A program made the position numbers and the translations under genes. Of a DNA stretch of 64,000 nt, positions 1-64,000 are shown in pieces. The notes beneath the pieces are model-generated. The model was not told where the DNA came from. It did no database searches and saw only the letters and a program-made list of their open reading frames with translations. The stretch comes from a virus, in IMG/VR virus record IMGVR_UViG_3300046170_000371, positions 1-64,000 of that record. One strand, given 5' to 3'. Within the stretch, counting starts at the first letter, position 1, and every line of letters begins with the position of its first letter.

Positions 1-1
1 T

Positions 2-136
2 CTTAAGCAAGTAGAAGATGGCGAAGCTGAAAACGGTATGTACTGGCTCCGTGATGCCGGTAAGTTTCAAGCAATGTTGAATGTTTTCCAGACCATCTCT
101 ATGGGTCCTGACGACTTCATTACTTCTCCTGAGTAA
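2..136 (+). CDS. 3' end of a hypothetical protein (truncated by window edge)
   Basis: Open frame from position 2 to TAA at 134-136, followed by hairpin element copy 1. Confidence 0.5.
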   Translation, partial: LKQVEDGEAENGMYWLRDAGKFQAMLNVFQTISMGPDDFITSPE

Positions 137-145
137 CAGCCTTTA

Positions 146-178
146 GCACCCTAACGGGTGCTTTAGTTCTTTATGTTC
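146..178 (+). promoter_or_regulatory. Hairpin-N12-TGYYC element, copy 1
   Basis: GCACCC-TAAC-GGGTGC (146-161), 12 nt, TGTTC (174-178), 14 nt, ATG at 193. Confidence 0.7.
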
Positions 179-192
179 ATTATCTTTCATTC

Positions 193-618
193 ATGACTAC
201 CACCAAAACCTATGCTCAGTTCAACACTCTCACCATCGTGGGACGTGTATATCACAAAGAGGATTACACTTACCAAGGTAAGGAGCTGACTAAGCTTATC
301 CTCGCTACTGAGCTCAAGAATGACGGTGAGTCTTACCGTGTCGAGTTCACCATTGACGACCGTCAAATGGCTGAGTACTTCACCAAGGGACGTTATGTCA
401 CTGTGACTGGTCACCTCAACGGCGTCGAAGAAATCTTCTTTGACAAGAAGGTTGGTAAGACCCGTCGTCACACCATGCCACTCCTTAAACTCTCTAAGGT
501 TCAGGTTATGCCTGGTGGCTACGGCGCTGTAAAGAAGCAGGATTCTGCTCCTACTGATGACATCATCGACATGGCTCCTGAACTAGAAACTACTGTCACT
601 TCTGAAGCTGCGTTCTAA
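193..618 (+). CDS. SSB-like OB-fold protein
   Basis: FNTLTIVGRV...KGRYVTVTGHL resembles SSB strands; acidic C-terminal tail ending in F. Confidence 0.55.
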   Translation: MTTTKTYAQFNTLTIVGRVYHKEDYTYQGKELTKLILATELKNDGESYRVEFTIDDRQMAEYFTKGRYVTVTGHLNGVEEIFFDKKVGKTRRHTMPLLKLSKVQVMPGGYGAVKKQDSAPTDDIIDMAPELETTVTSEAAF

Positions 619-626
619 CGCACTAC

Positions 627-655
627 ACCATCACCCTAACGGGTGGTGGTTTTTT
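627..655 (+). terminator. Intrinsic terminator
   Basis: ACCATCACCC-TAAC-GGGTGGTGGT followed by a T run, between convergent genes. Confidence 0.8.
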
Positions 656-660
656 ACTTT

Positions 661-1401
661 TCAGTCGAAGCCTCGACCGATGTTCCATAGGTTAGGCATC
701 TCTGAATATGACACTGGACCTGCTTTACTAGCTGGACCAAACTTCTTCTTAAATGAATTAGTTAATGACTTAATTAAAGCGGTACCTTCTCTATCCCCCT
801 TCGCTCTATTGACATACTTATTCTCTGGAGCAATATTGAAATCTGCTGTACTTAACGTTGGATATGCATTGTGTGGGAATATATGACCACCATCTAACCC
901 CATTGTCAGCCTTGAGCCTGTCAAATGGTCGTATCCATTGTTTAACTTCATGCCATAACCCACTGCACGGTTTAACCGTTGCTCTTTTGGCATACCTGTC
1001 ATTGCATCTCCTCGCAGTCCTGGCTTTGCAAGCTCGCTAACTGCACCATCAGACAACATGTCTGTTAATGCCATTCTTGTCTGTCTATCCCCTCTTGATT
1101 CAGCAATTGGACCTTGCTCACCTTCACCCATACCTGGACGTTGGTTAACAATCGGTCCATTCATTTCTGAATCAATTGCCATAAGCAAAGCATTCAGGTT
1201 GTCACGCTTGTTACTGTTACCACGTTCTGTACGTTGTTTAACAGCAAGCTTGCCACCCCTTACTTCACTAATGTCGTAGTGGTCCCCTATTGCTTCTTGA
1301 ACTAGAGATGTTTTCTCTAACTCATCTAATAGTTTTTCTGAGATAATTCCACTTGCTACTAATGCAGCTTTGGTCTTATCCTCATCAAGAGAATAGCCCA
1401 C
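661..1401 (-). CDS. Protein with C-terminal HNH-like nuclease domain
   Basis: DGGHIFPH...NIAPENKYVNRAKG matches the HNH pattern. Confidence 0.55.
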   Translation of the reverse strand: MGYSLDEDKTKAALVASGIISEKLLDELEKTSLVQEAIGDHYDISEVRGGKLAVKQRTERGNSNKRDNLNALLMAIDSEMNGPIVNQRPGMGEGEQGPIAESRGDRQTRMALTDMLSDGAVSELAKPGLRGDAMTGMPKEQRLNRAVGYGMKLNNGYDHLTGSRLTMGLDGGHIFPHNAYPTLSTADFNIAPENKYVNRAKGDREGTALIKSLTNSFKKKFGPASKAGPVSYSEMPNLWNIGRGFD

Positions 1402-1469
1402 TCGTATCTATAACTATGCTTCTTAGGCATTAGTTATTATCATTATCTTTCCTATGTTAACTACTATTT

Positions 1470-1997
1470 ATGATTAAACGAATTGGAAGTGACCTCTTCC
1501 GTGGTGTGCAAATCACACCCCCCGATGACTCAATTGTCGTTCAAGTCTTTGACGTTGATGACACTTTGACTCGCAAACCTGACGGGTTTGACAACACTGG
1601 TATGACTAAAGACCAGTTCTTTGATGCCGCTCGTGACTTTCCACCTGAGCAAGCAATCGTTGACCTAGCTCAAATGTTTCACCGTATGGGTGACGCAATC
1701 GCTATTGCTACTGCTCGTCCTATCGAGCGATTAGAAGAAACTATCGCTTGGCTTGACAAATATAATGTGCCTTATGACACAGTTATGCTCAGCCTTGGTA
1801 ATGAGCCATCTAGCATATGTAAGCAGGCTATGTTACAGCGACTGCAAACTATTTACAATCAAGTAGGGACCTTATTCGATGACTCCATCTATAACATCCA
1901 AGGTGCCCAACTTCAGGGTATATCTACAGTACACGTTAGAACTAATGATGAATACTGGGATGCACATCCTGAACAAGTATATGCCTATGGACTATGA
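1470..1997 (+). CDS. HAD-family phosphatase (T4 PNK 3'-phosphatase-like)
   Basis: Motif I FDVDDTL, motif II ATAR, motif III K, motif IV FDDS. Confidence 0.75.
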   Translation: MIKRIGSDLFRGVQITPPDDSIVVQVFDVDDTLTRKPDGFDNTGMTKDQFFDAARDFPPEQAIVDLAQMFHRMGDAIAIATARPIERLEETIAWLDKYNVPYDTVMLSLGNEPSSICKQAMLQRLQTIYNQVGTLFDDSIYNIQGAQLQGISTVHVRTNDEYWDAHPEQVYAYGL

Positions 1998-2140
1998 ACA
2001 AACATCAAAAGAAACTAGTAAAACTCTTTGAGCAAGCAGACGCTTGTACCTCACGTAAGGATTCCAAGAAACTTATACTCAAAGCAGAGAAGTTGCGAGC
2101 TAAATTATTAGCAAAGCAGCTATTATCTGATGCCTCCTAA
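1994..2140 (+). CDS. Small basic hypothetical protein (48 aa)
   Basis: MNKHQKKLVKLFEQADACTSRKDSKKLILKAEK..., overlaps upstream stop (ATGA). Confidence 0.5.
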   Translation: MNKHQKKLVKLFEQADACTSRKDSKKLILKAEKLRAKLLAKQLLSDAS

Positions 2141-2213
2141 GACAATCCTCTTTGGCTTATCCATGTTCGCACTTGGCGAAATCATGGGAATACTCATACC
2201 TACTATTCACTAA

Positions 2214-2693
2214 ATGTTTAAAACTATAATTGCCACATTGGCTGGACTAGCACTTGCTGTTCCGGCTTCAGCTTCTTCATGGGCTGATGTCAACGAACTA
2301 CAAGAGTTGGTAACAGGCACTGGCACTAAGATACAAAAGCTTGACTGTCCTGAAGGGCAGATGGGCTTTTATCAATTTGACAAAGATAGGAATATTGACC
2401 GACTTGTTTACTGTAAAAACAACGTTGATATGACTGACTCTGACGCTGTATGGGAAGTACTAGTACACGAAGCAACTCATGTCATGCAAGCCTGCTATGG
2501 CGGACCTGTCATGAAAGATTCCTACGTACCCCGTGTGCTCCGTGAACTGCAGGAAACTGCTCCTCACTACTATGCAACCCTTCAGAAATACAGAGGCGAC
2601 CACAAGCGCGTAGAGATTGAAGCCTTCTGGATGGAGCTACGTACTCCTCAAGTAGCCGCTGATTGGATGCTCACTTACTGTTACACCGAATAA
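2214..2693 (+). CDS. Secreted zincin-like metallopeptidase
   Basis: Signal peptide; HEATH (HExxH) with downstream EIEA. Confidence 0.6.
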   Translation: MFKTIIATLAGLALAVPASASSWADVNELQELVTGTGTKIQKLDCPEGQMGFYQFDKDRNIDRLVYCKNNVDMTDSDAVWEVLVHEATHVMQACYGGPVMKDSYVPRVLRELQETAPHYYATLQKYRGDHKRVEIEAFWMELRTPQVAADWMLTYCYTE

Positions 2694-2860
2694 TGAAAAG
2701 ACCTACATGGGAAGTACTTATTGTCCCGGCTACTGGCTGTGGACAAAGCTTTTGGGAGACAATCGAAGCCCAAAATGGTGTTCAAGCTAAACAAATTATG
2801 AAATCACGTTTTCCTTCTAACTGGACGATAGGTAATAACCCTAGACGTCTTGACGACTGA
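2693..2860 (+). CDS. Hypothetical protein
   Basis: MKRPTWEVLIVP..., TAATG coupling to upstream gene. Confidence 0.5.
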   Translation: MKRPTWEVLIVPATGCGQSFWETIEAQNGVQAKQIMKSRFPSNWTIGNNPRRLDD

Positions 2861-2865
2861 CTACT

Positions 2866-2898
2866 GCGCCCTATTGGGCGCTTTGTCGTTTGGTGTCC
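2866..2898 (+). promoter_or_regulatory. Hairpin-N12-TGTCC element, copy 2
   Basis: GCGCCC-TATT-GGGCGC (2866-2881), 12 nt, TGTCC (2894-2898), 14 nt, ATG at 2913. Confidence 0.75.
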
Positions 2899-2912
2899 TT
2901 TGTATATATTGA

Positions 2913-3293
2913 ATGCCACTAACGACTGCAGGAACTGAAGTAGAGAATTTCATTGAGTATCAATTAGAACAAGAAGGCTATAACGTCGAAACACAAGTTG
3001 CTGCTGCTGGCATCAACGTTGACTGGAGCCGTATCGATATTGTTCTACCTGACCGTAATGAAGCTATATCTCTCAAATATCAGGACGTAGCTGGTACTGC
3101 TGAAGAGAAGATTCTCTATGAAGCAGAATCACTATCCCTAATGTGTCATGCACATGACTATGCACGAGGCACCATCGTTTTAACTGGTGGTGGTTGGTCT
3201 CCTGTTAAGTATCTATGGTTCTTAACTGAGTACAACCCTCCCTCAAATGTCCGTGTTATCTCTTATGATGACTTTGTACTTGAGTATATTTAA
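2913..3293 (+). CDS. PD-(D/E)xK restriction-endonuclease-like protein
   Basis: RIDIVL...ISLKYQDVAGTAEEKI...IVLTGGGW pattern; directly upstream of an MTase. Confidence 0.6.
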   Translation: MPLTTAGTEVENFIEYQLEQEGYNVETQVAAAGINVDWSRIDIVLPDRNEAISLKYQDVAGTAEEKILYEAESLSLMCHAHDYARGTIVLTGGGWSPVKYLWFLTEYNPPSNVRVISYDDFVLEYI

Positions 3294-3295
3294 TA

Positions 3296-3811
3296 ATGCC
3301 AGCTGCCTCATTGGCGGCTTTAACTGCATCAACTGGTAATCGTAAAGATACGTGGAATTCACCCGCTGAAATTGTAGATAAAGTCGTTCAATTCTTTGAC
3401 GGTCCTGTTGAATTAGATCCTTGTTCCAACGACCGTGACAACCCTAATGTCCCTTGCCTGCGTTGCTTTACTGAAGAAGACGATGGTTTAGCTCACCAAT
3501 GGAATGCTAACTCCGTCTTCGTTAATCATCCGTATAGCGATAGCAAGCACTGGATTCCTTATGCCCGACGTCAGTTTGACGAAGGCAACGTACAGGAGAT
3601 GATTCTCCTCATTAAATTAGACATCAGTACCAAGTGGTTCCGCTCTATTGCGGACAGACCATGGATTGCTATAAGTAAACGTCTCCGGTTTGGCGACAGT
3701 AAAGGAGCAGCACCTTTCCAATCAGCTCTCATTTACCTCGGTAATAACCCTGGACGCTTCCATGCAATCTTTGGTGACCTTGGACCTATGTACATCTCTA
3801 TTGCGCCCTAA
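3296..3811 (+). CDS. Phage-type DNA N6-adenine methyltransferase
   Basis: DTWNSP...ELDPCS...DDGLAHQW...FVNHPYS (NPPY-like)...APFQSAL. Confidence 0.75.
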   Translation: MPAASLAALTASTGNRKDTWNSPAEIVDKVVQFFDGPVELDPCSNDRDNPNVPCLRCFTEEDDGLAHQWNANSVFVNHPYSDSKHWIPYARRQFDEGNVQEMILLIKLDISTKWFRSIADRPWIAISKRLRFGDSKGAAPFQSALIYLGNNPGRFHAIFGDLGPMYISIAP

Positions 3812-3835
3812 CGGGCGCTTTATTGCTGTATGTCC
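3803..3835 (+). promoter_or_regulatory. Hairpin-N12-TGTCC element, copy 3
   Basis: GCGCCC-TAAC-GGGCGC (3803-3818; the loop TAA is the MTase stop), 12 nt, TGTCC (3831-3835), 14 nt, ATG at 3850. Confidence 0.75.
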
Positions 3836-3849
3836 ATCGGTACATTCAT

Positions 3850-4692
3850 ATGATTGTCTCCTCCCCCCTCGCCACTATTGATATTGAAAATGACGAAGAC
3901 TATATTGGCTGTGACTACTACGGACGTGTAAGTTATGCCAGCTTAGTAATCGCTCATACCTCTCAAGTAACATCTACCAATAGTCGCACTACCTATAACC
4001 CTGGCACACTCGTAATTGTTGCTGCTCAAGGTGATGACCGTAATATCTATGCATTCCTTGCTACAGCTATTGAGGTTCTCTCCGATAAGACTGCAATCCA
4101 TTACTGGCCAACCGAACGTCCTAACCCTGTTAATAAGCTGAAGGTGCTCACACCCATCATGCTTTTACCTGACACATGCTATTCAAGCATGACTCAGGGT
4201 GGACTACGCCTTATTGAACGTGCAGTTTGTGCTCGATACTTACGTGATGAAGCACAGATTGTTACTCCCCTCCCTAAACCAGAAGTAGAACCACAGCCTG
4301 ACACTGTTGTTCGCCTAATCAAAGAAACGACTGGCAAGATTGGATATGTCTACATCCTACGCAACCGCTTAGGTGAAGGCTACAAGATTGGTATTACTGC
4401 CAACATTCATCAACGCTTTAAAGCTCTTGAGGTTGGTACCAAAGCTGATTGTATTGGCTATTGGTCTTCTGAAAACTATAAGAACCTAGAATCTTTTCTC
4501 CACGGACTATTCACACCTGCTCGCGTACCGCAGTCTGAGTGGTTCATGCTCTCACCACATCAACTGGAATTCTCAATTGCGTGGCTTGATGAGAATAGTA
4601 CACCTATTGATATTGACTATCCCGTCACTGTTGACAAAGGCAACTGGTTCAAGCGTTTAATTCAACGAGTAATCTCTTTCATTAAAGACTGA
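3850..4692 (+). CDS. Protein with C-terminal T5orf172/GIY-YIG domain
   Basis: GYVYIL...YKIGIT...RFKAL...LESFLH...PQSEWF; ATG 3850 preferred over 3823. Confidence 0.7.
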   Translation: MIVSSPLATIDIENDEDYIGCDYYGRVSYASLVIAHTSQVTSTNSRTTYNPGTLVIVAAQGDDRNIYAFLATAIEVLSDKTAIHYWPTERPNPVNKLKVLTPIMLLPDTCYSSMTQGGLRLIERAVCARYLRDEAQIVTPLPKPEVEPQPDTVVRLIKETTGKIGYVYILRNRLGEGYKIGITANIHQRFKALEVGTKADCIGYWSSENYKNLESFLHGLFTPARVPQSEWFMLSPHQLEFSIAWLDENSTPIDIDYPVTVDKGNWFKRLIQRVISFIKD

Positions 4693-4698
4693 CAACAT

Positions 4699-4731
4699 GC
4701 GCCCTAACGGGCGCTTTGTCCCTTTGTGTCC
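4699..4731 (+). promoter_or_regulatory. Hairpin-N12-TGTCC element, copy 4
   Basis: GCGCCC-TAAC-GGGCGC (4699-4714), 12 nt, TGTCC (4727-4731), 14 nt, ATG at 4746. Confidence 0.75.
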
Positions 4732-4745
4732 TTTATTGGTACACA

Positions 4746-4982
4746 ATGTCCGAATTCAACTTCGAGATGGTGTCTTTTCCAAGATGCCAAATCGACCAAA
4801 TTCTCATTCAAATGCAACGTGCTGAGACTTTCTGTCGTAAAGCACGCTCTGCCTCCCGTCATCCTGACATGGAGGAGCTTATGGCTGAGCCTACTGAGTT
4901 TTACTCAGGTGCATCTGGATACGCTGGTGCCACCATGCGTGATGTAATCCAGCAGCTTGAATCTCATTTACCGCTGCAATAA
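4746..4982 (+). CDS. Hypothetical protein
   Basis: MSEFNFEMVSFP...; start sits at the fixed spacing from element copy 4. Confidence 0.55.
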   Translation: MSEFNFEMVSFPRCQIDQILIQMQRAETFCRKARSASRHPDMEELMAEPTEFYSGASGYAGATMRDVIQQLESHLPLQ

Positions 4983-4987
4983 CTCTC

Positions 4988-5016
4988 AGGCGTCTATCAT
5001 CGTAGGCGCCTTTTTT
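4988..5016 (+). terminator. Intrinsic terminator
   Basis: AGGCGTCTA-loop-TAGGCGCC followed by T6. Confidence 0.7.
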
Positions 5017-5055
5017 CACGCTTAAATATAACTAACCAAACAAGAAAACTATAAA

Positions 5056-5454
5056 ATGACTAACGCATTTCTCCAGTCCGTCCTCGCTAAGAAAGCCAAC
5101 TCTAAGAAACAAAACGGCTTCACCCTTATCGAGCTGATGGTTGTCGTCGCAATCGTCGGCATCCTATCTGCTGTCGGACTACCTGAACTGACTAAAGCTC
5201 AAGACAAAGCTAAAGATAACGTTGCTGTAGCTACTCTCACCAACGCTGCTAAAGAATGTGCTCTGTCACTCATCCTCAATGGTGATGACACTGACTACAT
5301 CACTGATGAGACTGCTGGCACTGGCTGGGCAGCACAAGGTGTAACTGGCAGCTGTGATGCAGACGAAGTCCTCACAGCTAAGTCTGAAACAGAGACTGAA
5401 TGGACCATCACCTTTGTTGGCTCCACTCCTGGTACTGCAACTGAGGTTGAGTGA
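5056..5454 (+). CDS. pilA: Type IV pilin (prepilin, class III signal)
   Basis: Basic leader, then NG|FTLIELMVVVAIVGILSAVGLP; C-terminal Cys pair. Confidence 0.85.
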   Translation: MTNAFLQSVLAKKANSKKQNGFTLIELMVVVAIVGILSAVGLPELTKAQDKAKDNVAVATLTNAAKECALSLILNGDDTDYITDETAGTGWAAQGVTGSCDADEVLTAKSETETEWTITFVGSTPGTATEVE

Positions 5455-6018
5455 TGAACTTAGCATCTACCATCGTTAGTGTTGCAATCATGGGAGCTTC
5501 GGCTCCTTCTATGATGCAAATGTCTATTGCTCCATATGAAGCACAACTTAAAGCAAAGAACTTAGGCATTGCTGAAACAGCTGCTGTTGTCTTTGCCTCT
5601 ACTTACGAAGGTACCCTTGATATCCCTGTCGATACAGAGACTTGCACATCAGAAGCACGAGAAGGTACTGCTAATGCTTATAGCGTTACCTGTACTCACG
5701 GCACTGACAAGTATGTACAAAGTGTTACTCGTGCTTTCCGTCTTGCTGTACCTGACACTGACTTAGACAACGGTGATGGTGCATCAACATCACGTGAGTA
5801 CGCTTACGAAACTCCTACACGCTTCTCTGGACTCTCCTGTCCCTTACTACGATGAATGGGGTACTAATGGTTATAACGACCAGTACTACAGCGTTTTAAA
5901 TGGCGCTTGTATCCCTATTCCTGTATGGACTCAAACTGCTTATCAGTTTTCTAGTCCAGATGCATGGCTCTATGACGTTAATAACTACAACGGATGGGGT
6001 ATACATCCTGACTACTAA
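5454..6018 (+). CDS. Pilin-like / minor-pilin-like protein (frameshifted near 5835)
   Basis: Hydrophobic N-terminal helix MNLASTIVSVAIMG; ORFs 5451-5855 and 5773-6018 join by one indel. Confidence 0.45.
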
Positions 6019-6644
6019 TGAATATTATTCAAACATTAAGAGAAGCTTACGAGGATTGGCTATGGAAGTACGGTCCTGACCGTCGCGACCTTGCTAAAAC
6101 TCGTTTAGCTTTACATAAGCAAGCAATAGCTGATGGTCAACCTGGCCCTTACCTAGAGCCTGAAAATTATAACTTTTAAATAATATGTGCTCACTACTAA
6201 TGACTATGTTTATAGTAGGCGCAGTTGAAGTCACACCTGGTGTGATGGCTGTTGACCTACTTGACACTGACAAAGTTTCATTAAACAATGGCTCTGCTGT
6301 TGAAACTATTTATATGAAAACTGATGATTATCTCGACTGCTGGGGATGACTTCCCCTTTAATGACCTCGATAGACTGAATGACGAGGAAGAAGCACTGCC
6401 TGATATCCCACCATTCCCTTCTATCCATGGACAAGCAACACCTCCAAGAACAAATACTAGACGAAATAGACGACGTCGTATACAGGTATCACGTACTACC
6501 TCACTCTGGCTTACTGCCTGACTACTTCATTCACTATTGGGATTTAGCAGAGCTTGTCTCTGCTTACTTTGATGAACCCTTTTATAAGCCTCAAAGGTCT
6601 TCTGAAGACCAGGTAAAATAGAGTAATACTGAATCTCTATTACT

Positions 6645-7297
6645 ATGGGTAAGAAGAACAAAGGTAAATACAATAAGCTTGACTACCACGGTAAGCATAG
6701 AAGCTGACCGAAAAGATGGCTAAGCAGTACGGTATTGACGTTTCCTGAATACGGCAATACCGGCCGTCCTGGTGAAAACTACAATAACAAGAAAACTTAC
6801 GACGACCTTAAAAAAGATATCTCTAGTGCTGCTGCAAACGACTACGACGTACGCCGTTCACTAGAAGCAGCTTCATTGTCTGGCAATAAAAAAGCACAGA
6901 AGATTGGCAGCATTAGTAATGCTTCCGAAGCTTACGCTGCTACTCGCTTTATGGAGAAAAACCCATAAGAAAGCGTATGGCTAATGGCGGTGCTTACGAC
7001 GGTGCTAATGACCAAGGCGGTGTAACCAGCTACTGGGTCAATAAAGACCGCGACAAACTTAAAGATAGTATGTCTGCTCCTGAACAGCAGAAAGCTGCTT
7101 CAGGTAGCGATGAGCCTTACGAAGAAAGCTCTCAGCTTAGTGATGCTCGTAAAACTGTTGACGAGTTTGATAACAAAGACTATGACATCTATAAGTCTGG
7201 TGCTGGTGAAGCACAGCGCAAAGAAGCATCTCAGCAATTCTTAGGCAAATATAAACTTGACCTTAAACAGAAAGCTAATTTCAAGCCAACTATTTGA
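6645..7297 (+). CDS. Hydrophilic hypothetical protein (frameshifted)
   Basis: ATG 6645 (MGKKNKGKY) plus ORFs 6735-6968 and 6977-7297; preceded by TAAAATAGA. Confidence 0.5.
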
Positions 7298-7317
7298 TGA
7301 TTAGCGTAGCATGCAAA

Positions 7318-7341
7318 GCCCAGTCATGCACTGGGTTTTTT
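7318..7341 (+). terminator. Intrinsic terminator
   Basis: CCCAGT-CATGC-ACTGGG followed by T6. Confidence 0.75.
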
Positions 7342-7356
7342 AATGTCTGCTATTAA

Positions 7357-7466
7357 AAAGCTACAGTAACTACGCTGTATTCCTATATAACTAGAAATTA
7401 AATACCCTAGAGGGGTGTAATAAAAAAGAGATATATAAGGGATTAGTGTAGCTTGCGTAGTTTTTT
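7357..7466. repeat. Inverted-repeat element A (CTACGCTAA-type units plus TATATA around an AT-rich core)
   Basis: Left arm AAAGCTACAGTAACTACGCTGTATTCCTATATA; right arm reverse complement AAAAACTACGCAAGCTACACTAATCCCTTATATA. Confidence 0.65.
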
Positions 7467-7678
7467 CTAAAAACCCTGTACCCCAACTGTGCCTGTTTTT
7501 GGGTGGTACCAACGGTATACAAGCAAAAAAGCACCCCGCAGAACTGCTACATAACTGTACTTCTGTAAAACTGTACATACATATGTCCTTGTGAGGACAG
7601 TTCCCACAGATATCGTGCTCAATCCGGCTCATCACAACGTTGTGTTTTATGCTATGGGTACAATTGCTGAGGCACTAG

Positions 7679-7831
7679 TTGAAACGCGTAACGGTCCTCA
7701 TGCCACCAGACATACACAAACGGCTCAAGCTGCTTGGGTTTGACAAAGATAAGACAATGAACGACCTAATTCTTACAGCTGTACATAAGTACTTAAGTGA
7801 AGCTGCGGTCCAAATAGAGCATCCTGAATGA
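7679..7831 (+). CDS. Ribbon-helix-helix (ParG/CopG-like) DNA-binding protein, 50 aa
   Basis: TTG start; KRVTVLMPPDIHKRLKLLGFDKDKTMNDLILTAVHKYL is a typical RHH pattern; missing from the ORF track (<60 aa). Confidence 0.7.
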   Translation: MKRVTVLMPPDIHKRLKLLGFDKDKTMNDLILTAVHKYLSEAAVQIEHPE

Positions 7832-7862
7832 CGACTGTACAAATGTATTGAACTATTGGATT

Positions 7863-7895
7863 GCGCCTTATCAGGCGCTTTTTTCTTGCATGTCC
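7863..7895 (+). promoter_or_regulatory. Hairpin-N12-TGTCC element, copy 5
   Basis: GCGCCT-TATC-AGGCGC (compensatory T-A pair), 12 nt, TGTCC (7891-7895), ATG at 7915. Confidence 0.7.
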
Positions 7896-7914
7896 AATAC
7901 ATGGCTACAACCAC

Positions 7915-8277
7915 ATGGTCCTCTACGAACTGGACTCCGAACCGGGGACGAAAGTCATTCGGTCGCCTAAATCAGACGAGCCTCTCGACGGATGCACCCT
8001 TCCACAAAGGGCAGCGGCGATTGAAGAGCTCCACGATTGGTCACTCAACTTCGACACTGGTGTTAATCCCTATTGCTTGTTCCTTGACATCATCGGCTAC
8101 TCAGCTGACCGATGGGGCTGCTATGCCTACTGTCACGACCTCAAAGACTGCGGAGAAATCTTTGGCTACAAAGAACTCTGCTTATTAGCTGATGCTCTCA
8201 AAATATTTGAAGACAACGGCTATGACCAGGTGTATGCCTGGTGTGACGCTTTAAATGAAAGCGAGCACGAAGACTAA
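7915..8277 (+). CDS. Hypothetical protein
   Basis: MVLYELDSEPG..., within ORF 7861-8277. Confidence 0.55.
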   Translation: MVLYELDSEPGTKVIRSPKSDEPLDGCTLPQRAAAIEELHDWSLNFDTGVNPYCLFLDIIGYSADRWGCYAYCHDLKDCGEIFGYKELCLLADALKIFEDNGYDQVYAWCDALNESEHED

Positions 8278-8358
8278 GTGCTAGTTATATGATTGGGAGT
8301 ACGTAATTGTACTCCCTATCTGTTAACTTAAGGTTTAGTAAATAATGATACTTATTAA

Positions 8359-8703
8359 ATGTTTATTAAATCTATCTCTGCTATCGCTGCTGCTGCCCTG
8401 CTCAGTGTTGGCTCATCCGTCCAGGCAGGAGGCTCAATGCTTTCTTCCTGGTACGGTGGATATTTCCACGGCAGAACCACAGCCAACGGTGAAACTTACG
8501 ATATGTACGGACATACCGCCGCACATAAGTCGCTACCTTTCGGTACAAAACTACGTGTTTGCTACCAAGGATGCGTGGATGTACGTATTAATGATCGCGG
8601 CCCCTACATTGGTGCTCGTGAGCTTGATTTATCGTACGGAGCAGCACAAGCAATCGGACTAACACATCCTGGCGTTGATTACGTCAGCTTTACTTATATC
8701 TAA
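8359..8703 (+). CDS. rlpA: RlpA-like lytic transglycosylase (double-psi beta-barrel)
   Basis: Signal peptide; SWYG..FHGRTTANGE.YDM...TAAHKSLPFGT...VRINDRGP...LDLSYGAA. Confidence 0.85.
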   Translation: MFIKSISAIAAAALLSVGSSVQAGGSMLSSWYGGYFHGRTTANGETYDMYGHTAAHKSLPFGTKLRVCYQGCVDVRINDRGPYIGARELDLSYGAAQAIGLTHPGVDYVSFTYI

Positions 8704-8706
8704 TGC

Positions 8707-9090
8707 ATGACTACTGGCTACATATATGTCATTGAGAACATTGTTCGAGACTTGGGAGGGTTTAAAGTTGGTATAACAACTAAGCCCTCACGTCGCTTTA
8801 AAGAGCTATCTATTGGCTTAAAAGCACTAGTTGTAGGACTGTGGGAAACCACTGACTACAAGCTCATAGAACGCAGTCTCCACGCTCAATACACTGACGC
8901 TAGAGTTCCTCAATCTGAATGGTTTGCTTTAACCACTAAAGAACTTGTAGACGTCATTAAATATTTGAACTCTATTGCGAATAACTTGCAGTTAATGCAT
9001 GACTTTCAACCACTGCACCCTACTATTGTTCCAACAATCAAACGTGTAAATTATCAAGCACCTTTGCCTAGTTGGCTGCACAGTTGTTAG
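8707..9090 (+). CDS. T5orf172/GIY-YIG family protein
   Basis: GYIYVI...FKVGIT...RRFKEL...ARVPQSEWF. Confidence 0.7.
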   Translation: MTTGYIYVIENIVRDLGGFKVGITTKPSRRFKELSIGLKALVVGLWETTDYKLIERSLHAQYTDARVPQSEWFALTTKELVDVIKYLNSIANNLQLMHDFQPLHPTIVPTIKRVNYQAPLPSWLHSC

Positions 9091-9395
9091 TGTTCGCTGA
9101 TATATTAAATATAGTTGGGAGCATTCCCTGCTCCTGACTGTTACTAAACAGGAGAAAAGAATGTCTAAAACTATTAAACGTGAATCGACTAAAGGATTTA
9201 TTCAACACCTTGAACACCAGCTGAAAGAACGTAAAGAAGCACGAGACTTCGAACGAGATTATAAAATTAGAACACAAGATTTAGACCTTTAAGTATATTT
9301 ACTTGTGTTCATTTGTAAACAATCAGGCTATGATTGTTAAGTAAGGTTAACCACACCTGAGTATTACCCAATAAACAAAACACCGCATTAATTCA

Positions 9396-10482
9396 ATGGC
9401 TTCAACAGTATTACAACGTCAATCTGGCGTTACTTCTAACTGGGAGCAGTTTTGCAAGTGGGTAACATCAACAGACAACCGCCTCTATGTGGGTTGGTTT
9501 GGCGTGTTGATGATTCCTACGTTGCTTGCTGCAACCATCTGCTTCATTATCGCCTTCGTTGGCGCACCCCCTGTAGATATCGATGGCATTCGTGAACCAG
9601 TTGCTGGATCGCTCCTTTACGGAAATAACATTATTTCAGGAGCAGTTGTCCCGTCTTCAAACGCAATCGGACTGCACTTCTATCCCGTCTGGGAAGCAGC
9701 CACTCTTGACGAATGGCTCTATAACGGCGGACCATTCCAGCTCGTTATCTTTCACTTCCTTATCGGTATCTTCGCTTACATGGGACGCGAATGGGAACTT
9801 AGCTACCGACTAGGTATGCGCCCCTGGATTTGCGTTGCTTACTCTGCACCCGTTGCAGCAGCATCCGCAGTCTTCCTCGTCTATCCCTTCGGTCAGGGTT
9901 CTTTCTCTGACGCAATGCCACTTGGCATCTCTGGCACATTCAACTACATGTTGGTGTTCCAAGCAGAGCACAACATCCTCATGCACCCCTTCCACATGCT
10001 GGGAGTAGCAGGTGTATTCGGTGGCTCACTGTTCTCTGCAATGCACGGCTCACTCGTTACCAGTTCATTGGTGCGTGAAACCACTGAAACTGAATCACAA
10101 AACTATGGCTACAAGTTCGGACAAGAAGAAGAGACCTACAACATCGTTGCCGCTCATGGCTACTTTGGTCGACTTATCTTCCAATACGCTTCTTTTAACA
10201 ACAGCCGTAGCCTTCACTTCTTCCTTGCTGCTTGGCCAGTGGTTGGTATCTGGTTTACAGCTCTTGGTGTTAGCACCATGGCTTTTAACCTCAATGGTTT
10301 CAACTTCAACCAGTCAATTGCAGACGGTCAGGGTCGAGTCCTCAACACGTGGGCAGACGTACTGAACCGCGCTGGTCTTGGGATGGAAGTGATGCATGAG
10401 AGAAATGCTCACAACTTCCCACTAGATTTGGCAGCTGCTGAATCTACACCCTGTGGCACTGATTGCACCTTCTATTGGTTGA
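9396..10482 (+). CDS. psbA: Photosystem II D1 protein (one indel near 10450)
   Basis: Unambiguous D1 sequence; removing one C restores the end [15 protein letters not shown]. Confidence 0.98.
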
Positions 10483-10657
10483 TTAATGCAGGAGCTGGGT
10501 TTTTCATCAGACGTACCGCTAGAGATTGCGGTAGCTGGCACTCAAATCTATGAAATAGACGGTGCTGGCACTAAATGGGCACCCACTAAAGGAACCCGCA
10601 AATATAACGCTGATGCTTTCATTGTCATCCGCAAACCTACACCTGTTATATCTTCGA

Positions 10658-10867
10658 ATGCTTGAACTGATTACTTATTACGTTATTGGTGGCGCACTGC
10701 TTATCGGTGCACCAGCAATCTTCTTTCTGATTGTTTTCATGCCTGCCCTGCAGAACACTAAAGGGCGCATGGTTGGTTACAAAGACCACAAAACATACGG
10801 TGATATCTCGTCTTATGAGAACGCACCTTCAGATCAAACGACCTTTTATCTGGAGTTATCACAATGA
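10658..10867 (+). CDS. Small single-TM protein between psbA and psbD
   Basis: [45 protein letters not shown]. Confidence 0.6.
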
Positions 10868-11919
10868 CAACCGCAACATTAACCGCACCTAAAAGAGGAT
10901 ACTTTGACCTTATTGACGACTGGCTTAAACGCGATCGCTTCGTCTTTATTGGCTGGTCTGGACTCCTACTTCTACCTACTGCTTATCTGGCCATTGGTGG
11001 CTGGCTTACTGGCACGACCTTTGTCACAAGCTGGTATACCCATGGGTTGGCGTCTTCTTACCTTGAGGGCGCTAATTTTCTCACGTCAGCTGTGTCAACG
11101 CCTGCTGATGCTATGGGTCATTCTCTTCTTTTACTTTGGGGTCCTGAGTCTCAGGGCGACTTCGTCCGCTGGTGTCAACTTGGAGGGCTTTGGGCCTTTG
11201 TTGCTCTCCACGGTGCATTTGCACTGATTGGTTTCATGCTTCGGCAATTCGAAATCAGCAGACTTGTCGGCATCCGTCCGTACAACGCAATTGCATTCTC
11301 TGGACCTATCGCTGTATTCGTCAGCGTATTCCTTATCTATCCACTAGGACAGAGCAGCTGGTTCTTCGCACCATCATTTGGTGTCGCAGCAATCTTTCGC
11401 TTCCTTCTGTTCCTACAAGGCTTCCATAACTGGACGCTCAATCCATTCCACATGATGGGAGTAGCTGGCATCCTCGGTGGTGCTCTGCTATCTGCCATTC
11501 ATGGCGTAACTGTAGAGAACACACTGTATGAAGACGGCGAACAGGCTAATACCTTTAAGGCATTTGATAGCACGCAAGAAGAGGAGACTTATTCGATGGT
11601 TACTGCCAATCGCTTTTGGTCGCAAATCTTCGGTATTGCTTTCAGTAATAAGCGCTGGCTTCACTTCTTTATGCTGTTTGTACCTGTTATGGGGCTATGG
11701 ACTAGCTCCATTGGTATTATCGGTCTGGCTCTTAATCTTCGTGCTTACGATTTTGTAAGCCAAGAGATACGAGCAGCAGAAGACCCTGAGTTTGAGACGT
11801 TCTACACGAAGAACATCTTGCTTAACGAAGGTCTGCGTGCATGGCTTGCACCAGTTGACCAACCTCACGAAAACTTCATCTTCCCAGAAGAAGTATTACC
11901 ACGAGGTAACGCACTATGA
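10864..11919 (+). CDS. psbD: Photosystem II D2 protein
   Basis: Full D2 sequence ending [10 protein letters not shown]. Confidence 0.98.
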
Positions 11920-11928
11920 TTCAGTCAA

Positions 11929-12165
11929 ATGATTAAACTTGCTCTACTATTAATCATTGCCTCACCAACAATGGCGGAAACTGAAGCACTTGCTAAATGG
12001 CCCACCTATTGTATTCGTTCAGTTGAAGAGAATTCTGACGGAACATACCTATTAGATATGCCTGGATGGCCTTATGGTATGGATGATCGTCCCTTTCTAG
12101 TTACAACTTTACAATATATAGATGATACTCCTCAATGCACACCAGACGACCCGCGAATGCAATGA
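11929..12165 (+). CDS. Small secreted hypothetical protein
   Basis: Signal peptide, Cys pair. Confidence 0.5.
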   Translation: MIKLALLLIIASPTMAETEALAKWPTYCIRSVEENSDGTYLLDMPGWPYGMDDRPFLVTTLQYIDDTPQCTPDDPRMQ

Positions 12166-12410
12166 TTAAATCACTACTCACTTTTATGTTCGCTGCTCTG
12201 ATGTGGGTGCAAGTCCCACAGTGGAGCGATGACTGGAGTAAGTGCGCTGTTGATGTGCCTGACGTTCAATGTCATTGGTACATCACAGCACCCGACAGCA
12301 CCATGGGCGTTGGCTTTAGCTGGGCTAATGCACCGTGGTTCTCTGCCGAAGGGCTAAGAGATGTTGGTAACTTAAAGAATACTGTTGAGTCTTTACAGAA
12401 AACATTATGA
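12162..12410 (+). CDS. Small membrane/secreted hypothetical protein
   Basis: MIKSLLTFMFAALMWVQVPQWSDDWSKCAVDVPD...CHWY. Confidence 0.55.
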   Translation: MIKSLLTFMFAALMWVQVPQWSDDWSKCAVDVPDVQCHWYITAPDSTMGVGFSWANAPWFSAEGLRDVGNLKNTVESLQKTL

Positions 12411-12573
12411 TTGAAACAATCAGCTTAAATGTGATGGAATTTGACCAACAACAACTAAACGATATTCGTGCTGCAGTTGTCTATTACATGCAGAGAAATA
12501 TATCTATCAGAAACCCCCGCTACGAGGAATATGAAGATATACTTAAGACACTTAACAAAACATTACATACAAA

Positions 12574-12765
12574 ATGACTACAGTTACAGAAGACGGCGGC
12601 AGAACAAATATCTACGCCAAAGAACCCACTATGTACTCACAGGAGATTACCGTGACCCACAACGAAAAAGCTGAAATGTTGAACGGCCGTTTAGCTATGC
12701 TCGGAGTAATTGCTGCCATCGGCGCATACGCAGTTACCGGACAGTTGATTCCTGGAATCTTCTGA
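12574..12765 (+). CDS. hli: High-light inducible protein
   Basis: AEMLNGRLAMLG...TGQLIPGIF. Confidence 0.95.
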   Translation: MTTVTEDGGRTNIYAKEPTMYSQEITVTHNEKAEMLNGRLAMLGVIAAIGAYAVTGQLIPGIF

Positions 12766-12792
12766 TTAAGTTAAACAATTGAATAGCCTTAT

Positions 12793-12826
12793 GCGCCCTA
12801 ACGGGCGCTATATTTATGAAGTGCCC
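12793..12826 (+). promoter_or_regulatory. Hairpin element, copy 6
   Basis: GCGCCC-TAAC-GGGCGC (12793-12808), 13 nt, TGCCC opening a second hairpin GCCC-GGCGATT-GGGC. Confidence 0.7.
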
Positions 12827-12862
12827 GGCGATTGGGCTTGAACACATATATCTCACAATCAA

Positions 12863-13030
12863 ATGGATATCTCACGCGAACAGCTTGACGAATTGACCAG
12901 TGTCATTGAAGACACAGTTGAGTACGCTTGCGACCAACAGATGCTGTCAGGCGAACTCGCTTGGACAGTCATTGAGTGCCTGGCTACAGCAAAGATTGCT
13001 GAGCTCAAAGGGGAGCTGGCTGCAGCTTGA
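12863..13030 (+). CDS. Small acidic hypothetical protein (55 aa)
   Basis: MDISREQLDELTSVIEDTVEYACDQQMLSGELAWTVIECLATAKIAELKG; follows element copy 6. Confidence 0.6.
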   Translation: MDISREQLDELTSVIEDTVEYACDQQMLSGELAWTVIECLATAKIAELKGELAAA

Positions 13031-13199
13031 TTGACACTGTAAAACTTGCAGACCTCTTCATGCACTTTGTAGAGCAGCTGCTTATTCAGCACGAAGCTGA
13101 AGACCCTTTGCGTGTCTATCAACTAGTAGCTGATAGATGCCAAGCACAAGCAAACCGTTTAGCAGCTGAAGACCCAGACCGCAATCGTTAACCACCTAT

Positions 13200-13232
13200 G
13201 CGCCCTAACGGGCGCTGTATTTCACTGTGCCC
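13200..13232 (+). promoter_or_regulatory. Hairpin element, copy 7
   Basis: GCGCCC-TAAC-GGGCGC (13200-13215), 12 nt, TGCCC opening the hairpin GCCC-TTAT-GGGC. Confidence 0.7.
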
Positions 13233-13263
13233 TTATGGGCTTATTCACTTACATATCACACAC

Positions 13264-13914
13264 ATGACCGTAACCTCTGCTCCTACATCCAACGCACTTG
13301 CTACCGAGCTCATCACCGAGATGGTTGGTAGCTCCAGCAGCGTTGACATGATGATTGGCATTGGCCTCAACAAAGAATCAGATGCTGTGTTCTTCCAGTA
13401 TCTGGGCGAAGAGCAGACTCCATCTGCCTTGATGCTTCCCTCTGGCAAGCCACTCACTCGTCTCGCCAACGTTCGTCTTGTTGGACTGACTGTTGCTGAC
13501 GGCGTCGGTGCATTCAATGCCACCAAGCTCAACGTCTACATCGAGTCCACTGCAGGTCGGCAAGTAATGCTTACCTCAGGTCTCAACACACTGTGGTCTC
13601 AGTACCTGGTGTCTGGCTTAATGGCTTGCTTCAACGAGTTCTCTCTTGACCAGACCTTCACCCTTGACACTTGGAAAGGTACTTCACAGATGCGTCCTTG
13701 CTTCTCTGCTATCCGTCAAGCGGGTAACAAGATGTCCTGTCAGATGCTGACTGACCAGCTCAAGGAAGCTAAGGCTGACCGTGACGCAGACCGCACTATC
13801 AAAATCATGCGTGACGCTGTTGAGATTATCAACAACTCTGTCACTGGTGGTGCTGTACAGCCTGTGTCTGTGTCTGAGCCTACTACCACTATCGAGGAAG
13901 CACTCGACTTCTGA
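13264..13914 (+). CDS. Hypothetical protein (acidic C-terminal tail ending in F)
   Basis: MTVTSAPTS...EEALDF; long ORF. Confidence 0.65.
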   Translation: MTVTSAPTSNALATELITEMVGSSSSVDMMIGIGLNKESDAVFFQYLGEEQTPSALMLPSGKPLTRLANVRLVGLTVADGVGAFNATKLNVYIESTAGRQVMLTSGLNTLWSQYLVSGLMACFNEFSLDQTFTLDTWKGTSQMRPCFSAIRQAGNKMSCQMLTDQLKEAKADRDADRTIKIMRDAVEIINNSVTGGAVQPVSVSEPTTTIEEALDF

Positions 13915-14074
13915 ATGCTTAGCTCAGCTGCGACTGAGTTACATGCAGCACATCGGTATCTAACTGGTGTGTTGCTTCATCTCAGTATTGATTCCGAGCA
14001 TATGACTGCTCGAAGACTCATTGAACTCATTGAGTATTTCCATAACCATCCAACTGAATACCTGGAGCTAATTC

Positions 14075-14299
14075 ATGCCACCGATTGACAAAGTACCTGA
14101 CTATGACGTGCTCGATGTCGTATTGCTGTGCCACGCAGCATTGGCCCAAGACTCACCAGAGTTTCCTACGGTCTATCTCAACCAGATACTCAACATCATG
14201 TTTGCTTATCTCACTATGGACCAGCGAAAGGAAGTCGAAGTCTACCTTGCTGAGAAGAAGTATCTGCCACCTTTGAAATTACATTTACCTAACACTTGA
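14075..14299 (+). CDS. Hypothetical protein
   Basis: ORF track; co-oriented within the gene run. Confidence 0.45.
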   Translation: MPPIDKVPDYDVLDVVLLCHAALAQDSPEFPTVYLNQILNIMFAYLTMDQRKEVEVYLAEKKYLPPLKLHLPNT

Positions 14300-14960
14300 T
14301 GAAAGACTACGACGTTGTCTATATAGATAAAGAAGGTGACAAGCAAGACTTTGTAGTCACCGCTACTGATACACGAGTAGCGATTAGCAACACAATCGAG
14401 CTCTGCCCTGATTGTCGTCGTGTTATTCGCTGCTCACCTAAACCAATGTTTGAAGATGACAATTAACCATCACGTAATCCTGACTGATAAAGAGCAATTG
14501 ATTGCCGTCCAAGCAATTGATTTCTTCTATCGCTACTTCAAAGGAACAATTGAATCTGATGACTTTGAACAAGGTCGTCTAGCTGCTCGTGAATACGGGC
14601 ACGAATCAATCAGTGATCTTGCTACCAAACTTGCTACCTCAAACTAATGTTCAAACTCAACACTGAAATGGAAGCAATCCCTGTGACTGCTCCCGAAATG
14701 CGTACTGTCTTCAATCCAAACACAATGGAGTCAGACACACATCTCGGCTATCAAGCTGAGATTCAGTACAAACGTAAGCCACCCTGCTACACGTTTGATT
14801 TATGTGCGGTCGACTTGACACAGTAAATGTCGGTGAACCTGTCATGATTTCATATCATATGGGTATGAAGTGTTACCAACACGCTCGACATTTAGTAATA
14901 TCAAATGATGAGAACTGTATCGGTGGTTTTTATTACACCGACGGAACACCTGCTTAATCA

Positions 14961-15308
14961 ATGATGAAAACTTACGAACTGTATGTATTTACTCAAGAGT
15001 CTTGTGCCCCTTGCACACGTCTCAAGGACCACGTCCAAACTCTCACGGAAGCTGAGCAAGCTGAACTGCACTTTGTGCCTCTTAAGACGGCCTCAGGCGC
15101 TCGTACGGCGCTTGCAGAGGAGTTATCGGTGGACCTCACACCAACGCTCGTTGTCGTACATGAGGAGGTCGCTTGCCAACTCGATGCCGATGGCGACGAA
15201 GACTGCGACTATGTCGAGCAATCAGTTGAAAGATTCGTTGGAGCTAACAGCATCATCGAACATCTACAAGCAACGCTAGACGCTTACACTTATGCACACC
15301 CTGAATGA
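14961..15308 (+). CDS. Thioredoxin/glutaredoxin-like protein
   Basis: FTQESCAPC (CxxC), LTPTLVV cis-Pro motif; lies near the RNR genes. Confidence 0.7.
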   Translation: MMKTYELYVFTQESCAPCTRLKDHVQTLTEAEQAELHFVPLKTASGARTALAEELSVDLTPTLVVVHEEVACQLDADGDEDCDYVEQSVERFVGANSIIEHLQATLDAYTYAHPE

Positions 15309-15679
15309 CAACAGCTAAATATGGAGTAATCCATTATCCAAAAGATAGTTATAGAGAAATCTGTGTCCCGGATGGCGCTGACAATATAGATATTGAAAGT
15401 CCTTATGCCTGGTACGAAGTAGATGATGATGCTATCTACATGGAAGTCCTTAACTTAAATCCAACCGATTACTGGGTTGGCTATTTCTTCTATAACGATA
15501 TGGAAGGTGCTGAAGATGCTTGTCCTGTTGAATGTAATACAAGAGAACATCTAGATGCTCACTGGCAATCTAATAGTGGAGGTGGTCACTATGACTGCAT
15601 TCGCTATGAACACCGAGTAAATGGTGATGTGATTGACACAATCAACCACAATTATTACGACCTTTATAACGAAGAATGA
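15305..15679 (+). CDS. Acidic hypothetical protein
   Basis: ORF with ATGA overlaps at both ends. Confidence 0.5.
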   Translation: MTTAKYGVIHYPKDSYREICVPDGADNIDIESPYAWYEVDDDAIYMEVLNLNPTDYWVGYFFYNDMEGAEDACPVECNTREHLDAHWQSNSGGGHYDCIRYEHRVNGDVIDTINHNYYDLYNEE

Positions 15680-15876
15680 CCCAATACGAACGCGAAGAAC
15701 TTATATTTGATTTAGCCCAACACAGAGTAAAGCAGTTATCACAAGCAGGGATATTCGCTATGGCGGTAGACCAAATGTGTGCACTACTTTCTCGTGAAAC
15801 TGATGAGCAACTGCTTAAAGTCTCACTGGGATATGAACCAACAAAAGATAAGAGTAAATCTGGTAAAGGATTTTAA
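15676..15876 (+). CDS. Hypothetical protein
   Basis: ORF ending in the cyanobacterial-like KGF terminus. Confidence 0.5.
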   Translation: MTQYEREELIFDLAQHRVKQLSQAGIFAMAVDQMCALLSRETDEQLLKVSLGYEPTKDKSKSGKGF

Positions 15877-16101
15877 ATGGCTAAAGCTAATGTAATATCA
15901 GCACGGGGTTCAATCCTTCGTGAAGATGGCAATGGATACTTTCGTGTTGAACTTGAAGACCCTGCAGGACATGTATGTCTATGCCGTGCTTCAGGTAAAC
16001 TAATTACACGTAAGATTCAACTACTTGTTGGTGACAGTGTCACCGTAGAACTCAGTCCTTACGACCTTGAACGTGGTCGTATTACCCTCAGAGAAAAATA
16101 A
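15877..16101 (+). CDS. infA: Translation initiation factor IF-1
   Basis: FRVELE...SGK...IQLLVGDSVTVELSPYDLERGRI matches IF-1. Confidence 0.85.
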   Translation: MAKANVISARGSILREDGNGYFRVELEDPAGHVCLCRASGKLITRKIQLLVGDSVTVELSPYDLERGRITLREK

Positions 16102-16542
16102 ATGTCACTACTAGAACAAGCACGCAAGTTCCGCGAAATCTTTAGTCAAGAAGTATTGCCTAATATTTCACGTTATGGTTTCATCAAAAAGAAACTATGG
16201 GATATGCAATCACGATTAATCAGAGAAGAAGCTGGTGAGTTTCTTGTAGCTGCTGATGAATGCTTTGCTGACCCCGAAGACCCTAGACGGCGAGAGGAGT
16301 TAGTCAAAGAATTATCAGATCTTGTCTTTGTTTGCTATCAGTTTGCTGCTACTTATAACATTGATTTAGATAAGGCAATGACCCTCGTCTTTGAATCTAA
16401 TCTCAGTAAACTAGATGAACAAGGAAAGCCAATCTACCGCGAAGACGGCAAGGTTTTAAAAGGACCTAACTATCAGCCACCAGACTTAGCTGATTGTCTC
16501 CCTCAACCACAACTTAACTACTACGATACAAATGGAAAATAA
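16102..16542 (+). CDS. mazG: MazG-like NTP pyrophosphohydrolase
   Basis: LIREEAGEF...KELSDLVFV...SNLSKL...REDGKVLKGPNY. Confidence 0.85.
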   Translation: MSLLEQARKFREIFSQEVLPNISRYGFIKKKLWDMQSRLIREEAGEFLVAADECFADPEDPRRREELVKELSDLVFVCYQFAATYNIDLDKAMTLVFESNLSKLDEQGKPIYREDGKVLKGPNYQPPDLADCLPQPQLNYYDTNGK

Positions 16543-17954
16543 TGTCATTGCCCGGACTGGAAGAGTTCAAAACTGGATTGATGACCCTGAGTTCACGACT
16601 GCCTGTCAGCTGCACAGTCTTTGTTGTTGAAGACAGTATGGAAGGACCCAACGGCATCGAAGCCAGCTGGCGATTTGTCAGCCATGCTCTACGATTTGGA
16701 GCAGGAGTTGCAGTCCATCTCTCTAAGATTAGACCTGCTGGCACAGATAACGGGTCAGGACTCGTTGCGAGTGGCCCGTGCTCATTTGGAAAAATCTATA
16801 GTTGTCCTTAACGAACAACTCAGACGCGGAGGCGTATACAAAAACGGAGCAGTAGTTCTGCACCTTGACCTCAATCATCCAGACATCCTGGACTTTATTG
16901 ATATGCCTAGGAATGAAATCCCTTGGGCTAAACGCTGTATTGACTTGTCTCCTGTTATGTGGGACATGGCAAACCCTGTCGTTAAAGAAGCAATCCTTAA
17001 AGGCATTGCACGTGGTGACATCTGGCTTGCCAAAATCAAAAGAGATCAAAAAGGCGAACGGATTTACGCGAACGTGTGCCTCGAAGTCTTCCTTAAGAGC
17101 CGTGGCACTTGTCTCTTAGAACACATCAACGTAAGTGCTTGTACTCCAGAAGAACTTGCCTGCTGCATTTACTGCAGGCATGGCAGAGCTTTGTGCACTG
17201 CATCCAACGACTGGTGTTGAGAAAACTGGCGAGTATCTTTCTCAAGAAGAAGACCGTCAAGTTGGTCTCGGCATGCTTGGACTAGCCAACTTGCTTGCGC
17301 TGGAAGGAGTTACCTATGCTGAATTTGGTGAAGCATTGACTGCTAATAACTATCCTGAAGGCGATTACATTACGACTCCAGCTGCACGTAAAATAGTTAC
17401 ACAGCTTCAAGCAGGAATTGATGCAGCAGCAGAAGTAGCACGAGCCGCCAACATGGACCGTGCCTTCGCTATTGCTCCCACTGCCTCTTGTAGTTACCGT
17501 TACACAGACCGAGCTGGCTATACCACCGCCCCCGAACTTGCACCGCCAATCGGGCGCACAGTGGATAGGGACAGCTCTACATTCGGTGTCGAAACTTTCG
17601 ACTACGGAGATGTTGAAACAGCTGAATCTGTTGGCTGGGACAACTATCGCCGTGTAGTTGATGGAATCATGGAAATGATTAATCGCACTGGCCTAGCGCA
17701 TGGCTATAGCTTCAACTCATGGAGCGACGTTGTTCAGTACGACGACGACTTTATTGAAGCATGGCTTGATTCTCCACAGACTTCGCTGTACTACAGCTTG
17801 CAAGTCATGCAGAACACGCAAGGCAAAAGATGATGCACTAGCAGCACTTGACGGTAACTTCGGTGAGATGTTCGGCTTTAATGACGACGACGCCGATGAT
17901 GACATCATTAATGTATTTAATGACCCAGCAGCCTGTGTTGGCTGCGCTGAATAA
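16532..17954 (+). CDS. nrdA: Ribonucleotide reductase large subunit (cyanophage podo/sipho type; several indels)
   Basis: IARTGRVQNW...RLPVSCTVF...ANVCLE...AIAPTASCS...C-terminal CVGCAE; ORF fragments 16542, 16621, 17135, 17700 join. Confidence 0.85.
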
Positions 17955-17971
17955 ACCCTATACCTAATCCA

Positions 17972-18704
17972 ATGAAAGCAGAAACTCCTTACATTCATCT
18001 TCACCAGCGCAAGCGTACCTGGACTCCTGTCCAAGTATCTGCTGGTCAGCTACTTAATGGTGGCGAAGAAGTCATTCAACGAGCACTAGCACTTCGTTGC
18101 CTTGAAATCCCAGTGGGTGACTTTATTAGCGATGCTATGAAAGGTGACCTACCTGATGTGAAAGGTTGCAAGGAGTTGCTTGCTTCTAACGTTGTTGATG
18201 AAGAAAACCATGATATTGCCCTTAACTATGCAGCTGCTGCACATGGAGTTTCCTCCCGGTTTGAGAAGGAAGCTGCACACATTTGCAAGACCTGGCTTGA
18301 GCTGGACCGTCATCCAGTTCTCAAAGCTGTTGTACTGGAAAGATCCGTCTTCTTTGTCTTACTGCCCATCTTCCGATTCCTCGGAGATACAGGATTACGC
18401 ACCACAAGCGCTGACATCAGCCGAGACGAGCAAACCCACGTTGCTGCCAACACGCTTGTATGTGAAGCGCTCGGTCTTAAATCTGACAAGACCCTCAACA
18501 ATCTCCGCCGCGCTACGGTCGCGTGGTGCCTTCAGTCCCTCAAAGGGGGAAGCTGATCACAAGCATCTGTCCAGTAACTTCTGGCTTGCAAGTTCAGATT
18601 CTCTCTACACAAGAGGGAAAGCTGAAGGTCTAGCTGAAACACGTGCAAGCCGTATGCCTGCATTCTTCGAGACTGCCAATCAAAACTTACCACAATATGC
18701 TTAA
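17972..18704 (+). CDS. nrdB: Ribonucleotide reductase small subunit (ferritin-like; one indel near 18548)
   Basis: DEENH and DEQTH ExxH pairs; adjacent to the large subunit. Confidence 0.8.
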
Positions 18705-19367
18705 GAAAAAAGAATTAGCTAAACGCTTATATAAAGCTTACGAATTACATCTCGCTTCATTAGATACATCAGCACTGTATGATTTAACTGAAGAGCTATC
18801 AAGTGGTTGCATCGTCAATCACTTGAATGATGTGACTGTTGATGAGCTAAAAACTTATGTGAGACAAACATTCATTCACTCTCACCCTCCTATGTACTTG
18901 ATTAGTCCAAGCACTACTCCTCAAGTCACTACCTCTAAGCGTAGCGCTGTACTAACTAAACTAAAATCTATTTTTAAATGACACCTATACTTGAATTTAC
19001 TGGCAAAGATAAACAAAAGATTCAAATCCTTGAGCAAGAACTTGACCTAGAAAAATTTGATGACAAAGGATTGCCTGCTGATACCCATATGGTTACATAT
19101 GAAATCGAAGACAAGACTTTAATTGATGCTGTCCGTGCTTACAATAAGGTTGATATCTTTGATGCTTACTTTGATAAGCTTAAAGGACACTGGCAAAGTA
19201 GTAAAGATACAGTCTGGCTACGGCAATGTCCGACCAAACTTATACGGCAAGATTAAATCGACGATGACTAAACAAGACTACATTGACAAACTCGTTACTA
19301 TTGTTAAGCAGAAAGCAGAACACTGTACTGTCAAACAACTGCGAGTCTTAATTAACTCCTATAAATA

Positions 19368-20001
19368 ATGCACGACGCTAAACTTATCTGGGTTACACCA
19401 GATGCTGAGGCACTAATCGCTAAGATTGCCCGTGTCTCTAATCCTAAGAATGAAGATAACCCTGACTCTGAACGTCTACTGCGTTATCTAATTAAACACA
19501 AGCACTGGTCACCATTTGAAATGGCGTCTATGTGCGTAGAGATTCACACTACACGTGCTATTCTCACCACAGATTCTGCGTCACCGTAGCTTCTCTTTCC
19601 AAGAGTTCTCACAACGGTACGCTATTCCTACTGATACCTTTGCGACTGTGCTGCCAAAGCTCAGACGTCAAGATGAAGAGAACAGGCAGAACTCTATTGA
19701 TGACCTTGCAAGTGAAACTGCTGAGTACTATGAAGACCGTATTGATGCTCACTTCCGTCAAGGAGTTGAGCTGTATGAGTCTTTGCTTCACTCTGGTGTA
19801 GCTAAAGAATGTGCACGTTCTGTCCTGCCTATTAACACTGTGACTCGTCTGTATATGTCAGGCACTATTCGTAGCTGGCTTCATTACATTGACCTACGCG
19901 GTGACAACGGTACGCAGCGAGAGCATATGTCAATTGCTCGTAGTGTTGGTGAAATTCTTGATACTCAACTTCCAAATATTGCTCGCGCAATGTGGGGTTA
20001 A
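19368..20001 (+). CDS. thyX: FAD-dependent thymidylate synthase (one indel near 19562)
   Basis: HWSPFE...[17 protein letters not shown]...KECARSVLP. Confidence 0.92.
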
Positions 20002-20037
20002 GTGCTTATATTAGAGGCTGACCAATGACTATAAATA

Positions 20038-20694
20038 ATGAACTTTATTGCAGCAACCGTTGAACTACGAGACTTCGTTGCAAATCCGATCAACGCTTAT
20101 GGGCTTGACTATAGCGGTGCTGATGCTGTTATCCCCTCTGGCAATAGTGCTGGAGAGGTCAAGCTTCGACTCCTCTGCTATAACCGTCCAGGCCCAAAAC
20201 TAGAAACGTTTGGTGGATGGAAACAAGGCACCCGTGCGTTGATTACTGGCAACCTTGTATTCAGCGATGACACTAGTCAGCCTATGGATTTGATTGTTAC
20301 TACGATTGAACCTAATATTCCTCAAGATATGTTCTGTAACCAAGTCGTTCTTGGTAATGCATTCTTTGGTTCAGATGAAATCAAAGAACGTAAGAACTCA
20401 CAAATCGCTATTAAAATTGGAACCACGCTTGATAATAGCGATGTAACTACGTGGCTATTTATGGAAACTCATGATTCGAGAAAAAGCAAACTTACTGAGC
20501 GAGTCCGCAAAGGGCGTCCTATCTGCGTCCAAGGATATCTGCGTGAGTATCGCAAAGAGGGTGACACTTCCCCTTATCGAGCAATCGTTGCGAACGACTT
20601 CACGACTAGAAAAGACCGTGAGCAAGGAAGCCGAAAAGCAACGACAGGCTCTGCGAAAGGATACGCAGAAGTGGACCCAGTCCCAGACTACTGA
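20038..20694 (+). CDS. Tandem OB-fold SSB-like protein
   Basis: KQGTRALITGNL and RKGRPICVQGYL, two SSB-like halves; acidic tail. Confidence 0.55.
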   Translation: MNFIAATVELRDFVANPINAYGLDYSGADAVIPSGNSAGEVKLRLLCYNRPGPKLETFGGWKQGTRALITGNLVFSDDTSQPMDLIVTTIEPNIPQDMFCNQVVLGNAFFGSDEIKERKNSQIAIKIGTTLDNSDVTTWLFMETHDSRKSKLTERVRKGRPICVQGYLREYRKEGDTSPYRAIVANDFTTRKDREQGSRKATTGSAKGYAEVDPVPDY

Positions 20695-20738
20695 TGACTG
20701 TGAACCAGTCGGATTAACTGATTAACTGTACCCTAAAT

Positions 20739-20760
20739 GGCTCGCGTGCGGGCCTTTTTT
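20739..20760 (+). terminator. Intrinsic terminator
   Basis: GGCTCG-CGTG-CGGGCC followed by T6. Confidence 0.7.
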
Positions 20761-21011
20761 AATGCCAAAAATTTTCAAGCCGGTTTCAACGGAATGTTTG
20801 GCACATGTTCTCTCATATGTTCATCGTATCTGTAGTCAGGCACCTGTGATGGTGTCGGTCTAAGTATTGACGGCCATGCAGATTCATTCTCACCTGCTCG
20901 TGCAATTAGTTCCATTACATCGTTAGGTATAGTTCCTGCTAATCTCATATTTAGTTAGCTCACATTTATCTATTGTATTACTTATATTTGTAGAGTCTAA
21001 ATAATAAAAAT

Positions 21012-21752
21012 ATGACGCTACAAGTTCTACCCCCAGAAATGCTGGAGGGTCCTAAAGACAAAATTGAAACTAAAGAAGCACAACCTTATTGGAAACCTAG
21101 CTCACTTAAAGATGGCGAATCAGAAGAGTTCCGACTACTCGGTTGCTACGACACAGGTCATGCAATTGTCGGCTGGCAATATGCATCAGAGAAACGCCGT
21201 GATAATGGTGAACTCGGTTTTGCTGGCTACGTCGTTACTCGCTCTCATCCTGGGCAGCCTGATGACATCGCACGTGAAACCGACTGGTCTAAACCAGACC
21301 GACCCAAGATTGACGGCACCTTCGTTAAGCCACGGCGGTTCCTTGCTTGGGTAGCAACTAGTGCAGCACGAGGTCGTTTAGAGGTACTATTCATTGAACA
21401 AAAATCACTACGAGAACAACTCACAGAAATCCTTCAAGAGATTGAAGACTACACTTGGACTGAAGAAGGACTTGCTAATTTTTCGATTAAGATTAGTCGC
21501 AAGGGAGCCGGTCTGGAAACTTCATACAGCATCCTTCCAAAAGTCCGTAAAGTACCAGATAAAATTAAATCGTCTTGGGAAAAAGAGAAAGACACTATCT
21601 GGCTACCTAACTTCTTTGAAGGCAAAGACCCTTTCGACGGTAAGCAAGTTGACGCTAAAGGTCTTCCAGCTGGTGGAACCGACAAACGCGGAGCCCACGT
21701 AACACCTACTACTGCTAAGAAAAAAGTTGAAGAAAGTCAAGCCGAGTTCTAG
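21012..21752 (+). CDS. Probable phage ssDNA-binding protein
   Basis: KISRKGAGLETSYSILP...FFEGKDPF; sits in the replication module. Confidence 0.55.
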   Translation: MTLQVLPPEMLEGPKDKIETKEAQPYWKPSSLKDGESEEFRLLGCYDTGHAIVGWQYASEKRRDNGELGFAGYVVTRSHPGQPDDIARETDWSKPDRPKIDGTFVKPRRFLAWVATSAARGRLEVLFIEQKSLREQLTEILQEIEDYTWTEEGLANFSIKISRKGAGLETSYSILPKVRKVPDKIKSSWEKEKDTIWLPNFFEGKDPFDGKQVDAKGLPAGGTDKRGAHVTPTTAKKKVEESQAEF

Positions 21753-22101
21753 TAACTACCGACCGCATCTCGTTAATGAAGATGCAGAAACTGTATACGT
21801 TGCAGTTAATAGTTGGGGTGGATCTGTTTCCGCTCCTCATTGGGTTAAGAGACATTACCCTGGTTACAAATGTGAAAATGTCTCACCTGAAACACTAGAA
21901 AAAAAGCTAACTAAAAATGATTGAACTTACTGTAAACAAAAACGAATTAGGACTGCATGAAGCTGTTGCCACACTTCAGCTTCCACCAATGACTGTCAGC
22001 CGTGCAAAAGCTGACCGTGATGACCTGGAGTATGAACTCCGCCGTGCCTTCGAAGAACTTGTTGGCGAAATCGTAACCAAACAACTTAAGGATGAATTCT
22101 A

Positions 22102-22470
22102 ATGACCAACATTAATACCGAAGGCTTGCCACCTGAAATGCAAGCACGCATCGCAGACATTATTGAGAAAGCAAAAGCTAATGCCATTACTCCTGGAACT
22201 CCTGGGCTTGTTCCTACTGTGTCTAACCCTGTACCACAGCCTCCGGCTCCTGTCCAACGTCCTCCCTCGTTGATGGACCATGTCATTGCACTGCGTCAAG
22301 AAGTTGACCAGCTTCGTCAACAAGTAGCAGCTGTAGGTCAAGTATCAGAAGCTGTAGGTAATGCAGTGGGGCAGATGTATGCGATGTTTCAACAGCAAAC
22401 CACACTTACAGATACGAGCTCAACGTATAGCCAGAACTTCCAGGAGCAGGTGACTGACGAGGACTACTAA
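22102..22470 (+). CDS. Pro-rich/coiled-coil hypothetical protein
   Basis: ORF track. Confidence 0.55.
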   Translation: MTNINTEGLPPEMQARIADIIEKAKANAITPGTPGLVPTVSNPVPQPPAPVQRPPSLMDHVIALRQEVDQLRQQVAAVGQVSEAVGNAVGQMYAMFQQQTTLTDTSSTYSQNFQEQVTDEDY

Positions 22471-23240
22471 TGTCTGATGAAAATCTAGGTCCTAAAGAAA
22501 AACCGTACCGTATACAGACAGCACAAGGCTACCGAAAATACTTATGTTCCGGCCTCTACATGCCGTCTGTTACTACGGTTCTTTCAGCTACTGAGACAGA
22601 AAAATCTAAGGCAGGCTTACGCACCTGGCAAAAAAATAACCCTGGTGCATTAGAAGCTGCTTCTAAACGTGGCTCTGCTATTCACTTAGGTTGTGAAAAC
22701 TACCTACGCGGAATGGACCCAGGTGTTCCTGATGAGTATCAAGATTTCTGGTCAGGATTAACACCATATCTTGATTGGTTTGATACAATCCATTGGAGCG
22801 AACGTCCACTTCGCCCTGACTGGAATCACTTGCGTAGTGATGACAGAGAAGTTGCATATGTCTGGAGCACTGAGCATTTATATGCTGGTTGTCCTGACTT
22901 GATTGGAGAAATCGGTGGTGTCAAAATCATTGCTGACTTCAAGACAAGCAACGGTCCATACATGAACTGCTTCCCAGAGAAGGGTGACCGTATGGGATTC
23001 GGTGGATTCAGGAAGTACCAAAAGTGTGCACAACAAATGGCGGCTTACCGCCTTGCATTATTTGAGCGTACTGGTTATAAATGTGATGTTGCTTTGATTA
23101 TTGTCTCTACCCCAGAGATATCACAAGGCATCTTTATTGATAGCGACCAGCTTGATAGATTCGAAGCGAAGTTCCTGACACGATGTAAACAATTTCATAG
23201 CATAGGAGATGACGAAGAAGATACTGAAGATTGCAGTTAA
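22470..23240 (+). CDS. PD-(D/E)xK exonuclease
   Basis: PSVTTVL...RGSAIH...YAGCPD...ADFKTS...QMAAY. Confidence 0.8.
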   Translation: MSDENLGPKEKPYRIQTAQGYRKYLCSGLYMPSVTTVLSATETEKSKAGLRTWQKNNPGALEAASKRGSAIHLGCENYLRGMDPGVPDEYQDFWSGLTPYLDWFDTIHWSERPLRPDWNHLRSDDREVAYVWSTEHLYAGCPDLIGEIGGVKIIADFKTSNGPYMNCFPEKGDRMGFGGFRKYQKCAQQMAAYRLALFERTGYKCDVALIIVSTPEISQGIFIDSDQLDRFEAKFLTRCKQFHSIGDDEEDTEDCS

Positions 23241-25441
23241 CAAAAACTGTGTCAACAAAGAGAACCCTCAGCTTGTAGCTAGGGGTTGGAAAAATGTACT
23301 AGTAGATGTTGACTATCTACTTGGTTGGGTTGACAAAGGCTACGGCTGGTGTTCAACCCATTTCATTGAGCGTTACCGGAATGCAGACAATGCAGCCGGT
23401 AGCAACCTTGTCGTTATTGATATTGATGGTGACACAACACTCGATGCATTCTGGGCTACTCAGACTGCACGTGACTGGTGCTTAGCCACCTATACATCTG
23501 CAAGTCATAGCGACAAAGAGCATAGGTTCCGTGCTCTGTTTCCACTGGAGACTGATTTGGAATCAGCATCACAACACCGTGGTGCTTACTGGTTGATTGT
23601 CAACCGATTGCTAGCAGACCTTGGACTTGAATCACTTAAAGATAACTGTGGTCAAAAGCCTGAGCGCCTTTGGTATGGCAGCTCAAGTACTACTAGCCGT
23701 GTTAATGATGGCGCGATGGTTCCCGCTTTCTTGCTGGCTGATATTGACTACGAAGAGCCTGCGGATTTCGTACGTACTGATTGCGAAGACATTGATGTAC
23801 GACGCTGTCAGTGGCTCCTACGTGAGTTCCTGGAGCCTACTAGCGACGATGAGTACGAGTCTTACTACGTGCCCGTCATGGCTGCCTGCGCTGGTGTAGG
23901 TGGCGTCTTATTTGATGACTGGGTTGACTGGGTTATCCGTGGTCATCATGGTCACAAAGAAGAAAACATTAGACCTTTTAAATGGAAAGGTCTCGGTAAG
24001 TATGCAGGTCATACTAAACTGTATTCGCTTGCAAAGAAGCAAGATGCTAACTGGACTAGACACCTACCACCTGACCTTAAGTTTGGTGCTGTAGGTGGCG
24101 CTGTTGGTTATACAGAAACAGATCCACTTGTTAGTTTTGATGATGTCATTTCCCATGCTAAAGGAGAAAACCATATGGAGTTTGAACCAGAACCGTTACC
24201 TGACTCGAAAGAGGTCAAGAAGCGGGGCCGTCCAAAGAAAAGTAGTGAAGATGCTGCTAAGGAGCGTGAAGCTGACGTAGAGAAAGTAAGAACTATTCTC
24301 ACTGACCTACGTAAGAATGAGCTGACTAACGCTATTGAGTACACCGATGCTCAAGGTAAAACGATTGCACTTCAAGGTAATGACCTTGACTTGATGACTA
24401 CCAAGATGGCATGCGAGTACGGGATATTCATTCCTGAGCCACGCATTAAATCTGCTATTCAATATGCAGCGCAGAAGAATAGCTACTGTCCTATCCGTCG
24501 TTACCTTGACCACTGTGCAGCTCACGCAAAGCCTCACAAAGATTGGGACAAGGTTGGTGAAATCTTCCTAGGTAACAAGCACAGCATTGCTACTCTCGCT
24601 ATGCAACGCATGATGATTGGTGCAGTTGCTCGTGCTTATAACCCTGGCTGCTCTATGTCATGGCTACCCATCCTTGTGGGTGCTCAAGGTGTAGGTAAGT
24701 CTATGTTCTCTCGCAACCTAGTCCCTGACTTGTTGTTTGCAGAGATTACTACTCCACTAGATACACTCATCAAAGAGCAGTACAGACTGCACGTTGCTTG
24801 GTTACTAGAGCTACCTGAGATTGATAACTACTTCAACATCAGGAACATTGAGAACTTCAAGAACCTTGTGACCTAGCAGGGTAGATGAAGTGCGTTACCC
24901 ATACGCATCACTGCCATCTAAGTTGCCACGTCGCTTCGTGATGATTGGTACTACTAACCGTAACCAGTTCCTTGTAGACAGCACAGGCAACAGACGTTTC
25001 GTCCCACTAGAAATTGGTGGTGGCTTTCAGATTCCTTGGAAGCAACTAGCTGAAGAGCGTGACAGCCTCTGGGCTGCTGCAGTTCAAGCGTTCCGTAGTG
25101 GTGAAGGTTACGAGTTCAACAGTGGTGAGATTGCTGCTATCTCTGAGTACATTCAAGAGTTCGGTGACCCTGACCCCTGGATGGATAAGGTTGCTAGTTA
25201 CGTAGCAATCCGTGAGGAAGTTACAGCTGCTGATGTTCTTACACATGCACTAGAGCTTGACCCACGCAACCAAGGTCGTAGGGAAGCAAGACGTATTGCT
25301 GATGTATTGCAGACAATGGGATGGCGACGACTAGTCACCTCCCGTAAAGACCCAGTCACTGGTAAGTCTAAGTCTGTACGTGTATGGCAACGTCCTAAAG
25401 ATGACCCTCTGACTGAAGACCATATCCTTAATGACTTCTAA
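23209..25441 (+). CDS. Primase (PriCT-2)-VapE helicase fusion (indel near 24875)
   Basis: DIDG, YTSASH...RFR primase motifs; Walker A GAQGVGKS; GTTN...DSTGNRRF VapE motif. Confidence 0.85.
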
Positions 25442-25642
25442 TGTATTGGACTTTTATAAATCACAACGATGGTGACGAGGTCACTGTCGAAGCGGAAGGG
25501 TTTGACGAAGCTTGTCACATCATGTTTGGAGATGATACTTATGATTATCATTCTTACGAACTAAGTGAAAGCTCTGACGACCATCCTTAACTCACATAAA
25601 TAACCCTTTTTCACTACACTTTAACTACAGAATAAAAATATA

Positions 25643-25873
25643 ATGAATTCAAATGACATCAAAGTTGGCTTGCGTGTAGACATTGACGGCAGGACTGCAC
25701 TCGTTGTTGGTCGCCCTGAGTACTACACACCACGCGCCAAGCTTGTTCGTATCAAGTATGAAAATAGCACTCGCTATGAATACAAACTGAGCCATCAAAT
25801 GCAAGCACTGCCTATTGCTCAGCAGTATCCACACCACGGTGGTACCCATGTAAAACCTGAAGGAGAATTCTGA
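25643..25873 (+). CDS. Small SH3/KOW-like hypothetical protein
   Basis: IKVGLRVDI...ALVVG...VRIKYE. Confidence 0.45.
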   Translation: MNSNDIKVGLRVDIDGRTALVVGRPEYYTPRAKLVRIKYENSTRYEYKLSHQMQALPIAQQYPHHGGTHVKPEGEF

Positions 25874-26680
25874 TGGCTGAAGCTCAACCCTCTAAGAAGC
25901 GTGGCGGTCACGCTTACGGTAGACGTGTAACTCAACTCTCTAACACTGCGGAAGAGGGTGAGCTTTGTCTATATACAGGTCACTCGTTAGGTAGGTTCTC
26001 TACTCACAGCATGCGATACGACAGTCACCAAGCGTGTACTCGTTGTGTTGCATCTGCTCGTGAAGGTCGTATGTCATTTGACATTGACCGCTTGTTAAAG
26101 AAGCACCGCAAACGTGCTCTTAAGTTCTGGTCTCAAGTTGATATCAGGTAACCCTGACGATTGCTGGATGTGGAACGGCTGCATCAACAAACGCACCAAG
26201 CAACCACAGTTCTCATGGCGTCGACATGGTCTCGCTAGTTCGACTCAACATCACCCACAACGTGTTGCTATGTGGTTCACTTGGGGAGATTTAGGCTATA
26301 CAGGAGTCAAAACTACTTGCGGCGAAAAGTATTGCTGCAATCCATTTCATCTCATTCCACAGCACGTCGGTGTCTTTGTTGACCACGACAGCTACCTAGA
26401 AAGCTTTGAGCTTGCTTGTGAAATCCATACGCTTAAGCAACAGATTGCTGAGTATGTATTAGAAGAAGCACTCAAAGAACAAGAACGTCTTGACGCAACA
26501 TCAGAACTCAACGCTCGTGAAGACTTGATGCTTAACCCTGACACAGGGTTTGGCGAACGCTTTGAAGCTGTCATGACTGACATGCTTGCAGGTAGACACG
26601 CTTCTCAAGTCAACATTCATCAAGAAGGTTTACATCGTGGTCCAACAGATAATGATGAAAACCCCACGGAAGAATTTTAA
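25873..26680 (+). CDS. HNH/His-Me-finger homologue lacking the catalytic His (one indel near 26147)
   Basis: KFWSQVD...DCWMWNG...PQRVAM...VKTTCGEKYCCNPFHL. Confidence 0.6.
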
Positions 26681-26712
26681 TTTACTTAACATCAAACAAG
26701 AGTCATTGAATT

Positions 26713-27132
26713 ATGTCTAGACGAACTGACCTACTACAAAATCTTCTCCAATCTGATAAGTTTGGCGATGAGAAATCACAAGAGCAAAAGTTTCTTGCAG
26801 CTACTGCAGAGCTTATCTTGACTGACCTTATCAACATTGCAATCAAAGGTGTAGAAGCACAAGGGGCAGGCTCGTTGGTTATCAATCTCATGAACGACTC
26901 CACGACATTTATGTCAGGGAGTTCTATTGAAGCTGATATCTATACTGCTGAGCAAGAAGAGGATGCTGACATCCTTGAGTTTTTGCGTGGACTGATGGAA
27001 GAAATCGACACTAATGACTGGTCAACAAACGTATTAATTACCTTGATTAGTGATGCTGGAACAAGAACATTTGCTGTCGAAGCAGGAGGGAGCCAAGAGA
27101 GCTTCAGCGCGATCGCAGCAGAATTTATCTGA
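26713..27132 (+). CDS. Hypothetical protein
   Basis: ORF track. Confidence 0.6.
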   Translation: MSRRTDLLQNLLQSDKFGDEKSQEQKFLAATAELILTDLINIAIKGVEAQGAGSLVINLMNDSTTFMSGSSIEADIYTAEQEEDADILEFLRGLMEEIDTNDWSTNVLITLISDAGTRTFAVEAGGSQESFSAIAAEFI

Positions 27133-27723
27133 CAAACTCAAAGCTTCTGGATTAAAGCTACCGTTGTACCCAACGCCACAGCTCATTGAGCGTGCGCGTG
27201 AAGTCATGGGTAGCATTGACTTTGACCCTACCTCTGACCCTGTACAGCAGGTGCTGGTAGATGCAACTTCAGTTCCATCATTAGAAAGCAATCCACTCAA
27301 AGAGCATTGGCACGGGAACGTATGGGTTGCACCTAAGGGTGCGGTACGTAACTCCCGTATCTGGTTAAACAAAACCATTAACGAGTATCGCAATGGCTAT
27401 ATCAATAGCTTTGTATTCTTTACCAGTGCATCTGAAATCATTAGAGCGAACACCAGTTATCTGGGACTACCCAGTCTGCATACCTTTCAAACGTATCAAG
27501 CAACTGCGTGCTACGTCTAATGGGTTTGAACCTGTCTGCCCATCTACTTGGAATGCCATTGTCTATGGTCCACCACTAGATACTATGATGAATGACATTG
27601 ACAAAGTCACATTGTTTCATAACAAGTTCCGTGATAGTCGGTCGTGTTATTTACAATGAATATGCAGGAGATAGCTGGGCTAAAGACCTAGAGTATTACG
27701 AAGAAAGCAAGGGGAACATCTAA
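27050..27723 (+). CDS. Adenine-MTase homologue with degenerate motif IV (indels)
   Basis: YPTPQLIERAREVMGSIDFDPTS...WHGNVWVAPKG...YPVCIP; NPPY replaced by APKG. Confidence 0.6.
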
Positions 27724-28134
27724 TGAGCAAAGCATATAACCCCTAGCTACATGTACAACTTCCCATCTGGATTAAACATCATCCCGTGCCGATTGATTCA
27801 ACGTGATGGCACTTTGATGTGGAAGCACGCTCTGCTCTATCAAGGTCAGCTTAGTTTGCCTGCTACAGAAGCACACGAGCAGCACATAATAAAAACTGCT
27901 CAGCGCCTAGAGGAACTGAACAGTTGGGTGTCTCGTGATTTAGAACCATGGAATGGAATCAAAATCATTGCTTGGTATGCTCCTCACATTGAAGAGCTAG
28001 CCGAAGGTATTGGTGTTTATTTCAAGCACTCACAGTATGATACTAATCAAATATCTGATATCTTATCTGCACATATTCAAAGTCATGAGACCTTGAATGC
28101 TAACGATAGATACGTATATTTTAAGCGCTGTTGA
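27723..28134 (+). CDS. Hypothetical protein
   Basis: ORF 27751-28134; probable start at 27723 with one indel. Confidence 0.5.
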
Positions 28135-28136
28135 TT

Positions 28137-28156
28137 GCGCCCTAACGGGCGCTTTA
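28137..28156. terminator. Hairpin GCGCCC-TAAC-GGGCGC, copy 8 (no TGTCC), between convergent genes
   Basis: Exact hairpin between stops at 28134 (+) and 28160 (-). Confidence 0.6.
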
Positions 28157-28159
28157 TAA

Positions 28160-28510
28160 CTATAGCGAATCTATTAGACGGTTCAAATACCACCTAGCTT
28201 TCTCTGCATCTTGCTTAGGATCATCCTTAAGCCAGAGACGCAGCAAATACTTTAGTGCCTGTGCTTGCAGCATACCTGCCTTAACTTCAGGTGCATCTTG
28301 AATAGCATCTTCAATGATGTCAATAGCTTCTTGACTGCCACGTGTGTAATGTGCAGGGCTATTAACTTTGTCTGACTTCTTGTACTCGCTGAAAGTAATC
28401 ACATCATCTGCAATATGAAAGGGAACAGTTTTCTTATTAGCAATACGTTCCCAGTTATCGTAATCCTCAAGGTTCTGCTTAAACTTTTCGTAGTCCATAT
28501 GTAGTCGCAA
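28160..28510 (-). CDS. DUF3310 / T7 gp1.7-like nucleotide kinase family protein
   Basis: DKVNSPAHY...EAIDII...ALKYLLR...K...QDAEKARWYL. Confidence 0.75.
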   Translation of the reverse strand: MRLHMDYEKFKQNLEDYDNWERIANKKTVPFHIADDVITFSEYKKSDKVNSPAHYTRGSQEAIDIIEDAIQDAPEVKAGMLQAQALKYLLRLWLKDDPKQDAEKARWYLNRLIDSL

Positions 28511-28553
28511 CTATGTGTTTCACTACCTAATATAGGAGTGAAAGTACTATTTT

Positions 28554-29120
28554 GTGGATATGATTGCACCATTAGGAGACCCGACTTATATTAAAAATAA
28601 AGAGAAATACTTTATGTCTATTGCTAAGACTGTAGGACTTGCTTCAACGCATCCTAAGTCTCCTGGCGGCTGCATTCTCGTACGTGACCGAGAGATTATT
28701 GGAGATGGACGTTCCATTCTCACAGCATCCAAAGTTGAAATTGATTGCCTGACATATGCCATTGCAACATGCTCTAAGCGAGGGACACCTACTGCTGGAG
28801 CGACCGTCTATACAACACGCTATCCCTTCTCTGCCTCAGTCTTTCAGTGTTACCTCATGGGTATTAAAAAGATTGTTGTCCTTGCACATGAATGGGAAGC
28901 TTATTACAAAGATGAATTCCGTCGAGCTGCACGGCTTGGACGTGAACTAAGCATCGCTATCGAACCCCTCTTTGATGAGGAAGACCCACGCTTTGGGGTT
29001 AACAAAGCACCTAAACGCAAACTTGAAAAAGAACTCTACGACGCATCAACTTTTGTTGTCGATGAGTATGACCCAAAAACTACTACTGAAAATCTAGATG
29101 ACTACCAACCTACTGTTTGA
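28554..29120 (+). CDS. dCMP-deaminase-fold protein lacking zinc ligands
   Basis: YFMSIAK...GCILVRD..II..G...GATVYTT..P...GIKKIV; HAE replaced by DCL, PCxxC by PFSAS. Confidence 0.65.
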   Translation: MDMIAPLGDPTYIKNKEKYFMSIAKTVGLASTHPKSPGGCILVRDREIIGDGRSILTASKVEIDCLTYAIATCSKRGTPTAGATVYTTRYPFSASVFQCYLMGIKKIVVLAHEWEAYYKDEFRRAARLGRELSIAIEPLFDEEDPRFGVNKAPKRKLEKELYDASTFVVDEYDPKTTTENLDDYQPTV

Positions 29121-30923
29121 CATTGAATCCACTGGCCTGCTTCGTCGCGGCTCCACCATCCATTGCATTGTTGTGCGTGACATGAGCACAGCTAACGACC
29201 CTATTGTCTTTGACTACAAGCCTGAGCGTGCTGTCGTTCAAGGCATCAAGCAGCTTGAGAATGCTGATGCACTCATTGGTCACAACATTGCTGGCTATGA
29301 CATCCCACTTATCAAAGAGCAGTTCCCTGACTTCGACTTCCAAGGTGAAGTGCTTGACACTCTTGTCATGTCTCGCTTGTACTATCCAAACATCAGTGAC
29401 CGCGATTATGAGCGTCGTCCTGATGGCATGCCTCAGCGTTTGTATGGACGTCATTCACTCGAAGCATGGGGCTATCGCTTAAAGTGTTTCAAGGGAGACT
29501 TTGCTAAGAACGAAAGCAACGACTGGAGTACTTACACCCCTGAGATGCTTGATTACTGCATCCAAGATACGCAAGTCACACTGCGTTTATACGAACTACT
29601 ACAACGAAGAATGGAGACTTATGCCTGATTACATCAAACTCGAAATGGATATGGCCATGCTTATGGCTCAGCAAGAAGCATCAGGGTTTCGCTTTGATAT
29701 GGATGCTGCAGTGCGTGTTCGTGCACAGCTCCAGGATGAGTTTGATTCTATTACTGATGCTATTGCCAAAATATATCTGTACGTACCAGGTAAAGTCTTT
29801 ACTCCCAAGCGTGCAGATAAGAAGCGTGGCTACGTAGCAGGTGCTCCTATGACACGTCTGACTGACTTCAATCCGACGTCACGTCAGAACATTGCATGGG
29901 CATTGCAGACCTTCCGTGGTGCTCGTTTTACAAGGGTTACAGAGACTGGTAAGCCTAAAGGTTGATGAAGCAACTCTCTCTGAGGTGCGGGACATTGCAC
30001 TGTCTGCTGGTAATCAGCAGCTGCATGACGAGTGTGAGATGTTTATCCGTTTGTTGACACTGCAGAAGTGGCTGGGTCAGCTGTCCGAGGGAACCAACTC
30101 TTGGTTCAACTCTATTGAGGGGGACGGCTGTATCCACCACAGCTGCACACTGTCAACACAGACGGGACGTAACGCTCACCGTGGTCCCAACTTGGGCCAG
30201 GTCGTCTCTGCACCATGGGCACGTGAACTATTTGTTCCACACCCTGGTCACATCATGGTGGGTGCTGACTTAGAAGGACTGGAATTAAGACTGCTTGGGC
30301 ACTACCTAGCAGCCTTTGATGAAGGCTCCTTCGCTGAGGTTGTTGTCAACGGCGACATCCATCAACAGAACGCTGACCGTGTGGGGTGTACACGTACACA
30401 AGTCAAGACCCTCACGTATGCGTTCATATACGGTGCAGGTGACGTGAAGCTGGGACATAGTCTTCAGCCTGAGCTGTCAGATGCACAGAAGAAAACACTT
30501 GGCGGTGAGTTACGCCGCAAATTCCTTGACGCTATCCCTGGATTGGAGCCATTAGTAGATGCAGTTAAACTTAAAGTTCGGTCAACTGGTCGCCTTAGGG
30601 GCCTTGATGGGCGTCCTATATTCTGTCGTGCTGAGCACAGTAGTCCCAACTTCTTACTTCAGTCTGCCGGAGCAATCATCTCCAAGCGATGGGTGGTGAT
30701 TGGGCAGCAACTGTTAGATGATGCAGGGCTTACGTATGACCGTGACTACACTCGCTGTGCTTACGTGCACGATGAAGTACAGATGTCTGTCGTGCCTGCT
30801 GAAGTTGACCGTATGAAGATGCTGTTAGAAGCAGCAGCACCTGAAGCTGGTAAGTACTACAACCTGCGTGTGCCTATTGCTGCAGCTGCAGACCATGGTT
30901 CCTCATGGCAAGAGACCCACTAA
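29098..30923 (+). CDS. polA: Family A (T7-like) DNA polymerase with 3'-5' exonuclease (two indels)
   Basis: FDIES, GHNIAGYD, YCIQD exonuclease motifs; DLEGLELR, KTLTYAFIYG, VHDE polymerase motifs. Confidence 0.92.
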
Positions 30924-31441
30924 TGAAGTACTTTGTATATGTATATAGCGCAGACAACGGAACTGCGTATTACGTTGGTAAAGGTTCTCTTAAGCGTGTC
31001 TTTATGAAGCACGATGTTCCAGTACCTAGGCCCGAGCTAATACAAAAGTTCTCGTTTGCTACCGAGCAAGAGGCGTGGGAAACAGAGATACAACTGATTA
31101 GTTTGTTTGGACGTCAGCAAGATGGCGGTACATTACTGAACTTATCTACAGGTGGTAAATCCGGAATGGCTGGTGTGGTTCAAAGCGAATGTCTCAAACA
31201 GCGACGTTCTTTAATAACTAAAAAATACCATGCTACTAACGGACACCCTTCCCTAGGACTTACTGGTAGTAAATCCCTTAATAGTCGTGCATACATTATT
31301 AACTTTCCAGATGGAAATGTTGTTGAAATTGTAGGCTTAAATGCCTTTTGTAGAGAACATAATCTTGACCCAAGTGCGATGTGTAGAGTATCTAAAGGTA
31401 AGGCTACTCATCACAAAGGTTTCACTTGTTCTAGAATATAA
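30923..31441 (+). CDS. Free-standing GIY-YIG homing endonuclease with NUMOD-like C-terminus
   Basis: FVYVY...YYVGKG...E..LI...LLN; C-terminal FCREHNL...HHKG. Confidence 0.7.
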   Translation: MKYFVYVYSADNGTAYYVGKGSLKRVFMKHDVPVPRPELIQKFSFATEQEAWETEIQLISLFGRQQDGGTLLNLSTGGKSGMAGVVQSECLKQRRSLITKKYHATNGHPSLGLTGSKSLNSRAYIINFPDGNVVEIVGLNAFCREHNLDPSAMCRVSKGKATHHKGFTCSRI

Positions 31442-31444
31442 ATA

Positions 31445-31502
31445 CGTTGAACCGCACATATTGCGGTCGCAAGTAGTCTGATGAAAGCAGACGAAGCAAC
31501 GG
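31445..31502 (+). ncRNA. Glutamine riboswitch (glnA RNA motif, glutamine-I class)
   Basis: P1 CGTTG/CAACG, P2 ACCGCA/TGCGGT, junction CGCAAGTA, P3 GTCTG/CAGAC, GAAG (E-loop); TAGAAT -10 at 31432. Confidence 0.85.
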
Positions 31503-31532
31503 GAAACGTACCACATCACTATGGAGTTTCCA

Positions 31533-31715
31533 ATGACCCAATTACAAGCCCGTGCTGTCGAAAATGCTCGCAAAGAGTACCGTCGTGCACAGAACGAACT
31601 GCGTGTACACCGTCTGTCTGAGACGCGTTACCGTGGTATCCCCACAGTTAAAGCCGACACTCCTCAAGAGCGTCACGGCTGTTTCACATATCGTGGCGTA
31701 AGTTACTGCCACTAA
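31533..31715 (+). CDS. DUF4278-like small basic protein downstream of the riboswitch
   Basis: Twin YRG motifs (TRYRGIP, FTYRGVSY); GGAG SD upstream. Confidence 0.75.
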   Translation: MTQLQARAVENARKEYRRAQNELRVHRLSETRYRGIPTVKADTPQERHGCFTYRGVSYCH

Positions 31716-31738
31716 TTGACAATCAAATAAGTGTATAT

Positions 31739-31763
31739 CCCTCCTATCGGAGGGTCTTTTTTT
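31739..31763 (+). terminator. Intrinsic terminator
   Basis: CCCTCC-TATC-GGAGGG followed by a T run. Confidence 0.75.
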
Positions 31764-31831
31764 GTTCTTTTTTAACATATAATAATCTAAGCGATGAGTA
31801 TAAATCGCTATACATACGTATTAAATCTATT

Positions 31832-32204
31832 ATGAAATCTATTATTGCCGTTGCAGCTCTGTCTGCTTTGTCTGCCCCTGCTTTCGCTGGTCCTTATGCC
31901 AACATCGAAAACAATGCAGGCTGGGTTGGTGACGACTTCACCGCAGCTGTGACTGAAGTTCACGCTGGCTATGAGTTTGAAGCTAGCGATTCTGTTAGCC
32001 CTATATGTACAGGCAGGTCCTGCTTTCATCTCTATTGAAGATGAAGACTTGGAGACCGAAGTGTCTGGTAAGTTTGGTGTTACTGCCGATGTCTCAGAAT
32101 CATTCGAACTCTACGGAGAAGTCGCATTCCTCACGGAAGACCAAGAATTTGACGTGGATACCCTTACATTGGGTACCAAGGTTGGTGCCACCTACCGCTT
32201 CTGA
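31832..32204 (+). CDS. Small outer-membrane beta-barrel/porin-like protein (indel near 32000)
   Basis: Signal peptide ...PAFA|GPY; amphipathic strands; C-terminal GATYRF. Confidence 0.7.
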
Positions 32205-32220
32205 TAAATAAACAACTGTT

Positions 32221-32247
32221 CCCCCTCTAACGAGGGGGTATTTTTTT
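32221..32247 (+). terminator. Intrinsic terminator at the + / - strand convergence
   Basis: CCCCCTC-TAAC-GAGGGGG followed by T7. Confidence 0.8.
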
Positions 32248-32255
32248 GTTCTTTT

Positions 32256-32570
32256 TTAACTGTAGATATCTTTGTAAACGTTATCTAGCTGTGGTCTAAA
32301 CCCTTCGCTCTTGCGTTTGTTCGCACCAATCTCTCGGTTACGTTCAATCTGTGCACCTAAGCCAACGCCCATACCACCTGTGCCTGGTGTTTGTGGTGTT
32401 GATGCTTGTGGACGCTTCGCTTGATAAGCACGGTCACCACGATATGCACGTGTCCTGCTTACTGCTTGAGCACGCTCGTTATATGCACCACTACCGTTGT
32501 AGTCACTTTTGTCTTGGTCGCTAAGCCTGCGCCTATCAACGGGTCCATTCTTGACACCAAACTTCTGCAC
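32256..32570 (-). CDS. Basic hypothetical protein
   Basis: ORF preceded by TACAATAGA. Confidence 0.5.
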   Translation of the reverse strand: MQKFGVKNGPVDRRRLSDQDKSDYNGSGAYNERAQAVSRTRAYRGDRAYQAKRPQASTPQTPGTGGMGVGLGAQIERNREIGANKRKSEGFRPQLDNVYKDIYS

Positions 32571-33022
32571 GGCACTACCTTCGTTATGTATCTATTGTAC
32601 TGAAGTAATCATCCCTAGGCTGTACATTGCCATCACAAATGAGCTTGTCTAAGTAATCTCTATCCGATTGCTCTAGTTCAACATAGTTGTCATAGAGCCA
32701 CTGCCATGCACTGTGCCATTCATCTAATGAGTTGCATGCAGTACTGCCAAACGCAATGCGCTTAGCTTCTTTGACATTCACAGACCCACTTCTTGGTTAA
32801 GCTTTTGCACTGCTTTAGCTACAGGCATCAGCGTAGCCATCAGCTTCTTAGGCGTCTCTGTTTCAATTAATGCAATCTTACTTTCGAAGCTCTGTAATCT
32901 TTGCGTCTTTCTTTTTAGTTTTGTAGTCAGTGAACTTCATACCAAGCAGCAGTGCTAGGGCAGGTCCAATTATATACTCTAGTGCCATATCTATTTGTTA
33001 GCTAGCGATAGTCTAGCCTAAA

Positions 33023-33349
33023 TTATCCAATCATAAGACCATCATCATCAAGGTCTTCATTCTCATAGCTCTCGTCATCAATGTCAGTTGGCATAGGGTC
33101 GTCTGACATCATCAGCAGGTCCATAAAGGTCTCTTCACTAATGATTTCAGGCAGACCATTCTGGTGCTCGTCAATCTTAAACATGATGCCGTTAGCCATC
33201 AGTGTCTGCTGCACTCCGTTCTTCTGCTCCATGCGTGACTTAAGCAGTCGCAAGCATGTCTTCTCCAATGCTGGGCGGCTCATACGATTGACTTCGTATC
33301 GTGCTCGTGTCAGAGCAAAGCGTTGTTCTATCGATAGTGCTGCGTTCAT
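33023..33349 (-). CDS. Hypothetical protein
   Basis: ORF track; acidic tail. Confidence 0.5.
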   Translation of the reverse strand: MNAALSIEQRFALTRARYEVNRMSRPALEKTCLRLLKSRMEQKNGVQQTLMANGIMFKIDEHQNGLPEIISEETFMDLLMMSDDPMPTDIDDESYENEDLDDDGLMIG

Positions 33350-33689
33350 CTAATTCTTCCTCAAATCTTTTGTTTGAAATCCATTCTTCAATCAATTCCT
33401 TTGCAGTCTCATTATAAAAAGACTGCTGTTGAAACCATACTAACCAAGGTTGAGAACCTTTGGAGTGATTACACTCAAGGCAGCATGGCAGCAAGTTACT
33501 GCGTAGGCTGTCTCCACCCTTTGACTTTGGCTTTATGTGGTCCAGTGTGGTTGCTCGATGACACCTGCAGTATCCGCAGAGTCCACCCCATCCATACTTA
33601 ATTGACTTTTTAAATCTGCGCTTGGCACTTTGCTTAGATAAGCAAGTGAGGTCGTACATAAGGTCCGACCAGTCTTCAGCAATTCCCAT
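33240..33689 (-). CDS. HNH endonuclease
   Basis: CGYC...TLDHIKPKSKGG...NLLPCCLECNHSK. Confidence 0.85.
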   Translation of the reverse strand: MGIAEDWSDLMYDLTCLSKQSAKRRFKKSIKYGWGGLCGYCRCHRATTLDHIKPKSKGGDSLRSNLLPCCLECNHSKGSQPWLVWFQQQSFYNETAKELIEEWISNKRFEEELDERSTIDRTTLCSDTSTIRSQSYEPPSIGEDMLATA

Positions 33690-33755
33690 AGTTGTTATTA
33701 GGCAACTGCCTTAACTATAGTTATGTAACGTCTCCTATGTGTCTATGTAGTGCGA

Positions 33756-33993
33756 TTAATTGCACTTCTTAGCAACTAGTTGGTCCATCTTATCTTCAAT
33801 CCTAATGAGATGGTCCTCCATACGTAGCATTGCTGCTGTGAACTCCTGCTTTGGAGTGTATGTTTCAACTAACTTTAGCTCAAGCTTAGTCTACCTTGCT
33901 GTCTAACAAAGTCACACGATGATTTACTTTATTAAAAAGCACAGCAGTACCTGTAACTACAGCAATAATAACGGGCACGAATGTTTCAATCAT
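33756..33993 (-). CDS. Small TM plus coiled-coil protein (one indel)
   Basis: MIETFVPVIIAVVTG...LELKLVETY...RIEDKMD. Confidence 0.5.
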
Positions 33994-34242
33994 CATTTTC
34001 CACAGCCTTATAGCTAGTTGAGATAGACCATCCGTCTTCACCAAACGTGCCGGTCTCTTTGGTTTCCCATTTGTCTTCAGCCTTTTCAACAGGCTGCGTT
34101 TCAATCCACTCTTCTTCTGCCGCATCAAGCTTATGCGGAAGGGTGGTGTAGAACTTCTTTGCTTGTATGGCACGCTGAATTCTCTCCAAGTCTGAGCGTG
34201 TGTCAAACCTGAAGATCCATTTCCCATCACTGGGAATATTGC

Positions 34243-34392
34243 CTAGTCCTTTTTTTCAGAGCCGGGCTTCATGGTGTTCACTGCACTAAGCACAAGCTGA
34301 ATCATGCTGTTCGACTTCAATGGAGTCAGAGCAATGATTTCACTAGCAGCTGCAAGAACAATCCAGAAGATTGCTGATTCTAGGATAGCCAT
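34243..34392 (-). CDS. Small hydrophobic, possibly holin-like protein (49 aa)
   Basis: MAILESAIFWIVLAAASEIIALTPLKSNSMIQLVL. Confidence 0.5.
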   Translation of the reverse strand: MAILESAIFWIVLAAASEIIALTPLKSNSMIQLVLSAVNTMKPGSEKKD

Positions 34393-34432
34393 TGTATTAA
34401 TGAGGACTAACGTTATCTTTATTTTAACTACT

Positions 34433-34548
34433 AAACTACGCTAACTACAGTAGTTTTCTATATATCTATTATTTAATCCTACGTAGCTCCTATATATCTA
34501 TTATTTAAAAACAGTATATAGGGATTAGCGTAGTTAGCGTAGCTTTTG
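34433..34548. repeat. Inverted-repeat element B (related to element A), overlapping the integrase stop
   Basis: Left arm AAACTACGCTAACTACAGTAGTTTTCTATATA; right arm reverse complement AAAAGCTACGCTAACTACGCTAATCCCTATATA; internal direct repeat CTATATATCTATTATTTAA x2. Confidence 0.65.
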
Positions 34549-35333
34549 TAGCGCTGCTTGTAGTAAGTGGAGGCGTGTCTTCCCGTACTGAGCAGTGGTA
34601 GAAGCTTTAGCGTGACCAGTAAGAATATCAATCATATATTCCTCAATGCCTGCGTCTCTACAACGAGTGTGAAAACTATGGCGAAGCGTATGTGCTGCTT
34701 CAAACTTAGGTAGCTGCATATTCTTTCTAAAGTTTTCGCTCCAGCTAGCGCCAGGGCGTAACGCTTTTGATTGACGAAAGTTACCTATCACCCGAGTACA
34801 GGCAGGGTGGATGGGCACCTTCCTTCTTGATGGTCTGTTTTTTAAGTCGCGGTTCTCTTGGTCTGTAAATGTGAAGTATGGAATGTCTGCATCTTGCACG
34901 ATGTTCTGTGGGTCAAGCCCTGCTACTTCACCGATGCGTGCGCCTGTAAACCAAAGGATTACAAAGTATGGGTCGTCGTGATACTGCTTGTAGTAATCCC
35001 ACTCGTAGAACTCTGGGTCCCTGCTTTCAATTACAAGCCCATCGTCTGCATCTAACCAAGGGTTATCAGCTTTTGTACCAGGCACCAGCTTCATCTTTCT
35101 ACCTTTATTCCAGATGGCTTTAAGACTGCTGAGCCTTGTCTTTGTTGTGCTTTCACACACCCGCTCTAACCAGTAGATGCGTTGGTCAAGCACTACTTCA
35201 TCTGTGACTTGGTCAATCGTTAGTTCTCCAATAGGTCCGACTGGCTTTGAGCCAGTTGGCATACGGTGGAGTCTGTGATTTTGTAAAGCTTCTTAAGCTT
35301 TGCGGCAAGGGTTTGCACCTTCATAGGGTTCAT
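34534..35333 (-). CDS. int: Tyrosine recombinase/integrase (indels near N-terminus)
   Basis: TGARIGE (R), LKN (K), HTLRH, LTGH, QYG (Y) all present; N-terminus MNPMKVQTLAAKL joins after indel correction. Confidence 0.85.
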
Positions 35334-35367
35334 TTGGGATATAAGCAACGCCTATCAACAACCTATT

Positions 35368-35390
35368 AAAAAACCCCACGATGTGTGGGG
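35368..35390 (-). terminator. Intrinsic terminator immediately 3' of the tRNA fragment
   Basis: Minus strand CCCCAC-ACATC-GTGGGG followed by T6. Confidence 0.75.
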
Positions 35391-35404
35391 TAGGTGATGG
35401 GGAA

Positions 35405-35429
35405 CGGAGAGGGTCGGATTCGAACCCAC
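35405..35429 (-). other. tRNA-Ser 3'-end fragment; candidate attP core
   Basis: Minus strand GTGGGTTCGAATCCGACCCTCTCCG: T-loop, acceptor 3' strand CCTCTCC, discriminator G; no 5' half upstream. Confidence 0.7.
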
Positions 35430-35492
35430 TCCTTTGGCGTAGCTAAGCGTAGATTAGCACGTCAAGTACCCTCGTCTAATCAGCTGTACTTA

Positions 35493-35870
35493 TCAGTCTG
35501 GTTGCTTGGAGTACTGCTTGCCCTTGGCTGTATCAGCACGTTTCTTAGCAGTGGTGCGTGCGTACTCTTTGTCGCTCATACCGTCACGCTTCTTCTTCGG
35601 GAGGTAACGCTCACCTGTTGCGCCTTTACCTTCGGTGCTGTTCTTGCCTGACTTAGTACCCCAATCTTCCTTGGTCCACTTTTTCATCTTGTTATCTTTG
35701 GCAGAAGGTTTACTACCTTCGTAGCCACCACCACTGTCTTTGTAGTACTTGGTTGCAAGCTGCATAGCACGAGCAGAGTGCTTGCCACCCATCTTTGCTT
35801 TCGCTCTTGATTTAGCGGCAGCCCATTTCTTTGGGTCTTTCTTTGTTGCTACTCCATCAGCCATGCTTAC
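35493..35870 (-). CDS. Lys-rich basic phage protein
   Basis: KHSARAMQLA..YY...GGGY...KWTKEDWGT...TGERYLPK. Confidence 0.6.
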   Translation of the reverse strand, partial: VSMADGVATKKDPKKWAAAKSRAKAKMGGKHSARAMQLATKYYKDSGGGYEGSKPSAKDNKMKKWTKEDWGTKSGKNSTEGKGATGERYLPKKKRDGMSDKEYARTTAKKRADTAKGKQYSKQPD

Positions 35871-36094
35871 ACCCACAATCTTTTTTTACTTTTGCTTTCT
35901 TCTTATCGAGGAAAGCTTGTGCTTGTTGCTTCTTAGTCATCGGACTTGCCGTTCTTCTTTTCGAAGTGCTTGCGTAGTCCTTCAGGCATCTTAGATGAAT
36001 CAGTAGACTTTTTCTCGTCTCCTTCTTTCATCTTGCCTTTAGTTTCTTCTTTCTTCTTTTCGAAGAATGCTTGTGCTTTTTGTTTAGACATGGA

Positions 36095-36403
36095 TTAACA
36101 TTTCCAACGACGACGTGCTGCTTTACCGCGTTCACCAGTCCAACCACGTGAGCGTGCACAGAATGATTTCTTGCGAGCACCTGCTTTAGTACCAGGTTTA
36201 CCATTAGGTGCTGGAGCTTTTAAATTGCTACCAGTCCTTTTATTAATAGATGCACGACCTTTAGCAGTCAGTCCTGCGCCTTCTTTAACGGATAGTTTGT
36301 GTCCGCCTTTGACGGTCATACCATCCATAGCACCTTTCTTTTTACTCTTGCCGTGAGCTTGTGCTTTAGATTTTGCGGCAGCTCTATCAGCCATAGATAA
36401 CAA
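36095..36403 (-). CDS. Lys/Arg-rich basic phage protein
   Basis: GLTAKGR...NLKAP...RKKSFCAR...RRWKC. Confidence 0.6.
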   Translation of the reverse strand: MLSMADRAAAKSKAQAHGKSKKKGAMDGMTVKGGHKLSVKEGAGLTAKGRASINKRTGSNLKAPAPNGKPGTKAGARKKSFCARSRGWTGERGKAARRRWKC

Positions 36404-36698
36404 GTGTGATGCTTTATATAGTTTAACTAAAAATCTTCTTCTTTTTCTTTTTTCTCTTGCACTTTTGTAATGCCGTAGCTTGCTAGTACTGTTGTAACAA
36501 GAGAGCTTATAAATGCTGAGTCAACACTTTTTGCCATGCCAAAGTAACTAGCAGTAAGCACAGCAAGCGACCAGGTCAATACGCCTGCTGGAATGATGTT
36601 ATGAAATAATTGCCTTATTATATTATTCTTTTTGGGACTGTCCATTAGAATACACTGAGGAAAAGATACAATAGTTAAAGCAACTTGTATGCAAATGT

Positions 36699-37079
36699 AT
36701 GAAGCGCTTACTTCTATTATTGCTGATTGCTGCACCTGTTAGCGCTCAATCAGTTACTCCTAATTTCACTACTGGTTCAATGACGCAGACAGTGACTGCT
36801 ACTCAAGAAGTTACTGAAACTATTGCTATTGAACGCTTCGGTGGTGCGGTTTCAACGTGGAATGGAGATAATGTGCAACCTACAGGAGACGCTACTGCTA
36901 CGTCTCCAGCAACCATTGATTTAACAGGCAGTAGTACTCAATTTTATGTCGTTGATCCGAGTCAGCCGTGGCAACTAGAAATCATTACAAGAGCAGCAGG
37001 ATTAGTAGAGACAGAGGATGTGACAAGAACAATCGAAACAAACACTACTACCAATACTTTGTCGGTATTCTCGCAGTAA
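36699..37079 (+). CDS. Secreted Thr-rich hypothetical protein
   Basis: Signal peptide; VTPNFTTGSM...SVFSQ; TACAATAG upstream. Confidence 0.6.
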   Translation: MKRLLLLLLIAAPVSAQSVTPNFTTGSMTQTVTATQEVTETIAIERFGGAVSTWNGDNVQPTGDATATSPATIDLTGSSTQFYVVDPSQPWQLEIITRAAGLVETEDVTRTIETNTTTNTLSVFSQ

Positions 37080-37484
37080 TTTTCTGTAGCCCTGTATTTG
37101 CTGAAGGTAATACAAGTGTTGCTGCTAATCCAGTGGCGGCAATCAGTGGTTCAGTCGCTAACCAAGCGGTACAAATTAATCAAGGCTCTTTAAGCACACA
37201 ATCATTTGCAACAGGGCCACTACTGTAATGGTCCTGTAATTAGTATTACACCTTATTACTTGCAGACTGAATCGTTTACTTCTGTGTATGCGACTAATAG
37301 AAACTATGGTGGGCAGATAAGTTTGTCGATGCCACTTGATGGCAGTTCAGTTGAACTGTGTAAAGCACTAGCTCGTCAGAGGTTAGAGAAAGGGTCGGCT
37401 TGACTATGAGCTTGTGCGTATTAAAGAGTGCATCAATATACATCAGAGTGGATACTTGATACATCCCTGAAAGTCCGTTCTATT

Positions 37485-38050
37485 CTATTTGCGCCGACGT
37501 TCTAGTTGCCGCTGACGTGCCCAAGTAACTACTCTCTTGCCACGACGCTTCTGTATCTTATTGAGAATGACTTTCAATAGTGGCTTTATAAGCTTCAAAA
37601 GGTAATCAAAAAAAGTTTTAGCTACTAGAGCACCACCGACTGACGCTACTGCTGCGACAGTTGCTGTTGTTGCTGTGACAATCATTACTTCATTCGTAGG
37701 TAACGGTAGTTCAACTTCAATAATTGGAACGATGATTGCGTTACCTTCTGGCTCAACTTCAGTAAGAACTTCTGGTAGTTCAGGCAGGGGAGGTAGTGGT
37801 GGTGCTGGGGAGGTGACGGAGTGGTACAGGTGGAGGTGGCTGTACTGACTGCGGAGGATTACTTTGCTCTTGCTCTACTGGCTTCACTAGGTTGAGATGT
37901 TTGTGGAACACCTGGTTCAGCTATATCTTTTACTCGTGGTGGTATAGGCACCCATCTTGGTGGCTCAACCAACGGCAAATCTAATGTTGGAGCAGGTAAC
38001 TGAAATGCGTTTGGTAAAGGTATTGGTGGTAGCAGTGGTGCTACTTCCAT
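37485..38050 (-). CDS. Pro-rich membrane protein (frameshifted)
   Basis: ORFs 37859-38050 and 37485-37685 with a Pro-rich linker. Confidence 0.45.
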
Positions 38051-38174
38051 CTATCCATTGGGTCTTCATCACCCTCGCAGATAGCAACTGCTCGTTTGTA
38101 AAAATAGCAGTCTGTCTTATCTGCTTCTTCTAAAGCTTCTCTTACCTTCTCCCAATTCTTTCGTTCTGCTTCAC

Positions 38175-38447
38175 TCATTCGTTCGTTTTAATAAAGTCCA
38201 TTTCAGCGTGCATCAGGTCACTGAGGTTAGACACCTGAGCGCAGCAGTTTTTGATGAGCCCACGTTGATTAGGCGTGAGGTTCTCTGCTTCAATTACATC
38301 TTCTGATAACACATTAGAGATATCACCAAGTGCCATAACGATGGCTGGCATTCCCCATTTTTCTACAAGCGACGACATCGCAGAGAGCAGTGGGTTTGAC
38401 CCTGTCTCTACAATTTTCCAGAAGTTAGCTCTTTCTTCAGTCGTCAT
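38175..38447 (-). CDS. Hypothetical protein
   Basis: ORF with TAGAATAG upstream. Confidence 0.55.
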   Translation of the reverse strand: MTTEERANFWKIVETGSNPLLSAMSSLVEKWGMPAIVMALGDISNVLSEDVIEAENLTPNQRGLIKNCCAQVSNLSDLMHAEMDFIKTNE

Positions 38448-38507
38448 AATGTAGCCCTATGTTAATACTATTCTAAAGTAGAATGTGTCAATAGAGTTAT
38501 ATTTATT

Positions 38508-39224
38508 ATGCCTGAGATTTCCGTAGATGAGTTCGTCAATTTCTTTAAATATTATAAGGATGAACCACATCAGCGAGCAGGAGTTAAAGAGCTCTATCGT
38601 TATCTTGATTTAATTAGCAAGGATGATACATCATCTTGGATTAAAATCTATCGTGAAGGACCAAAGAAATCAGCACCAGTCAAAGCTGCTGATGAAGTTC
38701 ATGTAACTAAAGCACAGCTCGCTGCAATCTGGGGATGCTCTGCTGATTTAATTCACGACTATGAGATTGATGAAATGAACTCGTGCTTGGAGAAGTATGA
38801 GATTACAACTGCTCCACGCATCCGTCACTTCTTATCACAGACAGGACACGAGAGTGGTGGGGGGCGTTATAAGAAAGAGCTTGCTAGTGGGGAAGCGTAT
38901 AACGGAAGAGATGACTTAGGTAATACCTCGCCTGGTGATGGACCTAAATACAAAGGTGCTGGTTACATCCAGCTCACTGGCAAGTACAACTACTCGCGCT
39001 TGGCTGAATACTTAGATGACCCTCGTGTGATGGAAGGCGTTGAGTATGTAGCAGAAAACCTGCCGTTTACATCAGCAGGTTACTGGTGGGAAGATAATAA
39101 GATGAACGAACTAATTGATAGTGGTGCTGATGTAGTAGCTGTAACCCGCCGAGTGAATGGCGGGACTAACGGGCTAGCTGATAGAGAACATTACTACCAG
39201 CGTTGCCTTCAGCAGATTCAGTAA
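38508..39224 (+). CDS. GH19 (chitinase-like) endolysin
   Basis: HFLSQTGHESGG...GDGPKYKGAGYIQLTGKYNY...VTRRVNGGTNGLADR. Confidence 0.9.
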   Translation: MPEISVDEFVNFFKYYKDEPHQRAGVKELYRYLDLISKDDTSSWIKIYREGPKKSAPVKAADEVHVTKAQLAAIWGCSADLIHDYEIDEMNSCLEKYEITTAPRIRHFLSQTGHESGGGRYKKELASGEAYNGRDDLGNTSPGDGPKYKGAGYIQLTGKYNYSRLAEYLDDPRVMEGVEYVAENLPFTSAGYWWEDNKMNELIDSGADVVAVTRRVNGGTNGLADREHYYQRCLQQIQ

Positions 39225-42200
39225 CCGCTGCTTTCTTCTTCTTCTTCTTCTTCTTCTGTCTCTTCCGGCACTTCATAGTTGCCGTGATAGATGGTGCCAC
39301 CGTCAGGCATATAGAAGGTTTCACCGTTCATATCGTGCGTGTGGTGGTCATCAACTGAACTTGCGGCATTAGCAGCAGCTGCTGTGTAATACAGAGGATA
39401 GTAGCCATCAAGAGCGAATGGTTCTGCGGCATTAACTGCGGCAAGCACCGTTGCTGTTAAGCGGTCGGTCTCTTCTGCTGTCAGTGTTGCTCCACCCATC
39501 AAGCGATAGAAGCTAGATGCGATTGAAGTGCGACGAGCGTTGACATTCTGTGGGAAAGCAGCGAAAGCAGCAGCAATATCTTGCGACATCTGTACGTGCT
39601 TAGGGTCATTTGCATTAAGAGCAGTGAACTCTTTAATTGCAAAGAACTCTTCACCGTTGCGACCAGTAGAGCACCACTCGTTGTTACTGTTTTCAAGCGT
39701 GATGGTGTCAGTACCGTTGGTTGAAACGAAAGTACCCACCCCTGATTTCTCAGGGCCGACTACCTTCAGTCCTGCTTCTGTCCAATCACCAGTAGTGTTG
39801 GTAAGAGTAATAGTTGGACCTGCGGGGTCAGCGTCTTCAGTTAGTTCACCTGTTGGGAAGAATTCACCAGCCATAGCATCTTTAGCAATAGCGATGTAGA
39901 TGTATTTATTACCTGATACTTCGAGGTCGCTCTTACCGTCACCAAGGTCAAACTTCCAACCGTCAGAAGTGAAGTAAAAATACTGGCGCGAGTAGTTTTC
40001 TCCATCGCCTTCCTTATCTGCTTCGTCAGCAGCCAATGTAGGATCATTTGCGCCTTGAGTGACTCCTCGTGTTGAGTCAAACATCCGCCAAGCACCTCCA
40101 TCAGTTGTATTCTTGATCATCACAAACTCGGGCTCGAAACCCACACCGGTAACTTCACCACCACTGTCGCCTGTATATGTACCACATTTAATCTTGCCAG
40201 GTGTGTCAGCAAACAAATAGGCGACATATTCTTCACCATCTGCATTTGTTTGATTAGCTTGACCAACAGTAAACTCATCGGCAGTTGGTTCAGTACTGTT
40301 CCAGTATGTACCATCATTTGTAAATTCACTGTTGGTATTAAGTCTTCCGTAGTAACTTGCTCCAAGAGATTTATGATAAACCGTCCAAGACGTACTACCA
40401 CTTGAATAGTTTTTGACAAGCATCATGCCCGGTTCTGTTGAGAGCTGATGACTTACACTTTGTGCGGGTGCATTATTGCCAACATAAGTAACAACATCGA
40501 AGAAGCCTGGCGCTGCTTTAAAATTCCAGGCAACGTAATTTAAACCACTACTATTAGTAGGTCCGCTGTTTCCTGTAGTAAACCCAGTATCATCAAAACC
40601 TTTGCGATGCGCCGAATTACTCCAACCATTATTACTAAGGTTGGTGTACATTCCAAGGTTTTGGATTGTATTCATTAACACGTGATTTTCCACACCACTT
40701 CTGCACTTAATCCAAACCGCACTTCTTACAGTGTTATCAATACCTGTTGTAATTTTGTGATCTGCACCAGTACCGCTGTAAACCGTGGTGCTAAACGCAG
40801 GAGTCTCAGCACCAAATGTGCTTGTTGCATTTTCACCTTGTACTGTGTCACCAGCCTTAAAGTTGTTTAAGTCTTGAGCGTCGGTAAGGGTAAGGGTTGT
40901 TGAGGCGTCATTACCTGTGGCTGAATACATCACACGGTCAGTTTTATTAGTTGCAACTGCAACAAACTTACTGTCTCCGTACGCTACTGAAAACCAACTA
41001 TTATTTCCTGATGGTGTTCCTGCATTCCACTTAATACCGTCATCCGAATACATCGTTCCACCGGAACCAACTGCTACGAACCTACCGTTTCCGTAGGTAA
41101 CACGAGTCCAAGATAATTTACCTCCGGGTGTTGGGTCTGCTGAGTACCAAGTGATGGCATCAGTAGACCACATTGCCTGGTAATCTCCGTCGGCTGCAAC
41201 AGCAACAAACTTTCCGTTTCCGTAGGCTATGCTATAAAAAGCATTTAATTCTGGTACATCAACATAAGTCCAACTATTACCTTTGTCAGTTGAATACATC
41301 ACACGTCGGTCGCCACCGGCGGCAACGGCAACAAACTTTCCGTCGGCGTAGATTAGATCTTGCCAACTATTAGTGTCAACTACAGGACCTGAAGACCAAC
41401 TAGCACCATTATTAGTTGACTTCATAGTAAGTCCATCAGAGTAAGCAAGTGCTAAAAACACACCTTCTCCGAAAGCAACACAACCCCACCGCCCTGAGGT
41501 ATTTGCTGCAGCTTTTTCAAGCCAAAGAGTACCGTTACTGCTATACATTGTGCGATTAGAACCAGTGTTTGCAACTGCTACAAACGTATTGTTTCCGTAG
41601 GCTAATGAATACCAGCCTTCCAAGGGACATGTCACTGGAGTCCAATCAGTACCGTTAATTGAATACATTGATCGCTGGTCACCACCGCTTCCAACTGCTA
41701 CAAATCTCCCGCCGGCATAAACTATTGCTCGCCAGTCTCCTGAATCTTGTTTTAATGAAGTCCAACCACCAGGTACATCAACAACAGTATCAATCGCACT
41801 AGATTCTGGGGTGTAACTAGCAACAGCGCCAGTATCATCAACCATTACTAATGCATCGTTAGCAATAAAAGTATCAAGATTAAGAGAGCTAGAAACTGTT
41901 AGTTCAGTTTCAGTTGTTGCTGTGATTGGTCCAGCAGCTCCTTCAGGATTAGGCAGTTGTGGAAGCAACGCATTGCTTTCCTTGACTGAGGTACCAGCAG
42001 TATTCTCAGCTTTAACGATGGCAGAAACTGCAGTACCCATTGGTAAGTCAGTATCAGGGTCATTGCCAGTTGAGAACAAGCTTGGGAACTTAATGCTGTA
42101 ATCTTTATTACTTACATTGACGAAGCCTGGGTCACTAGCTTGAATGCCAATGACTTGCGCTTTATCAGAAATGATTTGGAGTTTTGCATATGCTTCATTT

Positions 42201-45200
42201 TGAGTTCCTGTTACAGGAATAACAGGTGCAATGCTAAAAGCAGTATCGCTATTGTTATCAGCAATCCAACGACCAGATACATTTGATAGTTCAATCTCAG
42301 TACCAGTAATTTGACTGATAGTACCTTCTGCTGTATTCGTAGGACCTTCAACAACAGTTCCGATTTGCTCTGTCCAATCTCCAGAGACATTGGTGAGTGT
42401 CATTGAATTGTTATCTACATCAACCTCATCAACGATTGCGGTTGCTGCGAATTCACCAGCCATAGCGTCTTCTGCAATGGCGACGTAGATGTATTCACCA
42501 TTAGTTCCATTGAAAGAAGCATTTGAGCTTTTTACTGTGAAGCCAGTTGGAGTCCAAGCAAAATAATCACTCCAAGGGTTTGTGTAATAATCAGAATCAC
42601 CTTGATTGCTATTTGGAACTAAACCATTGATATTTCTTTCTCTATCAAAAATCATCCAATCTGAGCTGGAGAATTTAGCACTCTTGAACATTACCCAACC
42701 GGGTTTGAAACCAACGTCAACAGTAGTGTCAGTTGAACCTTGCCCTATGTACTGACCGCACTTAATCCTGCCAGGCGTGTCAGCAAATAAATAGGCGACA
42801 TATTCTTCATTGGCATAATTTACTCGGTCAGTATCACCAACAGAAAACGTTTTGGCGTTCATGTCCATAGTTGGGTTACCGGTTGTTGCCCAATATGACT
42901 CCGGTCCCGACTTGCTGAGAGTGCTATTTAATATTAAAGCGTATTGATAAGTGAAACCTGAGTCTTTATGCCATACTGCCCACGGGGAAGTTGAAGTAGT
43001 AGATTTAACTATAATACAGCCAGGGGTTGAATTTAAGTTGTGTGGAATATTTGCGTAGTCATTCGTTCCTTCCCACGTAACAATATCCATGAAGCCTGGC
43101 GCTGCACGGAAGTTCCAACCAACATAGGTTAGTCCTGAAGTATTTACTCTTCCATTAGTCCCAAGGGTAAATCCTTGGCTATCAAAAGATAGTAAGGTAT
43201 TGCCTCTGCTCGTGCTTGCTTCGGTAATTTCTGAAGATAGAGCCTGTAATGGACCTCTCAAGGTGTCGTATAGAAAATGTCCAAAATTACCTTCTCTATT
43301 TTTGATCCAAACTAAAGCCTTGGCGGTATTATCTATTCCATTGTTTACCGGGGTTTCTGCACTGTTGCCGTTCCAAAGCGTAGTGGCAAACGCAGGAGAT
43401 AAAGCAAATGTTGCTGATGTATCAGAACCTTCAATTGCATCACCTGGCTTGAAATACTGCAGGTCATCATTTGATGCTTCAAAAGCTAGTTCGGTTTGAG
43501 AATTACCACCTGGACCTTCTGCAATGGCGACGTAGATGTACTCGCCATTAAGTTCGTTAGGTGTACCTGCATCATAAATAGTGAACCCTGTGTCGGTTAG
43601 TTCAACTTTAGAAGTAACAGCTTCAGCCTTGGGGTCATTGGCAAGCAGTGTTGCAATGTCTGTGCTGGCATTCCCGTTAGGTCTCGCCGTATCCCATATC
43701 ATCCAGCTGCTTGACGAATCAACTCTCTTGTACAAGACCCAGCCCGGCTTGAATCCAACATCTATTGACACCTGCGAACCAGTACCATTAAACAAACCGC
43801 ACTTAATACCAGCATCGGGGTTGTCTGCAAACAAGTAAGCGACATATTCTACGTTTACCTTGTTTGAGCTAGGCGCTGAAGCATAAACGGAGAAATATGT
43901 ATCTGTTTGCTCTGCACTAGGTGCAAATTCAGAGTATCTGCCAAATGCTTGATTCATATTTAAAAATCCGTTTTCTGATTGAACACCATCATCATTTGCC
44001 GCATCTTTATGCCACACACACCATTCACCCGAGGCACTGGAGGACTTGCAAATAATCACGCCAGGAGCTGAATTCAATTGATGTGGTATCTGTCTATTTA
44101 AACCAGTATTCCCATCGCCTGTATAGGTAACAACATCCATGAAGCCTGCGCCTGCTTTAAAGTTCCAGGCGACGTAATTATTGCCTGAGATATTTGTCCC
44201 ACTAAAGCCATTCAGCAATTCAAACCCATCTTGTTGGGGAGCCAAAAAGCCTGTGTTGTTCTCAGCTTTGTCGCTATTGTTGCTTATCAAGTAAGTAGAA
44301 TGATCTGAAGAACTTAAATGGTGATTGATACTGCTACCATCTCTATTCTTTATCCAAAGTAGAGTGTCAGCAGTGTTATCAATACCAGTAGTAATTGTTT
44401 GAGCAGAGCTATTACCTGAATAAAGCGTAGAGCTAAACCCACCGATAGGCGGGGTTACAGTAACACTTGCGATATTAGTTGTAGTTGGAGTGTAAGAAGC
44501 AGGCTCAAATTCCCCGCTGCCATCTTGCTTGACTGTGCCATCTGTCATGAAGACATCGCCAGTCAGTTTATCTAAATCTTTTTCAGTAGCAACTGTCAGT
44601 TGTGTACCAGCAATGTCACCAACTTCTTCTGCAATAGCGACGAAGATGCAATTTATAGAAGAACCACCGAGACCTTCATTGTGAGCGAAGCCTGTATCTG
44701 TAGACCAAATTCTTAAATCTTGTGTCTCTGCGCTATCTGTGTTTGCATTTAAGCCTGGCTGATTACTACTATTATTTGCCAGCCCTCGGGTTAAATCAAA
44801 GATGTTCCAATTAGCAGCGGTACCGCTATTTGAGTTAGAGGCTTTCCAAAGAACCCAACCAGCTTTGAATCCACAGTCCACTTCAATCGTTTCGCTGACG
44901 CCTGCTCCACCGGTAAACGTACCGCACTTAATACCAGCGTCGGGGTTGTCAGCAAACAGGTAGGCGATGTAATCTGTATCTAAATTGTTAGTAGTGTTTT
45001 TTGTACCAACACTAAATACAGTGTCAGTAGGTTCTTGATGCCATCGCGATGGATTAGTTTTGGCTTCATCGGTTTTATTAAGACAAATATATTGGGTATA
45101 GCCTAAGTCTTTGTGATAGACCTCCCAATCCATGCCTGCTGCATTCCGTGCTTTTACAATGATGACCCCTGGCGCTGTGCCTAAACTATGAGGCACATCT

Positions 45201-46279
45201 TGGGGAATATCAGTGCCGCCCGCGCCCGGTGGATGGCTACCTACGTATTCAACAATATCGAAGAAACCTGTACCTGCTTGAAAGTTCCAGGCGGCAAAGT
45301 CAACTGTATTGTTGCCTCCATTAGTCCAACCTGATCTATTACCAAGAACAGCACCTTCGTCAGTAAAAGATTCAACATCTTGCGAAGAAGCACTGAGATT
45401 ATAGACTTCTGCGTTAGTATTATGCGTACTAAGATTATATTCATTTCCTCTGACTGTATCTACTAAAGCGTGACCATAGGTAGAAGTTCTTGCTTTAAAC
45501 CACATCAATGATTTGGCAGTGTTATCAATACCAGTTTTAAGAACTTGAGTGGCAGCATTGCCTGTATAAAGCGTGGTACTAAATCCACCACCAGGTACTT
45601 CAATATTTTCTACATCAGTAATCGTATCTGAGTTGACTGCAAAATCAAATGTAGTTCCAGAGAGTTTAGCTTTTACCGCATAGGTGGGGTCTGGTTTCCC
45701 ATCTAATGCCATTACTGTTGTATATGGGAACTCTTTACCTGTATAACGATTTGCACCATCATAAATTTCAGTTAGTACTACTTCATTAATAACAGGAGCA
45801 ACTTCAACAGATGTTACGGGACCACTAAAACCAGTATTACTTGCCGTTGTACCAAGAGCATCTGTTGTTGTACAAGTACAGCCAATAAATTTACCAATGT
45901 CTGATTCTGGCACACTATATGTTGATGCCTGTTGTCCAACAATATCTACTAAATTTGTACCAATTAAGTCATCGGCATAATGCCACTGATATGTGAATGG
46001 ATAGCCACCATCTGGTTCTTTACCACCAGTTACAACAGGCTGAGCTGTAGCTGCTTCATTAATAAGCGGAGGGTTAGGAGAAACAACGACTGTAATTTCT
46101 AATGGGTCAATGACTGAATTAATGAAATCAGCACCAGTAATCTTGTAGGTAGAGTCACTGCGATTTACCAAGAGGTAATCAGTTGTTTCAAGGGTAGCCA
46201 TTAGTGTGTCCGTGGTTTGTGTATAAGTCGTGTCAGTACGATTGACGAGAAATTCATCAGTCGGTTGTAGTTCAGCCAT
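39218..46279 (-). CDS. Giant (2353 aa) virion/tail-fibre protein with repeated beta-rich domains and a beta-propeller
   Basis: Four copies of a FSTTLY.GN...YVAYLFAD.P..IKCG domain; array of W..(I/V)AYG.GKFVAV repeats. Confidence 0.75.
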   Translation of the reverse strand: MAELQPTDEFLVNRTDTTYTQTTDTLMATLETTDYLLVNRSDSTYKITGADFINSVIDPLEITVVVSPNPPLINEAATAQPVVTGGKEPDGGYPFTYQWHYADDLIGTNLVDIVGQQASTYSVPESDIGKFIGCTCTTTDALGTTASNTGFSGPVTSVEVAPVINEVVLTEIYDGANRYTGKEFPYTTVMALDGKPDPTYAVKAKLSGTTFDFAVNSDTITDVENIEVPGGGFSTTLYTGNAATQVLKTGIDNTAKSLMWFKARTSTYGHALVDTVRGNEYNLSTHNTNAEVYNLSASSQDVESFTDEGAVLGNRSGWTNGGNNTVDFAAWNFQAGTGFFDIVEYVGSHPPGAGGTDIPQDVPHSLGTAPGVIIVKARNAAGMDWEVYHKDLGYTQYICLNKTDEAKTNPSRWHQEPTDTVFSVGTKNTTNNLDTDYIAYLFADNPDAGIKCGTFTGGAGVSETIEVDCGFKAGWVLWKASNSNSGTAANWNIFDLTRGLANNSSNQPGLNANTDSAETQDLRIWSTDTGFAHNEGLGGSSINCIFVAIAEEVGDIAGTQLTVATEKDLDKLTGDVFMTDGTVKQDGSGEFEPASYTPTTTNIASVTVTPPIGGFSSTLYSGNSSAQTITTGIDNTADTLLWIKNRDGSSINHHLSSSDHSTYLISNNSDKAENNTGFLAPQQDGFELLNGFSGTNISGNNYVAWNFKAGAGFMDVVTYTGDGNTGLNRQIPHQLNSAPGVIICKSSSASGEWCVWHKDAANDDGVQSENGFLNMNQAFGRYSEFAPSAEQTDTYFSVYASAPSSNKVNVEYVAYLFADNPDAGIKCGLFNGTGSQVSIDVGFKPGWVLYKRVDSSSSWMIWDTARPNGNASTDIATLLANDPKAEAVTSKVELTDTGFTIYDAGTPNELNGEYIYVAIAEGPGGNSQTELAFEASNDDLQYFKPGDAIEGSDTSATFALSPAFATTLWNGNSAETPVNNGIDNTAKALVWIKNREGNFGHFLYDTLRGPLQALSSEITEASTSRGNTLLSFDSQGFTLGTNGRVNTSGLTYVGWNFRAAPGFMDIVTWEGTNDYANIPHNLNSTPGCIIVKSTTSTSPWAVWHKDSGFTYQYALILNSTLSKSGPESYWATTGNPTMDMNAKTFSVGDTDRVNYANEEYVAYLFADTPGRIKCGQYIGQGSTDTTVDVGFKPGWVMFKSAKFSSSDWMIFDRERNINGLVPNSNQGDSDYYTNPWSDYFAWTPTGFTVKSSNASFNGTNGEYIYVAIAEDAMAGEFAATAIVDEVDVDNNSMTLTNVSGDWTEQIGTVVEGPTNTAEGTISQITGTEIELSNVSGRWIADNNSDTAFSIAPVIPVTGTQNEAYAKLQIISDKAQVIGIQASDPGFVNVSNKDYSIKFPSLFSTGNDPDTDLPMGTAVSAIVKAENTAGTSVKESNALLPQLPNPEGAAGPITATTETELTVSSSLNLDTFIANDALVMVDDTGAVASYTPESSAIDTVVDVPGGWTSLKQDSGDWRAIVYAGGRFVAVGSGGDQRSMYSINGTDWTPVTCPLEGWYSLAYGNNTFVAVANTGSNRTMYSSNGTLWLEKAAANTSGRWGCVAFGEGVFLALAYSDGLTMKSTNNGASWSSGPVVDTNSWQDLIYADGKFVAVAAGGDRRVMYSTDKGNSWTYVDVPELNAFYSIAYGNGKFVAVAADGDYQAMWSTDAITWYSADPTPGGKLSWTRVTYGNGRFVAVGSGGTMYSDDGIKWNAGTPSGNNSWFSVAYGDSKFVAVATNKTDRVMYSATGNDASTTLTLTDAQDLNNFKAGDTVQGENATSTFGAETPAFSTTVYSGTGADHKITTGIDNTVRSAVWIKCRSGVENHVLMNTIQNLGMYTNLSNNGWSNSAHRKGFDDTGFTTGNSGPTNSSGLNYVAWNFKAAPGFFDVVTYVGNNAPAQSVSHQLSTEPGMMLVKNYSSGSTSWTVYHKSLGASYYGRLNTNSEFTNDGTYWNSTEPTADEFTVGQANQTNADGEEYVAYLFADTPGKIKCGTYTGDSGGEVTGVGFEPEFVMIKNTTDGGAWRMFDSTRGVTQGANDPTLAADEADKEGDGENYSRQYFYFTSDGWKFDLGDGKSDLEVSGNKYIYIAIAKDAMAGEFFPTGELTEDADPAGPTITLTNTTGDWTEAGLKVVGPEKSGVGTFVSTNGTDTITLENSNNEWCSTGRNGEEFFAIKEFTALNANDPKHVQMSQDIAAAFAAFPQNVNARRTSIASSFYRLMGGATLTAEETDRLTATVLAAVNAAEPFALDGYYPLYYTAAAANAASSVDDHHTHDMNGETFYMPDGGTIYHGNYEVPEETEEEEEEEESSGY

Positions 46280-46291
46280 TGTTATCTCCTA

Positions 46292-46624
46292 TCAAACGAG
46301 GGTAGGAATGGCAGACCAGTCGTCTCCAATCCGTACGCCTTCTGTTTCTACTGCGATGCCGTATCCGGGATATGCCTTTACTGCGAGGTTAAAAGTGTTG
46401 TCGCCGTTATCAATTTGAGTTAAGCCGTCGCCAGCACCGCCGCCACCGCCTGGAGCACCAGCACCAGCGATACGAACGATATTGTCACCAGCGTCTTTGA
46501 TAAACAGTACGGGGTCGGTCTCACTGTAGTTAACAGCAAGTTCACCGTATTCCATCTGCGCTGCGGTTGGTTCTTTTGCCTGACCACCGTCCAGCACATT
46601 ACTGCGCTTTAGTTGAATTTTCAT
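46292..46624 (-). CDS. Tail-fibre-associated protein
   Basis: MKIQLKRS...P....GELAVN...LFIKD, typical fibre N-terminal motif. Confidence 0.6.
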   Translation of the reverse strand: MKIQLKRSNVLDGGQAKEPTAAQMEYGELAVNYSETDPVLFIKDAGDNIVRIAGAGAPGGGGGAGDGLTQIDNGDNTFNLAVKAYPGYGIAVETEGVRIGDDWSAIPTLV

Positions 46625-46896
46625 CTCTGCCTCGCTAAAAAGCTATACCACGAATAATAATCCGTTGTATTTATTCTAGCGATTTAATTAATATGTTCCG
46701 CCGTCAATTGCTTCAGAGTATGAGATTACTCCTGAGTCATCTTCAACAATAACGAATGTTCCTTCACGTCCAGGCTTAGCTAACTTACCTGCTTCTGCTT
46801 GAATAAAGTTAGAGAAATCTGCAACAGTAATTTTACGGTTACTTGAATCTGTAACTCTATATAGAGGCAGGAGGTCTGTATTCTGTAGTGCCATAA

Positions 46897-47883
46897 TCAA
46901 GCATCTCCGAAAGTGCTAAAGTCCTTAACTAAATAATAAGTATCTACATAACCAGGCGTGGCTGCTGTAGTAATAGATGTTGATTTAACAGAACCATTCT
47001 CTTGAAGTAGAACCGCACCTTTCTGTACAGTCGTTCCATCTTTGATTGATACAGTTGTTTCAGACTTGCCGAAGTCAGGGTCACCGTCTACTGCCGTATC
47101 ATCTACTAACTCAGTAGTTACTTCAATCGGGTCTTCACCTTTCAGAGAAGACAAAGTGCTATCAGAAATATCTTCAAGCTCTTGATTGATGTTAATAATC
47201 TCTTGATTGATATTAGTAATGTTCTCAGTCAGGCTTCCTGTAAGACCTTGACCGTCACCAATGATGACTTCAATGCCATCAATATTGGTTTCAATTTCTA
47301 CAATGTTGTCGTTAGATGCTTTCAGTAAACTGGCAGGGACTACAGCGTTGCCATTAGGTGAAGCAACTCCATCATTTGCTACAACATCTGATGCCACCGC
47401 AATAGAAGGAACTACACCAGAGCGAGTTGCCCTAGGTACTGACATTGTGGCATCTGTTGTTAATGCGTCGTATACAGAAATCTGTGGTGATTCTTCTACA
47501 TTATCGTCAACTGAGATTGGCTGAATACCAATGATTTCTTCTACACCATGGTCTCCAGTATCACTCTTAATTAAATCCCAGCTGTTAGAACCCCCATTCC
47601 AAATAGCACGGTCACCTTGTTCTACATTTTCACCTAGGATGTTAGCTACCCAAGTACCTGCTCCAGTAACAGGGTTGTTGTTGATGTAAAGGTCACCGTT
47701 CTGTACACCTGTGCCATCAAGGCTAGGGTCTTGACCGTTATCACGGAAGTCCCTAGAACCTTTGTAGCTGATTGTTTCACCAGCAGCGATAAATTCTTTT
47801 AGCTTTTCTCCACTCAGTTTGTAATGCTTGTTAGCATCTGTTGGACGTTGAACAACAAAATAGTCAGTATTTAATAGAGCCAT
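46897..47883 (-). CDS. Putative virion structural/fibre protein
   Basis: Acidic, short coiled coil, TTVQKGAVLL fibre-like motif. Confidence 0.5.
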   Translation of the reverse strand: MALLNTDYFVVQRPTDANKHYKLSGEKLKEFIAAGETISYKGSRDFRDNGQDPSLDGTGVQNGDLYINNNPVTGAGTWVANILGENVEQGDRAIWNGGSNSWDLIKSDTGDHGVEEIIGIQPISVDDNVEESPQISVYDALTTDATMSVPRATRSGVVPSIAVASDVVANDGVASPNGNAVVPASLLKASNDNIVEIETNIDGIEVIIGDGQGLTGSLTENITNINQEIININQELEDISDSTLSSLKGEDPIEVTTELVDDTAVDGDPDFGKSETTVSIKDGTTVQKGAVLLQENGSVKSTSITTAATPGYVDTYYLVKDFSTFGDA

Positions 47884-47889
47884 GATTTC

Positions 47890-48492
47890 TTAAGGAGCAG
47901 GGGGGAGGCTATTGATGTCAAGTGTGACTTCGGTTAAGCCATCACGATCAGTTAATTCAATAGGGTCAATTGAAGTAAAGGACTGAGTGGTCCCTCTACT
48001 ATTATAGTCTTGTAGTGTTACATTTAAATTTTGACGGATGCTTTCTGGTACATCTTCTAGTCCGCCAAAAGCAAACGTTAGAACTGATGCATGGTCATTG
48101 ACATCGTACAAAACAGTAACAGGGTTGCCTGATACTGATGTTAATAATGGTGGAATATCAAAGCCTTCAACTGATGCAAGGATGCGTTCAGAAGGAGCAT
48201 CAATTTCAGGTGCCAGTGAAATGTCTAATGTAATTTCAACAGCGCTAGGTGTACCGTCTACTACAAGTGGAATAGCACTAATCAGCAAGAATTCTGCTGT
48301 ATCAGGTGGAGGTGGAATAATAATTCCATCGCCACAAGGTAATTCATCTGGTTCAGAAACACGCCACGTTGGTGGACCTTGTGCAACGTTTGGATTGATG
48401 CACAGATAATAACGATTAAACCGAGAGACATAATCTCCTGGAGTTGGAATTACCGGGTTAGGCTCCCATACTTCTAGATTTAATTCGCTCAT
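47890..48492 (-). CDS. Putative virion structural protein
   Basis: ORF with TAAAATAGA upstream. Confidence 0.5.
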   Translation of the reverse strand: MSELNLEVWEPNPVIPTPGDYVSRFNRYYLCINPNVAQGPPTWRVSEPDELPCGDGIIIPPPPDTAEFLLISAIPLVVDGTPSAVEITLDISLAPEIDAPSERILASVEGFDIPPLLTSVSGNPVTVLYDVNDHASVLTFAFGGLEDVPESIRQNLNVTLQDYNSRGTTQSFTSIDPIELTDRDGLTEVTLDINSLPPAP

Positions 48493-49092
48493 CTGACAGA
48501 TGCTGTTTCTTCTATTTTACTCGTTTGTTGGAGGTGTATTATTTTTAGTCGTTTCATCCTCGCACTTTGCTTTTTTACAAATGCGTTTTGTTGGAGGACC
48601 ATTACCAGTAGCATTGCTGGGTTTATAATCTCTATACTGACGATTAAACTTGTTCATTCTTTAGCTCTCCATAATTACTTAAAAAGTCATGCATGTTTTT
48701 TTCCATCTGCTTTGCGATGACTGAATGAAGCAGGTGTTCATATCTCATAAATAACTTAGTAACATTCTTGAGGCTTTCTTGTAAGACCTTGACGTCTTCA
48801 CATTGCTCTACCTCATCAAAGATAACTCGTTGCTTTAACTCAGCTTCTAGTGGTAAATCAAAATCAGATGCTTCAAACATAACTATTCTTTTATAGAGGC
48901 TCCTGTTATTAATGCTAGCGTTGTTGCAATCATGACGTTGAATGTATTCTCATAACGCTCACCTATCTTTGGACAAGAAGATAGTCCGCCTGATTTAGCG
49001 CAATAATAAAAGCCCACCCCAAAGAGGCAGGCTTGAAAGGTAAAAATTCCCGCTAACATCTGTAGTAGGAATTTTTGTTTATTCATTAGTTA

Positions 49093-50749
49093 TCAGCTAA
49101 CGCGGATCATTACAACTGAACCATTCCGATACAGTTGATTAACTGCTACACCAGCAGATGCTGCGGCGCTATCGTTAGCAGCATCGGTAAGGCCAGAAGA
49201 GAAGACGACGTTCGCTACGCCTGTCGTTCCAGTGTGAGTGCCGTCATTAATCAAAGCACGAGCGTTAATCAACGTCGTCTGGTTTTGAATAGCAGCGGTG
49301 TCATTGGTCAGCGCAGTTGCCAGTTCTTCGAGAGTGTCGAGACCAGAAGGTGCGTTGCCTTTGAGGTTACCAATAGCAGTACCAACGAATGCGGTACTAG
49401 CAATCTGTGTGGTGTTTGTTCCAGCAGATGCGGTAGGAACAGTAGGTGCTCCAGTCAGAGCAGGACCAGCGAGGTCTGCCTTGAGGTCAAGTGCGGTTTG
49501 ACCAGCAGTTGAAACAGGCTTACCAGCATCAGTTGTGTTATCAACGTTGCCGAGACCCAAGGTGGTACGGGCTGCTGCGGCGTCTGCGTCATCAACCAAC
49601 GTTCCACCAAATGTGCTGACAGCAGAAGCATCAAGCTTTGCGGCAACAGCAGTAGCGGTGGTGGGGTCAGCTTCGAGAGTATCGATGCGACCAGACAGTG
49701 CAGCTTCAGCAGCGTCACTATCAGTCTCGTTCTGGTTTACATCAGCCTGTACAGCGGCAATGCTGTTAGTGATGGTGGTTGAGAAGTTAGCGTCATCACC
49801 CAATGCTGCTGCGAGCTCATTAAGAGTATTGATTGCGCCAGGAGCAGAATCAATCAGAGCAGCAACTGCGGCAGTGACGTATGCGGTCGTAGCCAGTTGA
49901 GTGGTGTTAGTACCAGCAGATGCAGTAGGTGCTGCAGGGAGTACCGGTGAAAGTTGGAGAAGCAATGTTTGCTTTCAACGCAATAGCGGTATCAGCATCA
50001 GATTCGTTCTGGTCCACATCAGACTGAACAGCAGCAAGTGCGGTAGCAGTGGTGGGGTCAGCTTCTAGTGTGTCAATACGAGCAGAGAGTGCTGCTTCGG
50101 CTGAATCACTATCACTTTCGTTTTGGTTGACATCAGCTTGAACTGCTGCGAGTGCCGTAGCAGTCGTAGGGTCAGCTTCAAGAGTATCGAGACGAGTAGA
50201 TAGAGCAGCTTCAGCATTATCAGAAGCGGTCTCATTAGCATCAACGTCAGCTTGTACAGCAGCAAGAGCAGTGGCTGTCGTTGGGTCTGCTTCTAGCGTG
50301 TCAAGACGACCAGACAATGCAGCTTCAGCAGCATCGCTAGCGGTTTCATTTGAATCAACGTCAGATTGAACTGCGGCGATTGAATTCGTCAGAGTTGTAA
50401 AAGCATTTGCATCATCATTGATGGCAGCTGCCAACTCATTCAAAGTGTCAAGAGCACCAGGTGCGCTATCAACTAGAGCAGCGACTGCTGTTGCAATAGC
50501 AGTATCTGCATAAGTACGAGTAGCAGCATCAGCTACTACAAGAGCGGTCGTGTTGAAATCATATACAAGCAAACCTTGGTCGCCAGTAAGGCAGCCGTTG
50601 GTTTTACCTGCGGTTGGGACCCAGCTACTATCTGCCAGTGCGGCATCAGCTTGGGCTTTTGTTGCGAAGAAGCGGGAGAGAATGTTGTAATCAGTACCCG
50701 CCCCTCGCAGGCTGAGCTGATCAACGCCCAGAGAGGTAACAGTGGTCAT
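49093..50749 (-). CDS. Ala-rich coiled-coil tail fibre (indel near 49935)
   Basis: APGALDTLNELAAA and PTASAGTNTTQ motifs; ~38-aa LSGRLDTLEADPTT repeats. Confidence 0.75.
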
Positions 50750-50804
50750 AACTTATGCAATACAGAAAGATTGTCTAAAACTATTTTAACAAGATTAGGT
50801 AAAC

Positions 50805-52300
50805 TCAAGCTACAGTCAAAGTCTGTACATAGAGTTGACCGAAGCAAAGCCCAGCACGCAGATTACGTGCTTCCATTTCTGCTTCAACAGTATTTACGTT
50901 ATCTACTTGAGTTTGTAGATTCGCGTCTGCTGCGGCAAATGCGGTATTTGTAGCAGTCAGGTTTGTATTAGTTGTGGCGAGGTTAGTCGTCAGTGTGTTG
51001 TCAGCAGCAATACGAGCTGCTTCTTCAGCAGAGACTGCGTTCTGACGTGCTGTTGTTTCAGCAGAAATAGCAGATGCTCGGGCAGTTGCTTCCGCTGTAA
51101 TCGCAGCAGTGCGTGCCGTGGTTTCTGCTAGGTCAGCAGCAATACGAGCATTCTCTTCAGCTGTAATTAAACCAGCATTAGTAGCAGCGGCGGCTGTAAC
51201 AGCAGCGGCAGTTGTTGGGTCAGCCTCAAGAGTATCGAGGCGTCCACTTAGAGCGGTATCAGCTGAACTCCGAGCAGTTGATTCAGTTGTGATTTGATTG
51301 GTCAGTGCTGTTGTGACACTGGTATCACCAGAAGCAAGTGCGTCTCCAATCTCTTTAAGAGTATCGAGGGCACTGTCAGCACCGTTTACCAGATTAGAAA
51401 TACTGGTGTCGGTGTAGGTGTTAGCAGAACTAAGAGTAGAAGCATCACCAGCAATACGAGCAGCAGTCTCAGCTGTAAGTGCTGTAGCTGTTGTGTCGTC
51501 AGCTTCGAGAACATCTAAGCGTCCACTAAGCGCAGCATCAGCAGCATCACTGTCAACTTCATTCTGATTAACATCTGCTTGAACAGCAGCAACAGCAGTA
51601 GCGTTTGTTGTATCAGCTTCAAGAGCATCAACTCGTGTGCTTAATGCGTTATCAGCTGACTGACGAGAAGATGCTTCGGATGCTACAGCAGATAAACGAG
51701 CGTTCTCTTCAGTAGCAAGGTCAGCAGCAACAGCAGCAATCGCTGTATTAGCAGCAGTCTCGTTAGCGTCTACATCAGCTTGAACTGTGGCAATCGCTGT
51801 ATTGGCAGCAGTCTCATTAGCATCAACATCTGCTTGTACTGCGGCAACAGAAGCATTAATTGTTGTAATAAAGTCAGCGTCATCACCAATTGCTTCTGCC
51901 AACTCATTAAGAGTATTAAGCAAGTCAGGTGAGCCGCCTAGCAGATTACTGATTGCGGTATCGGTGTAAGTATTAGCAGAGGCAAGGGTTGTACTATCGC
52001 CTGTTGCTAGTGTAGTTTCTACAGTCGTAATAGCAGAAGCACGGTTGCTCTCAGCAGGTAGCAATAGCAGCTTCAAGTGCTACACGGATTGCTTCACGCG
52101 CTGTCTCGTTAGAAGCTAGCAGCAACACTACGGCTACTAGTAGCGTTCGTCGAAAGTTCTACAAGGTGTCCACCAGGTGTTACACCATCGTGAATGCGAA
52201 GTGCTTTAAGTCCAGTGTCTACAGTGACCTCCCGCTCAGCGCCCACAAAGACTTGGGCTTCAGCAGTTGGGCCACCACGTAATTTAAGTTGGTCAGCCAT
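50805..52300 (-). CDS. Ala-rich coiled-coil tail fibre with Mtd-N-like N-terminus (indels near 52060-52140)
   Basis: QLKLRGG...GAEREVTVDT..LRIHDGVTPGG; LNTLNELA repeats. Confidence 0.7.
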
Positions 52301-52302
52301 AA

Positions 52303-52821
52303 TTAATTCAAGTCGTAAAGTGCGCTTTCAAGATTGAGGTCATAGAAACCATCGGCTGGTTCGTGACCGCCAAGGTCTAGGTTTGGACGATGTTCAATAA
52401 CAAACGTTGCCCAAGAACCAGTAGGTGCTGAAGAAAAACAAGCAACAGGTCCAGCGCCATACTCTTTATATGTAGGAGCTTGACTAGGACGTGTAGGAAA
52501 GATGTACTCAGCATCAACGGTTGTTGAGTTGTGTGCTGTCAGTGCCATACGTTTGACACCACGGTGGTAGTCAATACGGAAGGTGACGTTACCGTCGTAA
52601 TCACCACGGATTTCTACATCGGAACTAGCAGGGATGACAATATCAATGTCATCACAAGCACGGGTGATGTGCATTTTAAATACACGAATGTACTCAACGT
52701 TGTTTGCTTTCTTGTCCCACCACTTAGGGAATAGAAAAGTATCATCAAAGCCTACTTCATCAGAGGAGAACTCCGATGCTGTATCAGCTGAGTGAATACC
52801 TCTAACTTTTAATGTGGCCAT
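52303..52821 (-). CDS. Hypothetical protein
   Basis: ORF with TACAATAGA upstream. Confidence 0.55.
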   Translation of the reverse strand: MATLKVRGIHSADTASEFSSDEVGFDDTFLFPKWWDKKANNVEYIRVFKMHITRACDDIDIVIPASSDVEIRGDYDGNVTFRIDYHRGVKRMALTAHNSTTVDAEYIFPTRPSQAPTYKEYGAGPVACFSSAPTGSWATFVIEHRPNLDLGGHEPADGFYDLNLESALYDLN

Positions 52822-52868
52822 TCGTTCGTATTAGACCGTCAATTCTATTGTATCGTTTGCTATTTACT

Positions 52869-53712
52869 TCATCGTGTTTCTAACTGAAGCTGACCACCGT
52901 TGTTGAAATCATTCCAAGTGGTATTGCCCGCTAGTACCAGCGCTCGCTTGTTAGAAGAATAGGTATTAAAGTTATTAGTAGAAGTACCGAGGCTTAGCCG
53001 TAGACCAGTACAGCCAGCTTGGATGTAGTCCGTGGTTGTGCCATTTGCGCCCCGCCTTAATTGAAACTGGATTCGCAATCCTAAAAAGTGCCAATTATTT
53101 TTACAGATGTTGTCACGCTCAGAACTGGTTAAGCCGTATCCGAACATCACTTTACTGCTACCGCGCAAACCCTGCATATAAGTGTAATCACCAAACTTCT
53201 GTGTTACCTTTTTAATTCTGATGTAGCCGTTCGGGTCCCGATAGCGTATTGCTGCGTGCTCTACTCGTGAATAGCAGTCGCGAGTTGTTGTTGTGTCGTG
53301 CGAATTAAACAGAAACCAAAGCCCAGTGACTTCTCTTAGCCAACTGCTGCGAGCATTGTTGTTTACATAGGTTCCGTCTGTCTTGCCGCTTTCAGCTCCA
53401 ATATCAAACCACCGTGCAGTTTGTTTTCCATTCGTGCTGGTTTGCATCCAATAAGCAAGTCCTTTTTGACTAGTGCCTCCCCAAGTTTGATCCCAGTGAT
53501 CATGGGTGCCGTTAACCTGAGAAGCATTGTCACTACCAATTGCTGTTTCACCCCACCAGTCAACACCACCCGTGCTCTGTCGATAGTTGCCAACGTGTAT
53601 TTCGTTGTTGCAAGGAATCGAACCACCTATGCCCGTTTTTGACTTGATTGCCCCAGTCTCTCGTTTCGTATTTCATACCGTGAGGGTATGTAAGAATTTG
53701 TTTTTGTGCCAT
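52869..53712 (-). CDS. Hypothetical protein, possible receptor-binding tip (frameshifted)
   Basis: ATG 53712 overlaps the upstream TAA; joins ORF 52869-53447. Confidence 0.45.
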
Positions 53713-55154
53713 TATCCTTCAATGTAATAGTTACCATTTGATGATGTTATTTTAATCCCTGATTTACTTCCTGTGACGACTGTCGGTTTGTTGTAGATGT
53801 ATGCCTTAGAAGTCGTACTTGATTGATTCCAATCTGCGTTGGTTTGACTGGTTAGTGCGGTTTTCCACACTGTGGCTTCCATTACTATCTGTTCCTAAAA
53901 ACACATTGCCTGAATTGGTGTTATTAATAAAAATTTTACCTTTAAGGTTAAGTGCATTGGAACCGGCTAAAGTCAGTTTGCCTGTCATCTCATCACCAGT
54001 TTTCAATACGAAACCATCTGCTGTTCCGCCTTCTGGAGCCTTGAAGATTTTCAAGCGTGCTAGGTCACCTTCTGTTGCCTCACCAAAACCACTTACAGGT
54101 GAGACAGTAAATGTCACAGCTGTCTGTGATGGGTCGTCATTACCAGCAATACCTTCAATTAAATAAAGACCGTAGTCAGGATTGCCATCCTCAAAGAGCT
54201 GTAGCAACTGTCCATCTTCTACATCAGCATAAGTATGAGCAATACCTTCGTTGTCTACTTTAGATAACTGAACTATTGCGATATCAGGATCACCGTAATC
54301 TAAAGTTTTACCAGCAAGAGTGAGCAGCATGAACTCGCCATCTCTTGGAGCATTACTATATGTCGTTGAAGTAAACTGACCACGTTCAACACTAGGAGCA
54401 ATGGCATCAATCTCTTCTTCTAGTTCAACAGATTTCATTTTGAAGGAAGTTCAATCTCTGTACAGAGCTTACGTGTTTTTGAAAATGATGCGTATGAACC
54501 TACTGAAAAACCAGGTCCATCAGTAATGAAAAACGTAACCCACTTATTAGTCTCAGCAAGTTGCTCAATTTCGTAAGGTCCTTGGTCGTTGATGTAATAA
54601 CTATTACCGTTCTCGAAGAATCCAGGCTGAGGTGGTCTAGTCCAATACTTACGGCTACCACTGCCAAAATTATATGTAGCAATGACGTGACCATCTGTTT
54701 CTTCTACTGCGGCGTAGTCATTTACTACTTTAAAGAACTGAGCACATAGGAATTCACTTCTAGCATCAGCTTCTCCAGCAAGAATTCCGTCTTGGATATC
54801 GACGTACTCTTTGTTTGTAATATGCTTTTCATCAGTGTCTGATTTCTCAATCTCTTTTGGCAGGAGTACTCCCTTGAGTCCTGTGCTTTCAAACTGTACA
54901 TCGTCGTTCCAGCTGTACTCAGCAGGTTCCTCGCAGTCATCTACTGTGTCACCGTGACGAAGCAGGAAACGAGGGTCATCTGCTTCACATACAACAGTCC
55001 AGTAGCCACCGATTGATGTAGCAGTGTCTGGTGTTGAACCTTCAGGCAGCAGGATCTGCGTCCAGTAATACGATTTACCATTCTCTGGATTATCGTATAG
55101 CTCACCATCAGGAATGATAGGTGGCCTGTAATCAGTTGCCTGCGGGAAAGCCAT
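53712..55154 (-). CDS. Tail-fibre-like protein, paralogue 2 (frameshifted)
   Basis: ORFs 54435-55154 and 53806-54438; NKEYVD, LKTGDEMTG motifs. Confidence 0.6.
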
Positions 55155-55204
55155 TACTTATACTTCTATGCTTATATTTATTTTAAATGATTACTTCTTT
55201 TCTG

Positions 55205-57999
55205 TTAACTAACGTGGTATTGCAAGTAAAGCCTATTAAGTCTTACCCAAACATCACGATTAGTGGAACTGTAATAGTGAATACTAATTCCTTTAATTCC
55301 ATTAAGAGTACGTTCTGTTATGTTGTTTTTTGATACATCATTCCATTGGTCCATCCAATATCCGTAAGTATTTTCATCTAAGCCAATAACGTGATAGCCA
55401 CCTTCTGATTGTAGGAGTGAGTCTTCCTCATATGTTTGAATATCATTTAAGAAATCGTAAGGCATAAAAAGACCGTACACGCTATTTTGATTAGAAGTCA
55501 GACTACCAGAGGAGTCTAAGGTATACGCTTTATGTTTATCAGTAACTCCAGAACTACTTGAGACAGACTGCATATTACCTCTTGATACCGTGAAGCTTAC
55601 CGTGCCTAGTGCAGGCTCTTCTGAAAATACGCCATCAAGCAAAGACACATAAACCTGCGTGTCCCGACTAGTAGAAATGCTGTAACTACCTACAGCAGCT
55701 GCGCTATTGTCTAGAGCAACGCCTACTTCCCAACGGTCCATGTCGTAAGATGAATGTCCAATTTTCTTGACGTCGGTAACGTTATACATAAGTACTGAGT
55801 CAGAAGCGGAACTACCACTCTTTATGACCTGAATTCGTCCACGAGGTGCTAGAGCAACTCCATTAATAGCAAGTCTAAGTTGTTGAGTCAGGCTAGTAGC
55901 TCCAGCACAATTATTATTAGTTGGAGTACTTGTCGTATAGTCAAGAAGGACCTTGTGATTGTGAACTATATCCATACTTCCGCCAGCAGTTTTTTCTAGT
56001 TCTTCAATTCTAGCTAGTAATGCTGTAATTTTATCATCAACATCATCAACATATCCTTTAGTAACTAGGTTCTTAGGTTCTGTGATAGCACCATAGTATA
56101 GAACTTGGCTTGTATTACCATCATTTACATTTGATCTTGTCCATTTAAGTGCGGCTTCAGCAGAACTCCCATATCCAGTATAAAGATTACCACCCGTTTC
56201 ATTCCAACTTATTCGGAGTCTATTAGGTCCCCATTCCATGGTGGCACCATAAATATTATTATCTAGATTAATGCGGGGGTAAGCATCACTGTCATCAGAT
56301 GGCTTATAGCCCTGAAGGATTGGAACCCGAAGCGTACCAGACATTTTATCACCAGACTTCAACACAAAGCCATCAGCTGTTCCACCAGATGGTGGGCTAA
56401 AGATTTTAAACCGTGCTTTAGCTTCTGCCGTATCCCCAACTCCTGTACGAACAAGTTTTACGTCAATAGACCAATAGTTATATGCAGGTGTGCTGTTGAC
56501 CCCTCCTCCTGACTTTGCTTCAGCTTTAATAATTTCATATAAACCATAGTCACTATCTCCTGATTCAAATACTTCTAATAGTTGTCCTGGCTCTACGTTG
56601 GCAAAACTATGAATAGTACCATCCTAGAATCTCTCTCATTAAGCACGATGTTTTCTACTGCAGCAAAGATATTTGCAGGGTCTCCTAAACCAGCATCAAA
56701 CGTATCTGTATTCATAGAATATGAACCACGTACTGATGCTACGCCAGTGTTGGTATAAGACCATTCACCACGTTCTACTGAAGGAGCAATGGCATCAATC
56801 TCTTCCTCTAGTTCAATGATTTCCTGCTGAAGAAATTCATCACGTTCATCAACATACTTTTTGTTGACAGCAACATCATCATCAGCTGTCTCAAAATCAG
56901 GTGTAGCGATACCTTTAATCCTTACTTTTCCTTCATCTCCAGGTGCAACCTTATCTTGGTTGCCAGGGAATCCACTGCCCAAAGTAACAGCAGGACCAGT
57001 GCCACCTGTAACAGTAACCATGTCACCATTACGATTACCAACCACGAATCGGTTTCTATGAGTATTGCCGTCGTCAATCTCTACACGAATACCAAATGGT
57101 CCTGAGGTGTCACTACCATAAGTTCCATCAGACCTGAGAATTCTAGGTGGCAGACTTTCAATATGGCTGAACCTATCAATAGAATCATCCCATTTCTCCT
57201 TACCACTAGAATCTAGTACAGGATCACCGTTGCTATCTTTAAGAGACTCACCTGAAACCATGAAATCAAGCTCAGCATTTTCCATAACCAGCGTACCGGT
57301 CATAGTATCGCCAGTCTTCTTTAGATAAAGGTCGCTCTTACTAATGCGATAGTGAACGATGTCGCCTTCGGTGTAGATAACACTTCTATTAAAGTCCACA
57401 TCAACGTCGTATCTTGTGCTATCCCCTTCACTAATTACCGCAGTTACTTTAAGCTCTCCATACAAAGTGTTACTCGCACCTTCTTTTTGATTTTCAGGAG
57501 TTAGTTGAATACTATCGCCTTCAATTGCTCGTTCCAGAAATCTATCATTTAAATCAAGAATAGCAAATCTAACAGTTTTCACATCAGGTGATAGATATGA
57601 ATCATCACCTGCGTCGTAAGCATTGGTTAGAATCGTTGCTGTACCATTTTCACCACTAAAATCATCTGGTGCTACAAGCTTATAGCTATTAACGAATGGG
57701 AAATATAAATCTTTTTCTTCTTCCTCTTCTTCGCTGCCTCCACCGCAGCTGCTACCTACTTCAAACCACTGTGTGCCGTCCCAAGCGTATTCAACTAGCG
57801 ATTCCTCGTGAATCCACAAGTCACCTTTCTGCGGTCCTTCTGGTGGAAGCAGGCTGATTGTTACTGGAGGGTTTGGTGCTTCTGCTGGTCCGCCAGTTAG
57901 TACCCATTTACCTGGGTCTGCTCTCCATTGATACTGAGCACCTGTTACTGGATTAGTAGCAGTTGTTGATACAGCTGGATCTGGAAAGTTAAAGGCCAT
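55205..57999 (-). CDS. Tail-fibre-like protein, paralogue 1 (indel near 56625)
   Basis: ORFs 56593-57999 and 55205-56365; LKKTGDTMTG, NKKYVD, LKSGDKMSG motifs. Confidence 0.65.
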
Positions 58000-58000
58000 T

Positions 58001-59824
58001 TTAAACGCTCGCTAGTGCCATCAAAAGTGATAATTTAAGTTCATCAAAATCAGATGATAATGAAATGCTTTGACGCAACTCTTCAAATACTGATTGATAC
58101 TTAACAAGTCTATCTCTTACATCTATTTTATTATGTAAAGTTCGTCCATCGCTACTGTTCTCACCAAAGTCTGCTAGCACTATATTCTTAACTGCTGCTC
58201 CACTACGGTCAATAGAGAATACTTTGTCTGTGTCATCATAAACCCAGCAGAAGTCTTCATTACCTTTAAATGTAAACGCTACCTCACCCTCAGTATCTGT
58301 AGTTCCAAAACTAATAGTATTGTCGCTGTTGTCTGAAGGTTTAATTGTTATAGCATTACGCGCATCGCTAGCTTGTCGGGTGAAGTCTAATGCTCCTAAG
58401 GAAACATCTGCTTTCTGCATTTGGAATCGACCGTTAAGAACTCCACCTGTTTTAGGAATTAACCTATTGTTGATTTGATCTATCTTTGTATCAACTAATT
58501 GTTCTGTGATTAAGTTTGAAATATCTGGGATTGAACTTACAACTTCAGCTAATTGCTCTAATGTGACTTTACTATTAATGCTGGCAATCAGACTAGTATC
58601 AACTGCACCTAAGCTATTTTGTAGTTCAAGTAGTTCTAGTTCTAAGTCACTCTTAAAGTTATTAATCTTCTGCTCTAGTGCTTCCCTGGCTGATGATAAA
58701 TCAACAGTAGTGCTGTAAGAACTTAAATCTGGATCTGATACAACAACTCCTGAGACAGCTTCACTAATTGCTTGACGTAAGGTGCTTCTCTAATGTATAT
58801 ACAGCACCTGAGACTGATGTAATTTCAGACTGTAGTGATGTTTTTGCTTGTTGAATAGCTGATGCTCGTTCAGCAGTTTCAGTTGCGATTTGATTTTCTA
58901 TATTAGCAATCTGCGTGTCATACTGATATGAAACACTTGTCGGTACCCACTGACTGCTATCACCGTCTGAGTACCAGACACTTAGCTCAAGAGCATTGGT
59001 GTCATACCACATGCTGCCTGGTTGTAGCTCTTCTTCTGGTGGTGGATTAGGACCGAAGTTAATAGTGTTGTATTCAGTTGCTTCTCCAACACGCAGCAGC
59101 GCCCACAGCAGCCACTCGTTGAAATCCGATTGTACGTTCTGTTCGTTTAAATCTAACGGAGGTAGAACTGATGGGAAGTTGTCTGATGTCGGAAAATCAT
59201 CAGGCAGAATCCGTGCTCCACGTCCACCACCTGCTGTCAGTCTTCCTTTAAAAGCTAGCGGCAAAGTAGCAGTTGTTTGTGCTACATCTTCAGCACCCTT
59301 TACTGCTTCCCATACTCCAGCATCAGTCCATACATACAAGATGTTGTTGTATGTGTCATACCAAGTAGAACCAATGACTGGTTGCTGCTGCGGAACACTG
59401 TCGCCTACATATGCCAGTCCGTCACCACCGTTGGTCTGCCAGTACTGACCATCGATTGATACGAACAGACGTCCTTGTCTAGTATCAAACCATAGATTTC
59501 CATCGTCTAGGTAGTTCAGTCCAATTACCATCGATTGACCCGTCAAGGCTAATAATAATTTCCCAACCCGGTGGGTATGGTCCAATATCAATATTATTAC
59601 CAGCATTTAAACAGTCTGCTAAGTCTTCAATAGCAGCAATGATGCCAGCAAAGTTATGAGGATACGCTTTGCTTACACCACAACTAGTGACTAGCTAGTA
59701 CGTCTTTGACTGCCGCGACAATTCCACCGTAGCTTTCACGCTGCTGTAGACCTAATTTATAGTATTCGCCAGGCTGAGGTTTCCAAGTCTGAAAGCCTTC
59801 AGCATCATAAGTAGGAGTATCCAC
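58001..59824 (-). CDS. Tail-fibre-like protein (frameshifted)
   Basis: G.LWFDT / GSTWYDT / GSMWYDT repeats plus coiled coil; ORFs 58764-59606 and 58001-58420. Confidence 0.55.
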
Positions 59825-59859
59825 ACTAATTACAGCTTAACTTTCTACTATTGTATCCT

Positions 59860-61647
59860 CTAGAAGTTACTGTTTAATATGACATATGCGGTTTCTACTT
59901 CATCTAGGTTGAGACCCTGAGCTAATGCAAAGATGATTTCAATCGTTGTGATGCCTCCACGTTTGTATGAAGCACCAAACTCTGCAGCTACTTCTTCGAT
60001 TTCTTTAACAAGCTTTTCTTCAAAGGCTATTCTTGCATCTACAGTTGGATAGCTATTAGGCTCTTTTACTTTTAACTTGTCAATAAACATAGCAGCAATA
60101 CTATGCTTACACATTTTAAATCCCATCTTATGCTCTCTGCTTTCCCAGCTTTCCATTAAGCCAGCAGCAGAGTTTGTACCAATCGCATTGAAGTCACCTT
60201 TTACCCAGTACAGTCGGCAGTGGATATCGTCTTTGCCTGTTGATTTTACGCGTTCCATCGTCCTGTGTTTCTTGTGGTGCACGCAAGATTGCATGCGAAT
60301 GATTTGGACAACTACAGGTATATGTTGTAGCAGGGCGTAACGTATTGCCTGTTGTAAAGACTTCATCCATCCATGGGTCTACATCAGTATCTAAGTTCAT
60401 CCATGGTGAGTCTCCTGGCTTACCGAGTGCGTGATAGTAGTTACCGTCATACTCATCAATGCTTAGCTTTGTGAAACTATAGTCTGTAAATACAAGTGTT
60501 GAATCACCATCAGGTGGTGAGTACATCTTTAGTTCAGATGTGAAAGGGTACTGATGTGAACTCTAGTCTTGAGCCATCTACTTGGACACCAAGTATCTTG
60601 AATGGCAAGATGCTATAGGAAGCTAGGCTAACCTCAGTTGATACCAAATCACCTGTTAAATACTGCTTGCCAAAATACTTTTGATACAAGTCTTTCTGAA
60701 AAATATGTAAACCGCTGACTGTGTATGAAGCATCGTCCGATGTAAATATAGATGGCAATGATGTAATGTCATATAGCGTTGGTGGTAGAACCTCACTCTC
60801 AGGGGTCTAGAACCTCAATCTCTACATTGCTTACTTTATCTAATGAGCGTACTCCAAAGTAATAGGGAGCATCAATAAACTCAAAGTCTATAAAGGACGA
60901 TATAGGTTTCTCTACAAAAAAGTTTTTAATCCATACAATCTTTCCTACCAAGTCTTGCGGATTCTCAAACTCTTGGTTCAGCAAGATGGTTGATGTATCT
61001 ATACTTACTTTGACTTCTGTTGGCTCTTCAAACGTTTTACCTATATACAACGCAGGGTGCTCTTTCTCGTTAAGTACATAGTTCAGTGTTGCTTCAGTCT
61101 CACCATCTGTAATGCGTTCACCAATCATCTGCAGTAGTAAACGAGCGTCTGCACCTGGATTGCCTTTTACTCTTAGTTCTCTATTTGCTTTGTACTCTGG
61201 ATACTTGAGATCATCGTTGTAGACACCTGTGATTGTCCCTAGGTCTGGAGAGCTAACAGGCGTACGCTTCATCACATAATGATTACTACTATCTGCATTC
61301 TTTGTTGCAAACTTATAACCATCAAATACTACATCAACTTCGTACGGCGTACCTTGATATAGTTTGGATTGGATTTGCGAGTCTTTATATTCGCCAGAAA
61401 AATCGTCCACATCTTGCAGGCGGTACCAAGCAGCTTGGTTGTAATACTCATAACCTTTACGCCATTTAGTCCAGTTACTATCTAAATTATATTTCTCAAT
61501 AACTGAACGCTGTACGCTACTACCAAACCGCCGGTCACTTGGGTAGTAACCAGCTGCTCCTTTACTCTTGCCAATATCAGTTCGTGTGTTTACTCCTTTA
61601 AAAGCAAGCGACCTTGGATTACCAAAGCCGTTCTGCTTTCTCGGCAT
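59860..61647 (-). CDS. Protein with SWIM-like zinc finger (frameshifted)
   Basis: YTCSCPNH ... MCKHSIA across fragments 60799, 60534, 60194, 59860. Confidence 0.45.
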
Positions 61648-62114
61648 TAGTACCAGCCGCCTTGGCAACCAAGGATTGGCGCATCTGTAATGTTAGCTGT
61701 AGAGTCACGTGCTACCCAAAGTGCTTTGCCTTTAGGAATATATAAAGCACGGCTATAAGGATCACTGCCTACTTGAGGAACTGGAGCCAGGATACGAGGC
61801 ATGTCTTCCCAGTGGACTACATTGCCAATAGTTGTTGCTGAAACTACCTTACCAATAAAGGCTGCTTGGTTAGGACGCAGATAGTCATTTGCACTACTGA
61901 GGTACAAGTTGACTGTATGTGCTGAATTGCCCCTAGCAATTGCATAGATATCTTCAATGATTGCTCCATCGGCTGAGGTCGAATCAACAATCAAAGCAGC
62001 AGTGTTGGTACCAGTAATGTCTAGTCCACTGTTTGTTGCAGTATCTAGATTGACTGCATAGTGCAGTACGTGGTCAACCAATAGTGGTTGCTTATTAGTA
62101 GCTGTAGCGGCCAT
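61647..62114 (-). CDS. Putative virion structural protein
   Basis: ORF ending QGGWY. Confidence 0.55.
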   Translation of the reverse strand: MAATATNKQPLLVDHVLHYAVNLDTATNSGLDITGTNTAALIVDSTSADGAIIEDIYAIARGNSAHTVNLYLSSANDYLRPNQAAFIGKVVSATTIGNVVHWEDMPRILAPVPQVGSDPYSRALYIPKGKALWVARDSTANITDAPILGCQGGWY

Positions 62115-62659
62115 TACTTTTTACCTTTCTTTTTATTAATTTTAATCGGTGTTGAACCTGGAGGTTGGACACCATCAAGGTTTGCAAAGCCTTGAAGACC
62201 AAGAGTGCGATCGGTCTGCTCTGAGAGCATCATGCCGTTGTCTCCAGGCAGGGGTGTACCAGCACCAACCATTCCCATGAACTCATTTGACATGAGTCCA
62301 CGATTGCGTGCATCTTCACTCAGACGTACACCTTCCATAGGCTCTTGTGCAGCTCCTGAAGGCTGAGGCTGTGTGCCATATGCGATTGGTCCTTGATAAC
62401 CAGTACCACGCACATGGTTCTGCTGTTGACCAGAGTTTGCACTCGGTCCAATCAATCCCATGCGTCTATCCATTTCAACACCACTATCTCCATATGGATA
62501 CTGGTTAACACCGTCCATGCTTCCCAATTGTGGTGACATGTTTGTCACGTTCATTGGATTGTTCATCATCGGACCACCAGGCATGTATGACATATCCTTG
62601 GCAATCTTGAACCTATCTGGGTCCAGCATCCGTGCATTTGATTCTCTTTTATCCATCAC
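62114..62659 (-). CDS. Met/Gly-rich disordered hypothetical protein
   Basis: ORF track. Confidence 0.5.
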   Translation of the reverse strand: MMDKRESNARMLDPDRFKIAKDMSYMPGGPMMNNPMNVTNMSPQLGSMDGVNQYPYGDSGVEMDRRMGLIGPSANSGQQQNHVRGTGYQGPIAYGTQPQPSGAAQEPMEGVRLSEDARNRGLMSNEFMGMVGAGTPLPGDNGMMLSEQTDRTLGLQGFANLDGVQPPGSTPIKINKKKGKK

Positions 62660-63075
62660 ATACCTCGGTTGTTAGAGTTCAAGTTTTGCTCAGCATTACC
62701 TGCAGCTTTCGCATACATCTGCATGCGACGGTCTAGAGCATCAGTTTCAAAAGCTTCTGGGTCTTGCTCAGGCTTTTCAGTTGCTGATACTTGATTATCT
62801 ACAGACCCAGTCTGATTAGCGTAGTCTTCCATAGGTGCATTGGAAGGTGCATCCTGTTGACTAAAGTTACTGTTCTTTCCTTGGATCATTTCCGCAGGCA
62901 TGATGTTCACGTTGCCATACTGATTACGTGATTGAGCAATTGCTCCACCTACACCTTCTTCCATGACAGCATCAATGCCTTGTACAAACGGGTTAGACCC
63001 TGATTGACGCTGTGCATTTTGAGCATCGATTGCATCTTGACGCTTATCACGACCCATCGTGATTTTCTGAGTCAT
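62656..63075 (-). CDS. Gln/Asn-rich hypothetical protein
   Basis: ORF with TAGAATAGG upstream. Confidence 0.5.
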   Translation of the reverse strand: MTQKITMGRDKRQDAIDAQNAQRQSGSNPFVQGIDAVMEEGVGGAIAQSRNQYGNVNIMPAEMIQGKNSNFSQQDAPSNAPMEDYANQTGSVDNQVSATEKPEQDPEAFETDALDRRMQMYAKAAGNAEQNLNSNNRGM

Positions 63076-63110
63076 AACTATTTAGTAAATATCCTATGCC
63101 TATTCTACAC

Positions 63111-63608
63111 TTAACGCCACATTGTGCTGAGTGCCATTCGTGAGCCTACTGCTGTATCTGCAGGTCCAGGGACGGCCAGAATAAATTCAGAACCCGCACG
63201 TTCAAACGCATAACGACGTACCTCTGGACGACGATAATTAGGCACATACAAAGTCTCAGCCAATCTATCCACCTCGCGAAGGTAGATTTCACGGAAGTAC
63301 TCATCTCCTTTCAGTGGGTCAGATGTATTAATTGTTCGTTGAACGTCACCAGCAATCACTTCTTGCCGAGACGGGTTCAAGATACGACTGCCGTCTGGGT
63401 CAAAGTAATCGTCTGGAATTGCAGCACTTGCTTTCCAAGCAATGTCACAGCGTTTGATGTGATAAACAATCTCGTTATACCAAAGTTCATCTGGCACTAG
63501 AGCCATTGCTTCTTCTACACGAGCTCTGTCACCTGCAGGAATCTGTGCACCGGAATTAATTCCTAAGTGATATCTAACTTTTGATTTAAGATGCTCGTCT
63601 AATTCCAT
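63111..63608 (-). CDS. Hypothetical protein, possible head-tail adaptor
   Basis: KSKVRYHLG N-terminal pattern; late region. Confidence 0.45.
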   Translation of the reverse strand: MELDEHLKSKVRYHLGINSGAQIPAGDRARVEEAMALVPDELWYNEIVYHIKRCDIAWKASAAIPDDYFDPDGSRILNPSRQEVIAGDVQRTINTSDPLKGDEYFREIYLREVDRLAETLYVPNYRRPEVRRYAFERAGSEFILAVPGPADTAVGSRMALSTMWR

Positions 63609-63985
63609 CACATACCTAGCTTAGAAGGATTGTTGTAAATGCTTGCTAGTTCATTTGCTAGCTGCTGCCTATCATATTCATCAATATCTCCCCCTGCTTG
63701 AAGCTTACCCATAAGGCGAGCAGCAGGGCTTTCTGATTTCATGATTGAAGCCATGCCAGCACCTAATCCACCACCAAGGATTGCTCCTGTTAGTCCACCA
63801 GCTGCACGAAAGCCAGGACGCATTTTTGCCATGTTGCTTTTTTTGCCACCTGTCATCAGTTCACCAAGGGCATGTGGAAGCTGTCCTCCTGCTACACCCA
63901 TTGCTGAACCACCGATTGCTCCAAGCATTCCGGCAGTATTTTGTGCTTGTAGACGTTCTTGTTCGTCGTAAGCAGCTTTCATCAT
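63608..63985 (-). CDS. Glycine-zipper protein (may extend beyond the window)
   Basis: GAIGGSAMG and GGLTGAILGGGLGAG. Confidence 0.5.
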   Translation of the reverse strand: MMKAAYDEQERLQAQNTAGMLGAIGGSAMGVAGGQLPHALGELMTGGKKSNMAKMRPGFRAAGGLTGAILGGGLGAGMASIMKSESPAARLMGKLQAGGDIDEYDRQQLANELASIYNNPSKLGM

Positions 63986-64000
63986 TAATGCTTCTTGTAG

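Follow-up and report, generated by a model that had tools for sequence, protein, structure and literature searches.

The first 13.3 kb of the genome studied here contain a repeated unit of about 50 nt, in which a terminator-like hairpin is followed by a spacer of fixed length, a conserved box and then the ATG that opens the following gene, and which separates small accessory genes. The window that we analysed is a stretch of 64,000 nt from an uncultured marine cyanophage with a genome of 87 kb. Each copy of the unit may be a joint resembling the PeSL cassettes of T4-type phages, in which an intrinsic terminator or 3'-end hairpin meets a leader without a Shine-Dalgarno sequence, in an array read by the host RNA polymerase; we give this reading a probability of roughly 45%.

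A genome-wide scan with a structure model recovered all seven copies of hairpin plus box listed in a preliminary description of this DNA, all of them in this region and on the plus strand (Table 1). The exact motif GCGCCC-N3-5-GGGCGC occurs in six of the eight hairpins listed there, the seven copies and a box-less one at 28137 (0 expected from 100 shuffles), and the remaining two, in copies 1 and 5, carry the compensatory stem changes noticed earlier; the loop varies between TAAC, TATT and TATC, as described. The spacer measures 12 nt in every copy except copy 6, where it is 13 nt long, and the pentamer reads TGTCC in four copies, TGTTC in one and TGCCC in two, again in agreement with the earlier account. 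An ATG exactly 14 nt past the pentamer, also part of that account, is present in copies 1 to 4, but family-wide this distance is only the mode of a range of 14-18 nt. The pattern TG[TC][TC]C-N14-ATG occurs at ten places genome-wide and marks a gene start behind a hairpin only in these four copies.

Individual copies vary around this plan. In copy 3, the TAA of the loop is the stop codon of a Dam-type methylase gene (3296-3811), and in copy 4 a second stem, TGTGTCC/GGTACACA, is predicted to span the box. In the relative L272, the ATGGTCCTCTAC start is retained at the orthologue of copy 5. TGCCC opens a second hairpin in copies 6 (12823-12837) and 7 (13229-13240), the latter followed by a second box (TTATTC, 13241-13246); orthologues of copy 6 were found in L009, L020 and L272, and those of copy 7 in L009, L020 and L032. 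The second hairpin reported for several copies is real and conserved in relatives at these two places and predicted at copy 4, but family-wide it is present in only 26 of 342 copies. The eighth hairpin lies between convergent genes and has no box, as stated previously; the structure model matches it at model positions 4-24 only, and its orthologues in L008, L011 and L023 likewise lack the box. The two hairpins beyond 31 kb are followed by TTTTTTTGTTCTTTTTTAAC, which brings TGTTC nearer to the hairpin, at about 8 to 10 nt versus 12.

Table 1. Copies of the unit and related hairpins in the window.
Feature	Position	Strand	Hairpin	Spacer (nt)	Box	Start codon or context	Model E
Copy 1	146..195	+	146-161, GCACCC-TAAC-GGGTGC	12	TGTTC, 174-178	ATG 193	7e-12
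Copy 2	2866..2915	+	2866-2881, loop TATT	12	TGTCC, 2894-2898	ATG 2913 of PD-(D/E)XK nuclease gene	
Copy 3	3803..3852	+	3803-3818	12	TGTCC, 3831-3835	ATG 3850 of GIY-YIG/T5orf172 gene	
Copy 4	4699..4748	+	4699-4714	12	TGTCC, 4727-4731	ATG 4746	
Copy 5	7863..7917	+	7863-7878, GCGCCT-TATC-AGGCGC	12	TGTCC, 7891-7895	probable ATG 7915, 19 nt on	
Copy 6, two-hairpin form	12793..12865	+	12793-12808	13	TGCCC, 12822-12826	ATG 12863	
Copy 7, two-hairpin form	13200..13266	+	13200-13215	12	TGCCC, 13228-13232	ATG 13264	
Box-less hairpin, plain terminator form	28137..28152	+	28137-28152		none	between 27751-28134 (+) and 28160-28498 (-)	
Related terminator-like hairpin	627..650	+	apex CCC-TAAC-GGG		none	after gene 193-618	0.19
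Two further hairpins	31739..32258	+	31739-31754 and 32221-32238, loops TATC/TAAC				5e-5, 1e-3

The element is common in ocean metagenomes, where marine contigs yielded 342 non-redundant copies. Among copies picked by the hairpin alone, T-G-T-(T/C)-C-T-T-T follows exactly 12 nt past the hairpin, so that both the spacing and the pentamer are conserved beyond the window. Base frequencies were taken from 226 non-redundant metagenome copies, chosen by hairpin alone and lying outside the search pattern, and reached 91% T at +13, 83% G at +14, 80% T at +15, 81% T at +18 and 80% T at +19 after the hairpin; conservation at this level in such a set excludes chance. The form TGTCC given for the pentamer holds for four of the seven window copies, whereas the family consensus is TGTTC. 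The box is seldom found without the hairpin.

The stem is under selection as a structure, and its letters are free to vary. At 225 sites selected solely for their loop, tail and box, with no pairing required, all six Watson-Crick pairs were present in 197, compared with 20 (maximum 33) when the arms were re-dealt among sites, and 38 different 5' arms were in use. A small alignment showed both-sided changes at five of the six pairs. The hairpin has an energy of -11.2 +/- 1.1 kcal/mol and is followed by at least five T in the first 8 nt past the stem in 301 of the 342 copies. Where an upstream ORF was found (295 copies), its stop codon lies 5-11 nt ahead of the hairpin in 178 cases and coincides with the loop TAA in 62; in relatives, two copies come after tRNA-Asp genes. 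Judged from its sequence, the hairpin with its U-rich tail bears every mark of an intrinsic terminator, and the CCC-TAAC-GGG apex with T-tract is also listed for the synthetic terminators L3S3P21 and L3S1P13 (PMC7843447, Table 1). A box 12 nt downstream and an ATG at +32 to +36 are foreign to a plain terminator, which upholds the earlier view that the unit is more than that.

Of 234 copies, 159 have their ATG at +32 to +36. In 201 ATG-aligned copies no Shine-Dalgarno sequence was found, and G reaches at most 16% at each position from -17 to -1. Two-hairpin variants have the box again right after the second hairpin, with the ATG 19-26 nt past that hairpin in most, which ties the box to the start codon; T-G is nevertheless retained at +13/+14 in 23 of the 26 variants, although the remaining bases of the box have shifted. 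Taken together, the start half is probably a leader without a Shine-Dalgarno sequence, and the absence of that sequence and the low G content fit the RNA processing or translation signal also suggested earlier, although a consistent two-hairpin form is limited to the 26 variants. For cyanobacterial starts of this type, U-rich signals near -25 and weak structure are described in PMC5397173. No sigma-70-type promoter was found in the unit: hexamers resembling a -10 box do not exceed their frequency in shuffles, TAnnnT between box and ATG occurs in 100 of 181 copies (114 +/- 6 in shuffles) at no fixed distance from the ATG in the aligned copies, and A at the would-be -11 position reaches only 40%.

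Comparison of gene content among related phages identified the copies as points of gene swapping, and the PeSL-like gain, loss and exchange of one- to two-gene units between copies suggested earlier was borne out. The structural proteins of the related genome G001 are 95-100% identical to those of this phage; downstream of a control region common to both, its genes are wholly different, and 11-12 copies of the unit occur within about 4 kb. The first copy of G001, an atypical one, stands about 80 nt beyond this control region and has no clear ORF immediately before it, a placement more in keeping with a start signal than with a terminator. Six of 29 long homology blocks start 1-2 nt 5' of a hairpin, among them those of L268 and L264 at 2864/2865 (copy 2) and those of L272, L264 and L247 at 4698 (copy 4). 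Since the blocks start at the hairpin and not after it, the hairpin travels with the downstream gene. Moreover, L264 lacks exactly 3850-4692, the cassette between copies 3 and 4; in the one copy present at the junction, half of the spacer comes from copy 3 and half from copy 4. Elsewhere in the region, many indels coincide with ordinary gene borders at which no copy is present (e.g. 8703-9092 and 14451-14645).

In our preferred reading, that of a terminator joined to a leader, each copy would connect two genes in an array of accessory genes that are probably expressed early. In RNA, the hairpin, with its stem of six G+C pairs, UAAC-type loop and U-U-U-(A/U)-U-U tail, would act as terminator or 3'-end hairpin for the left gene. 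The box, (T-G)-T-G-T-(T/C)-C-T-T-T, together with the following G-poor, A/U-rich 14-18 nt, would form the leader of the right gene, which would be translated from its ATG 32-36 nt past the hairpin by way of a leader without a Shine-Dalgarno sequence. Because no host-type promoter was found in the unit, we infer that transcription of the array by the host RNA polymerase starts outside the units and that some of the transcripts end or are cut at each hairpin. Recombination between copies would add, remove or exchange the genes between them, since the unit recurs many times in one orientation. Several points speak against this reading. A series of 12-16 good terminators should extinguish a single long transcript unless there is read-through or restart; a plain translation leader has no need of a rigid 12-nt distance or of a box so rarely separated from the hairpin; and one copy (n=1) lies 21 nt upstream of a tRNA-Ile gene, which calls for no translation signal. 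The placement of the first G001 copy and the co-transfer of the hairpin with the downstream gene count against it as well.

In a unit of true PeSL type, the hairpin would end the left gene and the next 31 nt or so would serve as a promoter for the host RNA polymerase, perhaps with a phage group-2-like sigma factor. Every gene would then be transcribed separately from its neighbours, into an mRNA with no leader or a very short one, an arrangement that would agree with arrays of 12-16 units of one or two genes each ended by a good terminator, with homology blocks that start at the hairpin, with the first G001 copy preceding the first gene of its array, and with the stem-loop directly upstream of the promoter in the PeSLs of PMC4122927. 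The sigma gene also co-occurs with the element, both being present in G000 and G001 and absent from S-EIV1, a comparison of two close relatives with one. However, this sigma factor belongs to the cyanobacterial RpoD/SigA family, for which an ordinary -10 box is expected; TAnnnT is instead rarer than in shuffles and lies at no fixed distance from the ATG, A at the would-be -11 position is weak, and 31 nt is too short for a -35/-10 pair; we regard such a promoter as rather unlikely. RNA processing, in which one long transcript is cut in the U-rich strand past the hairpin by a nuclease of the host (RNase E, for instance) or of the phage, leaving the upstream mRNA a protective 3' hairpin and starting the downstream mRNA near the box, appears unlikely. 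It would account for the G-poor, U-rich single strand, the fixed distance and joint occurrence of hairpin and box, and the missing promoter, and tRNA genes within arrays mean that the transcripts need processing anyway; but a U-tract directly on the stem marks termination and not a cut site, and many terminator-like hairpins would still have to be read through.

Such read-through is what a pause or antitermination module would provide, with hairpin and box acting jointly on the elongating polymerase, either as a hairpin-stabilised pause at U/G 11-13 nt past the stem or as a nut- or rrn-like site with a boxA-like box that loads factors to pass the next terminators. The rigid spacing, the T-G kept in two-hairpin variants and the rarity of the box alone favour it, rrn leaders have the same order of hairpin and boxA, and over nine positions there is a single mismatch between TGTTCTTTA and the enterobacterial boxA core. 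Likeness of a T-rich 9-mer to one motif is, however, weak evidence; in two marine Synechococcus genomes the boxA behind the hairpin of the rrn leader/spacer is GAACCTGGACAA and GAACCTTGACAA, matching about four of the first eight places of the box, and no N- or Q-like gene came to notice, leaving this module quite unlikely. A DNA recombination site, with hairpin and pentamer as target of a site-specific or single-strand enzyme that moves cassettes, would have models in integron attC sites and hairpin-recognising transposases and would explain same-orientation arrays of small promoter-less genes bounded by hairpin repeats as well as the indel precisely between two copies. It is very improbable, as the L264 junction resembles an ordinary crossover within the shared unit, many indels occur without a copy, the stems are short and perfect with no extrahelical bases, and the strand and stop/start geometry indicate RNA. 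Least probable is the N4-type hairpin promoter of the preliminary description, read by a phage-encoded RNA polymerase, to which only the conserved hairpin at a fixed distance from a conserved sequence ahead of early-type genes points. A hairpin that sits directly on a U-tract after stop codons and varies freely in its stem letters disfavours it. When 21 of the 22 ORFs of at least 250 aa were compared with Pfam or PHROGs (all but a 447-aa ORF at 83479-84822), none matched a polymerase family and 11 matched no family; PF00940 gave no match, though its control also matched nowhere. For the 2353-aa protein the matches were to virion and tail-fibre families (DUF7483, phrog_19943) rather than to a polymerase, and the sole transcription gene found encodes the host-type, group-2-like sigma factor. 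With no recognisable RNA polymerase gene among the ORFs compared, the N4-like reading fails.

Several known systems share parts of this design. The promoters of the N4 virion RNA polymerase also combine a hairpin with a conserved site at a set distance downstream, ahead of early genes; the cyanophage differs in having no recognisable polymerase gene, a 4-nt loop, free stem letters and a U-tract on the stem. The boxB-boxA elements of rrn leaders and spacers and the nut sites of lambdoid phages likewise consist of an RNA hairpin and, at a short set distance, a short pyrimidine-rich box, and are repeated along an operon containing terminators, as is the hairpin-box unit. The cyanophage box is, however, unlike the rrn boxA of marine Synechococcus, its hairpin carries a terminator U-tract, and we know of no N-like factor for it. 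With intrinsic terminators, including the two synthetic ones listed in PMC7843447, the unit shares a short G+C stem with C-rich 5' and G-rich 3' arm, a stable tetraloop, an immediate U-tract and a site after stop codons, down to the identical apex; a plain terminator lacks the box and the fixed ATG, and the hairpin at 28137 represents this plain form. The PeSL cassettes described for RB49/phi1, PST/T4 and nt-1/KVP40 (PMC4122927, PMC2839356) also resemble the unit, even though the phage is not T4-like and belongs to an S-EIV1-related marine lineage, and its unit, at only about 31 nt from stem to ATG, has its private box at a fixed 12 nt in place of the sigma-70-like -35/N17/-10 promoter and lacks the Shine-Dalgarno sequence described there. 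Each is a short composite element between genes, with a terminator stem-loop at its 5' end and the next gene's start codon at its 3' end. Copies recur in a single orientation among the small accessory genes of a hyperplastic region and lie where close relatives differ by insertion, deletion or replacement.

The repeated element of this phage is most likely a two-part joint that acts at the RNA level, a terminator followed by a leader without a Shine-Dalgarno (SD) sequence, as judged from sequence comparison. Its first part would close the gene on its left, as an intrinsic terminator or a 3'-end hairpin, and its second part would provide the gene on its right with an unstructured leader that has a pyrimidine-rich box and no SD; the host polymerase would transcribe the array from outside the units, and the repeats would act as recombination joints. 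This reading fits the terminator marks of the hairpin, the existence of a box-less form, the geometry of the start codon and the pattern of gene exchange among relatives.

Each unit consists of a hairpin with a 6-bp stem and a TAAC-type loop, a 12-nt spacer, a T-rich box and the ATG of the next gene. The eight hairpins of the preliminary description were all found where it had placed them, with the stem and loop variants that it listed, and its spacer of 12 nt (13 in one copy) and its ATG exactly 14 nt past the pentamer in four copies were confirmed as well. In the seven full copies of the window this pentamer reads TGTCC (4), TGCCC (2) or TGTTC (1). A covariance model built from 23 copies, namely these seven together with 16 that four related viral contigs supplied, recovered the seven from the whole genome at E 2e-9 or better, all on the plus strand within 143-13237, and 7/7 are thus confined to 0-13.3 kb. 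The same scan picked up the hairpin at 28137 minus its downstream half and two weaker relatives, and gave nothing convincing in the late region at 33-87 kb. The word shared by the hairpins at the two weaker places includes TGTTC about 8 to 10 nt past the stem, versus 12 in the element, and the related contig G003 carries TTGCTCTTTTTTAAAC at the matching place. An Rfam scan of the window at gathering scores left the element unmatched, with a glutamine riboswitch as its only match, and an Rfam scan of window 1-14000 by E-value gave two chance-level matches, both away from the element.

Coordinates of the element and of associated features in the window, the genome and related contigs (L handles)
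Feature	Position	Remarks
Full copies (hairpin start)	window 146, 2866, 3803, 4699, 7863, 12793, 13200	13-nt spacer at 12793
Box-less hairpin (start)	window 28137	between convergent genes
Weaker relatives (covariance scan)	window 31736, 32219	
Terminator hairpins, TATC/TAAC loops	window 31739-31775, 32221-32260	shared downstream word TTTTTTTGTTCTTTTTTAAC
Glutamine riboswitch RF01739	window 31443-31505	43.9 bits
Promoter called by consensus scan	window 2883-2910	
Cassette gene, GIY-YIG/T5orf172-domain protein	window 3850-4692	PF13455, PF10544
Cassette gene cut by the start of the record	window 1-136	
Sigma factor gene	genome 68280-69215 (-); L052:1012-1947	TIGR02997, 400.6 bits, above cut-off
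447-aa ORF	genome 83479-84822	
Non-coding region	genome 86533-87159; L281:2533-3159	about 0.6 kb; 86% conserved with G001, which shares about 0.8 kb at 86.3-87.1 kb
tRNA-Asp (GTC) genes in arrays of relatives	L268:8595-8670; L272:1425-1498	hairpin-box copy 6-11 nt after each
Protein of about 60-nt (about 20-codon) tandem repeats	L272:7990-8500	Ser/Lys/Thr-rich

Searches of viral and metagenome contigs revealed a family of such elements. The exact 16-mer of the hairpin occurs at 51 loci in IMG/VR, a number near chance by our estimate, of which about ten were relatives by eye and several syntenic. A scan of metagenome contigs for the hairpin followed by TG returned at least 118 contigs, of which almost every one is marine and many carry several copies, and a hairpin-only scan of the listed contigs and the relatives (perfect 6-bp stem with at least five G+C, loop beginning TA) collected 397 copies, 342 of them non-redundant. 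The loop of these 342 is TAAC in 249 and TATC in 50, their 41 different 5' arms are C-rich and their 3' arms G-rich throughout, and arrays reach 16 copies on contigs of 8.7-12.9 kb; on the contig G001, of which L038 is a part, the covariance model matches 12 times in a stretch of 4.1 kb. Since 226 copies lay outside the search pattern, they are unbiased for the downstream half. Counted from the hairpin end, they have T in 93, 84 and 96% at +1 to +3, T in 77% and G in 60% at +11/+12, and T91 G83 T80 T62 C56 T81 T80 T68 (%) at +13 to +20, and their commonest pentamer is TGTTC (81), followed by TGTCC (18). The preliminary description had let its proposal hinge on whether spacing and pentamer are kept in related genomes, and these copies show the 12-nt spacing and the box to be conserved far beyond this genome.

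The model found no match in phage S-EIV1, none among the candidates scored in two marine Synechococcus genomes (150 of 334 and 150 of 482), and in Syn9 a single match so weak (E 0.013) that the element is not common to that T4-like cyanophage. A distant blastn search with a 4.4-kb array matched no cultured phage save for two hits of chance size; at the protein level, the cassette gene at 3850-4692 had no match in viral contigs, and a 66-aa neighbour matched G001 alone. The closest relative by its pilin gene, L053, is without any copy. The element is undescribed in the main text of bioRxiv 10.1101/325100 and in the literature searched.

The hairpin half is well supported as a structure. Because a count on copies picked for perfect stems is circular, the test was made on sites chosen from their loop, tail and box, with no pairing required. 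Six Watson-Crick pairs were formed in 197 of these 225 sites and at least five in 207, compared with 20 (maximum 33) when the 3' arms were re-dealt among the sites, and 38 different 5' arms occur among the paired sites. Of the 342 copies, 311 have a stem of exactly 6 bp and 301 have at least five T within the 8 nt after it; the hairpin energy is -11.2 +/- 1.1 kcal/mol. By these features the hairpin and its U-rich tract bear the marks of an intrinsic terminator, and two synthetic terminators in Table 1 of PMC7843447 share its CCC-TAAC-GGG apex and likewise have a T-tract. The copies stand at gene 3' ends, with an upstream stop codon 5-11 nt before the stem in 178/295 and the TAA of the loop as stop codon in 62/295, and tRNA genes also precede copies. 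The box-less hairpin between convergent genes recurs in three relatives; box-less copies stand where termination alone is needed. Because a stop codon lies near or inside the hairpin, a terminating ribosome should hinder its folding, and termination may depend on how closely translation trails transcription. G is nearly absent at -4 to -1 before the stem. The word TAACAGCC(A/T)TT, seen for example at window 134-145, recurs immediately before the hairpin in a subset of copies on many contigs, and since it includes a stop codon the unit may carry its own.

For the second half of the unit, a following ORF with an ATG was found in 234 copies, the ATG lying at +32, +33, +34, +35 and +36 in 55, 41, 21, 31 and 11 of them, and hairpin end and ATG are 31-35 nt apart in most copies; 65 of the 299 TG-bearing copies are without an ATG-initiated ORF, several of which either begin with GTG or TTG or reach past the contig end, and one copy lies 21 nt ahead of a tRNA-Ile gene. 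When copies are aligned on the ATG, G stays at or below 16% at each position from -17 to -1, leaving a start codon with no SD. Such an SD-less, unstructured leader is consistent with what PMC5397173 presents on non-SD starts in cyanobacteria. Pairing of the box with 16S rRNA was considered and rejected, as it amounted to one 8-nt match (position ~654) that is near chance by estimate (0.14). In the collected DNA, 122 distinct places carry the 8-mer TGTTCTTT. A perfect hairpin precedes it by 8-13 nt at 84 of them, and by exactly 12 nt at 77; among 12 inspected places without one, nine had by eye a hairpin that is imperfect or has a 5-nt loop, and three lay in coding sequence. The box is thus hardly ever found before a gene without the hairpin. 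Where the box would be expected, 26/342 copies, including those at 12793 and 13200, have the start of another small hairpin. These keep T-G at +13/+14 in 23/26 and have a fresh box, often TTGTTCACTTAC, after the second hairpin, with the ATG 19-26 nt past it in most. The T-G seems to be tied to the first hairpin and the remainder of the box to the start codon.

The phage itself is described by a record of 87,159 bp, rated complete by CheckV, of which the window is the first 64 kb. A T4-like identity was first suggested by psbA and psbD, whose matches to T4-like cyanophages reach about 82%, and was dropped after we found a family-A DNA polymerase (PolA) encoded in pieces, a VapE-type primase-helicase and a TerL with 55% identity to the terminase of Synechococcus phage S-EIV1; an exonuclease and a piece of RNR are also encoded. 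The psbA products of the phage and of Synechococcus sp. MIT S9451 share 94% identity, and we therefore assume a marine Synechococcus-type host. By size, split polymerase and psbA the phage fits a marine lineage without cultured members that Flores-Uribe et al. (bioRxiv 10.1101/325100) present as widespread in the sea, carrying photosynthesis genes and possibly temperate. Genes at 0-31 kb are nearly all on the plus strand, tightly packed and mostly without SD. A non-coding region, probably a control or origin region, separates the leftward late genes from the rightward accessory array; both CTACG-type repeats and multiple words resembling TATAGGGGGCTA lie in it, and a scan of its plus strand called no consensus sigma-70 promoter. 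The record opens inside a cassette gene, which no ORF running off its right end could join, and the related contigs L268 and L170 carry on upstream with more cassettes; the "complete" record probably has a break within the hyperplastic region.

Comparison of close relatives revealed that indels and replacements fall at the copies, as seen in G001, in L264 and at the ends of alignment blocks, and the part of the preliminary interpretation that saw the units as brackets of shuffled cassettes has thus stood. The structural module is common to G001 and this phage, with protein identities of 95-100% (TerL 99%, sigma factor 97%). Past the shared non-coding region, however, G001 carries 17 small ORFs together with 11 perfect copies, and similarity to the window is confined to the elements. 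Among alignments of at least 150 nt between the first 16 kb of the window and metagenome contigs, 29 had a free left end, six of which lay 1-2 nt before a hairpin (2864, 2865, 4698 three times, 12792), with about 0.04 expected by chance (estimate); only 1 of 25 free right ends fell inside a unit. The exchanged blocks thus span from the hairpin through the gene or genes to about the stop codon. In contig L264 the nuclease-methylase pair is joined directly to the gene at 4746, with 3850-4692 absent, and the spacer at the junction has its first six letters from copy 3803 and its last six from copy 4699; read from this composite spacer, the junction is evidently a crossover inside the unit. Contig L272 is without 2647-4698 and has an extra ~0.9 kb just before copy 12793, an insertion that encodes the tandem-repeat protein of the table. 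L268 has a different, HNH-like gene with a tRNA-Asp beside it where the window has 2684-2863. Given the domains of its product, a homing-type nuclease may have brought the 3850-4692 cassette in. Contigs from public runs had more gene-sized indels, some beside copies and others at plain gene borders (with short sides); the joints at 3799, 7861, 7891 and 12792 adjoin copies and are weak, as their sides measure 20-51 nt at 85% likeness.

The two-part joint leaves unexplained how polymerase passes 12-16 serial terminators and why the distance from stem to box is a rigid 12 nt, and for these reasons four rivals stay alive. A private promoter within the unit, as in the promoter-early stem-loops (PeSL) of T4-type phages, is possible though unlikely. 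The phage encodes a full-length sigma factor of the cyanobacterial RpoD/SigA family (group-2-like, regions 1.2, 2, 3 and 4), unmatched in the complete S-EIV1 genome, and with such an ordinary type an ordinary -10-like box would be expected. However, only 31 nt separate stem and ATG, and TAnnnT hexamers between box and ATG occur in 100/181 copies at scattered distances, fewer than in composition-matched shuffles (114 +/- 6); aligned on the ATG, A reaches only 40% at -11 and T only 39% at -7. A leaderless promoter, suggested by eye from these hexamers, was rejected on this comparison; single copies also showed NtcA/CRP-like dyads or LexA-like sites, which by eye were inconsistent, and a consensus promoter scan called 1/7 window copies. 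On these counts the second half is no host-type promoter. The N4-like hairpin promoter of the preliminary description does not hold: of the 22 ORFs of at least 250 aa, the 21 compared with Pfam and PHROG (all but the 447-aa ORF) included no recognised RNA polymerase, 11 of them having no family, and the product of 2353 aa belongs to the virion or its fibres. A PF00940 search of the genome had no match in a test whose control matched nowhere either. The 5' flank and 5' arm resemble a T7-like cyanophage promoter, a candidate that was dropped because no polymerase gene is present.

A rather unlikely account takes hairpin and box together as a single phage-private signal, without -35 and -10, that restarts or licenses the host RNA polymerase for each gene or loads factors as rrn/nut sites do. 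Either re-initiation coupled to the terminator would occur at the T-G 12 nt behind the stem, or the order of hairpin and box would load factors that let polymerase pass a dozen serial terminators; if true, a conserved transcription control element without -35/-10 boxes would be widespread in ocean cyanophages. We give less credence still to an RNA processing site, the other kind of signal considered in the preliminary description. Neither transcription nor RNA ends can be read from the RNA run X20, which covered 5% of the words in a few short contigs, one ceasing to match at 142. A pause or antitermination module is distinctly improbable: the box resembles the boxA of enterobacteria, its place behind a hairpin is that of boxA in rrn leaders, and the adjacent hairpin corresponds to the boxB of nut sites, but the host's own NusB/S10 site, the rrn boxA, reads GAACCTTGACAA and GAACCTGGACAA in two marine Synechococcus and does not match the box TGTTCTTTA. 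A recombination site acting at the DNA level is very improbable.

For both the expression and the exchange of accessory genes in this lineage, the element provides a sequence handle. It shows where genes begin and end within arrays of tiny ORFs that defy annotation, as well as the joints where the accessory gene set is reshuffled. Its start half lacks known promoter or ribosome-site signals, and whatever reads it would inform SD-less initiation or non-canonical transcription control in marine cyanobacteria. Moreover, so compact a unit might serve as an insulating part in cyanobacterial genetic engineering.

Among known systems, the attC sites of integrons, which the integrase of the adjacent integron reads, are imperfect hairpins with extrahelical bases, unlike the perfect 6-bp stems that prevail here. 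PeSL are closer. In both, a stem-loop with terminator character lies directly ahead of the start signals of the next gene, the units cluster in hyperplastic regions among small accessory ORFs, and indels and replacements between close relatives fall at the units. However, PeSL contain a sigma-70-like promoter (-35, ~17 nt, -10; PMC4122927), which is absent from the element, and end in an SD and start codon, of which the element has the start codon only; moreover, they are borne by T4-type myoviruses and the present phage belongs to another, S-EIV1-related lineage. Since the promoter and SD that define PeSL are lacking and the lineage differs, we do not class the element among them. It shows that modular shuffling in the style of PeSL extends beyond T4-type phages. 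PeSL are nevertheless the nearest described system, with the same layout, setting and shuffling role and other start signals.
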